A DNA stretch of 64,000 nucleotides from Halorussus marinus (lineage in GTDB: Archaea; Halobacteriota; Halobacteria; Halobacteriales; Haladaptataceae), in contig NZ_SBIV01000001.1 in assembly GCF_004765795.1 (NCBI RefSeq), positions 248,001 to 312,000 on the forward strand, read 5' to 3'. Made by a program: the position numbers and the translations under genes. Each line of letters starts with the position of its first letter. Position 1 is the first letter of the stretch. Below are positions 1-64,000 of the stretch, one piece after another. The notes beneath the pieces are model-generated. The model worked only from the letters and a program-made list of their open reading frames with translations, was not told the DNA's origin and did no database searches.

Positions 1-493
1 CAACAACGAGGACTTCGACGTCATCGACGCGCTCCGGAACGGCCGGGTCGACAGCGAACGGGTCACCAACGCCACCCTGCTCGCGGGCTCGACCGCGGAC
101 GTCGGGGGAGTGACGGTCGGCGGGCTCTCGGGCAACTACGCCCCGACCCAGTACGAACGCCCGCGGCCGAACCTCCTCGGCGAGCGCCGGCGCCACTTCG
201 TGAGCGACGACGTCGAACAGGCAAAACAACTCGGCGACGTGGACGTGCTCTTGCTCCACGAGGCACCCCACGGCCTGCCGGTCACCGAAGACTACGAGGT
301 CGGCTGTGACCACATCGACGAACTGGTCGACGAACTCGACCCCGACCTCTGTCTCGTCGGCCACCACCACGAGCACGCCGAGGGGACCCGCGGAGACACC
401 CGCCTCGTCAGCCTCGCGCCCGCGTGGGAGAGCTACTACACCCTCGATCCCGACACGCTCGAACTGACCCGCCACGAGACCCCCTCGGCGTGA
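1..493 (+). CDS. Metallophosphoesterase (calcineurin-like), 5'-truncated by window edge
   Basis: Frame open from base 2: NNEDFD..., GLSGN, LLLHEAP, GHHH metallophosphoesterase motifs. Confidence 0.8.
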   Translation, partial: NNEDFDVIDALRNGRVDSERVTNATLLAGSTADVGGVTVGGLSGNYAPTQYERPRPNLLGERRRHFVSDDVEQAKQLGDVDVLLLHEAPHGLPVTEDYEVGCDHIDELVDELDPDLCLVGHHHEHAEGTRGDTRLVSLAPAWESYYTLDPDTLELTRHETPSA

Positions 494-605
494 TCGGCCG
501 CGACGGGCGACTCGCGGGGACACTCGCTTCGTCAGCCTCGCGCCAGCGTGGGAGAGCTACTACACCCTCGATCCCGACACGCTCGAACTGACTCGGTACG
601 ATACT
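385..605 (+). repeat. Imperfect tandem duplication (~97 bp, offset 124 bp) of the metallophosphoesterase 3' end
   Basis: cgtcagcctcgcgcc(c/a)gcgtgggagagctactacaccctcgatcccgacacgctcgaactgac begins at both 406 and 530. Confidence 0.9.
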
Positions 606-682
606 GCGAGCGAAGCGACCGAGAGAGTGAGGCAGGTTTTTGATCGAGCCGTTGCAAGGGCGGCGCTCTCGTGGGCCGCCCC
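604..682 (+). repeat. Dispersed palindromic repeat, copy A (3'-truncated)
   Basis: gcgagcgaagcga...gtttttgatcgagccgttgcaagggcggcgc matches the core of the copies at 4193 and 63306. Confidence 0.75.
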
Positions 683-733
683 ACCCCGGTCGAGGGCTTA
701 CCCTTTTTATTACGGGGCGTTCCAACTGTGTCT

Positions 734-1231
734 ATGACCGAGATCCATCCGAATCAACGGGTCGCCGTCCTCGCGGACGCACAGAACCTCTATCACACGG
801 CCCAGAGCGTCTACAGTCGGAATATCGACTACTCCGCGCTGCTCGAAAAGTCCGTGCAGGGCCGCGAGCTCACCCGGGCGATCGCCTACGTGATTCAGGC
901 CGACAGTCCGGACGAAGAGCGGTTCTTCGAGGCGCTCGAGGACATCGGGTTCGAGACCAAGATCAAGGAGCTCAAGACGTTCGGCGACGGGTCGAAGAAG
1001 GCCGACTGGGACGTGGGGATGAGCCTCGACGCGGTGACGCTGGCCAACCACGTCGATTCGGTGATCCTCTGTACGGGCGACGGCGACTTCTCGCGGCTCT
1101 GCTCGCACCTCCGCCACGAGGGCGTCCGGACCGAAGTCACCAGCTTCGCCGAGTCGACGTCCGAAGAACTGCTTTCGGCCGCCGACGCATTCATCGACAT
1201 GTCCGAGCGGCCCGAGACGTTCCTGCTCTAA
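734..1231 (+). CDS. NYN domain (LabA/DUF88, PIN-like) protein
   Basis: DAQNL, KADWDVGMSLD and TGDGDF motifs; ATG at 734 behind a TATA-like ctttttatta. Confidence 0.9.
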   Translation: MTEIHPNQRVAVLADAQNLYHTAQSVYSRNIDYSALLEKSVQGRELTRAIAYVIQADSPDEERFFEALEDIGFETKIKELKTFGDGSKKADWDVGMSLDAVTLANHVDSVILCTGDGDFSRLCSHLRHEGVRTEVTSFAESTSEELLSAADAFIDMSERPETFLL

Positions 1232-1398
1232 ACCGGGCGGCCGTCCTCGTCGGCGGTGCCCGAGAGGAGCGCGCCGCCCGCCATCAGGAGGACGGCGACC
1301 GACGAGAGCAGGTACGTCGTGGTGGTCTGTGTGGTCGAGATCGCGAAGACGATCGCGCCGGCCGCGAGGACGAGCGCCAGGCCGAGGTTCGCTTTCAT
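1228..1398 (-). CDS. Small two-TM membrane protein
   Basis: MKANLGLALVLAAG... two hydrophobic segments; convergent overlap with the NYN gene. Confidence 0.65.
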   Translation of the reverse strand: MKANLGLALVLAAGAIVFAISTTQTTTTYLLSSVAVLLMAGGALLSGTADEDGRPV

Positions 1399-1569
1399 TG
1401 TAGCCGCGAGTAATCGCTCCACGATTATAAATCTCGCCGTAACCGCCGGGAGAGAGCGTGATTAATCATTATATTGGTCTGGCATGTCTCGGTGTGTGAT
1501 AGCAAACAACACACAATCGGGTCGGCCGAGAGCCAAGGCTTTTCGCGGCCCGCCCCGAACTCGCGGCCA

Positions 1570-2049
1570 ATGAGTTCGACCGAGGATCTCCCCTCGCTCC
1601 GGACGACCGCGGACTACCAGTTCGGGGCGGGCGCAGGCGCCGCGCTGTTTCCCGCCGAGGCCGACCTCGAAGTGCGACGCTCCTCGTCGGGGCGGCCCCA
1701 GCAGGTCGTCGCGACCGACGGCCGGATCGTCACCTACGGCACCGACGGCCGATTCACGCTGGGTCTCGCCGGCGGCCGACGGCTCCTCGACGCCCTTGAG
1801 GCGCCCGCGGGTCGGGTCGTCGTCGGCGACGAGAGCGAACCGTTCGTCCGCGAGGGCAAGAACGTCTTCGCGAAGTTCGTCTCGGCGGTCGACCCCGACG
1901 TCCGGCCCGGCGACGAGGTCGCGATCGTCCACGAGGCCGACGGCGACCTCCTCGGCGTGGGCCGGGCGGAGCTGTCGGCCGACGCGATGGCCGACTTCGA
2001 CACCGGGATGGCCGTGATGGTCCGCGAGGGCGCGGTCGACGCCGAGTGA
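1570..2049 (+). CDS. PUA-domain protein (split C-terminal part of archaeosine tRNA-guanine transglycosylase)
   Basis: ADYQFGAGAG and FVREGKNVFAKFV...RPGDEV...GMAVMVREG, typical of ArcTGT C2/PUA domains. Confidence 0.8.
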   Translation: MSSTEDLPSLRTTADYQFGAGAGAALFPAEADLEVRRSSSGRPQQVVATDGRIVTYGTDGRFTLGLAGGRRLLDALEAPAGRVVVGDESEPFVREGKNVFAKFVSAVDPDVRPGDEVAIVHEADGDLLGVGRAELSADAMADFDTGMAVMVREGAVDAE

Positions 2050-2121
2050 ACCCGGCATTCCGGTCGCCCGACGCCGGCGCGGTCCAACACGCTTATCCTC
2101 CCGGCTTCCGACGGTTCGAGT

Positions 2122-2514
2122 ATGTTCGGAGGAGGCGGCGGTGGGCTCGACCCCCGCAAGATGCAGCAGATGATGAAGCAGATGGGCATCGACGTGGACG
2201 AACTGGACGCCGAGGAGGTAATCATCCGCAAGTCCGACGGCGAGGAGCTGGTGTTCGAGAACCCGGACATCACCGTGATGGACGCCCGCGGACAGGAGAC
2301 CTACCAGGTCGTCGGCGAGCCCGAGTCCCGCGAGGCGAGCGCCGGCGCAGTCGAGTCCGGCGACGCCGAGGAGACGGACGCCGCGTCGGGCGACATTCCT
2401 GACTCGGACGTCGAGCTCGTCGCCCAACGGACGGGCGCGAGCCAGGACGACGCCCGCGAGGCGCTCGAGGCGACCGACGGCGACCTCGCGGCCGCGGTCG
2501 AGCGCCTAGAGTGA
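2122..2514 (+). CDS. nac: Nascent polypeptide-associated complex protein
   Basis: [17 protein letters not shown] domain plus UBA-like C-terminus (GDLAAA). Confidence 0.95.
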
Positions 2515-3230
2515 CCGTCCTGCTCGTCCACGGCGACCGGGAGTACCTCCGGGACCCGGGCGAGGAGCTCCAGACCGACCTCGGGGTCCTCGACGTGCCC
2601 GAAGACGTCGAGTCGGGCGACACGCTCGAGACCCATCTCGGCGAACCCTTCGAGGTGCGCGAGCTCCGCGGCCCGGACCTGTTCAACCACTTCGAGCGCA
2701 CCGGCGCGCCGATGATGCCCCGCGACGTGGGGCTTGTCGTCGGCCACACGGGCGTCGCACACGGGGACCGCGTGCTCGACGCCGGCACCGGGACCGGCGT
2801 GCTGTCGGCGTTCCTCGCCCGGGCGGGCGCCGACGTGACGACGTTCGAGCGCGACCCGGAGTTCGCCGAGGTCGCGCGCGAGAACATGGTGCTTGCGGAC
2901 GTCGCCGACTCGGTCGACGTGCGTGCGGGCGACGTTCTCGACCGGCTCGACGACCTCGGGGGGTTCGACGTGCTCACCCTCGACACCGCCGACGCCGACG
3001 AGGTCGTGGCCCGGGCGCCCGACCTGCTCGTCCGTGGCGGCTTCGTCGCGGTGTACTCGCCGTTCGTCGAGCAGACCCGCGAGGTCGTCGAGGCCGCCCG
3101 CGAGGCGGGGCTCGGCGAGATCCGGACCTTCGAGACGATCCAGCGCGAGATGGACTTCGACGACCGGGGCTCGCGACCCTCGACCGCCGGCGTCGGCCAC
3201 ACCGGCTACCTGACGTTCGCGCGCCGATAG
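2511..3230 (+). CDS. trmI: tRNA (adenine-N1)-methyltransferase TrmI-like
   Basis: [12 protein letters not shown] motif, [23 protein letters not shown] overlaps the nac stop. Confidence 0.85.
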
Positions 3231-3316
3231 CCCACGGGCGTAGGCCGGGCGAACGCGCGGTAGGCCGCCTATAACAAAGTCCGTCGCGGCCCTCGTTTTC
3301 GACACCTATCGCTTTC

Positions 3317-4123
3317 ATGACGGGCACACAGCTACGGGTCGGCCTGTTGGTTCGAGGCTTCGACGTTCCGGCGTGGCAGGCGCGCGCGATCGAGGCGATG
3401 CTCGCCCGGACGGACGCGACAGTCACGCACCTGATCGTCCAGCGCGACTCGACCGGCGCCGGCGAGCGCGGACTCGCCGACGCGCTCCGGCGGGTCCGCG
3501 AGAACCCGACGTGGGCGCCGGTCAGCATCGCGCTCAGGCTCGGGAGGCTCCCCGAGCACTTCCGGCCGCGCTCGCTCTCCTCGATCGCGGGGCTGGGCGA
3601 TCCCGAGGTCGTCGAGTGCGACCCCGAGCCGGCGTCGGACTTCGGCAACGTGTTGCCGCCGGCCGGCGTCGACGCGCTCGATGCCACCGACGTGGCGGTC
3701 CGGTTCGCGTTTGGCATCCTCAAAGGCGACGCGCTCGACGCGCCCGACCGGGGCGTGTTGAGCTTCCACCACGGCGATCTCAGGGAATATCGCGGCCAAC
3801 CCTGCGGGTTCTGGGAGTTCCTCAACGGCGAGGACGCGGCGGGCGTCACGCTCCAGCGGCTCACCGAGACCCTCGACGGGGGCGAGATGGTGGCCTACGA
3901 GCCGGTCGACATCCGCGACGCCCGGACGTGGCCGGAGGTCCGACGCCGACTGTTCGACGTCTCCGACGACGTGCTGGTCTCGGGCATCGAGCGCGTCGCG
4001 GCGGGCGCCGACCCCCACTCGCCCGAGGAGGTCGGCGATCTCTACACCATCCCCGAAGGCGAGGACGTGCTCAAGTACGTCCTGAAAGAGGGGCGAGGAC
4101 GGGTCGCGAACGCGGTCGAGTGA
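3317..4123 (+). CDS. Formyltransferase-family protein
   Basis: SFHHGDLREYRG..GFWE..GVTLQRLTETLDGG formyl_trans_N signature. Confidence 0.75.
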   Translation: MTGTQLRVGLLVRGFDVPAWQARAIEAMLARTDATVTHLIVQRDSTGAGERGLADALRRVRENPTWAPVSIALRLGRLPEHFRPRSLSSIAGLGDPEVVECDPEPASDFGNVLPPAGVDALDATDVAVRFAFGILKGDALDAPDRGVLSFHHGDLREYRGQPCGFWEFLNGEDAAGVTLQRLTETLDGGEMVAYEPVDIRDARTWPEVRRRLFDVSDDVLVSGIERVAAGADPHSPEEVGDLYTIPEGEDVLKYVLKEGRGRVANAVE

Positions 4124-4192
4124 GGCGTCGCTCGGCCCGCGAATTAAAGATCGCGCGCTCGGCTGATCTTCGACCGTCGCACTCCGAAATCA

Positions 4193-4295
4193 CCGCGAGC
4201 GACCGGAGGGAGCGAGCGGACCGAGGAGCCCCCGAAGGGGGTGACGACGTGTTTTTGATCGAGCGTTTGCAAGCGAGCGCAGCAAAAGGTCGTCG
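4193..4295 (+). repeat. Dispersed palindromic repeat, copy B
   Basis: gagcgagcggaccgagga...ggtgacgacgtgtttttgatcgagcgtttgcaag...gcagcaaaaggtcg; abuts the tfs stop codon. Confidence 0.85.
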
Positions 4296-4607
4296 CTAAT
4301 TATCGTCCTCGCGCCACTTGTGCTCGCACTCGGTGCAGATGAAAAAGCGCGTCTCGCTCTCGTCGGCCGCCCGGATCTGTTGCATGTACCACCGGGCGCG
4401 ATCGTGGCCACATTCCGGGCAGTGGGCCTCGGTGGTCGGCAGTGCGCTGTTCTCGCCGCCGGACTCGATGACCTCGCTGATCTCCTGGTCTTCGGTCACG
4501 ACGTAGTTGGCCTCGGGGTCTTTCGGCGTCTTGTTGCCACAGCTCCCACAGACCCACAGTTCGTCCTCGGCTTTCATCATCGAACCGCACTCGTCACAGA
4601 ACTCCAT
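4296..4607 (-). CDS. tfs: Transcription factor S (TFS)
   Basis: MEFCDECGS zinc ribbon and QIRAADESETRFFICTEC. Confidence 0.95.
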   Translation of the reverse strand: MEFCDECGSMMKAEDELWVCGSCGNKTPKDPEANYVVTEDQEISEVIESGGENSALPTTEAHCPECGHDRARWYMQQIRAADESETRFFICTECEHKWREDDN

Positions 4608-4811
4608 TCTTGGTCCGGCGTAGCGGGCGCGGTAAGTTAAGCGACCTGCTTTACCCCTCGCGCTCCGACTGGTAGGGCTCGCCGACCGCTTTCGGGGGTA
4701 CGGTGTCGTCGCGTTCGTCGCGAACCCGGCGTCGAGTCCGGGGTCCGAGACGGTCGCGAACCAAACGGGTTTTAAGCCCCGCGACGTAAACTCGCGGTAA
4801 GGTAGATATCT

Positions 4812-5093
4812 ATGCAGATGCCACGACGCTTCAATACGTACTGCCCCCACTGCAAAGCCCACGAAGAACACGAGGTCCAGAAGGTCCGGACGGGTCGCTC
4901 GACCGGCATGAAGTGGGACCAGCGCAAGCAACGCGAGGGGAGTAAGGGTATCGGCAACCGCGGTCGGTTCTCGAAGGTGCCCGGTGGCGACAAGCCCACC
5001 AAGAAGACCGACCTCAAGTATCTGTGCAGCGAGTGTGGCAAGGCCCACCTCCGCGAGGGATGGCGCGCCGGCCGACTGGAGCTTCAGGAGTAA
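4812..5093 (+). CDS. rpl44e: 50S ribosomal protein L44e
   Basis: TYCPHC...[17 protein letters not shown]. Confidence 0.97.
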
Positions 5094-5095
5094 CA

Positions 5096-5269
5096 ATGGC
5101 AGGTAACTTCTACACCGTCGAATGTCCCGACTGCGACAACGAACAGACCGTCTTCGACAAGGCCGCGACCGAGGTCGCCTGCGCGGTCTGTGGCGCGACG
5201 CTCGCCCGACCCACCGGCGGGAAGGCCGACATCGAAGGCGAAGTGACTGAGACCGTTCAGGCCCGATGA
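5096..5269 (+). CDS. rps27e: 30S ribosomal protein S27e
   Basis: [13 protein letters not shown]...[16 protein letters not shown]. Confidence 0.97.
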
Positions 5270-6066
5270 AATACAGCGGCTGGCCCGAACCCGGCGAACT
5301 CGTCGTCGGCAAGATCGACGAGATCGAGGACTTCGGCGTGTTCGTCGACCTCGACGAGTACGAGGACAAGCGCGGGCTCATCCACGTCAGCGAGGTCGCG
5401 AGCGGGTGGATCAAGAACATCCGCGACCACGTCAACGAGGGCCAGACGGTCGTCTGCAAGGTGCTGGAAGTCGACGAGAGCGCCCAGCAGATCGACCTCT
5501 CGCTGAAAGACGTCAACGACCACCAGCGCTCCGAGAAGATCCAGGAGTGGAAAAACGAGCAGAAGGCCGACAACTGGATGACGCTGGCGTTCGGCGAGGA
5601 CGTCTCCGACGAAAAGTACGCGTCGGTCGCCAACGAACTCATCGCGGCGTTCGGGAGCCTCTACGACGGGTTCGAGCAGGCCGCGATCCACGGCCACGAG
5701 GAACTCGACGAGGTCGACATCACCGACGAGGAGCGCGACCGGATCGTCGAGACCGCCCGCGAGAACGTCTCGGTGCCGTACGTCACGGTCACGGGGTACG
5801 TCGACCTCGAGAGCCCGGACGGCGACGGCGTCGACGACGTGAAAGAGGCGCTTCAGGCCGCCGAGGGGAACGGCGACATCCCCGGCGAGATCGACCTCGA
5901 AGTGACGTACGTCGGCGCGCCCGAGTACCGGATCCGGGTGCGGGCGCCCAACTACAAGACCGCCGAGTCCCAACTCGAAGAGAGCGCGGCCCGCGCGGAG
6001 TCGGCGATCGAGTCGCTGGGCGGTACCGCGTCGTTCCACCGCGAGCGACAGACCGACGACGAGTAG
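5266..6066 (+). CDS. eif2a: Translation initiation factor aIF-2 alpha subunit
   Basis: S1 domain ([15 protein letters not shown]) and YVGAPEYR; conserved operon position. Confidence 0.97.
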
Positions 6067-6249
6067 ATGAAATCCGACATCCGCGTCTGTTCGGCGTGGC
6101 GCGAGGAACACGACCGACCGCGGTACACCCTTTCTCCGAGCTGTCCCGACTGCGGAGCCGACGCCGTCAACACCGCGCCCGCGCCGTTCAACCCCGAGGA
6201 CCCCTACGGCGAGTACCGACGGGCACTTAAGGAGCGCGCCCGCGAGTAA
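6067..6249 (+). CDS. nop10: H/ACA RNP protein Nop10
   Basis: RYTL..CPDCG...PAPFNPEDPYGEYRR. Confidence 0.95.
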   Translation: MKSDIRVCSAWREEHDRPRYTLSPSCPDCGADAVNTAPAPFNPEDPYGEYRRALKERARE

Positions 6250-6254
6250 GCCAC

Positions 6255-7013
6255 ATGGACGAGATCGACATCGAGGTCGTCGCGGACCCACAGCTCCGGG
6301 ACCCCGTCTTCGTCGAGGGGCTCCCGGGCGTGGGCCACGTCGGAAAGCTCGCGGCCGAACACCTCCTCGAAGAGAAAGAAAGCGAGGTCGTCCGCCGGGT
6401 GTACTCCGAGCACTTCCCGCCGCAGGTCGGGATGAACGAGGACGGCACGACCGACCTCGTCTGCGCGACGGTCCACGCGGTCGAACTCGCGGATCGGGAC
6501 CTGCTAGTGCTGACCGGCGACCAGCAGGCCGGCGACAACGCGGGCCACTACCGGGTCACCGACGCCTTTCTCGACGTGGCCGAGTCGTTCGACGCCGAGG
6601 CCGTCTACGCGCTCGGGGGTGTCCCGACCGGCGAGCTCGTCGAGGAGTACGCGGTTCTGGGCGCCGCCACCGACGCCGAGTTCGTCGAGGAGCTCCGCGA
6701 GGTCGGCGTCGAGTTCCGCGAGGACGAGCCCGCCGGCGGTATCGTCGGGACCAGCGGCCTGTTGCTCGGGCTCGGCGAGCGCCGCGGGCTCCGGGCGGCC
6801 TGCCTGATGGGCGAGACGAGCGGCTACCTCGTCGACCCCAAGAGCGCACAGGCGGTCCTCGAAGTGCTCGAAGACGTGCTCGGCTTCGAGATCGCGTTCG
6901 ACGCCCTGGAGGAGCGAGCCGACGAGATGGAGGACGTGGCGAACAAGATCCAGGAGATGGAGAGCCAGCAGAACGCGATGGCGACCGACGAGAACCTCCG
7001 GTACATCGGCTGA
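6255..7013 (+). CDS. PAC2-family proteasome assembly chaperone
   Basis: VEGLPGVGHVGKL, GGIVGTSGLLLG, CLMGETSGYLVDP and C-terminal YIG. Confidence 0.9.
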   Translation: MDEIDIEVVADPQLRDPVFVEGLPGVGHVGKLAAEHLLEEKESEVVRRVYSEHFPPQVGMNEDGTTDLVCATVHAVELADRDLLVLTGDQQAGDNAGHYRVTDAFLDVAESFDAEAVYALGGVPTGELVEEYAVLGAATDAEFVEELREVGVEFREDEPAGGIVGTSGLLLGLGERRGLRAACLMGETSGYLVDPKSAQAVLEVLEDVLGFEIAFDALEERADEMEDVANKIQEMESQQNAMATDENLRYIG

Positions 7014-7025
7014 TTTTCGCCGCCC

Positions 7026-7565
7026 CTACGAGTCGAAGACCCGTCGCTTTCGCTCGGTGTAGGCGTGGTAACTCGCAGACAGCCCTACCAGCACGAGAAA
7101 GTACCACGCCCAGAAGGTCGTGGTGAACGACGAGACGAACGCCAGGTCGAACTGGACCGCCGACAGCGTCGCGAGCCCGAGCGCGCTCACCCCGAGGTAG
7201 TAGGTCGCCCACGAGATGTCGCCCTCGGGGACGACCTCCATGTACACCTCCACCTCCTCGACCCGGTCGCGGAGTTCGAGCAGTTGCTCGCGTTGATCGT
7301 AGTCGACAATATCGAGTTCGTCTAGCTTCGGGAGGTGTGTCTGGTGAAGTGACACGTAGACGCTCTTGCGGACATCTCTGGGGGGCGGCGACTCCCCGGT
7401 CTCGACCGCGGCGATGTGCTCGGCCAGCGCGTCGACCGACAGCGTCTCGTCGACGTCTCTGAGGTGCTGAATCGCGTGTCGTCGCCGGTCGTTACGGAGG
7501 ACGTTGTGGATCTCGCTCGGGTCGAGGGTCCGCTCGTTGTCCGCGTCTGCATCTCGTAGTGTCAT
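7026..7565 (-). CDS. Haloarchaeal winged-helix protein with two C-terminal TM helices (DUF7344-like)
   Basis: VLRNDRRR...RKSVYVSLHQTHLPKLDE motif followed by hydrophobic segments. Confidence 0.8.
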   Translation of the reverse strand: MTLRDADADNERTLDPSEIHNVLRNDRRRHAIQHLRDVDETLSVDALAEHIAAVETGESPPPRDVRKSVYVSLHQTHLPKLDELDIVDYDQREQLLELRDRVEEVEVYMEVVPEGDISWATYYLGVSALGLATLSAVQFDLAFVSSFTTTFWAWYFLVLVGLSASYHAYTERKRRVFDS

Positions 7566-7707
7566 TGTTCGGTACGACAGTGCCGACCTGACATGTGCCG
7601 TTGAGTGCATCCAGTGCTACGACCATTAATGTTGCCATTATTTCTATACGTACCGAGTAGAAACTATTTGCGAGAGATTCTTTACGATACAGGACGTAGC
7701 GACGGCC

Positions 7708-8277
7708 GTGTTGCCCGAATGGCTGGTCGTCGGACTCTGGCTGTCCGGCGCTATCGGGGCGCTCATCGCCGGCATCTTCGTGGCCGGAGCGCGACTGTAT
7801 CCGACCGAACCGACCCGCCCGACCGCGACCGGCGAGGGGCGGCGTCGGACCGAGATCCGCCAGTACCTCTCGACCATCGGCGAGGCGTTCGCCGAGGACC
7901 ACTTCGTCGAGGGCCAACACGTCGCGTTCTACCTCCCGGAGCGCGACGTGGCGATCACCTTCGACGCCCGGGCGTACTTCCGGATAGAGCACTCGCCGAC
8001 CCGCGCCGTCCTCGTCGAACACGAGATGCCCGGGATGCACCTCGGCGACCGACTCCCGTTCGAGACCCCGGAGGTGGCGGGCGAAGACGACGACCGACTC
8101 GACCCGCGTGAGGCGGCGTTCGCGGTGCTCGGCGTCTCGCCGGGCGCGAGCGCTCCCGAGGTGAAACGGGCCTACCGCGAGAAGGTAAAGGAGGTCCACC
8201 CGGACCACGGCGGCGACCGCGAGCGGTTCCAGCGGGTCCGGGAGGCGTACACGACCGCCCGGAAGCGAGTCAGCTGA
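7708..8277 (+). CDS. Membrane-anchored J-domain protein
   Basis: N-terminal TM; C-terminal VKRAYREKVKEVHPDHGG with HPD motif. Confidence 0.88.
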   Translation: MLPEWLVVGLWLSGAIGALIAGIFVAGARLYPTEPTRPTATGEGRRRTEIRQYLSTIGEAFAEDHFVEGQHVAFYLPERDVAITFDARAYFRIEHSPTRAVLVEHEMPGMHLGDRLPFETPEVAGEDDDRLDPREAAFAVLGVSPGASAPEVKRAYREKVKEVHPDHGGDRERFQRVREAYTTARKRVS

Positions 8278-9052
8278 GATCCGACACCTCGTAGGTGACG
8301 TTGCCGTCCCGGAGCGCGTCGGTGACCCGACCGACGACGTCGGCGGTGACGACCACCACCGCGTCGAGCCCGCGGTCGGCGGCCGCGGCCGCGACCTCCC
8401 CGGCGGCGAACGTCGTGGCGGGCTCACGGTCGGCGCGTCCGAGCGCCACGACGGCCTCGACGCCCGTGGCCGCCACCAGATCGGCCGACTCGCAGGCGGC
8501 CGCCAGCGCGTCGGCGTCGGTCGCGCCGGCTCCGCCCGACCGGACGGGCGGGACCTGATAGACGGTCACGGTGCCGGGCTCGAAGTCGATGATTCCCTCG
8601 AAGCCGGTGACCCCCACGTCCGCGCCGGCCTCGGCGTCGGTGGTCGCGGCGCCGGTCGCCGGCCCCGTCTCGCCCGGACTCGCGTGGAGCAGTCCCTCCG
8701 AAAGCGTGAGAGTCACCGTCTGGCCCTCCTCGATGTCGTCGGTCGCGATCGCGGCCTCCTCCCTGACGCTCCCGAGGATGTCTTCGGTGACCCGGTCGGC
8801 GTACCGGCGCACGTCGGTCGCCTCCTGGAGGAGCCAGTCGACGCCCTCCTTGGTGACGCTGTAGCGCGACCGACCCTCCTTCTCGACGAGTCCGTCCTCG
8901 ACCAGCGCGCGGATGTACTCGCTGACCGCCTGACTCGTCACGCCGACCGCCTCGGCGATCTCGCCCTGACTCACCGCGGGCTGGCGCTCCGCGATCTCCG
9001 CGAGGATGCGAAACCGGGTGGCGGCGCGCTTGTTCTCCAGAACGTCGGACAT
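8270..9052 (-). CDS. Winged-HTH (MarR/Crp-like) transcriptional regulator
   Basis: SQGEIAEAVGVTSQAVSEYIRALVEDG HTH. Confidence 0.85.
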   Translation of the reverse strand: MSDVLENKRAATRFRILAEIAERQPAVSQGEIAEAVGVTSQAVSEYIRALVEDGLVEKEGRSRYSVTKEGVDWLLQEATDVRRYADRVTEDILGSVREEAAIATDDIEEGQTVTLTLSEGLLHASPGETGPATGAATTDAEAGADVGVTGFEGIIDFEPGTVTVYQVPPVRSGGAGATDADALAAACESADLVAATGVEAVVALGRADREPATTFAAGEVAAAAADRGLDAVVVVTADVVGRVTDALRDGNVTYEVSDLS

Positions 9053-9159
9053 GTCCGAAACTGGCGGGCGGGACGGTAAAAATCCCCGCGGTCGGTCAGC
9101 GGACGGTGGCGCCCGCGCCACCGCAACGGGCAAAGGGGGCCGGCCCGTTTCCCCGACCG

Positions 9160-9849
9160 ATGAACGCCCGATACCGCGATCGCGCGGTCTACCTCCCCGA
9201 CGCCGACGCGCTCGTCGTCGCGGACGTCCACGTCGGCCGAGACGCCGCCTCCGCGGTCGAGATCCCGTTCGGGGAACGCGCGGACCTGACCGGTCGGCTC
9301 GCGGACCTGCTCGACGCGTTCGCCCCCGGCGACGTCGTCGTCGCGGGCGACCTGCTCCACGCCTTCGATCGGATCCCCGACGGCGTCGCGGAGACGGTCG
9401 ACGGGCTGGCGGCGGCGGTCGCCGACGCCGGCGCGGACCTGACCGTCGTCCGGGGCAACCACGACCGGCTACTCGACTCGTTCGACGTGGCGGCCACCGA
9501 CGCCTACCGCGTCGCCGACACCGTGATCTGTCACGGCCACGAGCGCCCCGACCCCCACGCCGACGCCGACCGGTACGTCGTCGGCCACGACCACCCGGCG
9601 ATCGAGATCGAGGGCAAGCGCCGGCCCTGTCTGCTCTACGGCCCCGGCGCGTTCCGCGGGGCCGACGTGCTGGTGCTCCCGGCGTTCACCCGTCTGGCGC
9701 CCGGATCGACGGTCAACGGCATGCGGACCGGCGACTTCATGTCGCCGCTCGTGACCGACGCCGACGCGCTCCGGCCGGTGGTCAGAGACGACGACCGCGG
9801 GGAGACGCTCGAGTTCCCGCCGCTCGGGGAGTTTCGCCGACTACTGTAA
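9160..9849 (+). CDS. Metallophosphoesterase
   Basis: ADVHVG, GDLLH, RGNHD, HGH, GHDHP motifs. Confidence 0.9.
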   Translation: MNARYRDRAVYLPDADALVVADVHVGRDAASAVEIPFGERADLTGRLADLLDAFAPGDVVVAGDLLHAFDRIPDGVAETVDGLAAAVADAGADLTVVRGNHDRLLDSFDVAATDAYRVADTVICHGHERPDPHADADRYVVGHDHPAIEIEGKRRPCLLYGPGAFRGADVLVLPAFTRLAPGSTVNGMRTGDFMSPLVTDADALRPVVRDDDRGETLEFPPLGEFRRLL

Positions 9850-11097
9850 GTCGAGGTCCGCCCGCACCGCGCGGGCGGCCGTCCGCCCGCTCTGCATGGC
9901 GGCGTTCAGCGACGAGGCCTCGGTGTACTCGCCGGCGAGGTACACCGACCCCTCCGGGGCTCGAACCGCCGGCAGGCCGTCGTAGACGCCCGGCGGTTGG
10001 GCGAACTGGCCGAACTCGATCCGGCTGGTGTGGAGTAGGTCGAGGTCGAGTCGGCGCTCGGGATACCACGATTCGAGGGTGCGGGCGGTCCGGGCCGCGA
10101 GCGTCTCGTCGGGGTCGTCGGGCGCGCCCAGATACGTCGCGCTCAGGAGGTTGCGATCCTCGGGGGCGTACTCGGGGGCGACCGACGAGAGCTGGGCGAT
10201 CTGGTTGGGCGACGCGCTCTCGGCGTTGAGCAACAGCCGCCTGCCGGCGTCGAGTTCCTCGCCGTCGAACGCGTAGTACTGGGTGACACACCCCTTGGCG
10301 TCGGTCGGGATCGCGTCGACGCCGGTGAGCTCGCGGGCCCGCTTCGGGTCGGTCGCGACCACCACCGCGTCGGCGGCGTCGGTCTCGCGGCCGAGTTCGA
10401 CCCGCCCGTCGGTCCCGACCTCGGTCACCGTCTCGTCGGTGACGATTCGGGCCCCCGCGTCGCGGGCCGACGCCGCGAGCTGGTCGCTGATCGCGCCCAT
10501 TCCCCGAGCCGGCACCGCGGTGTCGCCGGTCGCGAGCATCTTGAACGTGAACTCGAACGCCTTCCGAGAGGTCGAGAGGCTCCGATCGAGGGTGATGCCG
10601 CCGTAGAACGGCTCGGCGAAGTTCGCGAGGAACTTCCCGGAAAAGCCCCGCTCGCGGAGGTACTCGCGGGTCGAGGCGTCGGGACCGCCGAAGATCTCGG
10701 CGTCGGGTTTGTCCCGGAGCTCCCGGTAGAGCCCGAGCACCCGGAGCTTGTCGCCGACGGTCACGTCGCGGTTGAACAGGGTCTCGACCGCGCTGAACGG
10801 GTCCCGGAGCGGGTCCGACAGCGTCGCGCGGTGGCCGGGTCGGGCCACGACTGCGCCGGGGACGAACGTCCGGAGGTCGAGGGCGTCCAGATCGAGCTCT
10901 CGCCCGACCGCGGGGTAGGCGGTGAAAAGCACCTGAAAGCCGCGGTCGAAGACGAACCCGTCACGCCGGGTCGAGCGCACCCGGCCGCCGACCTCGCCGT
11001 GGCGTTCGTACAGTCGCACGTCCGCGCCCGCCTCGGCGAGGTGGCGGGCCGCGACCAGTCCGGCCAGTCCGCCGCCCGCGACGACGACTTCGGTCAT
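9841..11097 (-). CDS. FAD-dependent oxidoreductase (amine oxidase/phytoene desaturase family)
   Basis: VAGGGLAGL Rossmann motif, GGRVRS, FDRGFQV, AGEYT...AMQSG. Confidence 0.88.
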   Translation of the reverse strand: MTEVVVAGGGLAGLVAARHLAEAGADVRLYERHGEVGGRVRSTRRDGFVFDRGFQVLFTAYPAVGRELDLDALDLRTFVPGAVVARPGHRATLSDPLRDPFSAVETLFNRDVTVGDKLRVLGLYRELRDKPDAEIFGGPDASTREYLRERGFSGKFLANFAEPFYGGITLDRSLSTSRKAFEFTFKMLATGDTAVPARGMGAISDQLAASARDAGARIVTDETVTEVGTDGRVELGRETDAADAVVVATDPKRARELTGVDAIPTDAKGCVTQYYAFDGEELDAGRRLLLNAESASPNQIAQLSSVAPEYAPEDRNLLSATYLGAPDDPDETLAARTARTLESWYPERRLDLDLLHTSRIEFGQFAQPPGVYDGLPAVRAPEGSVYLAGEYTEASSLNAAMQSGRTAARAVRADLDLQ

Positions 11098-11209
11098 TGA
11101 CGGGCGTTGGGCCGCCCGGCACAAAATCTCTCCGTTCCGAGAGGAGGGCCGTCGGGCGTCCCGTCTCCGAGACACCACGCTTTTCCACCCGGCCCGCCAA
11201 GGGGTTCGC

Positions 11210-11614
11210 ATGGCAGACGACGAATCCAGCGACCAGTCCGAATCCGAGACAGACAACGGCGAGGACGAGAAGTCCTTCCGCGAGCGCGTCGAGGAGATCC
11301 GCGAGAAGCGCGCCGAGGAAGGCGAAGGCGAGGGCGATGACCGACGCGAGAAGATGGAAGAGATGATGGGCGGTGGCGGCCCCGGCGGCATGGGCGGTGG
11401 CGGCGGCAACCCCTTCGCCCAGATGATGGGCGGCATGATGGGCGGTGGCGGCCCCGGCGGCATGGGCGGCGGGCCCGGCGGCCCCGGCGGCCGACCCGGC
11501 GAGAGCGAGAGCGCCGGCAACGAGGAGCTCACCCGCGAGGTCCGACAGCTCCGCGACGAGGTTCGGGACGCGACCCGCCAGCTCCAGCGCATCGCCGACG
11601 CGCTCGAAGACTGA
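11210..11614 (+). CDS. Acidic Gly/Met-rich hypothetical protein with terminal coiled coils
   Basis: Host-like codon usage; internal perfect 35-bp repeat at 11363-11397 and 11435-11469. Confidence 0.8.
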   Translation: MADDESSDQSESETDNGEDEKSFRERVEEIREKRAEEGEGEGDDRREKMEEMMGGGGPGGMGGGGGNPFAQMMGGMMGGGGPGGMGGGPGGPGGRPGESESAGNEELTREVRQLRDEVRDATRQLQRIADALED

Positions 11615-11903
11615 GGCCGCGACGCGCGATTCTTTTCGGCTACTCGGTCGCGTAGTCGACCGTCGGCGCGGCGCGCTCACATCGCCCACCTCTGCGCGCC
11701 CCGCCCCGGCGACTACGCTTCGCTCCGATCGACGCCGCGGATAGCGTACCGGCCGATACCGGCGGCTTCGTCGCGGCTATCGCTCTTTTCGCCTTCAATC
11801 ACGAGCGCGGATTTCGTCGCCGAACCGGGGACGAAACCCCTCGCGAGGACTTCCGGGACGAACGGATTTAAGAGCGTCAGTGGGTTCATTTCGAATCGTA
11901 ACA

Positions 11904-13199
11904 GTGGCCGAGTCGACCGGCGGGACGCTCAGGCTGTTCGGGAACCGGGAGTTCGTGGCGCTGGCGAGCACCGCGTTCGCCCGGAGTCAGGCCTACTCGA
12001 CCATCCTGATCGCGCTGGCGCTGTACGCGGACATGTTCGGCACCTCCAGCACCGTCGAGGGGCTGTTTGGCACCGCGTTCGCCGCGGTCCAGTTGGTCAT
12101 CGTGCTCCCGCTGGGCCGGTACATCGACCTCAAGGACGCGAAGAAGTTCCTGCTGGCCGGACTCGTGCTCAACGTCGCCGTCTTCGTCGGGTTCGCGTTC
12201 GTCTCGGCGGTCGAACACGTCATCCTGCTCCGGGCGGTTCAGGGGCTGGGCGCGAGCATCCTCTGGCTGACCGGGACGACCGTCGTCGGCGAGATCAGCC
12301 CCGACGAGTCGCGGGGGCTGTGGATCGGCTCGTACAATCAGGTCGGCGCCATCTCCAGCCTGTTCGGCGACATCTTCGGCGGCCTGTTGCTGTTTCTCTA
12401 CGGCTTCGAACTGACGTACGCCGCGCTCAGCCTGTTCACGATCGGGGCGTTCGTCTCGGTGTACCTGTTCCTCCGGGACAACCCCGGCGGGACCGCCGAC
12501 CCCGAGGAAGCCTCCGGGATGGAGACCATCCGGGACCTCCTCGGCCGGCGGGCGATCAAGGCGCTCGTGTTCTTCCGGGGGTCGTTCAGCGTCGGCAAGA
12601 TGGCGGTCATCACGTTCCTCCCGATCTACGCCCGGACCGGGTTCGGCATCAACGCCTTCCTCATCGGCGGGATCATGGCCGGCGGCAAGCTCACCAAGGC
12701 ACTCACGCAGGGGTGGGTCGGCGACCTCACCGACCGGTTCGGCCGGAAGTACCGGTTCATCCTCGTGGGCGCGCTCGTCTACGCTGTCGGCACCGCGCTC
12801 ATCCCGCTGGCGGGGTTCGCGGAGGGGTACGTCCCCGGCGTGACCCTCGCGGCGTTCGGCGAGCAGATGGCGCTTCCGGGCGCCTTCTTCGTGCTGTTCG
12901 CCGCCTACGCCGTCCTCGGCGTCGGCGACAGCCTCCGGCTTCCCGCGAGCATGGCGCTGTTCGTCGAGGAGGGCGAGTACTTCGACGCGGTCGGATCGAG
13001 CCTCTCGTTGCGCTCGATCGCGTGGAAGGTCGGACAGGTCGGCGGCCCAGTGTTCGTCGGCGCGATCTGGGACGCCACGACGGTGCTGGTGGCGTTCTGG
13101 ACTGCCGCCGGGTTCATCGTCGTCTCGTCGATCGCGTTCGCGTACCTCTTCGCGTCGGAGGCCGCCCCGGAGGGCGCCGATGCGGTGGCCGGGGACTGA
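11904..13199 (+). CDS. MFS transporter
   Basis: About 12 hydrophobic segments; GDLTDRFGRK MFS motif; GTG start inferred. Confidence 0.88.
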   Translation: MAESTGGTLRLFGNREFVALASTAFARSQAYSTILIALALYADMFGTSSTVEGLFGTAFAAVQLVIVLPLGRYIDLKDAKKFLLAGLVLNVAVFVGFAFVSAVEHVILLRAVQGLGASILWLTGTTVVGEISPDESRGLWIGSYNQVGAISSLFGDIFGGLLLFLYGFELTYAALSLFTIGAFVSVYLFLRDNPGGTADPEEASGMETIRDLLGRRAIKALVFFRGSFSVGKMAVITFLPIYARTGFGINAFLIGGIMAGGKLTKALTQGWVGDLTDRFGRKYRFILVGALVYAVGTALIPLAGFAEGYVPGVTLAAFGEQMALPGAFFVLFAAYAVLGVGDSLRLPASMALFVEEGEYFDAVGSSLSLRSIAWKVGQVGGPVFVGAIWDATTVLVAFWTAAGFIVVSSIAFAYLFASEAAPEGADAVAGD

Positions 13200-13335
13200 G
13201 ACTCGGCCGGCGATTGTCCGGGGCGACTCCACGATCTCTCTGGCGGCGCGATCGTACCGCCGGCCCGAGAGCAGATCTCACGGGCGCTGGACTACCGACC
13301 GCGGGACGAGGCCGCGGCCGTCGTAGAAAGAAAGC

Positions 13336-13602
13336 TTAAACCGCGAGCTCGTCGGCGGCCTTGACGACGTCGACCGCCTCGGCGTCGATCGATTCGGTTT
13401 CGAGCCAGTGGGGGACGAAGTTGCGCTTCGCGAAGTCCTCGCGCTCGTCTTCGGTGCCGATGATACACCACAGCTGTGGTTCGTCGGGACCGTGCCAGTC
13501 GCCCTGCCGGCTGATGGAGAAGCAGACCCGCTCGCCGCCGTCGTACTCGATGATGGCGTTTCGCCGGATGCCCGGGTTCCCGTGGATGATGAGTCGCTTC
13601 AT
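13336..13602 (-). CDS. Conserved haloarchaeal hypothetical protein (HAH_0734-like)
   Basis: MKRLIIHGNPGIRR...GDWHGPDEPQLWC; acidic with host-like codon use. Confidence 0.75.
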   Translation of the reverse strand: MKRLIIHGNPGIRRNAIIEYDGGERVCFSISRQGDWHGPDEPQLWCIIGTEDEREDFAKRNFVPHWLETESIDAEAVDVVKAADELAV

Positions 13603-13676
13603 GCGAGTGGATTCGGAAGGACCGGGTAAAAGCGCTTCGGGACCGCCCGTTCGGCGTCTGGGCGGGGCGGGCCCGG

Positions 13677-14660
13677 TCAGGTCCACTCCCCGAGGCCGGT
13701 CTGGACCACCGACTCCTCGATGCGCTCGAAGCCGCGCTCGACCTCCCCGGCGCTGACCTCCCACTCGTCGACGACGTACTCGCGGGCGGCGTCGAGGTCG
13801 GGGTCCATCTCGGCGTCGAACGCGTAGTCGTCGGTGACCGACGGGTTCAGGAACAGCTCTCGGATCACGTCGACGTCCTTGTCGATGTGGGCGCCCTCGG
13901 CTTCGAGCACGCCCCAGATGTCGCCGTGCTCTTTGACCGTCTCGAGCGCGGTCTTCGGGCCGATGCCCGAGACGCCCTCGTTGAAATCGGTGCCACAGAG
14001 GATGCCGATGTCGACCAACTGCTCCCACGTCACCTCGAGGTCGTCGAGGGTGGCTTCGAAGTCCATCAGCTCGGGGTCGCCCTTGCTTGTGAGCTGGCGG
14101 AGCGTCAGCGGCGCCCCGAGCAACAGCGCGTCGTAGTCCTCGGTCCCGCAGTAGTCGACCGCGCCGACCCGGTTCATGTAGGCGGCCTGTGCCTCGCCCT
14201 CGGCCGGGGCCTCGATGTAGGGGACGTCGAGGCGGTCGAACAGCTCCCGGGTCGTGCGCTGGATGGTGTCGGTGAGCCGCTGAGTGTGGGCGTCGAGCCG
14301 GGCGACCTCGATCGCGTCGCCCGCCTCGCGCGCTTTCTCCAGCCGCTCCTCGCGGGCCTCGCGGGCCTCCCGGCGCTGTTCGATCTCCGCGGACTTGTGG
14401 TCGGTGACTGACCCGTCGAAGACGAACACGGGCGTCAGGTCGTTCTCGAAGAACTTCGGGAGCCCCTGGACGACGCCGATCAGGTTCGCGACCTCGGTGT
14501 CGTCGGCGGTGGTGTAGGCGTCGTCGGTGGTCCACTTGACGGTCGTCGTGAGGTACTTGTAGAGCCAGTTGTGGGCGTCGACGGCGACCGTCTCGCCGTC
14601 GAGGTCCTCGAAGGGGACCTCCGAGAGCACCGCGAGCTGCCGCAGATCGGTGTTTCCCAT
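13677..14660 (-). CDS. fen: Flap endonuclease 1
   Basis: [31 protein letters not shown] and C-terminal PIP box QTGLGEW. Confidence 0.96.
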
Positions 14661-14764
14661 CGCCCGCCAGTAGGGCGCCCGCGGATTTGAAGGTCCGGGT
14701 TCGGCGTCGTCGGTCGCGGCCCGAATCCGACGCTTTTGTATCCACACCGCCGAAACCGAGCCCA

Positions 14765-15568
14765 ATGCCCGCGTTCTTCGACCGCCTCGCCGACCGCATC
14801 GCCGAGATCGACAGCGTCGTGTCGGTGGGTCTGGACCCCGACGAGGACCGCCTCCCCGACGCGGTCCGGGGCGCCGACCTGCCCCGGTGGGAGTTCAACC
14901 GACGGATTATCGACGCGACCCGCGAGTCCGCCGCCGCGTTCAAGCCCAACGCCGCCTTCTACGAGGACCCCGACGGCTGGCGCGCACTCGAAAAGACCGT
15001 CGACTACGCTCGCGAACGAGGCGTGCCGGTGTTGCTCGACGCCAAGCGCGCCGACATCGGTAACACCTCCCGGCAGTACGCGAAGATTCTCGACTCGGTC
15101 GACGCCATCACCCTCAACCCCTACCTCGGACGGGACGCGCTGGCGCCGTTTCTCGACCGCGAGACGGCGGGCTGTTTTCTGCTCTGTCGGACCTCTAACC
15201 CCGGCGGCGCGGACGTCCAGGACCTCGAACTCGCGGGGGGCGAACGCGTCTACGAGCGCGTGGCCGACCTCGCCGCCGAGTGGAACGACGCGGGCAACGT
15301 CGGGCTCGTCGTGGGCGCGACCTCCCCCGACGAGCTCCGGGCGGTCCGCGAACGCGTCCCCGAACTGCCGTTTCTCGTCCCCGGCGTCGGCGCGCAGGGC
15401 GGCGACGCCGCGGCGGCCGCCGAGTGCGCGACCGCGACGAACGGCGCCGGCCTCGTCAACTCGACGCGGGGCATCATCTTCGCGGGCGAGGACTCCGAGC
15501 GACCGTTCGACGAGGCGGCGGGCGAGGCGGCCGCCGACCTCGCCGAGCGGCTCAACGCCCACCGGTAG
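14765..15568 (+). CDS. pyrF: Orotidine-5'-phosphate decarboxylase
   Basis: [34 protein letters not shown]. Confidence 0.96.
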
Positions 15569-15654
15569 CCGGGCCGCGGGCTCGGGAGCCGGAGTCGGCG
15601 CCCTACCCGCCCCGGACCGATAGCCATAATCGGCGCCCACACGAACGTCCGGGT

Positions 15655-15918
15655 ATGACACGGGAAGTCTCCGCGCGGCCCTACCTCGCGGGCGCCGCGG
15701 TCGTGGTGGTCGCGCTGGCCGGACTCCTCGGCGCGGTCGTCGGAACCACCGGCCAGCAGGAGGGGATGGCGATGGATCTCCTCGGAGTCGTCTCCTTCCA
15801 GATGACGCCGATTTCGATGGCGGCGTTCGGGATGACCGCGACCGCGGCGGTCCTCGCGCTCCTGTTCGGGCTCGTCAGCGTCGCCGCCGCGTACGACGAG
15901 GCCGAGACGACGGGGTGA
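15655..15918 (+). CDS. Small two-TM membrane protein
   Basis: MTREVSARPYLAG... two long hydrophobic helices. Confidence 0.7.
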   Translation: MTREVSARPYLAGAAVVVVALAGLLGAVVGTTGQQEGMAMDLLGVVSFQMTPISMAAFGMTATAAVLALLFGLVSVAAAYDEAETTG

Positions 15919-15975
15919 GCGGTCTCACACCCTCGGCCGACCCACCGGCGGTCGCCCGGCGAGCGGGGCCTGCGG

Positions 15976-16740
15976 TCAGCGCTCGACCCGGACGCGTTCG
16001 CCCGCCGAGAGCCCGAACGCCTCCTCGCCCCGGCCCCGATTGACCGCGAGCTCGACGTTGCCGTGGCTCCCGACCGTGACGAGGCGCTCGCCGGCCGCCC
16101 GCTCGGCGTACGCGCGAGCCACGGGCGCCGGTTCGCCGTTCACGATCACCGACTCGCGGTCGGCGAGAAACTCCCCGGGGACGTTGGTGACGACGTTGCC
16201 GAAGCCGTCGACGACGAGGACCTCTCCCACCGCCACGGCGCCGTCGCGGTCGGGGTCTGGAAATCGGAGGTCGACGAACTCGTCGGCCGGCGAGATCCGA
16301 TCGAGTCGCTCGAACGAGTCGACGCCGGCCTCGTGGACGTCGGCCGCCGCGGGCGCGAACACGTCCCGGCCGTGAAAGGTGGTGCTCTCGGTGTCTCGGT
16401 CGGCGTACGCGACGTCGAAGACCTCGACGCCCGCCTCCTCGCCCGCCAGCGCGCGGGCCGCCGGGAGCGCGAGCCCGTTGTCCGGCGCGACCAGCGCGTG
16501 ATCGCCGGCCCGGATCGCGAGCGCCGCCCGCTCGGTGCCGACGCCGGGGTCGACGACCGCGAGGTGGACCGCCGCCGGGAAATACGTCAGGACCTCCCGA
16601 AGCCAGAACGCCGCGGCACGCACGTTCTGGCGGGGGAAGTCGTGGGCCACGTCGACTAGCCGGGCGTCGGTTCGGCCGAGCAACACGCCCTTCATCGCCG
16701 CGGGGTACGGCGATCCGAAGTCCGAAGCGAGCGTTATCAT
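15976..16740 (-). CDS. SAM hydrolase / SAM hydroxide adenosyltransferase (DUF62)
   Basis: ITLASDFG, VVDPGVGT, STTFHGRDVFAP, DGFGN. Confidence 0.92.
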   Translation of the reverse strand: MITLASDFGSPYPAAMKGVLLGRTDARLVDVAHDFPRQNVRAAAFWLREVLTYFPAAVHLAVVDPGVGTERAALAIRAGDHALVAPDNGLALPAARALAGEEAGVEVFDVAYADRDTESTTFHGRDVFAPAAADVHEAGVDSFERLDRISPADEFVDLRFPDPDRDGAVAVGEVLVVDGFGNVVTNVPGEFLADRESVIVNGEPAPVARAYAERAAGERLVTVGSHGNVELAVNRGRGEEAFGLSAGERVRVER

Positions 16741-16787
16741 AGCCGATCGTTGGGGCGCCCCGGCCGTAAAAATCCCGACCCGGCGGT

Positions 16788-17306
16788 TCACTCGCCGTTG
16801 CTGTCCGAGTCGCTCACCTGCTGGATCCGGTCGAGTCCGCCACACTCCTCGACGACCTCGACCACGGCCTCGGGGACCAGCGACTCCCAGTCGTCGCCGA
16901 GGATCATGCGCTCGCGGACCTCCGTGCCCTCGAGGACGTCGCGGTTGAACATCGGCGACTGGCGCACCTCGACGCCCGCCTCCTCGAAGAGTCGGATGAC
17001 GAGGGGGTTGTTCGAGTAGGCGACGTCGAAGTCCGGACACATGCTCTGGACGTGGCTGACCCACACCGAGTTGCGCTCTAAGTCCTCAATCGGGACCGCG
17101 TAGGTCACCAGATCCGAGTCCACCAGCGACTTGGTGATCATCATGATGCGTTCGCCCGCCGTGAAGGGGTCGTGGCGGCTGTGGGAGTCGCCCGCGCTCC
17201 CGATGCCGAGGACCAGTTCGTCGACCTCCTCGGCGATGGTCTCGACCACGTTCCGGTGGCCGTTGTGGAACGGCTGGAACCGCCCGATGTAGAACCCGCG
17301 GGTCAT
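16788..17306 (-). CDS. nadM: Nicotinamide-nucleotide adenylyltransferase
   Basis: GRFQPFHNGH, DPFTAGER, GTEVRER. Confidence 0.95.
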   Translation of the reverse strand: MTRGFYIGRFQPFHNGHRNVVETIAEEVDELVLGIGSAGDSHSRHDPFTAGERIMMITKSLVDSDLVTYAVPIEDLERNSVWVSHVQSMCPDFDVAYSNNPLVIRLFEEAGVEVRQSPMFNRDVLEGTEVRERMILGDDWESLVPEAVVEVVEECGGLDRIQQVSDSDSNGE

Positions 17307-17476
17307 ACGCCACGTTGCGCTCGGGAGTTTTATAAGGGTGGCGAGTCGCCCGAGACGCCAGAAACGATCGACTCGGGCGCCGTCGCGCCGGATTCGCTGG
17401 CGGGCCGTCTCGGTCCGAGAGGGAGAAAGTATATCAGTTCGCCACCCCACCGTTTAGATACGTACAGGACCGTTCT

Positions 17477-19492
17477 ATGAGTAAGGATACCGACAACGAC
17501 GCTCCGCCGCCGGAGCAGACCCGCGAGCAGGGGGGCTCGGAGTTCGAGGACCTCGGTAGCGACGTCGATCCCGATATCGACGAAGCAGAGGTCGAGGACA
17601 CCGATCTGCTCGGCGGCTTGGATATCGAGACGACCGACGAGATAGACATTCCCGACCGACTGGTCGATCAGGTCATCGGTCAGGATCACGCACGCGACGT
17701 CGTGCAGAAAGCGGCCAAGCAGCGCCGCCACGTCATGATGATCGGCACCCCGGGGACGGGGAAGTCGATGCTGGCGAAAGCGATGAGCGAACTCCTCCCG
17801 AAAGAGGAGTTGCAGGACGTGCTCGTCTACCACAATCCCGACGACGGCAACGAGCCGAAGGTCCGGACGGTTCCGGCGGGGAAAGGCGAGCAGATCATCG
17901 AGGCCCACAAGGAGGAGGCCCGCAAGCGCAACCAGATGCGGTCGTTCCTGATGTGGGTCATCATCGCCATCGTAGTGGGGTACGCCCTGCTCATCGCGGG
18001 CCGGCCGCTGTTGGGCATCCTCGCGGCCGGGGTCATCTACCTCGCGTTCCGGTACGGTTCGCGGGGCAGCGACGCGATGATCCCGAACCTGCTGGTCAAC
18101 GCCGCCGACCAGACCACCGCGCCGTTCGAGGACGCCACCGGCGCCCACGCCGGCGCGCTGCTCGGCGACGTCCGCCACGACCCGTTCCAGTCCGGCGGGA
18201 TGGAGACCCCGAGCCACGACCGCGTCGAGGCCGGGGCCATCCACAAGGCCAACAAGGGCGTGCTGTTCGTCGACGAGATCAACACCCTCGACATCCGGTC
18301 CCAGCAGAAGCTGATGACCGCGATCCAGGAGGGCGAGTTCTCCATCACGGGCCAGTCCGAGCGCTCCTCGGGCGCGATGGTCCAGACCGAGCCGGTCCCC
18401 TGTGACTTCATCATGATCGCGGCGGGGAACATGGACGCGATGGAGAACATGCACCCGGCGCTCCGGTCGCGGATCAAGGGGTACGGGTACGAGGTCTACA
18501 TGGACGACACCATCGAGGACACCCCGGAGATGCGCCGGAAGTACGCCCGGTTCATCGCCCAGGAGGTCACCAAGGACGGTCGGCTCCCCCACTTCACCGA
18601 GGAGGCGGTCGAGGAGGTCATCCTCGAGGCCCAGCGTCGGTCGGGCCGGAAGGACCACCTCACGCTCAAGCTCCGGGACCTCGGGGGGCTGGTTCGGGTC
18701 GCGGGCGACATCGCCCGCGCCGCCGACAAGAGCCAGACCGAGCGCGAGGACGTGCTTCAGGCCAAGCGCCGGAGCCGCTCGATCGAACAGCAGGTCGCCG
18801 ACGAGTACATCGAACGGCGGAAGGACTACGAGCTTACGGTCAACGCCGGCGACGTGGTCGGTCGCGTCAACGGACTCGCCGTGATGGGCGAGGACAGCGG
18901 GATCGTCCTCCCCGTGATGGCGGAGGTCACGCCGTCTCAGGGACCGGGCGAGGTCATCGCCACCGGTCAGCTCAAGGAGATGGCCATGGAGGCCGTCCAG
19001 AACGTCTCGGCGATCATCAAGAAGTTCTCCGACGAGGACATCACCGAACGCGACGTCCACATCCAGTTCGTGCAGGCGGGTCAACAGGGCGTCGACGGCG
19101 ACTCGGCGTCGATCACGGTGGCCACCGCGGTCATCTCGGCGCTCGAGGACATGCCGGTCGCACAGGACCTCGCGATGACCGGCTCGCTGTCGGTCCGGGG
19201 CGACGTGCTTCCGGTCGGCGGCGTGACCCACAAGATCGAGGCCGCCGCGAAGGCGGGCCTCGACCGGGTCATCATCCCGAAGGCCAACGAGGACGACGTG
19301 ATGATCGAAGCGGAGTACGAAGAGCAGATCGAGATCATCCCGGTCACCCACATCAGCGAAGTGCTCGACGTGGCGCTGGCGGGCGAGGCCGAGAAGGACA
19401 GCCTCGTCGATCGGCTCAAGAACATCACCGGCTCCGCGCTCGAACGGCAGGTCGGCCGGTCGGGCACCGGCGGTAGCCCGAGCCCGCAGTAA
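17477..19492 (+). CDS. lonB: Archaeal membrane-bound Lon protease LonB
   Basis: Walker A GTPGTGKS, TM insert, VDGDSAS catalytic Ser, KIEAA Lys. Confidence 0.97.
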   Translation: MSKDTDNDAPPPEQTREQGGSEFEDLGSDVDPDIDEAEVEDTDLLGGLDIETTDEIDIPDRLVDQVIGQDHARDVVQKAAKQRRHVMMIGTPGTGKSMLAKAMSELLPKEELQDVLVYHNPDDGNEPKVRTVPAGKGEQIIEAHKEEARKRNQMRSFLMWVIIAIVVGYALLIAGRPLLGILAAGVIYLAFRYGSRGSDAMIPNLLVNAADQTTAPFEDATGAHAGALLGDVRHDPFQSGGMETPSHDRVEAGAIHKANKGVLFVDEINTLDIRSQQKLMTAIQEGEFSITGQSERSSGAMVQTEPVPCDFIMIAAGNMDAMENMHPALRSRIKGYGYEVYMDDTIEDTPEMRRKYARFIAQEVTKDGRLPHFTEEAVEEVILEAQRRSGRKDHLTLKLRDLGGLVRVAGDIARAADKSQTEREDVLQAKRRSRSIEQQVADEYIERRKDYELTVNAGDVVGRVNGLAVMGEDSGIVLPVMAEVTPSQGPGEVIATGQLKEMAMEAVQNVSAIIKKFSDEDITERDVHIQFVQAGQQGVDGDSASITVATAVISALEDMPVAQDLAMTGSLSVRGDVLPVGGVTHKIEAAAKAGLDRVIIPKANEDDVMIEAEYEEQIEIIPVTHISEVLDVALAGEAEKDSLVDRLKNITGSALERQVGRSGTGGSPSPQ

Positions 19493-19586
19493 CGCGGCCC
19501 CGTTTCTCTCGTTTTCGATCGGCCGGCGGCCGCCACCTCGACCGCGAACACGAACATCTATTAGATGACGTGTCCTATAGGGAGAC

Positions 19587-19787
19587 ATGGGACTCAAAAA
19601 GAGCCTCCTGAGTGGACTCGTCGCGTTCGCAGTCGCAACCCTCGCGGTCCGGACGCTCGCCTCCTCCCGGAGCGGGACGAAGATCGGCCTGCTGGCAGGC
19701 GGCGCTGTCGCGGTCCGGACGCTCCTGTCCGGTGGCGACGACGACGCCGTCGAAGAGTTGTCCATCGAGGACCCCGCCGCGGAGTAA
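19587..19787 (+). CDS. Small hydrophobic hypothetical protein
   Basis: 66-aa ORF with two hydrophobic stretches and acidic tail; T-tract follows at 19799. Confidence 0.6.
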   Translation: MGLKKSLLSGLVAFAVATLAVRTLASSRSGTKIGLLAGGAVAVRTLLSGGDDDAVEELSIEDPAAE

Positions 19788-19795
19788 CGACGCCT

Positions 19796-19804
19796 CACTT
19801 TTTG
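19796..19804 (+). terminator. Oligo-T terminator candidate
   Basis: cacttttttg a few bases after the stop at 19787. Confidence 0.45.
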
Positions 19805-20002
19805 CCGTCAGGAAGGGGGCGACGGTGTAGTGGTATCGGGATACGAGCCCGGTCCAGCACGGTCTCCCGTGCCGTCAGTTACCGCCTACCGCGGAGACGG
19901 CATAAGCGCGCCTATCGAACAGACGTCGCTGTCAGCGCCTCTTTGCCCGGCGGCGCATTCCGAACCGACGCGACTTTTTCCCGACTCCCCGAAGGTGAGC
20001 GC

Positions 20003-20734
20003 ATGGACGCACTCGGCGACCTCGTGACTCGCGACCGTCGAAGCGACGACCCGGCGCTCTCGGCGCCCCGCGAGCGCCGCGCCTACGACTACCGGCGGTT
20101 CTGCACCACCGCGTGGAAGACGGGCAATTTCTGGCGGCGCAGAGGTCTCCACGCCGACGCGACCGTCGCTGTCGCCGACGACCCCGAGCCAGAGGCCGTC
20201 TTCGCCTTCCTCGGAGCGGCCCTGCTCGGCGCCCGGACCCGGTTCGGCGCGCCCGGCGAGGTCGACGCCCGGATCGGGGTCGCGCCCCGCGGGGCCGTCG
20301 ACGGCTACGACCTCCCGCCGGGCGGCCAGCGGGTCGCCTACGCCGGCCCGCCCGACGATCCGTCGGTCGCGCACTTCGAGCGCGACGTCTGGAGCGAGAA
20401 CCCGGCGTTCCCCGAGACGCCCGTCGACCCCGAGTCGGTCGCGCTCGTCGCCGCCGATGGAGACGACGCCCCCGACCGCGAGTACTCCCACGCCGACCTC
20501 CTGTCTGCGGCCCGGACGGTCGCCGACGACTGGGGGATCGGGCCTGGCGACGAGGTGGCGGTCCGCGCGCCGCTGGCCGACCCCGGAGCGATCGCCGCAG
20601 GCGTGGTCGCGCCGCTGGTCGCGGGTGCGGCGATACTGTTGCCCGACGACGAAGCCGTCGGCGACTACGCGGTCGTCGAGGACGGGGGCGACCCGCCCGA
20701 GTCTCGGACGGTCGCGGCGTCGACTGTGACGTAA
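20003..20734 (+). CDS. Truncated AMP-binding (ANL)-like protein, TIGR03089-like
   Basis: YDYRRFCTTAWKTGN and WSENPAFP; resembles an ANL N-terminus without the full adenylation motifs. Confidence 0.65.
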   Translation: MDALGDLVTRDRRSDDPALSAPRERRAYDYRRFCTTAWKTGNFWRRRGLHADATVAVADDPEPEAVFAFLGAALLGARTRFGAPGEVDARIGVAPRGAVDGYDLPPGGQRVAYAGPPDDPSVAHFERDVWSENPAFPETPVDPESVALVAADGDDAPDREYSHADLLSAARTVADDWGIGPGDEVAVRAPLADPGAIAAGVVAPLVAGAAILLPDDEAVGDYAVVEDGGDPPESRTVAASTVT

Positions 20735-20795
20735 GCCCGACCGACGTGGCCGATCGCGGGTCCGGAGCCGATGGGACGGTAGAAGCGGTAACCGC

Positions 20796-22778
20796 TCACC
20801 GCGCGTCTTCGAGTCGGTCGAGCGCCTCGGGGTTCTCGATGCTGGACATGTCGCCCAGATCCTCGCCGGTGTAGGTCGCCTCGATCGCCCGCCGGATGAT
20901 CTTCCCCGACTGGGTCTTGGGGAACTCCGAGACGAAAAGCACCTCGCGGGGCCGGAACGGCTTGCCGAGTTCCGTGCCGACCTGCGCGCGGAGTTCCTCG
21001 CGGAGGTCGTCGCCAGCCTCGTAGCCGTCTTCGAGGATGACGTAGGTCACCACCGCCTGCCCCGTGGTGTCGTCGGGGACGCCGACGGCGGCGGCCTGAT
21101 TCACCGCGTCGTGGTCGATGAGCGCGCCCTCGACCTCTGCGGGCCCGACCTTCCGGCCCGCGACGTTGATGGCGTCGTCGGCCCGGCCGTGGAGGAACCA
21201 GAAGCCGTCCTCGTCCTTCTGGGCCCAGTCGCCGTGGTCCCACATGTCCTCGAACGTCGACCAGTACTCCTCGAGGTAACGCTCGTCGTCCTGCCAGAGT
21301 CCCTTGGTCATCGACGGCGCGGAGTCCCGGGCGACGAGGAACCCCCGCTCGTGGGTGTCGGCGATCGACTCGCCCTGCGAGTCGACGATGTCGACGTCCA
21401 TCCCGAGCCCGGGTCCGCCGAGCGTGCAGGGCTTGAGCGGCTGGATCGGCATCGGCATCAGGAAACAACCACAGATCTCGGTCCCGCCCGAGATGTTGAT
21501 GATCGGCGCCTCCCCGCCCCCGACGTGCTCGTAGAACCACTGCCAGCTCTCGGGGTCCCACGGCTCGCCGGTCGAGCCAAGCAGGCGGAGGCTGGAGAGG
21601 TCGTGGCCCTCCAGCCACTCGTCGCCGTACTTGCGGAGCGCGCGGATCGCGGTCGGCGAGATGCCGAACGTCGAGATCGAGTGGCGGTCGATCATCTCCC
21701 AGAAGCGGTCGGGCTCGGGGTGGTCGGGCGCCCCCTCGTACATGAAGACCGTGCCGGCGTGGGCGTGGTTGCCGATGAGCGTCCACGGCCCCATCATCCA
21801 CCCGATGTCGCTGACCCAGAAAAAGCGGTCGCTTGGCTTGTGGTCGAAGCCGAAGTAGATCTCCTTGGCACACTGGACGAGCTGGCCGGCGTGAGTCTGG
21901 ACGGTGCCCTTCGGCTTGCCCGTCGTGCCTGAAGTGTAGAGGATCATCGACTCGTCGCGGGCGTCCATCGGGACGGTGTCGTACTCGTCGCTCCGGGTCT
22001 CGACCGCCTCGTCCCACCACTCGTCGCGGTCGTCGTGCCACGGGACGGCCGAGTCGGCGGCCCCTCGGGAGCCGAACCGATCGTAGACGATGGTGTGCTC
22101 GACGTGACCCGCCGCCTCGATGGCCTCGTCTGCGGTTCCCTTCAGCCTGACCTCGCTCCCCCGCCGATAGAAGCCGTCGGCGGTGAACAACACCGAACAC
22201 TCGGGGTCCTCGATGCGGGTCGCGGTCGCCTCGACGCCGAACCCCGAGAAGATAGGGACGACGATGGCGCCGACCTTGAACGCGCCGTAGAGGATCGAGA
22301 TGACCTCCGGGACCATCGGCATGTAGAGACCCACCGCATCGCCTTTCTCGACGCCGCGGGCTTCGAGCGCGTTGGCGACCTTGTTCGACTGGCGGGCCAG
22401 CTCGTGGAACGTGACCTCGCGGACCTCGCCGTCCTCGCCCTCCCAGATGCAGGCGACCTTGTTTCGGGTCTCGGCGTCGGGGGCGGCGTGGCGGTCGACC
22501 GCGTTGTGGGCGATGTTGATCTCCCCGCCCTCGTACCACTCCGAGAACTGAGGCCCGTCGGCGTCGCCCCGGACCGCCTCGTAGGGCTCGTAGAAGTCGA
22601 TGTCGAGGTAGTCGACCATCTCGTCCCAGAACCACTCCACGTCCCCCGTGGTCCGCTCGACGAGTTCGTCGTAGTCGTCGATGTCGTACTCCTGCATGAA
22701 CTGGTAGACGTTGGTCGACTCCACGAACTCCTCGGACGGTTCGTGGACGACCTCGTCGACGTCTTCGAGCGTATCCAT
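20796..22778 (-). CDS. acs: Acyl-/acetyl-CoA synthetase (AMP-forming)
   Basis: YTSGTTGKPKG, SGGTE, GRADD, PKTQSGKIIRR. Confidence 0.9.
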   Translation of the reverse strand: MDTLEDVDEVVHEPSEEFVESTNVYQFMQEYDIDDYDELVERTTGDVEWFWDEMVDYLDIDFYEPYEAVRGDADGPQFSEWYEGGEINIAHNAVDRHAAPDAETRNKVACIWEGEDGEVREVTFHELARQSNKVANALEARGVEKGDAVGLYMPMVPEVISILYGAFKVGAIVVPIFSGFGVEATATRIEDPECSVLFTADGFYRRGSEVRLKGTADEAIEAAGHVEHTIVYDRFGSRGAADSAVPWHDDRDEWWDEAVETRSDEYDTVPMDARDESMILYTSGTTGKPKGTVQTHAGQLVQCAKEIYFGFDHKPSDRFFWVSDIGWMMGPWTLIGNHAHAGTVFMYEGAPDHPEPDRFWEMIDRHSISTFGISPTAIRALRKYGDEWLEGHDLSSLRLLGSTGEPWDPESWQWFYEHVGGGEAPIINISGGTEICGCFLMPMPIQPLKPCTLGGPGLGMDVDIVDSQGESIADTHERGFLVARDSAPSMTKGLWQDDERYLEEYWSTFEDMWDHGDWAQKDEDGFWFLHGRADDAINVAGRKVGPAEVEGALIDHDAVNQAAAVGVPDDTTGQAVVTYVILEDGYEAGDDLREELRAQVGTELGKPFRPREVLFVSEFPKTQSGKIIRRAIEATYTGEDLGDMSSIENPEALDRLEDAR

Positions 22779-22845
22779 AGATGCCACCGTACGCGACACG
22801 TTGTCGGGGTCTGCCAAGTAAGTTGCGCGACCGCTCGTCCGGGCG

Positions 22846-23703
22846 CTATCGCCGCGGGAGATGGGCGTCGAGCACCGCCCTCACGGCCGCCACGTCGTCG
22901 ATCTCCTCGGGGTCGAGCCGCAGGTCACGCAGGCCCCACGGCGACCACCCGGCACGCCTGACCCGGAGCTCGTCGTCGGTCAGCGAGTAGCTCTCGAACC
23001 TCGACCACGGCCGGACGCGCTTGTGGACCGGCGTGCCGACCCGGACGCCGGCGTCGGCGACCACGTACGTTCGCTCGGCGACCGCGCCCGACAGTCCGGC
23101 GCCGCCGGCGATCATGAGGTGAAAGAGCCACCGGAGCGATTCGAAGCCGGCGACGATCGAGGCGGCGAACCCGACCGTGCCGCCGAGCATGAGCGCCCCG
23201 ACGGCCCACTTTGCGAGCCGACGGTCCCGCTCGGGGCCCGTGGTGCTGAAGCGGACCCGACGCTCCGAGCCCGCGAGCACGGCCTTCGCGTGGCGATTGT
23301 GCGCGGCGAGCACGAGACCGGTCCCGCCGACCAGTCCGCCGACCGCCCCGAGTAGCGCGAGCCCGACCGCGATCCCCGAGGCCGGCCCCTCGACCCCGGT
23401 CGCGGCGAGCACGCCGCCGCCGTACGCGAGGCCGGCGGCCGGCGCGAGCCACGCCCACCGGGTCGAACCGAGCCGGACCGCGACGGCCTCGCGGCCGGCC
23501 GCCCGCCACCCGACCGCGACCCCGGCGGTGCCGACCCCGAGGAAGGTGAAAAAGAGGACGCCGGCCTCCGTGGTCGCGGTGACCGCGACGCCGACGGTCG
23601 CGACTGGCGCGAGGAGGGCGGCGACGTACAGCCCGACGACGAAGCCGAAAAACGAGTCGGGCTCGTCGGCCGGGACGTCTCGGTGTGCGTCGACGGTCGC
23701 CAT
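22846..23703 (-). CDS. Multi-pass membrane hypothetical protein
   Basis: About 6 hydrophobic segments plus a soluble C-terminal domain. Confidence 0.7.
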   Translation of the reverse strand: MATVDAHRDVPADEPDSFFGFVVGLYVAALLAPVATVGVAVTATTEAGVLFFTFLGVGTAGVAVGWRAAGREAVAVRLGSTRWAWLAPAAGLAYGGGVLAATGVEGPASGIAVGLALLGAVGGLVGGTGLVLAAHNRHAKAVLAGSERRVRFSTTGPERDRRLAKWAVGALMLGGTVGFAASIVAGFESLRWLFHLMIAGGAGLSGAVAERTYVVADAGVRVGTPVHKRVRPWSRFESYSLTDDELRVRRAGWSPWGLRDLRLDPEEIDDVAAVRAVLDAHLPRR

Positions 23704-23743
23704 TCAGTTGGCGTTTTGATGCCTCGGTCCAAAAGGGTTCGGC

Positions 23744-24697
23744 TCACGCCCACTCGACGCCCAGCCCCTCGTGGATCACGAACTCCAGCGCGTTGATGAG
23801 GTAGTGGGCGACCACCACTACGAGGAGGCTCCCCGTGAGGACGAACGCCGCCGCCAGCGCGAACCCGAGCACGCCGGTCACTGCCACGCCGCCGGGGCCC
23901 TGAGCGCCGTGGCCGACCGCGAACGCGACCGAGGAGGCGATCGCCAGTGCCCACGGCGAGACGCCGAAACCGGCGGCGAACGCGCCCACGAGCGCCGCCC
24001 GGAACAACAGCTCCTCGAACCCCGCGATGATGGGCAAGACGACCCCGAGCAACACCGCCCACCCCCGGAGGGTCTCGGGCGCGAGGTGGGCCCGGAGGCT
24101 CTCGGAGTAATCGACCCCGGTCGAGTCGAGCACCGACGCGCTCAGTTCGTTGGCGACGTAGAGCGCGACGCCGACCGCCGCCCCGGCCGCGAGCGCCGGC
24201 GGGCCGACGCTCCACGGATCGCCGACCGCCACGCCGAGGTCTGCGGGCGGGATCGACGCGAACCACGCCGCCCCGATCACGACGACGCCGAAAAAGCCCT
24301 GACTCACGGCGACGTTCGCCAACAGCGCGCCGGTCGACAGCGCGTCGGCGGCCGGCGACCGCCGGGCGTCGACCTCGGCGCCGTTCGGCCCCCACGGGCC
24401 GTCGCCGGGGGTGTCCTCGTCGCGTGCGCGCGCCGATTTCGCCGGGTCGTCCTCGACGGTCACGCCCGGCGGGTCGTTCCACCCGTCGCTCGCGCCCGCC
24501 CGTCGCTCGATCCGGGCCGCGCCGGTCGCGGGCGTCTCCGGGCGGGGCTCGCCGTCGCGGTCCGGGGACCGGTCGCGGTCGTCCCCGCCGTCGGGGTCGT
24601 CGAACATCGCGGCCGAGGCCCGCGCGAGGAGGACGAGTAGCCCGAGAACGAGCATGGTGACCGCGGCGAACGACTCGTACTGGGGCGGTGTCGCCAT
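23744..24697 (-). CDS. CPBP (Abi/CAAX) family intramembrane metalloprotease
   Basis: EELLFRA, FAVGH, AHYLIN motifs. Confidence 0.9.
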   Translation of the reverse strand: MATPPQYESFAAVTMLVLGLLVLLARASAAMFDDPDGGDDRDRSPDRDGEPRPETPATGAARIERRAGASDGWNDPPGVTVEDDPAKSARARDEDTPGDGPWGPNGAEVDARRSPAADALSTGALLANVAVSQGFFGVVVIGAAWFASIPPADLGVAVGDPWSVGPPALAAGAAVGVALYVANELSASVLDSTGVDYSESLRAHLAPETLRGWAVLLGVVLPIIAGFEELLFRAALVGAFAAGFGVSPWALAIASSVAFAVGHGAQGPGGVAVTGVLGFALAAAFVLTGSLLVVVVAHYLINALEFVIHEGLGVEWA

Positions 24698-24859
24698 CGG
24701 GCGTGTCTACGCACCCCGCCGGCAAAAATCGGTGCCCTCCGGACGCGTCGGTTCGGGCGGCGTCGAGGGCAGACGACGGATTGCTCCCCGCTTTCCAATC
24801 TACAGCGTTACGCGACGAGCGCCGAGAGGCGGAAATCAGCGACAGCGCGCCGAAGACCC

Positions 24860-24971
24860 GCACACGAGCGAGTGGACCAAGCGACGACCGAAGCGGAGGG
24901 AAGAGCCCAGCGTTTTTGTCGACGTTTTGCGAGCGGGCGCCGTTTAGGGCGCGAGCGTAGCAAAAGGCCGT
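24860..24971 (+). repeat. Dispersed palindromic repeat, copy C (diverged)
   Basis: gagcgagtggacc...gtttttgtcgacgttttgcgagc...gcgtagcaaaaggccg; abuts the dnaJ stop codon. Confidence 0.75.
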
Positions 24972-26135
24972 CTAGAAGGTGTTTTTGATCTTCTCGAAGA
25001 AGCCCTGCTCGACGTCGACCTCCTCGCCGCCGGCCTCGGCGAACTGTTCGAGCGCCTCGCGCTGTTCGTCGTTGAGGCTCTCGGGGGTGACGACCTGAAC
25101 CTGCACGTAGAGGTCGCCGTGACCGCGCCGCCGGAGTCGGGGCATTCCCTTGCCCTGCAGGCGGAACGTCTCGCCGCTCTGGGTGCCCGCGGGCACGTCC
25201 ATCTCGACTGTGCCGTCGAGAGTCGGCACCGCGACGGTGTCGCCGAACGTGGCCTGCGGGAACGAGATGGCGTGTTGGTGGTGGAGGTCGTCGTCCTCGC
25301 GCTCGAAATCGGGGTGGTCCTCGACGTCGATTTCGATCAGGAGGTCGCCTTTCGGCCCGCGGTTCTCGCCGGGCGCGCCCTCGCCTTCCATCTGGAGGGT
25401 CTGGCCGGTCTGGATGCCGGCGGGCACCTCGACCGAGAGGGTGGCCTCGCGGTCGACCACGCCGTCGCCGGCGCAGTCCGAACACGTCTCGTCGTAGATT
25501 TCGCCCTCGCCGCCACAGTGCCGACAGGTCTGGGTCTGCTGGACCCGCCCGAGCGGGGTCTGCTGGACCTGCGTGACCTGCCCGCGGCCGTTGCACTCCG
25601 GACAGGTCCGGGAGTCGGTCCCCGGCGGGTGGCCGTCCCCGTCGCAGGTGTCACACCGCTCGGGTCGCCGGACGGTGACCTGCTTTTGGACGCCCTCGTA
25701 GGCCTCTTCGAGCGTGATCGAGAGCCGGGTCCGGAGGTCCTGGCCCTTCTGCGGGCGGTTCGACCGCTGACCGCGGCCGCCGCCCCCGAAGAACTGCTCG
25801 AAGATGTCGCCCATGCCGCCCTGTCCGCCCATCCCGCCGAAGGGACCCTGTCCGCCCATCCCGCCGGCGCCCGCCCCGCCGGGGCCGCCGTCGAAGCCGC
25901 CGCGCTTCTGGGCCTGCTCGAAGCGCTCGTGGCCCATCTGGTCGTACGCTTGGCGCTTCTCCTCGTCGGTCAGCACCTCCTTTGCCTTCTGAAGCTTCTT
26001 GAACTTCTCCTCGGCGTTCGGGTCGTCGCTCACGTCGGGGTGGTAGTCGGTCGCCTTCTCGCGGTAGGCCGATTTGATCTCGTCCTGGTCGGCGTCCCTA
26101 CTCACGCCGAGTATGTCGTAGAAGTCCTCGCTCAT
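24972..26135 (-). CDS. dnaJ: Chaperone DnaJ
   Basis: HPD J-domain, G/F region, four CxxCxGxG repeats. Confidence 0.98.
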
Positions 26136-26224
26136 TGGTTGTCAGTCGGTAAAAGTCGGAGTCACTTCAAGGGTCCGTTGGCGCGATGCCCGCGCGGTCG
26201 GATTCGCACTCGCCCGGAGACGGC

Positions 26225-26340
26225 TTACTCTTCGTCGTCCTCTCCGGGAGGCTCGCTACCGCTCGCTTCCCGAGATGCCGAAAGACTCGCTACGCTCGTC
26301 TTTCGAGTCGACGAAAGCGACTCACTCTTCGTCGTCCTCT
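26225..26340 (-). repeat. Tandem hairpin element flanked by a direct repeat of the dnaK 3' end
   Basis: t(t/c)actcttcgtcgtcctct at 26225 and 26322; hairpins with tcgcta(c)cgctc loops lie between. Confidence 0.8.
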
Positions 26341-28241
26341 TCGACGTCCTCGAAGTCGGCGTCGACGTACTCGTCGTCGCCCGGTTCCGCGCCGCCCGCG
26401 CCGCCGGGTCCGGCCTGTCCGCCCATGCCGCCCGGTCCGGCGCCAGCGCCCGCGCCCGGACCGGCGCCGGCTCCGGCACCGCCCGCGCCGGCCTGGGCCT
26501 GCTGTTGGTACATCTGCTTGCCGATCTCCTGAAGCTCCTCGGAGAGGGACTCGGTGGCGTCTTCGAGTTCCTCCTTGGAGGCGTCCTCGTCGGCCAGCAC
26601 TTCCTGGACCGCCTCGATCTCGGCCTCGATGGTCTCGCGGAGGTCGTCGTCGACGTTCTCCTCGTTCTCCTCGAGGAGCGTCTCGGCGCGCTGGACCGCG
26701 CTCTCGGCCTCGTTGCGGGCCTCGATGCGCTCGCGGCGCTGCTGGTCTTCCTCGGCGTGCTGTTCGGCCTCCTGTTGCATCTCCTCGATCTCATCGTCCG
26801 AGAGGCCGGCGCCGCCCTCGATGGTGATCTCCTCGGAGTTCCCCGAGCCCTGATCCTCGGCGGAGACGTTGACGATGCCGTTCTCGTCGATGTTGAACCC
26901 GACCTCGATCTGCGGGGTGCCGGCGGGCGCGGGCGGGATGCCCGTCAGCTGGAACTCCCCGAGCAGTTCGTTCTCCTCGGCGATCTCGCGCTCGCCCTGG
27001 AACACCCGGACCTGCACCGACGTCTGGTTGTCCGCGGCCGTGGTGAACACCTTCGACTCCTCGGTCGGGATCGTGGTGTTTTTGTCGATGAGCCGCTCGA
27101 ACAGGCCGCCCTTGACCTCGATGCCGAGGCTGAGCGGCGTCACGTCGAGCAACACGATGTCGTCGACGTCGCCCGACAGGACCCCGCCCTGGATCGCCGC
27201 GCCGAGCGCGACGGCCTCGTCGGGGTTGACGTTCTTCTTGGGCTCCTGGCCGGTCATCTCCTCGACCTTCTCTTGGACCTGGGGCATCCGGGTCGAGCCG
27301 CCGACGAGGATGACCTCGTCGATGTCGCCCTTGTCGTAGCCCGCGTCGTCGAGCGCTTGCTCGGTCGGGTCGACGGTGCGGTCGATGAGGTCGCTGGTGA
27401 GGCTCTCGAACTTCGCGCGGGTCAGGCTGTCCTCGAGGTGGACCGGGCCGTCGTCGGTCGCCGTGATGAACGGGAGGTTGACGTCGGCCTCCTTCCGGGA
27501 GGAGAGTTCGATCTTGGCTTCCTCGGCGGCGTCCTTGAGCCGCTGGAGGGCTTGGCGGTCCTCCCGGAGGTCGATGCCGTGGTCGTTCTCGAACTCGTCG
27601 GCGAGGTGGTCGATGATCGCTTCGTCCCAGTCGTCGCCCCCGAGGTCGTTGTCACCGTTGGTGGCGACGACCTCGTAGACGCCCCCGCCGAGATCGAGGA
27701 TCGAGACGTCGAAGGTACCCCCGCCGAGGTCGTAGACTAAGACCGTCTGGTCGGACTCGTCGTCGAGGCCGTAGGCCATCGAGGCCGCGGTCGGCTCGTT
27801 GACGATGCGCTCGACCTCGAAGCCGGCGATCTCGCCGGCGTCTTTGGTCGCCTGGCGTTGCTTGTCGTTGAAGTACGCGGGGACGGTGATGACCGCTTTC
27901 TCGACGTCGTCGCCGAGGTACTCCTCGGCGTCGCGCTTGATCTTCTGGAGGATCATCGCCGAGATCTGCTCGGGGGTGTACTCCTCGCCGTCGATCTCGA
28001 CGGTGTAGTCGTCCTCGCCCATGTGGCGCTTGATCGACTGGATCGTGCGCTCGGGGTTCTGGACGGCCTGATTCTTCGCCGGCTTGCCGACGAGGCGCTC
28101 GCCGTCGTCGAACGCGACGACCGAGGGCGTGGTGCGGTCACCCTCGCCGTTGACGATGATCTCCGGGTCGGCGCCCTCCATGACCGCGAACGCGCTGTTC
28201 GTGGTACCGAGGTCGATGCCCAGAATTTTGTTGCTCGCCAT
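26322..28241 (-). CDS. dnaK: Chaperone DnaK (Hsp70)
   Basis: [26 protein letters not shown]. Confidence 0.99.
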
Positions 28242-28411
28242 CTTGTTCGATACGTTGCGGATTCTTCCGTTTAAGCCTTGCTAGTCCGGGCGTTCGAGGG
28301 CGCAGAACGATCCGGACGCTGTCTTGCGGTTTCGCCGCTCACCGTGGTCGAGAATCGCATACTTATATATCCGACCGCAATTGTACTGGTCGTCCGGCGG
28401 GCCGCCCCGAC

Positions 28412-29074
28412 TCACTCCTCGGCGTCGCCGGCCTCGCTGACCGTGACCTGCGCCGGCCGCAACACCTTCTCGCCCATCTCGTAGCCGGGCTGGTAGACGT
28501 CCGCGACGGTGCCCGGGGGTCGGTCGCTCTCGACTCTCATCATCACCTCGTGGCGCTGGGGGTCGGTCTCGGCGCCGGGCTCGGGGTCGATCGGGGTCAC
28601 GTCCTCGTGCTCGAACGCCCGGTCGAGCTCTTTGAGCGTCATCTCGACGCCCTCGCGGAGGCTCTCGACGTCCTCGTGTTCGGAGTCGAGCGCGCGAACG
28701 AGGTTGTCCCGGACGTCGAGGAGGTCGGTCACGAGGTCCTCGGTCGCGGTCGCCTCGATCTGTTCTTGGCGCTTTTTGGCGCGCTTTTTGTAGTTCTGGA
28801 AGTCGGCCTGCTTGCGCTTGAGTCGGCTCTCGAGGTCCTCGGCGCGGTCTTCGGCCTCCTCGCGGGCGGTTTCTAGCTCCGCGAGGTGGGCCTCCAGATC
28901 GGTCGCGAGGTCGGCGTCCTCGACTGCGACCTCGGCCACGAGTCGAGTGCTCTCGGGGGCGAGGGTCCCGTCGCCGTCGGCGCCGTCGGTCGCGCCCGGT
29001 TCGGTCGCCGGCTCCTCGGCGTCCGTCTGCTCGGCGTCCGCGCGCACCTGCTCGGTGGCTTCCTCGTCGGTCAT
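28412..29074 (-). CDS. grpE: Nucleotide exchange factor GrpE
   Basis: ADFQNYKKR, DPQRHE, GYEMGEKVLRPAQVTV. Confidence 0.96.
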   Translation of the reverse strand: MTDEEATEQVRADAEQTDAEEPATEPGATDGADGDGTLAPESTRLVAEVAVEDADLATDLEAHLAELETAREEAEDRAEDLESRLKRKQADFQNYKKRAKKRQEQIEATATEDLVTDLLDVRDNLVRALDSEHEDVESLREGVEMTLKELDRAFEHEDVTPIDPEPGAETDPQRHEVMMRVESDRPPGTVADVYQPGYEMGEKVLRPAQVTVSEAGDAEE

Positions 29075-29118
29075 ACGCGATACAAACGGCCGGGCGCGTT
29101 TAAGGGTTCAGAAACAGG

Positions 29119-29574
29119 TCACTCGCCGGGTCGGCGCCGCTCGAACGCCTCGACCACCTCGTCGCTGGCGTCGAGTTCCGCCAGTTCCGCCTCGACGTCG
29201 ACGTTCTCGAACTTCTGGGCTCCCGCGGGCGTCCTCTTCAGCGTGTTTACGTGGTAGAGGTACGACAGCCGGAGCAGCCAGACCGCGTGGTCGACGTCGC
29301 CCTCGTCTCGGATATAGCGCGTCGTCCACCCCGACTCGGGGACGACGTGGTGCTCGCCCGTCTTCCCCGCCTCGATGAGTCGGTCGCGCAGGCGCTCGGT
29401 GAACGGCACGTCGACGATACCCCAGCGGTGGACGTGGCCGACCTCTCGGGGCCCGACGGTGAACTCCCGCCCCTCGAAGCGGTGTTCGTTGGTGGTGACG
29501 TGGGGCCACGCGGCGACCGTCTCGATGATTCGGTCCACGAGCCGCGCCGCCTCCCGTTGGTCTATGTCCCCCAT
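29119..29574 (-). CDS. DUF5519/'luciferase family' domain protein
   Basis: HRFEGREF...EVGHVH...HHVVPESGW motifs. Confidence 0.75.
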   Translation of the reverse strand: MGDIDQREAARLVDRIIETVAAWPHVTTNEHRFEGREFTVGPREVGHVHRWGIVDVPFTERLRDRLIEAGKTGEHHVVPESGWTTRYIRDEGDVDHAVWLLRLSYLYHVNTLKRTPAGAQKFENVDVEAELAELDASDEVVEAFERRRPGE

Positions 29575-29662
29575 GATCTCTGGTCGGAGACACGGCGTCG
29601 GGAAACTTAACCGCCGTGCCCGTCTGGGGGCCGCCGGGCGAACTCGGCCGACCGCCGGCCGA

Positions 29663-30142
29663 TCACAGCCCCGACAGCGTCTCGGCGACGTCGACCCAGT
29701 GGCTCCCCTTCCAGAAGCACTGGCCACAGGAGGGACACCGCCACACCCGACGCGCCCCGGTCTCGGGCGCGTACGACGGCGTCCGGGCGTCGGCGTCGAC
29801 CTCGACGAGAGCTCCGTTGCACTTCGAACACCGCGCCGGCTCCGAGAGGGCCAGTTCGAACCCCGCCTTCGATAGCTCGCGGAGCTGGTCGATCACCTCA
29901 CGCGACTCGACGAGCAGTCCGTCGGCGCTCGCCGCCAGCTCGGCGTCCCGGGTCACGAGCAGTCGACCCTCGGCGTCGGCGAGGTCGGCCAGCGCGTCGT
30001 CGGCCTCTACCCCTCGGTCGAGGGCGTAGGCCGCGTCGTAGCCCGCCATCCGGAGGTAGGTCGCGAGCGTCCCCAGCATCGCATCGAGCACCACCGCGGT
30101 GTCGGCGGGGGTCCGTTCGGGCGGGTCGGCGTCTCCGGACAC
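29663..30142 (-). CDS. Mut7-C RNase domain protein (PIN-like plus Zn ribbon)
   Basis: DAMLGTLATYLRMAGYD, LLVTRD, RCSKCNG, CPSCGQCFWKGSH; GTG start inferred. Confidence 0.88.
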   Translation of the reverse strand: MSGDADPPERTPADTAVVLDAMLGTLATYLRMAGYDAAYALDRGVEADDALADLADAEGRLLVTRDAELAASADGLLVESREVIDQLRELSKAGFELALSEPARCSKCNGALVEVDADARTPSYAPETGARRVWRCPSCGQCFWKGSHWVDVAETLSGL

Positions 30143-30144
30143 GG

Positions 30145-31908
30145 TCAGTGGAGGAACTCCCGGACCCCGTCGGCGTCGCGGGCGTTGAGCACGTCGGCGG
30201 TCTCGGCCCACCCGCGACGGGCTGTGTGGACGCCGTACCGGACGTTTCGGTACTCGGTGGGCGTGTGGGCGTCGGTGTCGATCGCGATCGTCGCGCCCGC
30301 CTCGACGGCCCGCTTGACCGCGCTCCCCCACAGGTCGAGGCGGTGAGGGTTGCTGTTGATCTCCAGCGCGGTCTCGGCGTCGGCGGCGGCGCTCGCCACG
30401 GCCTCGACGTCGAACTCCAGCCCGGCGCGGCTGTTGAGCATGCGGCCGCTCGGATGGCCGAGCACGTCGACGTGAGGGTGTTCGACCACCGCGGTCAGCC
30501 GGTCGGTGGCGTCGCCCTCCAGCCCGCTGTGGGGCGAGGCGACGACGCAGTCGAGGTCCGCGAGCAGGTCGTCGGCGACGCTGATCGCGCCGTCGGCCTC
30601 GACGTTCGCCTCGACGCCGACGAACACCTCGACCGGGAGGTCGGCGGCCTGCTCGCGGACCTCGGCGGCCTGTTCGCGGATCGCCGCGTCGTCGAGGCCC
30701 ACGCCGCCGACCATTCCGGGGCCGGTGGCGTGGTCCGAGATACAGACGTACTCGTGGCCGAACTCGGCGGCCGCCTCGGCCATCTCCGCCACCGAGAGGT
30801 CGCCGTCGGACCACTCGGTGTGGACGTGGAGGTCCCCGCGAATCTCGTCTTCGGCGAGGAGTTCGGGGAGTTGGCCGGCCGCCGCCGCGTCGATCTCGCC
30901 GCGGTCCTCGCGGAGTTCCGGCGGGACGTACGGGAGATCGAGCACCTCGTACATCCCGGCCTCGGAGTCGCCGGCGACGCGCTCGCCGACCCGCTGGCCG
31001 GAGTCGGGGGCCGCCGGCTCGTCGGCGTCGGCCCCCTCGAGGTCAGAGACGTCGAACGCGCCGTACTCGTTGAGCTTGTATCCCCGCTCGATGGCGTAGT
31101 TGCGAAGCCGGATGTTGTGCTCCTTGCTACCGGTGAAGTACTGGAGCGCCGAGCCGAACTCCTCGGGCACCACGACCCGGAGATCGACGCGCTGGCCGTT
31201 CGAGCGAACGCTGGCCTTGTCGGTGCCGGCCTCGATGACCTCGTCGGCCCGCTCCCACTCGACGAACGCGTCGATGACCGCCGCGCGGTCCTCGCTCCCG
31301 GCCAGCACGTCGACGTCGCCGATCGTCGGCTTCCAGCGCCGGAGCGATCCCGCGAGCTCACACCGACCCGCCTCGGGGATCGACTCGACGAAGCCGAGCA
31401 CTGCGTCGCCGACCGGCCGGGCGTCCCCGAGCAGTTCGCGGCGCTGGGTCTGTCGTGCGAACGGAATCCCGTCGAGGATGTTCTGCTCGCTGGTCTCGCC
31501 GTAGCCCGACACCGTCCGGATCTCGCCTTCCCGGGCGGCGGCTTCGAGGTCGTCCAGATTCCTGACGTCGAGCGCCTCGAAGAGGTCTCCGACCGTCCGA
31601 GGGCCGACCCCTTCGACGCTGGTGAGTTCGGCCATCTCGACCGGCAACTCGGCTCGCGTCTCGTCTAACTGCTCGAAGCTCCCCGTCTCGACGGCTTCGA
31701 CGACTTTCGCCGCGATCGAGCTTCCGACGTCGGGTATCTCCTCGACCGCCTCCGGCCCGTCGGCGGCCAGTTCCTCGATCGCGGCCGGGTAGTCGCGGAT
31801 GCTCTCGGCGGCCCGCCGGTAGGACTTGGGCTTGTAGCTGACGTCCTGGGCCGCGAGCAGATCGGCGTACTCCTCCAGGAGCCCCGCGACCTCGGCGTTG
31901 CGTCTCAT
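30145..31908 (-). CDS. polX: DNA polymerase/3'-5' exonuclease PolX
   Basis: GSLRR, GDVDVL, YFTGSKEHN and PHP domain HVHTEWSDG...DTDAH. Confidence 0.95.
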   Translation of the reverse strand: MRRNAEVAGLLEEYADLLAAQDVSYKPKSYRRAAESIRDYPAAIEELAADGPEAVEEIPDVGSSIAAKVVEAVETGSFEQLDETRAELPVEMAELTSVEGVGPRTVGDLFEALDVRNLDDLEAAAREGEIRTVSGYGETSEQNILDGIPFARQTQRRELLGDARPVGDAVLGFVESIPEAGRCELAGSLRRWKPTIGDVDVLAGSEDRAAVIDAFVEWERADEVIEAGTDKASVRSNGQRVDLRVVVPEEFGSALQYFTGSKEHNIRLRNYAIERGYKLNEYGAFDVSDLEGADADEPAAPDSGQRVGERVAGDSEAGMYEVLDLPYVPPELREDRGEIDAAAAGQLPELLAEDEIRGDLHVHTEWSDGDLSVAEMAEAAAEFGHEYVCISDHATGPGMVGGVGLDDAAIREQAAEVREQAADLPVEVFVGVEANVEADGAISVADDLLADLDCVVASPHSGLEGDATDRLTAVVEHPHVDVLGHPSGRMLNSRAGLEFDVEAVASAAADAETALEINSNPHRLDLWGSAVKRAVEAGATIAIDTDAHTPTEYRNVRYGVHTARRGWAETADVLNARDADGVREFLH

Positions 31909-31944
31909 GGGCGGTCTGTCGTGTCCGGGACGTAAAGAACTGGC

Positions 31945-32382
31945 TCAGAGCCGGCCGCGCCCGCCCGCGTCCTCGCGGCCGAGCGCCTGCTTGAGAAACG
32001 ACATCCACCGCTTCTGGTCGGCGGCCTCCTGTGCGGCGGCCTCGCGTTCGAGGTCGGTCGGCCCGAGGCTCTCGAGGGCGTTTAGCGCCCGATCGATACC
32101 GACGATCGACTCGACCAGCCGCTCGCCCTCCGCGAACGTGATGTCGCCGTCCTCGATGCGCTGTTTGCGCTCGATGCGCTCGCGCCGGAGGTTTCGCTTC
32201 GCGCGCTCGACGCGGTCGCGCTCGCCGCTCGGCACCGTGTCGCGGCGCTTGATCTCGAAGACGAACTCCTGGAGCTCGACCGGCTCGCCCTGCACTTCGA
32301 TGGTCTCGGGGATGTCGGCGCCGACGGTCGCGCCCTCCCGCTCGACCCGCTCGAGTAGCTGTTTGCGCTCGAACTCTTGCAC
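31945..32382 (-). CDS. DUF5788 family protein
   Basis: ERKQLLERVEREGATVGADIP...GIDRALNAL; GTG start inferred. Confidence 0.8.
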   Translation of the reverse strand: MQEFERKQLLERVEREGATVGADIPETIEVQGEPVELQEFVFEIKRRDTVPSGERDRVERAKRNLRRERIERKQRIEDGDITFAEGERLVESIVGIDRALNALESLGPTDLEREAAAQEAADQKRWMSFLKQALGREDAGGRGRL

Positions 32383-32437
32383 GACTCTCACTCGGGGTGC
32401 CAGCGACAAAAATTCGCCGGGCGCGGCTCGGGCGCGG

Positions 32438-33598
32438 TCACTCCCCGTCGGACGATCCGTCCCCGCCGAGGTCGATCCGGTCGTGGATGTGGCCCTCGCG
32501 CTCGCGCAAGTGGCCGGGCGTGCGGCCGTTCGCGACGGCGAGCGCCTCCGCGACGATGCTGTGGGCGATCTGGTACGGCGACCCGCCGCCGAGATCGAGC
32601 CCGATCGGCGTGTAGAGTGCGTCGAGGTCCGACTCGTCGACCGACGCCGGGAACTCCTCGGCCATCCGCTCGAACCGTTCGTGAGGGCCCATGAGACCAA
32701 TGTACGGCGCCGGCGAGTCAAGCAGCGCCTCGACGGTCAGCTGGTCGTCGACGAAGTTGTGGGTCATCACGACCGCGTGGGTGCGCTCGTCGAGGTCGAG
32801 CGCCTCGTCGATGCTCCCGGGCGAGGTGGTCACCGTCCGGTCGGCCGCCGGGAATCGCGACTCGACGTCGACGCCCCCGCGGAAGCCGACGACCGTGACC
32901 CGGAAGTCGTTTTTCGCCGCCAGCTCGGTCACCGGCCCCACGTCGTGGCCCGTCCCGAAGATCACGAGGTCCGACGGCGCCGCGAGCCCGTCGACGAACA
33001 GTTCGAGCGCGCCCTCACGGACCCCGAATGTGTCCGACCGGCCGCGCTCGGCGAGTTCGGCTCCCGGGGTCGCGAGCTCTCCGGTCGGCCACTCGTCGGC
33101 CGCCGAGCCGTCCGGTAGGACGAGTCGGTCCTCGTCGGGATAGTAGTACGCCCGGTCGCCGCGCCGGAAGCGGTCGCTCTCGTCGGACAGGACGGTCACG
33201 ATCGCGACGTCCCGTCCGGCGGCGAACGCCTCGACCGCCGGCCGGTAGGTCTCGTCGAGCGGTTCGAGCAACACGTCGATGACGCCGTTGCAGCCGACGC
33301 CGAGCCCCCAGACGTCCTCCTCGTCGTCTTCCATCAGGTCGTAGGTGACGAGTTCGGGTCGCCCGGACTCACGGATGCGGTCGGCGGCCGCGAGGAGGTC
33401 GTTTTCGAGACAGCCCGCGGTGATCGAGCCGACGCCGGTTCCGTCGTCGTCGAGGAGCATCTTCGCCCCCGGGCGCCGGTAGGCGTTGCCCTCGACGTCG
33501 ACGACGGTCGCGAGGACGTCGAGGCCGTCGGCGTCGAGTCTGTCGGCGACCTGCTGTACGACTTCGGTCTCGGGAACGCTCCAGTTGCTCTCGGACAT
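32438..33598 (-). CDS. XdhC/CoxI-family molybdenum-cofactor chaperone
   Basis: GNAYRRPGAKM, GCLE, GVGCNG, VMTHNF, YIGLMG, PIGLDLGG. Confidence 0.9.
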   Translation of the reverse strand: MSESNWSVPETEVVQQVADRLDADGLDVLATVVDVEGNAYRRPGAKMLLDDDGTGVGSITAGCLENDLLAAADRIRESGRPELVTYDLMEDDEEDVWGLGVGCNGVIDVLLEPLDETYRPAVEAFAAGRDVAIVTVLSDESDRFRRGDRAYYYPDEDRLVLPDGSAADEWPTGELATPGAELAERGRSDTFGVREGALELFVDGLAAPSDLVIFGTGHDVGPVTELAAKNDFRVTVVGFRGGVDVESRFPAADRTVTTSPGSIDEALDLDERTHAVVMTHNFVDDQLTVEALLDSPAPYIGLMGPHERFERMAEEFPASVDESDLDALYTPIGLDLGGGSPYQIAHSIVAEALAVANGRTPGHLREREGHIHDRIDLGGDGSSDGE

Positions 33599-33599
33599 G

Positions 33600-34418
33600 T
33601 TATGGGGTGGATCGCAGTCGAATCGTCGATGGCGGTTCGCGGGCGGCGTACACCTTCCGGACGCCGCGGTCGTGGAGGGCCGTGCCGCAGTCGCCGTCCG
33701 CGACCGCGGCCCGGACGCGGTCGGGCGCCGCGACGTGCGCGCCCGCGATCACGTCGGCACCGGCGTCGAACAGCGACCCCGGGAGCCCGGACGCGGTCGC
33801 GCCGACTACCACCACCGCGGCGTCGTCGGGCGCGGCCGCGAGATACCTCTCGAGGCCGCCGTACACGAGCGTCGAGCCGGTGATAAAGACCACCTCGGCG
33901 CCCGCCATCGCCGCCGACGTCTCCTCGGGATCGAAGGTCCGGAGGCTGACGCCCTCGGGCGTCGAGACGTCGCCGACCGGCGTCCGCTCGACGACCCGGA
34001 CCGCCACGTCGTCGAACTTCCGGAACGCGGGGCGAAACAGCCCGACCGTGACGACCGTCTCGACCGACTCGTCGAGCAACGCCATCGGATCGCCGGTCCG
34101 CCAGTCGACGTGCGGGGCCGAGAGGGCGTTCAGCGTCGCGACGCCCGCGGCCAGCGCGACGCTGTCGGGCGGGTCGTCGCCGGCCCCGGCCGACCGGACC
34201 GGTGCGAGAAGCGACTCGACGGTCTCGCCGAGTTCGGGGACCTCGCCCGGCGGGCGGTGAGCGAGCCCGGCCGACGGCTCCGCGCCCGATCCGGTCTCGT
34301 CGGTGACCTCGACGAGCACCGCCGACTCGCCGACGGTGACCCCGTCGAGGCGACTGCCCGCGAGGTGTCCCCGCCGATCGAGTTCGTCGGATATCGCCGA
34401 CAGCAGGCGGTGGGTCAC
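33600..34418 (-). CDS. DUF364 Rossmann-like protein
   Basis: GVATLNALS, VGLFRP, ITGSTLV, VVGAT. Confidence 0.8.
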   Translation of the reverse strand: MTHRLLSAISDELDRRGHLAGSRLDGVTVGESAVLVEVTDETGSGAEPSAGLAHRPPGEVPELGETVESLLAPVRSAGAGDDPPDSVALAAGVATLNALSAPHVDWRTGDPMALLDESVETVVTVGLFRPAFRKFDDVAVRVVERTPVGDVSTPEGVSLRTFDPEETSAAMAGAEVVFITGSTLVYGGLERYLAAAPDDAAVVVVGATASGLPGSLFDAGADVIAGAHVAAPDRVRAAVADGDCGTALHDRGVRKVYAAREPPSTIRLRSTP

Positions 34419-35782
34419 GCCGAGTCACCCCCGTCGGCGGCGCTCGCGGTCCGTCGCGGATCGTGCTGGTACCCGACCGACCCCCCGAGCCCGCGGGTCT
34501 CGATCTGGCGGGCGGCCTCGGCGAGGTCGTCGGCCTCCGCGAAGCCGAACAGGCCCTCGACGTACGGCGCGACCGTCGACATTCCCCGGGAGGACGGCTC
34601 GAACGCCGGCGAGACCGCGAGGGGGTTGAGCCAGACCACGGCGCTCGCCCGGTCGGCGAGCCAGGTGATCCCCGCTTCGAGGGTTTCGGGGTCGCCGACG
34701 TCGAGCCCGTCGCTCACCACCACGACGACCGTCCGGCGGTCGACCGCGTTCGGGGCCGACCGCCGGAGCGTCTCGAAGGCGTGGCCGATCCGGGTCCCGC
34801 CGCCCCACTCGACGCTCGCGGCCCGCAACGCGCCGGCGGGGTCGCCGTCCGCGCGTTCGACGGCGTCGGTCGCCTCCACGAGGTCGGTGTCGAACAGGAA
34901 GACCCGGGCGTCGAGCGCGCGACTCGCCGTCCGCTCGGCGAGCGCGAGCAGTGCGCTCCGGTCGATCGTGTCCAGCACCGAGCCGCTGACGTCGACGAGC
35001 AGACAGCACCGGAGCTCGCTCGGCGTCGGCTCGGTCCGGGGGAGCTCGACCGGGACGCCGCCGGTCTCCAGACTCGCCCGGAGCGCGCCCCGGGCGTCGA
35101 CCGCCGGCCCCGCGGGGGCACGACGACGACGGCGCCCGGGCAGGGTCGCGAGCGCGTCGACGAACCTATCGACGGCCGCGCGGCCGGCCTCGGACGCCGC
35201 GGGCGTCGCGGCGTCGACGAGTTCGCTCCCGCCGACCGCGCTGTACCGTCTGGCGTCGGCGTCCCCGGAGGCGGCCGCCCGGTCGCCCGAGGCCCGCCGA
35301 CGCTCGGTCGGGATTCGGACCTCGACCCGTCCGTCGCCGTCGCCGTCCATCTCGGGCGGGTCGGCGTCGGGGAGCAGGTCGGGATCGTCGGCCCCGCCGT
35401 CGGCCGACTCGCGGTCGCCGTCGGCGTCGTCGCCGCCCGCGGCCGTCGGGCCGCGCTCGGCGGTCCCGATCCGGTCGAGACCCGTCCGGAGCCGGTGCCA
35501 GAACTCGGGGAACGCCTCGTCGAACGCCGCCGCGTCGGCCGCCGCCGAGAGGAGCGTCGCGCGGAGCGCGGCCTCGACCCGACGCTCGTCGCCGAGCCCG
35601 ACCCGCGCGAGCGCTCGCGCGGCGTCTTGGGACGCCGACGCTGGCACGTCGACGTTCTCGCGGCGCAGGTCCCGAATCAGCCGGAACAGCTCGGTCAGGA
35701 CGTGCGTGCGTGCCGCCCGGAAGTCCGGGACGCTCTCCTCGCCCGCACGTCGCTCGATGCCCGAGTCGGGATCGCCGGCCAT
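34415..35782 (-). CDS. coxE: CoxE-like VWA domain protein
   Basis: MIDAS DVSGS, WGGGTRIG, VSDGLD, VWLNP. Confidence 0.88.
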   Translation of the reverse strand: MAGDPDSGIERRAGEESVPDFRAARTHVLTELFRLIRDLRRENVDVPASASQDAARALARVGLGDERRVEAALRATLLSAAADAAAFDEAFPEFWHRLRTGLDRIGTAERGPTAAGGDDADGDRESADGGADDPDLLPDADPPEMDGDGDGRVEVRIPTERRRASGDRAAASGDADARRYSAVGGSELVDAATPAASEAGRAAVDRFVDALATLPGRRRRRAPAGPAVDARGALRASLETGGVPVELPRTEPTPSELRCCLLVDVSGSVLDTIDRSALLALAERTASRALDARVFLFDTDLVEATDAVERADGDPAGALRAASVEWGGGTRIGHAFETLRRSAPNAVDRRTVVVVVSDGLDVGDPETLEAGITWLADRASAVVWLNPLAVSPAFEPSSRGMSTVAPYVEGLFGFAEADDLAEAARQIETRGLGGSVGYQHDPRRTASAADGGDSA

Positions 35783-35785
35783 GGC

Positions 35786-36748
35786 TCACTCGATCCCGTC
35801 TGCGGCGTTCGCCGCGGCGTCGTGCAGTCGGTCGAGCAGTTCGGCGTCGACCCGGCTCACGTCCTCGGCTTCCTTCAGCAGACAGCCGATGGTGCGTTCG
35901 ATCTCGTCGGTCGACAGCGGCTCGTCGGACTCCTCGTGGCGGAGTCGGGCGACCGCCCGCGCCCAGTCGAGCGTCTCGGCGACGCCCGGTTGCTTGAGAA
36001 ACGACTCCTCGCGGAGCGCCGCGACCACGCCACACACCTCGGCGGCGACGGCCGCGTCGAGTTCGGGCACCTTCCGGCGGACGATCTCGTGTTCGGTCTC
36101 GAACGACGGCGGTTCGACGTGGAGATAGAGACACCGCCGCTTGAGCGCGTCGCTCAGCCCGCGCGTCCGGTTCGACGTGAGCACCACGATCGGCGGCCGG
36201 TCGGCGCTCACCGTGCCGTACTCGGGGATCGACACCTGAAAGTCCGACAGCACCTCCAGCAAGAACGCCTCGAACGCCTCGTCGGCCCGGTCGATCTCGT
36301 CGATCAGCAAGACCGGCGGCCGATCGCCGTCGGTCCGGAGCGCGCGCAACAGCGGCCGTTCGAGGAGATACTCCTCGCCGAACACCGACGAGCCCCGCGA
36401 GCCGTCGCTCGGCGAGCCCGAGCGGCCCGCGACCGACCCCTCCTCGCCCTGCACGGCGAGCAGTTGCTTGGTGTAGTTCCACTCGTAGAGGGCGTTCTCG
36501 GCGGTCAGTCCCTCGTAGCACTGCAGGCGGATCAGCTCGGTGTCGAACCCCGCCGCGAGAGTCTTGCCGAGTTCGGTCTTGCCGCTCCCGGGCGGTCCCT
36601 CGACCAACAGCGGTTGGCCGAGCTGGAGCGCGAGCGAGACGGTCGTCACGGTGCGGTCGTCGGCGACGTAGTCGGTCCGCTCGAACCGCTCGCGGAGGTC
36701 GGCCTCGGTCACCGAGTCGAAGGCTCGGGCGGCCGTCCGATCGCTCAC
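35786..36748 (-). CDS. coxD: CoxD-like MoxR AAA+ ATPase
   Basis: GPPGSGKT, RLQCYEG, YEWNY, DEIDR, DALKRRC; GTG overlaps the upstream stop. Confidence 0.9.
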   Translation of the reverse strand: MSDRTAARAFDSVTEADLRERFERTDYVADDRTVTTVSLALQLGQPLLVEGPPGSGKTELGKTLAAGFDTELIRLQCYEGLTAENALYEWNYTKQLLAVQGEEGSVAGRSGSPSDGSRGSSVFGEEYLLERPLLRALRTDGDRPPVLLIDEIDRADEAFEAFLLEVLSDFQVSIPEYGTVSADRPPIVVLTSNRTRGLSDALKRRCLYLHVEPPSFETEHEIVRRKVPELDAAVAAEVCGVVAALREESFLKQPGVAETLDWARAVARLRHEESDEPLSTDEIERTIGCLLKEAEDVSRVDAELLDRLHDAAANAADGIE

Positions 36749-37851
36749 GCGTTCACCTCCCGGTCGAGGTACGACGAGGGGTCGGACTCGAACGAGTCCG
36801 CACACCCTCGACAGCAGAAGTGGTACGTCCGCCCGTCGTGGTCGACCGACGCCGCGGCCGCCGCCGGATCGACCGCCATCCCGCAGACTGGGTCGACCGC
36901 GGTCTCCTCGGCCGACTCGGTCGGCGGGGCGTCGGCCTCGTCGTCACCGGCCGCCGGGTCGTCGGCCGCGTTCGACGGGGCGGCCTCGCCCTCGGCCGGG
37001 CTCGCCTGCGAACGCACGTCGACGATCTCAGCGAGCAGGCTCGCGGCGAGTTCGGCCGGCGTGCGGGCGCCGATGTCGACGCCCGCGGGGTTCGTGACCG
37101 CCTCGCGGACCGTCTCGGGGTCGCGGTCGAGCAGGCCGGCCGCCCGCTCGATCTCCTCGTCGGCGCGCTCGTCGCTCGCGATCAGCCCGACGTACGGCGC
37201 GTCGGCCGCGACGCCGGCCGCGATGGCCCGGGCGTCGTACTTGCCCATCGAGGCCGCGACGACGAGGGGCGCTCGCCCGGCGGCGTCGGCGATCTCGTCG
37301 GGCTCGACGGTCCCCAACACCTCGGTGCGATCTGGCACGTCGGCGACGTCCCCGTCCGCGGCGACGAGCGTCACGTCGACCGCGAGTTCGTCGGCGAGCC
37401 GCGCGAGCGATCGGGCGACCGGCGAGTCGCCGACCACGATCAGCTCGGTCCGGGGCGCCACGGGTTCGAGGTAGATTTCGAGCACGCCCTCGCTGTGACA
37501 CCGCATCGGGAACGCCTCGAGGCCCGGACGGTCGATCGACTCCGGATCGGGGGCGATCCCGATCAGCCGCGGGGCGCCCGCCTCGATGGTCTCGCGGCCC
37601 TCCCGGGCCACCACCGACTGGGCGCAGGCCGCCCCGCCGACCCAGCCGTGGAGTTCGCCGTCGGGGGTCACCACCGCGCGGTCGCCGACGTTCGAGGACA
37701 CCGGCGGCTCGCGCCGGACCACCGTGGCGCGGGCGTACGGCTCCCGGCGGCGCTGTAGTTCGTCTTCGAGCGTCGATACGTCGCCGTCGTCGATCGCGCT
37801 CCGGTCGGTCGCGTCGGGCGCTCGGCCGTGTGGCGTCTCGTCGTGTGACAT
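36745..37851 (-). CDS. coxF: CoxF/XdhC-family protein with C-terminal YHS domain
   Basis: GWVGGAAC, CHSEG, YVGLIAS, PAGVDIGA; C-terminal DPVCGM...YHFCCRGC. Confidence 0.85.
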   Translation of the reverse strand: MSHDETPHGRAPDATDRSAIDDGDVSTLEDELQRRREPYARATVVRREPPVSSNVGDRAVVTPDGELHGWVGGAACAQSVVAREGRETIEAGAPRLIGIAPDPESIDRPGLEAFPMRCHSEGVLEIYLEPVAPRTELIVVGDSPVARSLARLADELAVDVTLVAADGDVADVPDRTEVLGTVEPDEIADAAGRAPLVVAASMGKYDARAIAAGVAADAPYVGLIASDERADEEIERAAGLLDRDPETVREAVTNPAGVDIGARTPAELAASLLAEIVDVRSQASPAEGEAAPSNAADDPAAGDDEADAPPTESAEETAVDPVCGMAVDPAAAAASVDHDGRTYHFCCRGCADSFESDPSSYLDREVNA

Positions 37852-37921
37852 CGTGGTGTAGTTTCACAGGGGTTCGCGCGGGGCGTCGGTCGCCCCGCCG
37901 TCGGTGCGTCGGCGTCGTCGA

Positions 37922-40417
37922 TCAGTCGTCGGCGTGCTCGCCGTCCTCGACGCTGAACTCGACGTTCCGGGCGGGCTGGTGGCTCAGCCCGACCTCGTCG
38001 AGCTTCTCCCAGACCACGTCGGGTGTCATCGGCATCTCGACGTGGCTGACCCCGGCCTCGGACATCGCGTCGACGACCGCGTTGACGATGGCCGGCGGCG
38101 AGCCGACCGTCGGCGACTCGCCGACGCCCTTCGCCCCGATCGGGTGATGGGGCGAGGGCGTGACGGTGTGGCCCGTCTCGAAGTTCGGGATCTCGTTTGC
38201 GGTCGGAAGCAGGTAGTTCATGAAGTCGCCGCCGGTGACGTTGCCGTTGTCGTCGTAGGTGACGTGCTCCATCATCGCGGTGCCGATCCCCTGTGCGAGT
38301 CCGCCGTGGATCTGGCCCTCGATGATCATGGGGTTGATGCGGTTGCCACAGTCGTCGACCGCGACGAACTTCTCGAAGTCGACCTCGCCGGTCTCCCGAT
38401 CGATCTCGACGACGACGATGTACGACCCGAACGGGTAGGTCATCTCGGGCGGGTCGTAGTAGTTCGTCGCCTCCAGTCCGGGCTCCTCGCCGCCGGGGTG
38501 GTTCATGTAGGCGCCGGCCGCGATCTCCGTGATGGTGATCGAGCGGTCGGGCGCGCCGGCGACGTGGAACTCGCCGGACTCGCGGTCCCACTCGATGTCT
38601 TCTTCGGCGGCCTCCAGTTCGTTGGCCGCGATGGACTTGGCCTTGTCCCGGACCTTGCGGGCGGCGACGGCCGCCGCCGCGCCCGCGACCGGAGTCGACC
38701 GCGAGCCGTACGTGCCCAGCCCGTAGGGTTCGGTGTCTGTGTCGCCGTGCTCGACCGTGATGTCGTCGACGTCCATCCCGAGTTCCTCGGCGACGATCTG
38801 GGCGAACGTCGTCTCGTGGCCCTGTCCCTGCGTCTGGACGCCCACGCGGAGGACGGCGTTGCCGGTCGGGTTCACCCGGAGGTCCGCGGAGTCGAACATC
38901 TCGATGCCCGCGATGTCACACTGCTTGCCCGGTCCCGCGCCGACGACCTCGGTGAACGAGGAGATGCCGATTCCGATCAGTTTGTCGGCGTCCTCTTCGA
39001 GGCGGCGCTGTTGTTCCTCGCGGTAGTGCTCGTAGTCGGCCATCTCGAGGGCCTTGTCGAGGGCCTTCTCGTAGTCGCCCGAGTCGTAGTTCCACCCGGT
39101 CGCAGACTCGTAGGGGAACGCCTCGGACGGAATGAAGTTCTTCCGCCGGATCTCGGCCGGATCGACGTCGAGTTCGTCGGCGAGCACCTTCACCATGCGC
39201 TCGATGAGGTACACCGCCTCCGTGACCCGGAACGAACACCGATAGGCGACCCCGCCGGGCGCCGTGTTGGTGAACGCCGCCGTCAGCGAGCCGTGGGCCG
39301 CCTCGATGTCGTACGAGCCGGTGAAGATGTTGAAGAACCCCGCGGGGAACTTCGAGGGCTGGGCCGCGGCGTTGTACGCGCCGTGGTTGGCGAGCACGTC
39401 GACTTTCACGCCCTTGATCTCGCCGTCCTCGGTGGCCGCGAGTTCGCCCGTCATGTCGTAGTCGCGGGCGAACCCGGTGGTCTGGATGTTCTCCGAGCGC
39501 TCCTCGACCCACTTGACGGGCTCTTCGAGCACGTACGACGCCGCGGCGGCGACGACGTACCCGGGGTAGATCGGCACCTTGTTGCCGAACCCGCCCCCGA
39601 CGTCCGGGCTCACGATCCGGACCTTGTGCTCGGGGATGCCCGACACCTGCGAGAACAGGGTCCGGTGGGCGTGGGGCGCCTGGGAGGTCATGTGGACGGT
39701 CATCTTGTCCTTGCCGGGGTCCCAGTCGGCGACAGCCCCGCAGGTCTCGATCGGCGCGGGGTGGAGCCGCTGGTAGAGCATGTCCTCCTCGACGGTGACG
39801 TCGGCTTCCTCGAACACCCGGTCGGTCTCCTCCTTGTCGCCGGTCTCCCAGTCGAAGATGTGGTTGTCCTCCTGATCGTCCAGTTCGTCCCGGACGAGCG
39901 GGGCGTCGTCTTCGAGCGCCTCCTCGGCGTCGACGACGGGGTCTAGCACGTCGTACTCGACTTCGACCTTCTGGGCGCCGTCCTTCGCGGCGTAGCGGTC
40001 CTCGGCGATCACCGCCGCGACCTCCTGGGACTGGAACTTCACCTTCTCGTTGACCAGCACGTCCTGGGTGTCGTCCATCAGCGTCGGCATCGTCGCCAGG
40101 TCGTGGGCCAGCAGGTCCTCGGCGGTCAGTACCGCGACGACCTCGTCCATCGCCTCGGCCCGCGAGCCGTCGATCTCCTCGACTCTGGCGTGGGCGTGCG
40201 GGCTCCGGACGATCTCGCAGTGGAGCATGCCGGGCTTTTTGATGTCGTCGACGTAGTCGCCCCGGCCGGTGATGAACCGCTTGTCCTCCTTGCGGTTTAC
40301 CTCCTCGCCCATGCCGCCGCGGCCGTGCCCGCAGTGTTTCTCGGGCTCGGGCCCGTCGTCTTCGGGGTGCTGGTACTCGGTGTCGGCGTCGGGCGCGCGT
40401 TCGCGATCGGAGCTCAC
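37922..40417 (-). CDS. coxL: Aerobic carbon monoxide dehydrogenase large subunit, form I
   Basis: AYRCSFR active-site loop (39227-39247), GGGFGNK, QGQGHET, AKGVGE. Confidence 0.95.
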
Positions 40418-41079
40418 GTCTCCTCACCTCCGAGGTACTCGCGCTCGAACTGATCGCCTGCGTGGTCCCCGCCGGACGCGTCGGGACCGCCACAGCAGTC
40501 TTCGAGCCCGCAGAACGTGTCGGCCTCGCCGCCGGCGTCGGCCGAACGCTCGCCGTCGGCGGCCGCGACCGCCCCGCCGTCGGTGGCGGCCCGGGCGTCG
40601 AGTTCGTCTGCGGCGTACTCGATCGAGCGCACGATGTTCTGATAGCCCGTACACCGACAGAGGTTGCCGCTGATCGCCTCCCGGATCTCGTCTTCTTCCG
40701 GCTCGGGGTTCTCGTCCAACAGCGCCTTGCCGGCCATCAGCATCCCCGGCGTACAGTACCCACACTGTAGGCCGTGTTCCTCCCTGAAGCCTTCCTGAAG
40801 CGGGTGGAGGTCGTCGTCGGCCGCGGGCAGGTCCTCCATCCCCTCGACGGTGAGGATCTCGGCGCCGTCGGCCTGCGTCGCGAACATGAGACAGGACTTG
40901 ATCGGTTCGCCGTCTTTCAACACCGTACAGGCGCCGCAGTTACCGGTGTCGCAACCGATGTGGGTGCCCGTCAGGTCCAGGTCCTCGCGGATCGCGTGGA
41001 CCAGCAGTCGTCGGGGCTCGACCTCGACGGTGTGTTCGGTGCCGTTGACCGTCAGCGTGATCTCGGTTTCGTCAGTCAT
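40414..41079 (-). CDS. coxS: CO dehydrogenase small (2x[2Fe-2S]) subunit
   Basis: [26 protein letters not shown]. Confidence 0.94.
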
Positions 41080-41963
41080 TGTGTCACCTTCCGTCTGACC
41101 GCGCCGGCTCGCTCCGCGGCGTCGCCGAGCGCGCGCTGTGCGAGCACGTCTACCATCCGTTCTTTGTAGTCGGCCCCGCCGTGCTCGTCGGACTCGGGGT
41201 TCGACGCTTCTGCGGCGAGCTCGCCGGCGGTCTCGAACAGGTCGGCGCTCGGGCGCTCGCCTTCGAGGTGTTGCTCGGCGTCGGTCGCCTGCGCGTTCGT
41301 GATGTCGACCGCCGTCATGCCGATCCCGGCGGTCTCGATCCGACCGTCGTCGTCGAGCACGAGCCGGGCGCCGACCCCGGCCATCGCGTAGTCGCCGGTC
41401 TTTCGCTTGAGCTTGTGATACGCGCTCCCCTCGCGGGGCTCGGGCGTCGGGATCCGGACCTCGGTGATCAGTTCGTCCTCGCCGAGGGTCGTGTCGTACG
41501 GCAGGAGGAAGAACTCGTCGGCCGGGATGACGCGCTCGCCGTCCGGGCCCTCCGCGACGATCTCGCCCTCGTGGGCGAGCAGGACGCTTCCCCAGTCGCC
41601 TTTCGGGTCGGCTTGGGCGACCGACCCCGCCACCGTCCCGCGATTCCTGATCTGCGGGTCGGCGACGAGCGGCGCCGTGTCGGCGAAGCTCCCGTACCGC
41701 TCGTCGATCAGGTCCGAGTCCTCGACGTCGGCGTGACGAGCCAGCGCCCCGAGCTTCAGATAGCCGTCCTCCTCCCGGAGGTAGTCGAGCGAGTCGATGC
41801 CGTTGATGTCGACGACGACGTCGGGGTTCGCCAGCCGGAACCGGAGCATCGGCACGAGGCTCTGGCCGCCGGCGAGGATCGTCGGATCGTCGAGGCTCTC
41901 TAGCAGGCTCGTCGCCTCGTTTGTCGTCGTCGGCTCGTAGTGTTCGAACGGTGCGGATTTCAT
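41076..41963 (-). CDS. coxM: CO dehydrogenase medium (FAD) subunit
   Basis: [26 protein letters not shown]. Confidence 0.93.
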
Positions 41964-42556
41964 CAGAACATCCCCCGAATCCTGTCGGTGACGCCGGAGT
42001 CGGTCTCCTCGACGTCGGTCATCTCCGACTCGATGGCGCCGAAGAAGTTGTTCACGATCTTGTCGGCGACCGGATTGATGACCCGACCGCCGAGCTGGGC
42101 GATCCGCCCGGAGATGTCGGCCTCGGTCCACCACTCGATCCGGGAGCCGTCGCCGTCTTCGAGCTCGTGGATTCGCATCCCCGAGTCCATGCTGAAACCG
42201 CTGCTGCTGGCCGATCCCGAGCCCGTGGCGGTCATCTCGAACGTCTCGTCGTCGCGGTCTTCGATAGTGACCGTCGTCTCGAACTTCGGTTTCACGCTCC
42301 CGACGCCGACCTGCATCAGCGCCGCGTAGTCCCGGCCGGCCTCGAACGCCCGGTCGGCGACGGCGTCGGCGTCCGCCTCGGGGAGAGTCTCGACGCCCTC
42401 CTCGGCCTCGTAGCTGTCCCACTCGAAGTCGTCGTCCATCGGCGTGATGTACTGACACCCCTTCAGCGCGTCCCGGACCGCGATCGGGTCCGAGAGGACG
42501 ACCCACGCCTTGTCCGGCGGTACGTCTTCGAGCTCGAACTCGCCCTCGAACTCCAT
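41963..42556 (-). CDS. coxG: CoxG (SRPBCC fold) protein
   Basis: LSDP...[20 protein letters not shown]; ggagg SD upstream; stop overlaps the coxM start. Confidence 0.85.
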
Positions 42557-42599
42557 CAGCGATCGCCTCCGTTCGGTCGCGTCGATCGATCGCTCGACA

Positions 42600-42690
42600 C
42601 CGTCATCTTTTATACCCCGCCACTATGAGCATACTATTACCACGCCATATGCTATGCCGTACCACCGTAATAAAGTTACTGAAAAACGAG
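42600..42690. promoter_or_regulatory. AT-rich divergent promoter region for the cox operon and moeA-mocA
   Basis: TATA-like ctttttatac at about 42607-42615; agcata/tatgct inverted repeat; taccac direct repeats 22 bp apart. Confidence 0.55.
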
Positions 42691-42730
42691 GATAGATACC
42701 CGACGGGACCGCGACTGGAGGGGACGAAGC

Positions 42731-43948
42731 GTGACTGACGGCCACGATCACGGCGAGATGCGCACTTGGGAGGCGGGCGCGGCGGCGGTCGCCGATCTCC
42801 GGGAACGACGACTCGATCGCCGCGGGATCGAGACGGTCGGCCTCGCCGAGATCGCCGGACGGGACCTCGCCGAACCGATCGACGCGCCCGCGGACGTGCC
42901 GGCTCGGAGTCACGCGACGATGGACGGCTACGCGTTCGACGCCGCGGAGGAGTACCCGTACGACCTCGTCGACGAGCCGGTGTTCCCGGACGACGAACCG
43001 CCGTCGCTGGCCGCCGGCGAGGCGGTCCGGATCTTCACGGGGGCGCCGCTCCCGCCGTCGGCGAACGCGGTGCTGAAACAGGAGGAAGCGACCGTCGAGG
43101 ACGGCCGGCTGTCGGGCTCGCCCACGACGCCCGGCACCTACGTCTACGAGCGGGCGAGCAACGTCACCGAAGGCGAGCGGCTGTTCGAGGCCGGCGAACG
43201 GCTCGGCCCGAAAGACGCGCTGTTGCTCGGGGACCTCGGCATCGACGAGGTACCCGTCCGCGAGCCCCTCTCGGTCGGCCTGCTGGCGACCGGGACCGAG
43301 ATCCACGAGGGCAAACACCGGGATCTGGACTCGCCGATGCTCGCCGGACTCGTCCGGGCGTGGGGCCACGAGGCGACCTACGAGGGGACGGTCCCCGACG
43401 ACTTCGAGCGCGTTCGGGACCGAATCGCCGAGGTCGCGGCCGACCACGACGTGGTGATGACGACCGGCGGGACGAGCGTCGGCGAGGCCGACTACGTCGT
43501 CCGCGCGCTTGCGGACGTGGGCGAGGTGTGCTTTCACCGCGTCCGGCTCCGACCCGGCAAGCCGATCGCGGTCGCAGAACTCCCCGACGCCGTCGCGTTC
43601 GCCGTCCCGGGCAAGCCGGTGGGCGCCCACGCGGTCACGTCGCTGGTCGCCCGGCCGTACTTCACCGGGAGTACGAGCCTCCCCAGCGTCGGCGCGACGA
43701 TGGCGGCCGACGTCGGCATCTCGGTTCCGGGGTTCGCGTACGCCGTGCCGGTCACTCTCGACGACGGGACGGCGACGCCGCTCGGACACGCCGACTCGTC
43801 GCTCGCCGTCTACGAGGACACGTTCGACCCGAGCGTCCTCTCGTCGAGCACGCGCGCGACCCGGGCCGACGGCTTCGTCCTCACCGAGGACGCGCTCGAC
43901 GCGGGCGAACGGGTCGAGGTCGTCCCGTACCCGGTCGTCGAGCGATGA
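42731..43948 (+). CDS. moeA: Molybdopterin molybdenumtransferase MoeA
   Basis: ATMDGYA, IFTGAPLP, ATGTEI, TTGGTSVG, RPGKP, PGKP. Confidence 0.92.
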   Translation: MTDGHDHGEMRTWEAGAAAVADLRERRLDRRGIETVGLAEIAGRDLAEPIDAPADVPARSHATMDGYAFDAAEEYPYDLVDEPVFPDDEPPSLAAGEAVRIFTGAPLPPSANAVLKQEEATVEDGRLSGSPTTPGTYVYERASNVTEGERLFEAGERLGPKDALLLGDLGIDEVPVREPLSVGLLATGTEIHEGKHRDLDSPMLAGLVRAWGHEATYEGTVPDDFERVRDRIAEVAADHDVVMTTGGTSVGEADYVVRALADVGEVCFHRVRLRPGKPIAVAELPDAVAFAVPGKPVGAHAVTSLVARPYFTGSTSLPSVGATMAADVGISVPGFAYAVPVTLDDGTATPLGHADSSLAVYEDTFDPSVLSSSTRATRADGFVLTEDALDAGERVEVVPYPVVER

Positions 43949-44622
43949 CCGACGCGGGCTCGGGGGACCGTCGGCTCCCGCTGGTCGAACCCCCGTTCGA
44001 GGACCCGGCAGACGCCGACGCCCCCGACTCGCCCCGGGTCGGCGGCGTCGTCCTCGCAGGGGGGACGAGCAGTCGGTACGGCGACCGGAACAAACTGCTG
44101 GCGACCGTCGACGGCGACCCGATCGTCGCCCGCGCGGCGGCCACGCTCGTCGAGGCGGAGCTCGACCCGGTGGTTGTCGTCACCGGCCACGAACGAGACC
44201 GAGTCCGGGCCGCCGTCTCGGACGTCCCGGTCGAGACGGTTCACAACCCGGCCTACGAGGACGGGCAGGCGTCGTCGGTCCGGACCGGCGTGGCGGCGAT
44301 CCGCGAGCGGGCCGACGTCGACGCCGCAGTCGTCGCGCTGGGCGACATGCCGTTCGTCGATCCGGCGACGGTCCGGACGCTCGCGGCCGCGTACGCCGCT
44401 GGCGCGGGCGATGCGCTCGCGGCCGCGTACCGCGGCGAACGCGGAAATCCGGTGCTGTTCGACCGACGGTTCTTCGATCCGCTGACCGACGTCACGGGCG
44501 ATGTCGGGGGTCGAGAGATCCTACTAGAGGGCGAGGCGAGCGCGCTCGTGGCCGTCGAGGACCCCGGCGTTCGCCGGGACGTCGACGAACCGACCGACCT
44601 CGCGGGCGACGACGTCGCGTGA
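43945..44622 (+). CDS. mocA: Molybdenum cofactor cytidylyltransferase (MocA-like)
   Basis: LAGGTSSRYG, NKLL, GQASS, LGDMP, RGNPVLF, GDVGGR, DVD; context of an MCD-dependent enzyme. Confidence 0.85.
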   Translation: MTDAGSGDRRLPLVEPPFEDPADADAPDSPRVGGVVLAGGTSSRYGDRNKLLATVDGDPIVARAAATLVEAELDPVVVVTGHERDRVRAAVSDVPVETVHNPAYEDGQASSVRTGVAAIRERADVDAAVVALGDMPFVDPATVRTLAAAYAAGAGDALAAAYRGERGNPVLFDRRFFDPLTDVTGDVGGREILLEGEASALVAVEDPGVRRDVDEPTDLAGDDVA

Positions 44623-44634
44623 GCGACCGGTCGC

Positions 44635-44790
44635 TCACTCGTCGCGCTCGGCTTTCCGGACGACGATGTTCCCGCTCTCGACGTGCCACTCGACGCGGTC
44701 GCCGACACCGACGTCGAGGAAGTTCCGGACCGGCTTCGGCACCGTCGTGAGGTTCTTCTCCGAGACCTTGGTGTCGGTGAGGTTACCCAT
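44635..44790 (-). CDS. AbrB/MazE/SpoVT family DNA-binding protein
   Basis: TKVSEKNLTTVPKPVRNFLDVGVGDRVEW swapped-hairpin signature. Confidence 0.85.
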   Translation of the reverse strand: MGNLTDTKVSEKNLTTVPKPVRNFLDVGVGDRVEWHVESGNIVVRKAERDE

Positions 44791-44907
44791 CAGGGCCACG
44801 TTCGATCGTAGTGTACACATAGCTTTCGCTATGTCAGCTCCTAGTTTCGGGGACTCCGCTCCGGCGCCCGCCGGGACGGCTTCGGCGGGTGAACGTAACA
44901 AGCGGGC

Positions 44908-45201
44908 TCAGACCGCCGAGTTCCACCGGTGGGCGCCGCCGTCCGACGCCCGCTCGAAATCGAGGTCGAAGCGGTCGGATTCGAGCAACACCGGCCCCGG
45001 GACGTACGCGTCCTCGGCGCCGTCGACCGCCCGCAGGAGTCGGCGGTCGCACATCTTCGCCAGTACGTCCCGGACCGTCCGCTCGCGGCCCGCCACCAAA
45101 TTGGCTTCCTCGACCACGCTCTCGACGTCGACGCGCCCTTCCAACATCGCGAGCCGGATCGCGGACACCCACGCCGGCTCGCGCTTCGTCTCCCGACACA
45201 T
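44908..45201 (-). CDS. Small hypothetical protein, probably winged-helix
   Basis: ERTVRDVLAKM...AYVPGP HTH-like pattern; TATA-like cttatac upstream on the minus strand. Confidence 0.55.
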   Translation of the reverse strand: MCRETKREPAWVSAIRLAMLEGRVDVESVVEEANLVAGRERTVRDVLAKMCDRRLLRAVDGAEDAYVPGPVLLESDRFDLDFERASDGGAHRWNSAV

Positions 45202-45428
45202 CGGTATGTTACGTCACAGCGGTCGATCGTATAAGTGTTTACGGCGCCGGACCCCGAGCCAGTCGAACGGTGGGCGATCCGGAGGCCGTCGAGTCAGGCG
45301 GGACTTGGCCACCGTCGAGCGATTTCCGCACGCGGGCTCGGTCCCGCGCGGTCGGCCGGGAGGCGCCGTCGCGGCCGGAACCCTCAAGACCCAAATCCCT
45401 TTCAAGACCCGAACCAAAGACTCCCCCA

Positions 45429-46358
45429 ATGGCGAAGTGTGACGCGTGCGGCGAGCACGAAAACATGCCGTACGAGTGTCGGCGCTGTGGCGGCACCTAC
45501 TGTTCGGACCATCGCCTCCCCGAGAGCCACGACTGCCCCGGGCTCAACGAATGGAACGACCCGAAGGGCGTGTTCGACAGCGGGTTCGACGACAGCGTGA
45601 ACGACCCCGGCGGGTCGGGCGGCGTCGCCGACCGCATCGGCATCGACACCGGTCCCGGCGGGCCGCTGGGCTACTTCCGCGGGAACATGACCTACGTGTT
45701 CCTCGCGGCGATGGTGCTGTGGTTCCCCGTCCAGTACGTGCTCCCGCCGCTGGTCGGGGTGGCGGTCGGCTCTCAGACGTGGTACGACGTCTTCACCCTC
45801 AACACCGAGAACGTGTTCTACGTCTGGACGTGGCTCACCTCGACGTTCTCCCACGGCGGCGTCGGCCACCTGTTCGTGAACGGGCTGGTGCTTTACTTCT
45901 TCGGCCCGGTCGTCGAGCGCCGACTCGGGAGCCGGAAGTTCGCCGCGCTGTTCCTGATCTCGGGCGCGGCGGCGGGGCTCGCACAGGTCGGGGTGTCGCT
46001 CGCGATGGGCGACACCGCGGCGGTGCTGGGCGCCAGCGGCGCGATCGCGGCCGTCATGGGCGTGCTCACCGTTCTGAACCCCAACCTCACGATATACCTC
46101 TACTTCGTCATCCCGATGCCGCTCTGGCTGGCGACCACGCTGTTCGTCGGCTACTCGGCGTTCGTGAGCGCGGCCGGCGGCATCGGCGCCGGCGGGGTCG
46201 CGCAGGTGGCCCACCTCGCGGGCGTCGCGATCGGGCTCGCCTACGGCGCGAAGCTCAAACGCGAGGGCGAGCGCGCCCCACAGGAGATCCAGCTCGGCGG
46301 TGGCGGCGGCCCCGGTCGCGGCCCCGGCGGTCCGGGCGGTCCCGGCGGTCGGTTCTAA
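45429..46358 (+). CDS. Rhomboid protease with N-terminal AN1-type Zn finger
   Basis: CDACG...CRRCG...HRLPESHDC; GASG catalytic Ser; AHLAG His. Confidence 0.93.
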   Translation: MAKCDACGEHENMPYECRRCGGTYCSDHRLPESHDCPGLNEWNDPKGVFDSGFDDSVNDPGGSGGVADRIGIDTGPGGPLGYFRGNMTYVFLAAMVLWFPVQYVLPPLVGVAVGSQTWYDVFTLNTENVFYVWTWLTSTFSHGGVGHLFVNGLVLYFFGPVVERRLGSRKFAALFLISGAAAGLAQVGVSLAMGDTAAVLGASGAIAAVMGVLTVLNPNLTIYLYFVIPMPLWLATTLFVGYSAFVSAAGGIGAGGVAQVAHLAGVAIGLAYGAKLKREGERAPQEIQLGGGGGPGRGPGGPGGPGGRF

Positions 46359-46383
46359 CTACTCTCGGCTCCTCGGCTCTCTC

Positions 46384-47244
46384 ATGACGCCAGTCAACCC
46401 CGAGTTCGTCCCCGACGCGTCGCTCTCCCGGGAGGCGATGGAACGGCTCCAGCGCGAGATCGCCGACGCCGCGACGTTCGCCGACGACCTCGCGTTCGCC
46501 CCGGCGGCGATCGCGGCCGAGACCACCGCGCCCGACCAGACCGAACTCGCCGACGCGGGCGAGAACAGGGACGACGGCGCGGGCGAGTCCCGCGACGCCT
46601 CCCCGGATCCGCCCGTCGTCGCCGGCGTCGATCAGGCGTTCGTCGACGATCGGGCGGTGAGCGCGATCGTCGCCTCGAGGGGCGGGGAGGTGATCGAACG
46701 GGTCCACGCGGTCGCGCCAACCGAACTCCCCTACATCCCGGGACTGCTCTCGTTTCGGGAGGGCGGGGCGATCCTCGCGGCCTTCGAGGCGCTGTCGGTC
46801 GAACCGGACCTCGCGGTTGTCGACGGGAGCGGGCGCATCCACTTCCGGGAGGCCGGCATCGCCACCCACGTCGGCGTGACCCTCGATCTGCCCGCGGTCG
46901 GAGTCGCGAAGAGCCTGCTCTGTGGCCGACCGCGCGAACCCCTCGACGACCCTCTCCCGGAGGGCCGGCGAGTCCCGATCGAGGCCGACGACAGCGTCAC
47001 CGCGCCCCGGGGAACGATCATCGGCCACGCCTACCAGTCCCGACAGTACCCGAACCCGGAGACGCGCCACGTCAACCCCCTGTACGTCAGCCCGGGCCAC
47101 CGCGTCGGCGCCGAGACGGCGACCGACCTCGTCGCGGCGCTCTGTGCGGGCTACAAGCTCCCCGAGCCCACCCGCCGGGCCGACGCCTACGCCGACGAGG
47201 TGAAAGCGTCGGTCCGCGCGGAGATCGAAAGCGAGGAGAGTTAA
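46384..47244 (+). CDS. nfi: Endonuclease V
   Basis: GVD, PYIPGLLSFRE, VDGSGRIH, GVAKS, SPGHR, PEPTRRAD. Confidence 0.95.
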   Translation: MTPVNPEFVPDASLSREAMERLQREIADAATFADDLAFAPAAIAAETTAPDQTELADAGENRDDGAGESRDASPDPPVVAGVDQAFVDDRAVSAIVASRGGEVIERVHAVAPTELPYIPGLLSFREGGAILAAFEALSVEPDLAVVDGSGRIHFREAGIATHVGVTLDLPAVGVAKSLLCGRPREPLDDPLPEGRRVPIEADDSVTAPRGTIIGHAYQSRQYPNPETRHVNPLYVSPGHRVGAETATDLVAALCAGYKLPEPTRRADAYADEVKASVRAEIESEES

Positions 47245-47269
47245 CTGTCCGCGCCTCGACAGTGGACCT

Positions 47270-48112
47270 GTGACCGAAACAGTTCTGATCACCGGCTGTT
47301 CGTCGGGTATCGGCCGCGAAACCGCACACGCGTTCCTCGAAGACGGCTGGGACGTGTACGCGACCGCGAGAAATCCGGCCGACATCGAAACGCTCGGCGA
47401 GGCGGGCTGTAACGTCGCCAGCCTCGACGTGACCGAGCCCGACGAGATCGAGCGGGTCGTCGACCGGATCGTCGACGAGGCGGGCCGCATCGACTGTCTG
47501 GTCAACAACGCCGGCTACGCCCAGCTCGGCCCGATCGAGGACGTCCCGACCGAGAGCGTCGAGCGCCAGTTCGACGTGAACGTGTTCGGCCCCCACCGGC
47601 TCGTTCGGGAAGTGTTGCCCCACATGCGCGAGCGACACGCCGGCCGCATCATCAACGTCTCCAGCGTCGCGGGGCGGCTCTCGGTGCCTGGCATGGGCGT
47701 CTACTCCGGGTCGAAGTTCGCGATGGAGGGGCTGACCGACGCGCTCCGGCCCGAGGTCGCCGAGTACGGCATCGACGCGGTACTGGTCGAGCCCGGCCCG
47801 GTCGACACCGCCTTCGTCGAGCGCGCCGCCTCGGAGATCGAGGGGCTCGACCGGTCGGGCGCCTACGACTCCCTCTACGCGATCCTCGACGACTCGCAGG
47901 CGGTCGGCGGCGGCGGTCCCGGCGCCATCCACCCCCGGGAGGTCGCGAACACGATCCTCGACGCCGCGAACGTCACCGACCCCGCGGCCCGCTACCCCGT
48001 CGGGCGCGCCGCGAAGCTGTCGGTGCTGGCGCGGTTCGTCCCGGCGTCGCTCCGGGACAAACTCTACGGGCTGGCGACGTCGGTGATCGCGAAGAATCCG
48101 CTGGGCGACTGA
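47270..48112 (+). CDS. Short-chain dehydrogenase/reductase
   Basis: TGCSSGIG, NNAG, YSGSK. Confidence 0.93.
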   Translation: MTETVLITGCSSGIGRETAHAFLEDGWDVYATARNPADIETLGEAGCNVASLDVTEPDEIERVVDRIVDEAGRIDCLVNNAGYAQLGPIEDVPTESVERQFDVNVFGPHRLVREVLPHMRERHAGRIINVSSVAGRLSVPGMGVYSGSKFAMEGLTDALRPEVAEYGIDAVLVEPGPVDTAFVERAASEIEGLDRSGAYDSLYAILDDSQAVGGGGPGAIHPREVANTILDAANVTDPAARYPVGRAAKLSVLARFVPASLRDKLYGLATSVIAKNPLGD

Positions 48113-48115
48113 GAG

Positions 48116-49288
48116 TCAGTCGAGACACGCCGCAACGAGCCCGAGCATCTCTTCGCCCCGGACCTCGTCGGCCAGCAGGGGCACGCGCTTGACGTCGTGG
48201 CCCCGGAACACCTCCTGGGCCGCCGCGAGCGCGTCCTGCTGGACCTCCCACCGGCGCTGGCAGAACTCGCAGGTGTCGAGGTTCGGCGAGACGAACGCCG
48301 CCGAGTCCAAGCCCGCCGAGGCGCCGTCGGACTCGGTCTGACTAGCGTTCGAGCGTGGCTCGACCACGTCGGTCAGGTCCTCCATCACCTTGTTGACCAC
48401 CACGGTGCCGACCGGCACCCCGAACTCCCGGAGCTGGCCGAGCAGTCGCTCGGACTCGAGGACGCTCATCTCCTCGGGCACCATCACGACCCGGAAGTCG
48501 GTCTGGGCCGGGTCCCGCAGGGTCGATCGGAGGCGCTCGACGCGCTCGCTGAGCGCTTCGAGGTCGTCGAGACCCTGCTCGGGGTCGACCTCCTCGGCGC
48601 CGAACATCCCCTTCATCCCCTCGATCATCCCCTCGAAGCGCTGTTTGAGCTTCATGATGCGTCCGACCATCGTGTCCATCAGCTCCGGGAGTTCGAGCAG
48701 GCGGAGGGTGTGGCCGGTCGGCGCGGTGTCGACGATCACGCGCTCGAACCGGTCGTCGTCCATGAACTCCAGCAGTTTCTGCATCGCGGCGGCCTCGTCG
48801 GCGCCGGGCATCGGCCCGCCGAGCAGCGCGTCCAGCGGATTCTCGTCGCCGAGCAGGCCGCCGAGCCCGCCCGCCGGGCCGCCGGGACCGCCGGCGTCGC
48901 CCCCGAAGTCGCCGGCCGACTCGTCGGTTCCCGGGCCGCCGGCGCCGCCCGGGGTCGGGCCGCCGGCGGTGCCCATCAGCCCCTTGCCTTCGGCCATCGC
49001 CTCGTCGGGGTCGATCTCGGCGGCGTACAGCGGCACGTCCTCCCGGATGCGCTCGGGGTCGGCCGGAATCGCGGTCTCGTAGGTGTCCGACAGCGAGTGG
49101 GCGGGGTCGGTCGAGACCACCAGCGTCGAGGTGCCGTCCCGGGCGCTCGCCAGCCCCGTCGCGGCCGCCATGGTGGTCTTGCCGACGCCGCCCTTCCCGC
49201 CGTAGAGGACGTACTCGGGGGCGTCGACGCCGGCGGGCACGCCGGCCTCGTCGATGCGGTCGACCGGCTCCACGTCGAGTTCGGTCAT
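48116..49288 (-). CDS. ArsA/GET3-family ATPase (single domain)
   Basis: GKGGVGKTT, STDPAH, DTAPTGH, CEFC. Confidence 0.92.
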   Translation of the reverse strand: MTELDVEPVDRIDEAGVPAGVDAPEYVLYGGKGGVGKTTMAAATGLASARDGTSTLVVSTDPAHSLSDTYETAIPADPERIREDVPLYAAEIDPDEAMAEGKGLMGTAGGPTPGGAGGPGTDESAGDFGGDAGGPGGPAGGLGGLLGDENPLDALLGGPMPGADEAAAMQKLLEFMDDDRFERVIVDTAPTGHTLRLLELPELMDTMVGRIMKLKQRFEGMIEGMKGMFGAEEVDPEQGLDDLEALSERVERLRSTLRDPAQTDFRVVMVPEEMSVLESERLLGQLREFGVPVGTVVVNKVMEDLTDVVEPRSNASQTESDGASAGLDSAAFVSPNLDTCEFCQRRWEVQQDALAAAQEVFRGHDVKRVPLLADEVRGEEMLGLVAACLD

Positions 49289-49329
49289 GTGTGGGGGTTG
49301 GCGCCGGGGCTTGTGTACCCGTCGGTCTC

Positions 49330-50430
49330 TCACTCCCGGACGTTCGCGAGGTCCGACCGGGAGGCCGCCATCACGTCCTCGGGGGCCAGCTCGGCCTCGC
49401 GCCACCGGGGCAGGCGTCGGTCGGCGCCCGGCGGCCGGATCGCCTCTGTGTAGGTGTCGACCTGCTCGCGTTCGACCGCCGGGTCGTACTCGAGGCCGTT
49501 GAACCCGGCGTCGGCGGCGTACTGCTCGACGAGGTCCGCGCCGGCCTCGCGGTACCGATCGGGCAGGGTCTCGTAGTCGGGCGCCACGCCGTGGGCCTCG
49601 ACCGCCCGCAGGAGCGCGGCCCCGACGCCCTCGCTCATGTCCGAGAGTCCGGTCGGCCCCGACACCGCCCGGTGGTCGTGCTCGTAGCGCCCGAGGTCCA
49701 CCTGCGCGGTGCCCTCGAAGCCGGCCCGGGCGAACGCCTCGCCGAGGGTCCCCACTTCCAGCCCCCAGTGGCGCTCGACCCGGACCGCCCGGACGAACTC
49801 GCTCGTCGCCGCGAACTCCCCGGCCAGCGCGTACCGAAACGCTCCGAGATAGTCGAGGATCGGAGCTCCGGGGGTCTCGTCGGCCAGCGCCCGGATCAAC
49901 GGCGCGTAGAACAGTCGACAGAGCCGGCCGTAGAGCCGGCCGTTCTCGACCCGCGCGTAGTAGCCCTTCGAGAAGTCGTAGCCCCTCCCGAGCGGGAAGA
50001 GGAGGCGGGCGACGTCCGCGCCCTCGTACGTCCGGGCGTCGGCGTCGTGGACCGCGACGTACTCGTGGGTGTCCGCGGCGGTGCCAAGCGCCAGCCACAC
50101 GTCCCGGCCCTTCCCCGCCGCCCCGTCGAGCCCCCGGTCGGCGAGCAGTTCGGTCACGCCGGGGCCGTTACACCACACCACGTCGAGCGGGAGGTCGAAC
50201 CCCCCGAGCCACTCGCAAAACGCCTCGACTTTCGCGGCGGGCGCGCGCAGGGCCACTACGACCCGTCCGGGCGCGACCGACTCCAGTTCCGAGAGGACGC
50301 GCTCGGCGGCCAGCCCCGCGTACTCGCGTTCGGTCATCGGGACGACCACCGCCGCGCGGTCGGTCGGCGCGTCGGGCACGCTCGCGGTCAGGTCGTGGAG
50401 GGTGGCGATCCGCTCCTGTCCGTACTCCAT
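49330..50430 (-). CDS. Glucosyl-3-phosphoglycerate synthase-like GT-A glycosyltransferase
   Basis: GKGRDVW, HDAD, KGYYAR, LYGRL, YALAGEF, WGLEVG, YEHDH. Confidence 0.8.
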   Translation of the reverse strand: MEYGQERIATLHDLTASVPDAPTDRAAVVVPMTEREYAGLAAERVLSELESVAPGRVVVALRAPAAKVEAFCEWLGGFDLPLDVVWCNGPGVTELLADRGLDGAAGKGRDVWLALGTAADTHEYVAVHDADARTYEGADVARLLFPLGRGYDFSKGYYARVENGRLYGRLCRLFYAPLIRALADETPGAPILDYLGAFRYALAGEFAATSEFVRAVRVERHWGLEVGTLGEAFARAGFEGTAQVDLGRYEHDHRAVSGPTGLSDMSEGVGAALLRAVEAHGVAPDYETLPDRYREAGADLVEQYAADAGFNGLEYDPAVEREQVDTYTEAIRPPGADRRLPRWREAELAPEDVMAASRSDLANVRE

Positions 50431-50581
50431 CGGCTCGGCGTTAGGACGGAGGGGTTGAAAAGCCGGGGGAATCGCCCCGGAATCGTCGCCTCGCGGTCGG
50501 GTCGATGTCGGCTCGCGGGGAGTTCCCGCGAGAGTATCAGGAACAGGTACACTGATACGGACCGAACGACACCTCTCGGCT

Positions 50582-50953
50582 ATGGACGCGCTCGCTCCGA
50601 CGGAACTCACCGAGGCATTGCAGACCGACGTCGGCGACGGCCTCAGGACCGTCGCGGTCGGCGATCTGACAGATCGCGAGTACAGCATCGTCTACATCCG
50701 CGACAACATCGACGAGACCTACTCCGAGGACATGCGCGAGGAGATCTTCGAGGAGATGGTGTTCGAACACATCTCGGAGGCGCGCCAGACCGACCTGTTC
50801 CCGCCGCTGGGGTCCCTGGAGTTCACCACGCGCATCTTCGAGGACGGAATCAACGTCGTCGGCTGGGACGAGGAGGTCGCGGTGTTCGTCGGTCTCGATC
50901 CCGACCCGACGCTGATCCCGACGACGGTCGAGGCCTGTCGTCGCGCGTTCTAA
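50582..50953 (+). CDS. Conserved haloarchaeal hypothetical protein
   Basis: GDGLRTV...YIRD...LGSLEFTTRIFE; acidic, host-like codons. Confidence 0.75.
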   Translation: MDALAPTELTEALQTDVGDGLRTVAVGDLTDREYSIVYIRDNIDETYSEDMREEIFEEMVFEHISEARQTDLFPPLGSLEFTTRIFEDGINVVGWDEEVAVFVGLDPDPTLIPTTVEACRRAF

Positions 50954-52146
50954 TCCCCCGAGGAAACCGTCGGGTCCCGACCGCCTTCCGGGAGCCAATC
51001 GAGCGCGTAGAGGGCCACCAGCACGGCGAGTATCGCGATCAGTCCCGCGCCGAACGTCCGGAAGACGGCGTCGTAGGCGAATCCCCGGTCGACGAGCGCG
51101 CCGATGACCACGCTTCCCATCGCCTGGACGATCATCACCAGACCGCTGTACAGCGAGTAGGCGCTGGCGCGGTTCTGGTCGGGCAACGAGTCGAGCAGGT
51201 AGGTGTCGAGCGCGGGAAAGAGGCTGTGGACGACGTAGCCGAGCACCGCGGTCACGGCCGCGATGGCGAGGACTCCCTGAGCCGCGGTGAGCGCGAGTAA
51301 CGACGCGACGAACCCACCGAGGATCGCCAGAATGAGCGGGATGTGCGGGAGCCGGTCGGCGAGCCGCCCGGTCGCCCAGAACGCGGGCACGCCGGCCCCA
51401 AAGACCACCGTGAGCAGGGTGTTGGCGGTCCCGGGGGTGACGCCCTTCGTGGCGGTGACGTACTTGACGTAGAAGTTGAAAAAGCCGTTCCAGACGAACC
51501 CGCTCGCGCCGAATAGCGCGACGCCGGTCACGATGATGGGCCACTGCTTGCGGGCGGCCGCGAGGAAGTTGCGGTCGGCGCTCCCGGCGTCGGGCAGGTC
51601 CGTCCGTCGGGCCGTCCAGTAGAAGCCCGCGGTGGCGAGGGCCGCCACGGCGGCGACCACCGCGAACACCTCGCGCCACGAGGCGGTCAACAGCACCGCG
51701 CCGACGAAAAGCGGCGCGACGACGGCCGCGACCTGACTCGCCATCCCGTGGATGCCGAGCGTCCGGCCGACTCTGCCGGGGTACAGCTCCGAGACGAGGG
51801 GGTTGGCCGCGATGAAGTACGCGCCGCTGGCGACTCCCATCAGGAACGCCCCGACCGCGAGCATCGGGACGGAGTTCGCGGCGTACATGAACAGGGCCGC
51901 GCCGGTCAGGACCGCGCCGGTCCCGAGCACGACCCGGTGGCGCTCGACGCGGGTGAGGAGGTAGCCGGTCGGAATGCGAGGCGTGGCGCTCCCCAGCCAC
52001 GCGAGGGTGGCGATCAGCCCCGCCGTCGACTCGTCGAGGGCGAACGCCCCCGAAAGCGGCTCCAGCAGGGGCGCGAACACCACGCGGGCGAGGTTGACCA
52101 GGAACACCAGCGAACACATCGACGCGAAGACCCGGCCACGAGACAC
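50950..52146 (-). CDS. MFS transporter
   Basis: About 12 TM segments, GRLADRL motif; GTG start inferred. Confidence 0.88.
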   Translation of the reverse strand: MSRGRVFASMCSLVFLVNLARVVFAPLLEPLSGAFALDESTAGLIATLAWLGSATPRIPTGYLLTRVERHRVVLGTGAVLTGAALFMYAANSVPMLAVGAFLMGVASGAYFIAANPLVSELYPGRVGRTLGIHGMASQVAAVVAPLFVGAVLLTASWREVFAVVAAVAALATAGFYWTARRTDLPDAGSADRNFLAAARKQWPIIVTGVALFGASGFVWNGFFNFYVKYVTATKGVTPGTANTLLTVVFGAGVPAFWATGRLADRLPHIPLILAILGGFVASLLALTAAQGVLAIAAVTAVLGYVVHSLFPALDTYLLDSLPDQNRASAYSLYSGLVMIVQAMGSVVIGALVDRGFAYDAVFRTFGAGLIAILAVLVALYALDWLPEGGRDPTVSSGD

Positions 52147-52208
52147 GCTCGGGCCTACTCGGAGCCGACAGTCAAAGCTTCCGAAAGCCGAACCCGCCGA
52201 CCGGCCGG

Positions 52209-53297
52209 CTACTCGAACACCGCGTCGAAGGCGTCGGCGCCCAGCGGGTCGTGGCGGCCCGCCGCGGCGTTCTCCTCGACGTGCTCGGGGCGACTCGCGC
52301 CCACCAGCGACGAGGTCACCCCCGGCGCGCTCCGGGCGAAGTTGATCGCGCGCTGGACGGTCGTCTCCCCGGCCAGTCGGTCGGCGACGTCGTCGGGGAG
52401 CGTCTCGGCGAGGTCCCCCTGCGCGATGCTCGCGCTCGTGAACACGTTCAGCCCCGCCTCGTGGGCGAACCAGAGCGCGCTCTGGGGTCCCTCGGGGCCC
52501 TCGTGGGCCTCGACGGTGAACGCGTCGGCCATGACCACGTTGAACGGGAGCTGGATCGCCCGAAAGTGGGTCGCGGTGTTCTCGGCGGCCTTGGCGGCCG
52601 CCCGGGCCCGCGAGACGATCTCGGGTAGCGAGAGGTACTCGTCGTCGCCGCCGGGCACCCGGAGGGCGTTCCACGTCGCGACCCCGTAGTTGCTGATGTC
52701 GCCGGCCGCCGCGCGCTCCTCGAGGCGGGTGAAGGCCGCTTCGAGCTGATCGTACACCGCCTCGCGCGATCGGGCTTCGAGCTGGGTCTCGGGGTTGTGG
52801 ACGTAGTAGAGGTCGATCTCCTCGACCCCGAGGTTCTCGAGCGATCGGTCGAGTTGCTCGTCGAGAAACGCCGGGGCGATGCAGTGGCTCCCGCGGGCGA
52901 GGTCCTCGCGGTCGACCAGCCCGGGTTCGACGAACTCCCGGCGGACGTACTCGCCGGGGTCGTCGGGGCGCTCGCCGTCGAAGGGGACGAACCCGCCCTT
53001 CGTGGAGACGAACGCGGCCTCGCGGGCGACGTCGGCGTCGTCGATCGCCCGGCCGACCGCGCGCTCGCTCCGCTGACACCGGTAGTTGATCGCGGTGTCG
53101 ATCACGTTGATCCCGGATTCGAGCGCGGTCTCGATCGCGTCGCGGTAGCGGGCGTCGACGGGGTCGGTGGGGTCGCCGAGGTAGGTGCCGACGCCGATCG
53201 AGGAGATCGCGAGGTCGTTGAACCGCCGGAAGTACGTTCGGCCGAAGTCGTCGCCGTGCTGGAGCTTGTACTCGTACGTGCCGTCGGCGGTGGCCAT
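52209..53297 (-). CDS. Aldo/keto reductase
   Basis: IGVGT, IDTAINY, STKGG, DLYYVHNP. Confidence 0.9.
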   Translation of the reverse strand: MATADGTYEYKLQHGDDFGRTYFRRFNDLAISSIGVGTYLGDPTDPVDARYRDAIETALESGINVIDTAINYRCQRSERAVGRAIDDADVAREAAFVSTKGGFVPFDGERPDDPGEYVRREFVEPGLVDREDLARGSHCIAPAFLDEQLDRSLENLGVEEIDLYYVHNPETQLEARSREAVYDQLEAAFTRLEERAAAGDISNYGVATWNALRVPGGDDEYLSLPEIVSRARAAAKAAENTATHFRAIQLPFNVVMADAFTVEAHEGPEGPQSALWFAHEAGLNVFTSASIAQGDLAETLPDDVADRLAGETTVQRAINFARSAPGVTSSLVGASRPEHVEENAAAGRHDPLGADAFDAVFE

Positions 53298-53367
53298 ACC
53301 CGGAGGTAGCCCCGCTACCGGGATAAGACTGCGGTGTTCGTCCGAAACCCGACCCCGTTCGCCGGTA

Positions 53368-53383
53368 TTTAGGCTGGCCTAAA
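53368..53383. promoter_or_regulatory. DtxR/IdeR-family operator 1
   Basis: tttaggctggcctaaa palindrome (TTAGG-N4-CCTAA). Confidence 0.8.
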
Positions 53384-53401
53384 ACGGAACGTTTTTCAAT
53401 A

Positions 53402-53417
53402 TTTAGGTAAGCCTAAA
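53402..53417. promoter_or_regulatory. DtxR/IdeR-family operator 2
   Basis: tttaggtaagcctaaa palindrome, ending 5 bp before the ATG at 53423. Confidence 0.85.
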
Positions 53418-53422
53418 ACAGT

Positions 53423-55855
53423 ATGGCGACGAACCGACGCGATCTGTTGAAAGCGGGATCGGCGGCGATCGCCGGCCTCCCGCTGGCCGGGTGTAGCGGC
53501 ATGCTCGAAGAGGGCGAGCGCACTACCGCGACCGAGACCACGGACGCCGACGCCTCGAGCGCGCCGGAGCCGGCCGCGGTCGCGGTCGCGGCCGAGTGGA
53601 ACGTCTACCGGGCGCTGGCCCGGGACGCGCTCGGAATCGGGCTCGCCGGGGCGTTCGATTCGAGCGCCCGGATCGCGGCCGACGCCTTCGAGAAGTTCGA
53701 GCGGGCCGGCGGCGAGTGGGGCGCCCACGAGGCGCTCGAAGCGACGGACGAGGACCGCTACGAGGGGTTCGAGGAGGCGCTTGGCCAGCTCCGACAGCGC
53801 GCCCGAGAGGGCAACGTCGAGGAGATGCGAGTGGAGGCCGACCTCGTCGACGACCACCTCGGGGCCGCACAGGCCGACCGCGCCGGCGAAGCGAACGCCG
53901 CCGCGCTCGATCTGCTCGCGCTCGGGTCGCGGGCTTCGACGGCCGCCGCGCTCGCCGGTGCGGGCGAGTTCGAGGCCGCCGCCGCGGTCGCTGGCGACGC
54001 CGCCGACGCCTTCGAGGAAGCCGATGCCCACGAGGCGCTCGAATCGGCCGACCGAGAGAGCTACGAGGCCTTCGAGGCGGCGCTGGACGGCGCGAACGCC
54101 GCGGCGACCGACGAGCGAGTCGAAGACGTCCGCGCCCGTGCCGACGCGGCCCTCGACGCCGCGGCGACCGGCGCCTCAGCGGTCGCCGACAGCGAGGCCG
54201 CGGCCGGTGCCGGCTACCTCGCCGCGATGCAGACCCGGGCCTACGACGCCGGGGCGCTGGCCTCGCTGGGCGGGCCCTCCACCGACTTCGCGCACGCGGC
54301 GGCGCTGAACGTCTACCGGGCGCGGGCGTACGATTCCGCGTGGCTGACCGCCCGCGGGGAGTCCGACCGCGCGACGCAGGTCGCCCGAGACATCTTCGCG
54401 CACTTCGAGGGCGCGAAGGCCCACGAGGCGCTCGAATCCGCCGATCAGGAGGCCTACGAGGGCTTCGAGGGCGCGCTGGAGGACCTCGCCGCGGCGGCCG
54501 AGAACGGCGACGCCGAGGCCGCCCGGGACGCCGCCGACGCGGTCGAGACCCACCTCCGGACCGGCGTCTCGTCGCTGGCGACCGAGACCCAGGCCGCCGT
54601 CCTCCAGGCCGCGTTCTTGCGGGCGCGGTTCGAGGACGCCCGCGAACGGTACGCGCTCGGCGACGGGGCGGCCGCCAAGAGCGTCGCTCAGGGCCTTTTC
54701 GAGCGCTTCGAGTCGGACCAACTGGGCGTCCACGAGGCGCTCGAAGGCGCGAGCGAGGACCTCTACGAGGCCTTCGAGCACGAGCATCTCCGGGAGGGCC
54801 TGATCCCGGCCTTCGGAGACGGCGACGACGAGGGCGTCGAGACGCACGCCGCGGGCGTCGAGGACGCGCTGTTCGAGTTCGAGACGATCGTCGCCGGCGA
54901 GCCGACGGTCAGCGCCGCCGAGAGCGGGCTGATGAGCGCTCGGGCGTTCGACGCCGCCGGCCTCTCGGCGCTCGGAGAGTCAGATCGCGCCCGGTCGGTC
55001 GTCGAGTCGACGTTCCAGCACTTCGAGCGAGGTGCCGGCGGTTTCCACGAGGCGCTCGAAGCCGCCGATCGGGACCTGTACGAGTCCTTCGAGCGCCGCC
55101 TGACCGCGGTCGGCGACGCGACCGAGAGCGGCGACGCCTACGCCGCGGCGACGGCGTTCGACGAGAAGGCCGTCGCCGCCATCTACGCGGTCGTGGCGAA
55201 CGCCGGCGGCGACTTCGGCGGCGCGGCCGCGACCGTCGCGCGCGACGCGTTCGCCGGGTTCGAGCAAGCGGCGGTCCACGAGCGCCTCGAATCCGCCGAT
55301 CGGGAGGCCTACGAGGCGTTCGAGGCCCGACTCGGCGATCTCGTCGACGCGCTGGAGGACGGGAGCGGCGTCTCGGACGCGCTCGCGGCGTTCGCGGACG
55401 CGGCGGTCCGCGCCGAGTTCGCGGTCGCCGGCGCACCCGACGCGGCCCCGGTCGGGGAGCGCGAGTCGGGCGACACCGAGACGGAACTGACCGGCGGCCC
55501 GAACGTCGTCGACGGCGTCCCCGAGGACGCCGATCACGTCGTCGAGATGACGGCGGTCTCGTTCGACCCGGCCGAACTGACCGTCGAGCGAGGCGACACG
55601 GTGGCCTTCGCGTTCGCCGAGGGCGAACCCCACTCGATCACCGCGTACGAGGACGACCTCCCCGAGGGGGCCGACTACTGGGCGTCCGGCGGTTTCGACG
55701 ATCAGGCGGCCGCGGAGGCTGGCTGGGAGAACGGGGAGGGCGCGGTCCAGTCCGGGCAGGCTTACGTCCGGACCTTCGAGGCGACGGGGACTCACGAGTA
55801 CTTCTGTATCCCCCACGAGGCCGCCGGGATGGTCGGGAGCGTCGTCGTCGAGTAG
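53423..55855 (+). CDS. Tat lipoprotein with six helical HEALE repeats (DUF5059-like) and C-terminal plastocyanin/halocyanin domain
   Basis: NRRDLL twin-arginine, LAGC lipobox; type-1 Cu ligands PHS...YFCIPHEAAGM. Confidence 0.88.
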   Translation: MATNRRDLLKAGSAAIAGLPLAGCSGMLEEGERTTATETTDADASSAPEPAAVAVAAEWNVYRALARDALGIGLAGAFDSSARIAADAFEKFERAGGEWGAHEALEATDEDRYEGFEEALGQLRQRAREGNVEEMRVEADLVDDHLGAAQADRAGEANAAALDLLALGSRASTAAALAGAGEFEAAAAVAGDAADAFEEADAHEALESADRESYEAFEAALDGANAAATDERVEDVRARADAALDAAATGASAVADSEAAAGAGYLAAMQTRAYDAGALASLGGPSTDFAHAAALNVYRARAYDSAWLTARGESDRATQVARDIFAHFEGAKAHEALESADQEAYEGFEGALEDLAAAAENGDAEAARDAADAVETHLRTGVSSLATETQAAVLQAAFLRARFEDARERYALGDGAAAKSVAQGLFERFESDQLGVHEALEGASEDLYEAFEHEHLREGLIPAFGDGDDEGVETHAAGVEDALFEFETIVAGEPTVSAAESGLMSARAFDAAGLSALGESDRARSVVESTFQHFERGAGGFHEALEAADRDLYESFERRLTAVGDATESGDAYAAATAFDEKAVAAIYAVVANAGGDFGGAAATVARDAFAGFEQAAVHERLESADREAYEAFEARLGDLVDALEDGSGVSDALAAFADAAVRAEFAVAGAPDAAPVGERESGDTETELTGGPNVVDGVPEDADHVVEMTAVSFDPAELTVERGDTVAFAFAEGEPHSITAYEDDLPEGADYWASGGFDDQAAAEAGWENGEGAVQSGQAYVRTFEATGTHEYFCIPHEAAGMVGSVVVE

Positions 55856-57043
55856 CTACACGTCCCCGTTGAGTGCGGCGAAGATGTCGCCGGTGAGTTC
55901 GGTCTGGGACCACAGCGCCGCCTCCTCGCCGTGGGCGTAGGCCGCGCCGTCGACCGGGACCTGTCCGCCACCCATCCGGGCGTGACCGCCCGCGCTCGCG
56001 CCGGGGATGTCGCCGACGGCGGCTTCGAGGGCCTTCCCCATGTGGACCCGATCGTCCCGGGAGCGCCCCGAGAGGTGGACCGTCTCCTCCCGGCGGCCAC
56101 AGACCACCACCGCCGTGACACCCTCCAACTGGAGGAGTTCGTCGGCGGCCTGCGGGACGGCGTCGGCGTTGGAGACTCGCCCGACGTCGCTGACCGCGAA
56201 CGACCCCCGGACGTCCCTGTCGGAGATCGCTCGGGCCTTGATTTCGAGCACCTCGGCGCTGACCTGTGGGTTCGCGATCCGATCGAGCAGGTCCTCGTCG
56301 ACGCCCCGATAGAGGTACGCCGCGGCCGCGAACTCCGCGTCGGTACAGCCGTTGGTGAGGTGTTTGGTGTCGGCCTGAATTCCGTACAGGAGGCCGGTGG
56401 CGACGTCGGAGGGGACGACGAGTCCGTCGACATCGCCCGGCGACTCGTCTGGATCGGCCGGCGTCGCGTCGACGTCTTCGAGGTACTCGGCGACGATGGT
56501 CGCACACGCCCCGTAGTCGGTTCGCTGGTCGGTGAACTCCTCGCCGGTGCCGTTCCCGGGGTGGTGGTCGACGACCGCGTACGGTTCGACGCCTTCGGCG
56601 CCCTCGAAGCCGCGGGGCGTGTTGTGGTCGACCAGCACCACGTCGTCGGCGATCTCGCGCTCGTGGTCGATCCGCTCGAAGTCCAGATCGAGCACCGTCC
56701 GGAACGCTCGGTTCTGTTGGTGGCGGATCTGACCGGCGTACTGGAGGGTGGCGTCGGTCCCGACCGTGGCCGCGAGGTGCGCGACTCCGATGGCACAGGC
56801 CATCGCGTCGGGGTCGGGGTTGGGGTGCATCAGGATCGCGACCGACTCGCGGTCGGCGAGCGCGCGTTTGAGCCGCACGCCCATCGGTCGTCGGATCCAG
56901 CGGACGACCAGCCACACCGACGCGACCACGGCGATCGCGCCGAGGGCCGCCGCCCCCGCGAGCTCGGGGGAGTCCAGCCCGTAGGACTCCGCGAGGCGCA
57001 CGAGCTGTCGAACCCGCGGGTCCGGGAACACCGGCGATTGCAT
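55856..57043 (-). CDS. DHH/DHHA1 phosphoesterase with N-terminal TM
   Basis: HPNPDPDA, VVDHH, GIQADT, SGRSR, GGH. Confidence 0.9.
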   Translation of the reverse strand: MQSPVFPDPRVRQLVRLAESYGLDSPELAGAAALGAIAVVASVWLVVRWIRRPMGVRLKRALADRESVAILMHPNPDPDAMACAIGVAHLAATVGTDATLQYAGQIRHQQNRAFRTVLDLDFERIDHEREIADDVVLVDHNTPRGFEGAEGVEPYAVVDHHPGNGTGEEFTDQRTDYGACATIVAEYLEDVDATPADPDESPGDVDGLVVPSDVATGLLYGIQADTKHLTNGCTDAEFAAAAYLYRGVDEDLLDRIANPQVSAEVLEIKARAISDRDVRGSFAVSDVGRVSNADAVPQAADELLQLEGVTAVVVCGRREETVHLSGRSRDDRVHMGKALEAAVGDIPGASAGGHARMGGGQVPVDGAAYAHGEEAALWSQTELTGDIFAALNGDV

Positions 57044-57101
57044 GTCCCTGACTGTCAACGCCGACCGACAAGAAATTTTCCCGATATGAACGCGCCGGAT
57101 C

Positions 57102-57998
57102 TCAGGCCCGATCCGCCCGGAAGCGGTCGATTTCGTCGCGATACCCCTCCCGGTAGGTCGGATACGCGAACTGATAGGCCAGCCCGCGGAGCTTCTCGTT
57201 CGAGCACCGCTTGCTCGTCAGGAGCCGGCGCCGGGCCCGCTCGGAGAGGTCGGCGTCGTCGAGTCGCTCCTCGACGGTCCGCTTTTGCGGGCGCTCGACG
57301 CCGCACTCGTCGGCGAGCCAGTCGGCGAACGTCCACCGCGAAACCGGCTCGTCGTCGACGACCAGCACCGTCTCGCCGCGTGCGAGGTCGGAGTCGAGCA
57401 GGAACGCCACCGCCCCGGCCGCGTCGTCGCGGTGGACCATGTTCAGATACCCCTCGGTGACCGGCCCGTCGAGGTACCGCTCCAGCCTCGTTCGGTCGGG
57501 GCCGTAGATGCCCGCCAGTCGGGCGACCGTGCCGTCGACGCCGTATTCGGGCGGGAGTTCGCGGGCGAGTCGCTCGGCCTCGACCAACACCTCGGTCTTC
57601 TCGGTGGTCGGATCGAGGGGCGTCTCCTCGTCGACCCAGTCGCCGCCGTGGTCGCCGTACACTCCGGTGCTGGAGGTGTAGACGAACCGGTCGGGCGGCG
57701 ATTCGCGCGCGCCGAACGACTCGATCGCGGTCCGGAGCCCATCGACGTACACCTCGCGGGCGGCCTCGGCGTCCCGGCCCCCGGAACTGGCCGCGAAGAC
57801 GACCGCGTCGGCGTCCGGGACCGCCCCCAGCGACTCGGGGTCGGTCACGTCCGCCCGGACGCCCTCGAAGCCCGCCGACTCGATGGCGTCGAGCCCCGAC
57901 TCCGAGCGCCTGACCCCGACGGCGCGGTGGCCCGCGTCGGTCAGTCGGCGGCCGAGTTCGAGCCCGACGTAGCCACAGCCCAGTATCGCAACGTCCAT
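57102..57998 (-). CDS. NAD-dependent epimerase/dehydratase (extended SDR)
   Basis: ILGCGYVG, YTSSTGVYG, GIYGP, VHRDD. Confidence 0.9.
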   Translation of the reverse strand: MDVAILGCGYVGLELGRRLTDAGHRAVGVRRSESGLDAIESAGFEGVRADVTDPESLGAVPDADAVVFAASSGGRDAEAAREVYVDGLRTAIESFGARESPPDRFVYTSSTGVYGDHGGDWVDEETPLDPTTEKTEVLVEAERLARELPPEYGVDGTVARLAGIYGPDRTRLERYLDGPVTEGYLNMVHRDDAAGAVAFLLDSDLARGETVLVVDDEPVSRWTFADWLADECGVERPQKRTVEERLDDADLSERARRRLLTSKRCSNEKLRGLAYQFAYPTYREGYRDEIDRFRADRA

Positions 57999-58128
57999 GT
58001 GCGAGCGTCGGCGCGAGCCGGCATAACTCCGGCGACTCGGCCGATTCGGCGCGCGCGAGGACGGCCGGAACCGACGGATGCGAGTCGGAGCCCGTGGATT
58101 CAAGGCCATCGCGTGAGATTCAGCCTGT

Positions 58129-59676
58129 ATGTCCGAATCCGACCTCGCCGCGCAGGTCGACGACGTGCGATCGGTGGACCCCGAGACGTTTCAGGCTCGG
58201 GTCGAGGAGGACGCGGAGGTCATCGCGGCCGAGATCGACGAGGGGACGTTCGACAACCCGCAGGCGATCATCGGCTTCGAGTACGAGTTCTACGCGGTCG
58301 ACGCCGAGACGGCCGCCTTACACCGGGTGCCTCGACGCCTCCTCGAACTCATCGGCTTCGAGAAGGAGCTTGGACTGCACAACGCCGAGATGTCGACCAG
58401 CCCCCAGCCGCTGAACGCCCACGGGCTCGCCTCCCAGGAGTCGGAGGTGAAAGCCCGGCTCTCGGCCGCCGAGGACCGCACCGCCGCCGAGGGGATGCGA
58501 CTGGTCAGCGACGCGATGTGGACCATCCCGCCGGCGGGCGAGACCGCCCGAGAGTACCTCCTCGACAGCGTCACCGATCGCGGAGTCCGGATCGCCTCGA
58601 ACATGAGCGACTCGGTGCGTTACCACGCGATGGCGAACACCGACGCCGACGTGGGGATGTGTCTGGACGCCCCGCACGTCGCCCTCGACGCCGACACCGT
58701 GATGCCAGAGAGCCTCATCACCTCGATCCAGCCCCACTATCAGGTGCCCCACGCCCGGGACCTGCCGACGTACTTCCAGTACGCGCTCCGGATCGCCGCG
58801 CCGCTGCTCGCGCTCGGGGTCAACTCTCCGTTCTTCCCGCCGAGCCTCTACGACGACGGCGCCGATCCGGCGGCGATCCTCGACGACGGCCACGACGAGC
58901 ACCGGGTCGGCGTGTTCGAGTCGGTGCTGAACGCCCGCGACGACGCGCCCGGCAAGGTCCGGTTCCCCGAGGACCTCGAGAGCGTCGAGCAGGCCATCGA
59001 GCGCATCGCCGCCGACCGCACCGTCGTGCCGATGCCGGTCGAATCGAGCGATCGCTTCGACGACGAGTTCGCCCACTTCCGGCGCAAGCACGGCACCTAC
59101 TGGCGGTGGGTCCGGCCCGTCTTCGGCGGGGCCACGCGGTCGGCCGCCAACGCCCGCATCGAGTTTCGCCCCATCGCGGCCCAGCCCACCGTCCGGGACT
59201 CGATCGCGTTTCAGGCGGCGTTCGCCGGCCTCCTCGAATCGACGTTCCGGCGCGAGCACCCGGTTCGGCACTTAGACTGGGTGGTCGCGAAGGACAACTT
59301 CTACGCCGCCATGGAGGATGGTCTGGACGCCGACATCTACTGGATCACGAACGCGGGCGAGGAGACGACCGACCGCGAGACGGTGTTCACCGACATCTTC
59401 GCCCACGCGAAAGACGGGCTTCAGGCCCGCGGACTCACCGACGAGCAGGCCGCCAAGTACCTCTGGCCGCTCCGCCAGCGCGCCCGCCACGGGGTCACGC
59501 CCGCGAGCTGGAAGCGGGCGCGCGTCCGCGAGCGCCTCGACGACGGCGAGGACTTCGAGTCGGCGGTCTGTGGGATGCAACGCGAGTACATCGACCGCCA
59601 GTCCGAGACCCTCATCGACGGGAGCTTCGCCGACTGGGTCGGCCGGGGCGACACGGCGATGGAGCGCGAGGAGTAG
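58129..59676 (+). CDS. Glutamate-cysteine ligase (GCS2)-like carboxylate-amine ligase
   Basis: GFEYEF, ELGLHNAE, SIQPHYQ, NSPF, WRWVRP, RIEFRP. Confidence 0.72.
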   Translation: MSESDLAAQVDDVRSVDPETFQARVEEDAEVIAAEIDEGTFDNPQAIIGFEYEFYAVDAETAALHRVPRRLLELIGFEKELGLHNAEMSTSPQPLNAHGLASQESEVKARLSAAEDRTAAEGMRLVSDAMWTIPPAGETAREYLLDSVTDRGVRIASNMSDSVRYHAMANTDADVGMCLDAPHVALDADTVMPESLITSIQPHYQVPHARDLPTYFQYALRIAAPLLALGVNSPFFPPSLYDDGADPAAILDDGHDEHRVGVFESVLNARDDAPGKVRFPEDLESVEQAIERIAADRTVVPMPVESSDRFDDEFAHFRRKHGTYWRWVRPVFGGATRSAANARIEFRPIAAQPTVRDSIAFQAAFAGLLESTFRREHPVRHLDWVVAKDNFYAAMEDGLDADIYWITNAGEETTDRETVFTDIFAHAKDGLQARGLTDEQAAKYLWPLRQRARHGVTPASWKRARVRERLDDGEDFESAVCGMQREYIDRQSETLIDGSFADWVGRGDTAMEREE

Positions 59677-59889
59677 GGGGAGTTTATCACCACCTACTAG
59701 CGCGATGTCTTCGAACGCCTCCCGACACCGCGATACGCATCGAGGAACGGCGTGTCCTGAAAACCGAGAACATCGCATATCTCTGGGATGAGGCGAGTCG
59801 AACGGAGGGACTGATTCACCAGGGCAGTAGCGCTGGCGTCGAGTCACGCACATCACAAGTATTAGGTTGATGTTACTGGTACAGTCAGT

Positions 59890-60600
59890 ATGAAACATCC
59901 AACAGTCCTCGTATTCGTCGAATTACCCGATCCAGAGTTTCCGACCGCTGGGTTCCTGAACAATCTCGCATACCCGGACGCGAGACTCGTCGGATTTTAC
60001 CACCTCGACGAAGACGAGTCCGCTCAAGAGGCACGGGCCGAGTACGAGGACGCGTTCACGGCGGAACTGCAAAAGCAGGCCGAACGATTCGAACAACGAG
60101 GAGTACGGACGGAGTTCGACCTCGAATTCGACTCTGACCCGGTCGAGACACGCCAGAGAATCGCCGAAAGTGACGATGTCGATGCGGTTCTCACCCCGGG
60201 TGGCGTAAACACGCTGGGGAAAGTACTGATCGCGTCCCGGCACACGCGTAATGCCGAAGAGCGTATGGATAATCTCCTCAATATCATCGATCGTGATGCC
60301 CTGATTTCAGTTGGCCTCATCCACATAGCGGACCCGGATGATCCGGAGGGAGAAACCGAGGGTGAGAGAGTGTTAAACGAGATGGCTTCGATCCTTACAG
60401 AGAACGGGATTCCGTCCGTTCAGATCAATCGAGAAGTGCGAACAGAACGTGACGTTGCATTCGAACTGAGGCAAGCCGCTCGCAACCATGATCTCCTTGT
60501 GATGGGTGAAACCGAACAGGACGCCGGAGACGAAATCTTCGGCCCGGTCGGCGATTACATCGTCGATGAACTGGACATTCCGGTTTTGACTGTCCGGTGA
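59890..60600 (+). CDS. Universal stress protein (tandem USP-like), lower GC than flanks
   Basis: HDLLVMGE...IFGPV...IPVLTVR USP C-terminus; many A/T-ending codons. Confidence 0.8.
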   Translation: MKHPTVLVFVELPDPEFPTAGFLNNLAYPDARLVGFYHLDEDESAQEARAEYEDAFTAELQKQAERFEQRGVRTEFDLEFDSDPVETRQRIAESDDVDAVLTPGGVNTLGKVLIASRHTRNAEERMDNLLNIIDRDALISVGLIHIADPDDPEGETEGERVLNEMASILTENGIPSVQINREVRTERDVAFELRQAARNHDLLVMGETEQDAGDEIFGPVGDYIVDELDIPVLTVR

Positions 60601-60847
60601 TTATCAGCCCGTCGAACGGTCGCTCCCGATAGCTGAGGGGACTCTCCACGGTAGATTCGCCTCCCGCAGTTTCCGAGTTTGAACGCCCAGTGTGTGGCTA
60701 CTTCTGGATAGAGACGCCGGATTCGGAACCATCGCCACGGGGCACTCTGAGTTCCCACTGTTGCTCACCGTGTGCGTCGGCTATCCGACCGCGAGAGACG
60801 ACCGCGGGGACGAGCGCCGCGTCTGCGCGAACAAAACAAACGCAGGC

Positions 60848-60921
60848 CCGGGAGAGCCTCGCTCTCCCGGTGTCTTCGATCGAACGGTTGCAAGAGCGAC
60901 GCGTTCGTGGGCCGACCGCCC
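60848..60921 (+). repeat. Perfect 10-bp hairpin plus degenerate dispersed repeat, copy E
   Basis: ccgggagagc-ctc-gctctcccgg, then gatcgaacggttgcaagagcgacgcgttcgtgggccg resembling copy A. Confidence 0.6.
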
Positions 60922-60986
60922 AAACGACTCTGCCGTCTCGAACGACTTCGGTCGCTCCGCTCAGGAAGACGCAGGAATCGGTCGTC

Positions 60987-61715
60987 TTAGATCGCGTCGT
61001 CGTAGTCTTCGAACTCCGAGATCTCGACGCCCTCGCCGGTCATCTCGGCGAGCCACATGCCGTTGCCCGAGGCGGTGTCGCGCTCGACCGCGCTCTTGAG
61101 CGCGCGGACCGCGACCTCGCGGGCCTCGTCTTGGCCCATCTCCTCGTCGTACTCCTGTTCGAGGACGCCGAGCGCGAACTGCGACCCCGACCCGGAGACG
61201 CTGTAGGTCTCCTCGGTCACGCCGCCGAGCGCGTCGAAGGAGTAGACGTGTCCGCCCTCGTCGTCGACGCCGCCGAGGATGGGGACGACGATGAAGAACG
61301 CGCCCGACCGGAGGAGGTTGCTGGTGAGCGTCGAGAGGGCGTCCATGCTCATGTCCTTGCCACGCCGGGTCTCGTAGAGGTTGTTCTCGACTTCGAGGGT
61401 GCGGATCAGCGACTGGGCCGCCGAGACGCCGCCCGAGATGGTGAGCGCGCCGTTCGGGTGGATCTGCTCGACCTTCTGGGCGGTCTTCGAAGAGACCATG
61501 TTACCGAGGCTGGCGCGCTGGTCGGTGACCATCACGACGCCCTCGCTGGTGGTGAGGCCGACCGTGGTGGTCCCGGTCTTGAGCTCCTCGATCTCGGAGG
61601 TGTCGACGGACCGCTCGGGGAGCGAGCCGAGCTCGGGCTCGTAGGGGTTCGTCGCGGTACCGTCGAAGCGTGCGGCGTTCCGGGAGAACTCGGAACCGTG
61701 CATTGGGCTACGCAT
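60987..61715 (-). CDS. psmB: Proteasome beta subunit
   Basis: Propeptide then KTGTTTVG catalytic Thr; GSGS; ERDTASG. Confidence 0.97.
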   Translation of the reverse strand: MRSPMHGSEFSRNAARFDGTATNPYEPELGSLPERSVDTSEIEELKTGTTTVGLTTSEGVVMVTDQRASLGNMVSSKTAQKVEQIHPNGALTISGGVSAAQSLIRTLEVENNLYETRRGKDMSMDALSTLTSNLLRSGAFFIVVPILGGVDDEGGHVYSFDALGGVTEETYSVSGSGSQFALGVLEQEYDEEMGQDEAREVAVRALKSAVERDTASGNGMWLAEMTGEGVEISEFEDYDDAI

Positions 61716-61848
61716 TGGGAGCCCCTAGTCCGTCTGCACTGATAAAACCAACCCTTCGGGCGGATTGGCCCGGCTTCGCCGCCGGATCGGCCCGGGCGGC
61801 GCGACCGCTATCGAGGCAGGGGTGACGAAAATCGACCGCCGGACCGCC

Positions 61849-62016
61849 TCAGGCGGCCGCGTCGTAGGCGCGCTCTAAGCGCTCGACGAGCCGGTGGGCG
61901 GGAAGGGTCACTCCCGCCTGCTTGGCGAGCAGCGCCATGGGCATGAGACAGATGCTGATTGCGACGCTCAACTGGTACAGGGCGAACACGGCCGCGCGGT
62001 GAATCCGAGTGGGCAT
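61849..62016 (-). CDS. Small (55 aa) hydrophobic protein upstream of psmB, absent from the ORF track
   Basis: Manual translation MPTRIHRAAVFALYQLSVAISICLMPMALLAKQAGVTLPAHRLVERLERAYDAAA; TATA-like ctttta upstream. Confidence 0.7.
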   Translation of the reverse strand: MPTRIHRAAVFALYQLSVAISICLMPMALLAKQAGVTLPAHRLVERLERAYDAAA

Positions 62017-62316
62017 TGGACTGCGTCCTCGTGCGAGGCTCGACCGACCCTACATAAAAGCATTTCTGATTCTTCAGTTATATAATGGTCGTTATCGGCG
62101 TTTTAGCCCGGCGCAGTCTTGCGGTTCAACGCCAGTTGCACTCCGCCCAACGAGGATGGATGTTCGGGACGCCCAGTCGTAGGCACGGACTTGGCGACCG
62201 GCGGCGTACGCATAACTTATGAGAATTATCGAACTCACGTCCGCACCGCGCGCGCCGCGACCGACGGCTCGCGGCCAAACCATAAAGCACGACATGGCGC
62301 GCCACCACTGATACGT

Positions 62317-62694
62317 ATGAGCAATTACCTCGTTGCGATGGAGGCGGCATGGTTGGTTCGAGACGTCGAGGACGTGGACGACGCCATCGGCGTGGCGGTC
62401 AGCGAAGCCGGCAAGCGGCTCAACGACCAGAGCATGGACTACGTCGAGGTCGAGGTGGGCGCCACGGGCTGTCCCGCGTGTGGCGAACCGTTCGACTCGG
62501 CGTTCATCGCGGCGGGAACCTCGCTCGTCGGCCTGCTGTTGGAGATGAAGGTGTTCAACGCCGAGGGCGAGGAACACGCCCAGCGCATCGCCAAGAGCGA
62601 GGTCGGCGGCGCGCTCCGGGACGTCCCGCTCGAAGTCGTCGAGACGATCGAGTACGAGGAAGACGAGGAGATCGAACTGGGCGGCGACGAGTAA
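62317..62694 (+). CDS. UPF0212 / DUF555 protein
   Basis: [10 protein letters not shown]...[28 protein letters not shown]. Confidence 0.88.
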
Positions 62695-62765
62695 GCGTCC
62701 GGTCGCCCGCGGCGGCTCGGAGAGCAGACCGAAGCTTTATCTATAACCCGTGGTTATCCGATCGT

Positions 62766-63305
62766 ATGGAACTACCGACGCCTCAGGACGTCCGAGACCG
62801 TCGGACGGAGCTCGGACTCACCCAGAGCGAACTCGCCGACCGCGCGGGCGTCTCCCAGCCGCTGATCGCCCGCATCGAGGGCGGTGACGTCGACCCGCGC
62901 CTCTCGACGCTCCGGCGCATCGTCGGCGCGCTCGACGAATCTGAGGGCGACATCGTGCGCGCCGACGACCTGATGCACGAGGAGGTCGTCAGCGTCGCGC
63001 CCACCGACTCGGTCAGTTCGGCCGTGAGCGAGATGCAAGACGCCGGCTACTCCCAGCTTCCGGTCATCGAGGACGGCGTCCCGGTCGGCTCCATCAGCTT
63101 CGAGGACCTGATGAGCGTCGACGAGGACGCCCGCGACCGACCGGTCAGCGAGTACATGGGCGAGGGCTTTCCCACCAAGTCCCGGAACGCCACTCTCGAC
63201 GAGATCAGCACCGACCTCGGCCACAACAAGGCGGTCATCGTCACCGAGCGGGGCAACACCGTCGGCATCATCACCGAGGCCGACATCGCGGCGCGGCTCT
63301 CCTAG
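62766..63305 (+). CDS. Cro/XRE HTH plus tandem CBS domain regulator
   Basis: LTQSELADRAGVSQPLIARIE; YSQLPV and GIITEADI CBS motifs. Confidence 0.92.
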   Translation: MELPTPQDVRDRRTELGLTQSELADRAGVSQPLIARIEGGDVDPRLSTLRRIVGALDESEGDIVRADDLMHEEVVSVAPTDSVSSAVSEMQDAGYSQLPVIEDGVPVGSISFEDLMSVDEDARDRPVSEYMGEGFPTKSRNATLDEISTDLGHNKAVIVTERGNTVGIITEADIAARLS

Positions 63306-63470
63306 CGACCTTTTGTTGCGGGCGGCGCCCGAACGCGCCGCCCTTGCAAACGCTCGATCAAAAACTCGTCGTCACCACCTCCCTCGCGTCCTCGCGTCGC
63401 TCGGACGCTCAGTCGATGGTTCCTCGGTCCGCTCGCTCACTGTGTTCGCTCACGGCGCGACCGCTATAAC
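63306..63470 (-). repeat. Dispersed palindromic repeat, copy D (longest)
   Basis: Reverse complement contains gagcgagcggaccgagga and ggtgacgacgagtttttgatcgagcgtttgcaag...gcaacaaaaggtcg; abuts the CBS gene stop. Confidence 0.85.
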
Positions 63471-63558
63471 GACGACTGCCGGCGAACCCGGCCGAGCGCG
63501 CGCCGGGCATCCCCGAGAACCACCAACAATTATCGTGCGTGCCGACACACGTCGTGAC

Positions 63559-64000
63559 ATGACGGACTTCTCCGACAGGGTCGAACAGGTCTCGATCAGC
63601 GGCATCCGCGAAGTGTTCGAGGCGGCGGGCGAGGACGCTATCAACCTCGGGCTCGGCCAGCCCGACTTCCCGACGCCCGACCACGCCCGGCGAGCCGCGA
63701 TCGAGGCGATCGAGGCCGGCGACACCGACGCCTACACCTCCAACAAGGGGACCCGCGAGCTCCGGGAGGCGATCAGCGCGAAGCACGACCGCGACAACCA
63801 CTTCTCGGTCCCGCCCGAGAACCTGATCGCGACCGCTGGGGGGAGCGAGGCGCTCCACATCGCGCTCGAAGCTCACCTCGACGCCGGCGACGAAGTGATC
63901 TTCCCCGATCCGGGCTTCGTCTCCTACGACGCGCTCACCCGGCTCGCGGGCGGCGAACCAGTGCCGGTCGGGCTCCGCGAGGACCTCACGCTCGACCCGG
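63559..64000 (+). CDS. PLP-dependent class I/II aminotransferase, 3'-truncated by window edge
   Basis: MTDFSDRV...INLGLGQPDFPTP, YTSNKG..ELREAI, TAGGSEAL, PDPGFVSY. Confidence 0.92.
   Translation, partial: MTDFSDRVEQVSISGIREVFEAAGEDAINLGLGQPDFPTPDHARRAAIEAIEAGDTDAYTSNKGTRELREAISAKHDRDNHFSVPPENLIATAGGSEALHIALEAHLDAGDEVIFPDPGFVSYDALTRLAGGEPVPVGLREDLTLDP

Follow-up and report, generated by a model that had tools for sequence, protein, structure and literature searches.

We analyzed a 64,000-nucleotide stretch of the Halorussus marinus genome (hereafter the window, in whose coordinates all positions are given). We are confident that it holds an intact form I Mo-Cu carbon monoxide dehydrogenase (CODH) cluster, with a predicted role in supplementary CO oxidation and located on an island that was probably gained laterally. 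This kind of cluster is already known, and Halorussus is a further genus holding the haloarchaeal form I CODH; our literature search found no report of CO oxidation in Halorussus.

Gene content of the cluster

The first-pass annotation had described the order coxG-M-S-L-F-D-E-DUF364-xdhC with a divergent moeA-mocA pair, and all 11 genes were recovered in place and on the expected strands from open reading frames, Pfam and NCBIfam. On the minus strand, coxG (41963..42556) has its stop codon overlapped by the ATG that starts coxM (41076..41963), and these are followed by coxS (40414..41079), coxL (37922..40417), coxF (36745..37851), coxD (35786..36805), coxE (34415..35782), a DUF364 gene (33600..34418) and a stand-alone gene of the XdhC family (32438..33598). 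On the plus strand are moeA (42731..43948) and a mocA-like gene (43945..44622). We found a twelfth conserved gene, coding for 97 amino acids on the minus strand (44908..45201), outside the range 32438..44622 to which the annotation had been confined. The reading frames are uninterrupted throughout and all twelve genes are intact. The junctions had been called mostly overlapping or abutting, in agreement with operon gaps of 1, -4, 3, 70, -4, -4 and -1 nt; the coxF/coxD junction measures -61 nt, or 0 nt with an alternative coxD start. The proteins are acidic, as had also been noted, with D+E exceeding K+R in every product (166 versus 65 in CoxL).

The identification of CoxL as the large subunit of a form I enzyme was confirmed by several lines of evidence. 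It scored 1212.2 bits with TIGR02416 (cut-off 991.15), while all other models of the xanthine oxidase family stayed below their own cut-offs. The motif AYRCSFR, already pointed out in the annotation, is found at residues 391-397 (39227-39247). The top solved structures were all Mo-Cu CODHs (8uem_A, 1093.6 bits; 1ffu, 1000.4; 1n5w, 956.1), and the next solved family was quinoline oxidoreductase with 451.5 bits. The phylogeny that had been proposed as a check (FastTree, 89 rows, one form II row as outgroup) placed the window protein inside a haloarchaeal clade of 41 rows, with SH-like support of 99 and apart from form II. The genes for the other two subunits adjoin coxL, namely the FAD subunit CoxM (FAD_binding_5, 158.6 bits; CO_deh_flav_C, 69 bits) and CoxS (Fer2_2 and Fer2), in which both [2Fe-2S] cysteine patterns are present. 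Directly after coxL come the AAA+, VWA_CoxE and XdhC-family genes of the Cu-S-Mo maturation set.

Function of the cluster and alternative explanations

By analogy with characterized systems, the cluster likely lets the cell oxidize CO to CO2 and feed the resulting electrons into the respiratory chain, thereby gaining supplementary energy. The annotation had suggested that CO might be used even at atmospheric concentrations. An enzyme of the xanthine oxidase family acting on another substrate (form II, aldehyde, purine or N-heterocycle) and not oxidizing CO has to be weighed against this, given that paralogues are numerous in haloarchaea (124 of 401 genomes match at E<=1e-100 and just 42 pass the form I threshold) and that coxL-like clusters with xdhC and mocA occur in congeners. 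For the 'cox' genes of Haloferax volcanii, xanthine dehydrogenase is one candidate match in the relevant portion of Pfeiffer & Dyall-Smith 2021 (PMC8305020). However, CoxL exceeds the form I cut-off by 221 bits with a gap of 430 bits above the next match class, its loop reads AYRCSFR and not AYRGAGR, the operon holds CoxD, CoxE and CoxF, which only an enzyme with a Cu-S-Mo site needs, and the match to a solved CO-oxidizing enzyme reaches 1094 bits. We consider a non-CO enzyme extremely improbable. Autotrophic growth on CO (carboxydotrophy) is known for some form I holders, according to excerpts of Cordero 2019 (PMC6794299), where the haloarchaeal CO oxidizers are nevertheless listed as carboxydovores. 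The annotation had seen no carbon-fixation genes in the window, and this extends genome-wide for the one enzyme that our CO2-fixation search covered: the large subunit of RuBisCO was not found in this 99.97%-complete genome, while control genomes with RuBisCO were detected. Carboxydovory therefore fits, and we hold carboxydotrophy to be very improbable. Somewhat easier to entertain, but still rather unlikely, is that the electrons go mainly to nitrate or perchlorate and not to oxygen. Halobaculum sp. WSA2, with a homologous cluster, couples CO oxidation to both acceptors (Myers & King 2017, PMC5743682, in part of its text), and contig 8 of our genome carries a gene resembling that of NarG (about 1040 aa); its match was 217 bits against a family cut-off of 1084, and there are four genes for heme-copper oxidase subunit I. 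The two routes are in any case not mutually exclusive.

The same kind of weighing applies to the origin of the island. Similarity to congeners ends at 32420-32430 and resumes at 45387-45389, delimiting a cox island of about 12.95 kb (about 32431..45387, +/-10 nt), and the flanks are adjacent in three of the five congeners compared by DNA (1.7 kb apart in G209, 1.2 kb in G335 and 1.1 kb in G188). Had the ancestor of the genus already carried the cluster, with later loss in the other species, no lateral gain would be needed, and in favor of this we saw no att-like repeats, mobility genes or tRNA target flanking the island, and the genus sample consists of only seven genomes. In the congeners a methyltransferase-like ORF is found at the polX-rhomboid site of the island, so the site has been remodelled and repeated loss or replacement could have taken place there. 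Against ancestral loss, form I coxL, DUF364 and the 97-aa gene were absent from all six other genomes of the genus in the class sample, and remnants of the cluster were not found in them. Over 12.6 kb the DNA of the island shares 83.1% identity with a genome of another family (f7), more than its own flanks share with congeners (73-81%), which makes lateral acquisition likely. CoxL is 96% identical to that of f7 while PolX is 66-67% identical (75-80% to congeners), and a 13-row CoxL sub-clade mixes five families. Speaking less for lateral gain, the grouping of the window with f7 has a support of only 74. Ancestral loss appears unlikely to us, and the comparisons point to lateral transfer as the likely way in which the module of about 12.95 kb came from another family of haloarchaea.

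Proposed maturation and electron transfer

Several of the accessory proteins can be placed in a putative maturation route. MoeA (NF007960, 199 bits, below its cut-off; TIGR00177, 87.8 bits, above it) and the MocA-like cytidylyltransferase (TIGR03310, 134.2 bits, below the cut-off of 186.45; Pfam NTP_transf_3, PF12804, clear at 135.8 bits) would complete the synthesis of the molybdopterin cytosine dinucleotide cofactor, and the stand-alone XdhC (XdhC_CoxI, 78 bits; XdhC_C, 104 bits), a second, CoxI-like XdhC, may act as the chaperone that inserts it. CoxD, a MoxR-like AAA+ ATPase (AAA_5 and AAA; NF047784, 266 bits, below the cut-off), would drive the sulfuration of Mo, whereas CoxE (PF05762, VWA_CoxE, 141.9 bits) and CoxF would supply the Cu(I). 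These roles of CoxD, CoxE and CoxF follow the proposals in the part of Pelzmann 2014 (PMC4240915) that deals with them. MocA-like, MoeA, CoxD and XdhC fall below the NCBIfam equivalog cut-offs, and their exact roles therefore rest on Pfam domains and context. Homologue alignments of CoxD begin at residues 14-29 of the annotated frame, and its true start is likely the GTG at 36748.

CoxF combines an N-terminal XdhC domain (PF02625, 45.6 bits), a Rossmann domain (PF13478, 68.2 bits) and a C-terminal YHS/TRASH domain (PF04945, 50.2 bits; 36769-36894), the last being the likely copper site. Of 150 aligned rows, counting the query, 133 keep all three YHS cysteines, and C323, C346 and C350 are each conserved in at least 90% of the rows. 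The fusion also adjoins coxL in 63 of 80 bacterial form I loci, and this widespread association is an independent line of genomic evidence in favor of the copper-handling role proposed for CoxF.

Two further elements are candidates for metal handling. The acidic C-terminal extension of CoxS ends in a three-cysteine motif (40483-40512) that is conserved in haloarchaea (31 of 40 loci) and was not present in any bacterial CoxS examined (0 of 58). DUF364, a putative metal-chelating protein (PF04016, 80.9 bits) present as one copy in the genome, occurs in 41 of the 42 genomes with form I coxL versus 10 of 359 others, and in one of 80 bacterial form I loci. The CoxS tail and DUF364 are predicted accessory parts that would handle metal.

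CoxG (SRPBCC; PF06240, 66.3 bits), encoded with coxMSL, would act as a menaquinone carrier linking the membrane and the FAD site, in this case lacking a membrane anchor. The maximum 19-residue Kyte-Doolittle mean was 0.65, indicating no transmembrane helix, and a C-terminal anchoring helix was not found in any of 39 haloarchaeal CoxG (hydropathy <=1.27); a bacterial CoxG with anchor reaches 3.13 on the same scale. The protein is also strongly acidic (47 D+E versus 15 K+R), whereas the model of its role, as far as laid out in sections of Kropp 2025 (PMC12202499), stresses a lysine-rich face. The quinone shuttle is therefore the least secure of the steps.

A conserved promoter block and a putative regulator

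We aligned the spacer between coxG and moeA with the spacers of 19 haloarchaeal loci and found a conserved promoter and operator-like block upstream of coxG (42607..42674, minus strand). It contains TTTATTA (42668-42674), an operator-like GTAATAGTATGCTCATAG (42623-42640) and TATAAAAG (42607-42614). The 18-mer GTAATAGTATGCTCATAG has a single occurrence in the genome.

The 97-aa gene accompanies the cluster closely, being present at 38 of the 40 haloarchaeal loci but at none of 80 bacterial ones, and in 41 of the 42 genomes with form I coxL versus four of 359 others. No Pfam family matched the protein up to E = 10. Its AlphaFold2 model (pLDDT 79 overall, above 90 for residues 11-70) has the topology helix-helix-helix-strand-strand, and the best Foldseek matches were winged-helix domains, the top one with E = 5.4e-3 and none at or below 0.001. 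Cys2, His90 and Trp92 are invariant. This orphan protein is a candidate cox regulator, predicted to act on the conserved coxG promoter. Possibly, although we see this as doubtful, the haloarchaeal cox cassette as a whole is a self-contained, laterally mobile module of 13 kb with a private 97-aa regulator, which would bind the genome-unique operator before coxG and turn on the operon upon exposure to CO or starvation, and with an archaeal-specific route of metal to the Mo-Cu site through the CoxS tail and DUF364; none of these three parts has been described before.

Distribution among haloarchaea

We searched 401 species genomes of the class for form I coxL. It was present in 42, all scoring 1196-1246 bits and thus above the TIGR02416 cut-off, the next best match being 764 bits. 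The annotation had described CO oxidation as reported in a minority of extreme halophiles, and form I is indeed confined to a minority of haloarchaea in these numbers; the host is a haloarchaeon, as had been stated. The identity between the CoxL of the window and the 40 other form I CoxL of haloarchaea that we compared ranges from 78 to 96%, and the clade has the AYRCSFR loop in common. All 11 genes were found in the order of the window in 31 of the 40 haloarchaeal loci fetched, and the stand-alone XdhC-family gene in 34. Having coxG first together with DUF364 is therefore normal for this clade; the gene order and accessory set do differ from the bacterial model, as had been claimed, but they are standard among haloarchaea and cannot be called unusual. 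Named homologues of the cluster include those of Haloferax namakaokahaiae and Halobaculum sp. WSA2. Oxidation of CO by H. namakaokahaiae was reportedly the subject of work by McDuff in 2016, and King 2015 and McDuff et al. 2016 also belong to the literature on the halobacterial form I clade. For Halobaculum sp. WSA2, CO oxidation is described in part of Myers & King 2017 (PMC5743682), and a 'halobacterial' form I CoxL clade and CO uptake by haloarchaea had already appeared in passages of that paper and of Cordero 2019 (PMC6794299).

Comparison with known systems

The window adds one more haloarchaeal genus with form I CODH and supports the published picture of trace-gas oxidation as a trait with a wide but patchy occurrence in hypersaline habitats. 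Of greater use than the cluster are the by-products of the comparison, which defines a standard twelve-gene haloarchaeal cassette that appears to move between families as a block. Its clade-specific parts (winged-helix gene, CoxS cysteine tail and DUF364), together with the operator, offer handles on regulation and Mo-Cu maturation in archaea.

Compared with coxBCMSLDEFGHIK of Oligotropha (Afipia) carboxidovorans (1n5w, to which CoxL gave 956 bits), the window also has CoxM, S, L, D, E, F and G, and its extra XdhC-family copy is comparable to CoxI. However, coxG comes first and not after coxF, the order is F-D-E and not D-E-F, and CoxF bears a YHS domain. Counterparts of coxB, coxC, coxH and coxK were not seen in the window, which adds DUF364, moeA, mocA, the 97-aa gene and the cysteine tail of CoxS. 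That the position of coxG varies between clusters is stated in part of Kropp 2025 (PMC12202499). The Mo-CODH of Mycobacterium smegmatis (8uem; Kropp et al. 2025) was the best solved match (residues 15-806), and its CoxG shares the Pfam family of the one in the window, although the loop is AYACSFR there and AYRCSFR here, and the CoxG of the window is very acidic and devoid of the C-terminal membrane helix. Bacterial form I clusters of Chloroflexota, Acidobacteriota, Methylomirabilota and others, including that of Thermogemmatispora carboxidivorans PM5, have the XdhC-YHS gene directly after coxL as in the window, and loci L075, L077 and L119 share the order coxMSL-F-D-E-xdhC with it; the CoxL of these bacterial clusters is only 53-64% identical and coxG is not first. 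Closest of all is the haloarchaeal form I clade, with the same gene order, the same AYRCSFR loop and homologues from published CO oxidizers, within which the species of the window is the sole holder among the seven sampled of its genus.

Gene content and form I identity

A complete form I CO dehydrogenase system at 32438-44622 had been proposed in the first-pass annotation, and the ORF listing together with the Pfam and NCBIfam searches recovered every gene that it named. Specifically, we found on the minus strand coxG (41963-42556), coxM (41076-41963), coxS (40414-41079), coxL (37922-40417), coxF (36745-37851, an XdhC-family gene with a C-terminal YHS/TRASH domain), coxD (35786-36805), coxE (34415-35782), a DUF364 gene (33600-34418) and a second XdhC-family gene (32438-33598). 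Divergent from these, on the plus strand, are moeA (42731-43948) and a MobA/MocA-like gene (43945-44622). The junctions of the cox operon overlap by 1-4 nt or are spaced by 1-3 nt, only coxL and coxF being further apart, at 70 nt. For coxD the more likely start is the GTG at 36748, directly adjoining the coxF stop. All products of the cluster are acidic, in agreement with the earlier reading.

The active-site motif AYRCSFR is present in CoxL at residues 391-397. With the equivalog model TIGR02416, whose cut-off is 991.15 bits, the protein reached 1212.2 bits; it fell below every cut-off of the remaining xanthine-oxidase-family models in NCBIfam. Its top solved structures were three Mo-Cu CO dehydrogenases (8uem, 1093.6 bits; 1ffu, 1000.4; 1n5w, 956.1), the next structural family reaching 451.5 bits. 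Besides, both [2Fe-2S] cysteine patterns were found in CoxS. A phylogeny against form I and form II references, the check suggested for the original claim, was built with FastTree. Its 89 CoxL rows comprised the window protein, 40 further haloarchaeal and 47 bacterial form I sequences and a single form II sequence as outgroup. All 41 haloarchaeal rows formed one clade with an SH-like support of 99, a value obtained with that one outgroup row and no bootstrap. The host genome has one form I coxL.

A standard haloarchaeal arrangement

Among the 401 species genomes of our class sample, 42 passed the form I cut-off, with CoxL scores of 1196-1246 bits, and the best match below this group scored 764 bits, leaving a clean gap. 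Of the 41 other holders we compared 40, mapping the window proteins with tblastn onto a stretch of about 19 kb surrounding coxL (one genome, G362, was omitted, its coxL being near a contig end). All eleven genes appeared in the order of the window in 31 of these 40 loci, and the run coxG-M-S-L-F was kept in 39. DUF364 was found in 39 and the second xdhC in 34, while the moeA-mocA pair was absent from eight and mocA alone from one (L059). In 38 loci coxF was followed by coxD-coxE; in the two exceptions, L040 and L067 (from G191 and G298), coxF runs straight into DUF364 and coxD/coxE are absent from the 19-kb locus. The coxG-first order and accessory set, noted at first as differing from the bacterial model, are by these counts the norm of the haloarchaeal clade.

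The annotation is correct, and the cluster belongs, as an ordinary member, to an enzyme clade that is already published. A halobacterial clade is one of the five form I clades of (Cordero et al., 2019, PMC6794299), where atmospheric CO uptake is cited for four haloarchaeal genera, and a 'Haloarchaeal group' is listed among the clusters of (Kropp et al., 2025, PMC12202499), with variable coxG synteny. Halobaculum sp. WSA2 oxidises CO (Myers and King, 2017, PMC5743682), and this strain and Haloferax namakaokahaiae are among the named homologues of the window CoxF. Our literature search combining Halorussus with carbon monoxide dehydrogenase found no report on this cluster; a form I cluster has apparently not been reported before in the host genus.

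A genomic island in Halorussus

We delimited the island by comparing the DNA of window 27001-47000 with five genomes of the same genus, refining the limits with blastn. On the polX side similarity to these congeners (73-81%) stops at 32420-32430, and on the rhomboid side it returns at 45387-45389. Three of them (G209, G335 and G188) have both flanks in the same orientation, separated by 1.7, 1.2 and 1.1 kb respectively; in G176 the site is rearranged and in G193 the flanks are on different contigs. The gaps of G209 and G188 contain, between polX and the rhomboid gene, an ORF resembling SAM methyltransferases (L071:2803-4506 and L073:2659-3763), so that the site was replaced and not simply filled; this ORF was looked for and not found in the gap of G335 (L072). 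A form I coxL, a DUF364 gene or the 97-aa gene described below was not found in any of the six other congeners sampled.

Window 32460-44835 is collinear with G037, a member of another haloarchaeal family (f7), at 83.1% DNA identity and with G152 at 83.3%. At the protein level CoxL is 96% identical to that of f7, and CoxM and CoxG 89-90%. For the flanking PolX the identity is 66-67% to f7 versus 75-80% to the congeners, and its nearest named homologues are from Halorussus (74-79%); for DnaK the values are 88-89% versus 90-94%. Halostella has the nearest cluster, judging by the named homologues of CoxF. Gain by lateral transfer appears the best reading of these sequence comparisons. Counting against it, the grouping of the window CoxL with those of f7 had a support of only 74, the island ends showed only 8-9 nt chance matches when flanking repeats were sought, and no integrase or transposase was found among the neighbours scanned.

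Clade-wide features

The modest new content of this analysis lies in features shared across the clade: a 97-aa gene, a CoxS tail, DUF364, the coxG-moeA spacer and a CoxG devoid of anchor. The co-occurrence counts for these clade-specific parts are descriptive only, because related genomes are not independent.

Missed by the first-pass annotation, outside the range it covered, is a 97-aa ORF at 44908-45201 on the minus strand, a candidate winged-helix protein. It lies beside 38 of the 40 haloarchaeal clusters versus none of 80 bacterial ones, and is found in 41 of the 42 form I genomes versus 4 of the 359 others. Only in one of these four, G245, was it full-length and strong. Three copies in genomes lacking form I coxL (G245:C21:494070-494351, G199:C3:132667-132861 and G130:C1:679192-679347) comprised one full-length, one with a TAA stop and one half-length match; such copies may be remnants of lost cassettes. 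The protein matched no Pfam family and has only 170 homologues among 5.8 billion clusters, those named being all haloarchaeal and annotated as 'hypothetical' or, in a few cases, MarR family. Its AlphaFold2 model is a winged helix (mean pLDDT 79.4) with winged-helix domains as Foldseek neighbours (best E 5.4e-3, none at E<=0.001). Cys2, His90 and Trp92 are invariant in the 38 aligned rows, from which L057 was removed for a stop codon in the matched stretch.

CoxS carries a C-terminal extension ending in a conserved ten-residue stretch (window 40483-40512, residues 190-199), and the motif CG.E.CCGGP ends this tail in 31 of the 40 haloarchaeal loci. At least three cysteines were present in 37 of the 40 haloarchaeal tails; the 58 bacterial tails that we examined had no cysteine.

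DUF364, a single copy in the host genome, is found in 41 of the 42 form I genomes versus 10 of the 359 others. One DUF364 gene of Methanococcus maripaludis is part of a modABC operon and shows cofitness with nifH (bioRxiv 10.1101/2024.03.05.583561), which by analogy hints at a role in molybdate handling; a search for DUF364 with carbon monoxide gave no relevant report beyond this methanogen mod operon. In G172, a genome without form I coxL, a form II-like coxL and DUF364 are some 4 kb apart (C1:3123024-3125312 and 3129467-3129880), so the DUF364 protein may also serve other xanthine-oxidase-family enzymes.

The coxG-moeA spacer contains at 42607-42674 a block, TTTATT ... GTGGTAATAGTATGC(A/T)CATAGTG ... 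TTATAAAAGATGAC, kept in the window and 19 aligned loci, the 18-mer core of which occurs once in the genome. We read this conserved stretch as a putative promoter with an operator-like element, the predicted TATA box lying at 42607-42614.

The YHS domain of CoxF

In bacteria, CoxF belongs to the XdhC family and has been proposed to provide the copper (Pelzmann, 2014, PMC4240915). The CoxF of the window ends in a YHS/TRASH domain (PF04945, 50.2 bits), and a search for this fusion gave 13074 matches at E<=0.001 among 1.84 billion representatives. In an alignment of the query with 149 of its best 150 matches, scored by cysteine columns, the three YHS cysteines were kept in 133 of the 150 rows. We then retrieved 80 bacterial loci with CoxF-YHS proteins, using an 8-row alignment as query. 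A coxL with AYRCSFR was present in 63 of them, so the fusion is common in bacteria and we dropped it as a haloarchaeal novelty. A match covered the YHS region in 75 loci, contig ends explaining most of the others. The hosts include Chloroflexota, Acidobacteriota, Methylomirabilota, Gemmatimonadota, SAR324 and others; Thermogemmatispora carboxidivorans PM5 is among them. Since we found no paper treating the YHS domain together with XdhC, this widespread fusion may have escaped discussion in the literature. Separately, a metagenome bin labelled Nitrosotalea contains coxM-coxS-coxL(AYRCSFR)-coxF(YHS) (L090:4857-5789 and neighbours), which reflects either faulty binning or an unusual host.

Physiology and the CoxG anchor

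No RuBisCO large subunit was found in the host genome, rated 99.97% complete, by a search that did detect the positive controls, and there are four genes for heme-copper oxidase subunit I. A NarG-like gene scored far below its cut-off. With RuBisCO as the marker of CO2 fixation that was sought, the host fits an aerobic carboxydovore, its presumed use of CO being read from the genes. Elsewhere in the window, an 810-aa protein (53423-55855, plus strand) combines a DUF5059 domain (719 bits) with a C-terminal plastocyanin/azurin-like copper domain.

The characterised CoxG, that of M. smegmatis, ends in a membrane helix at its C-terminus (Kropp et al., 2025, PMC12202499). No hydrophobic stretch was found in 39 haloarchaeal CoxG proteins, whose maximum 19-residue hydropathy was at most 1.27; an anchored Gemmatimonadota CoxG reached 3.13. 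The window CoxG has 47 acidic versus 15 basic residues. It may still act as a quinone shuttle, although the membrane helix, a defining feature of the M. smegmatis protein, is absent here.
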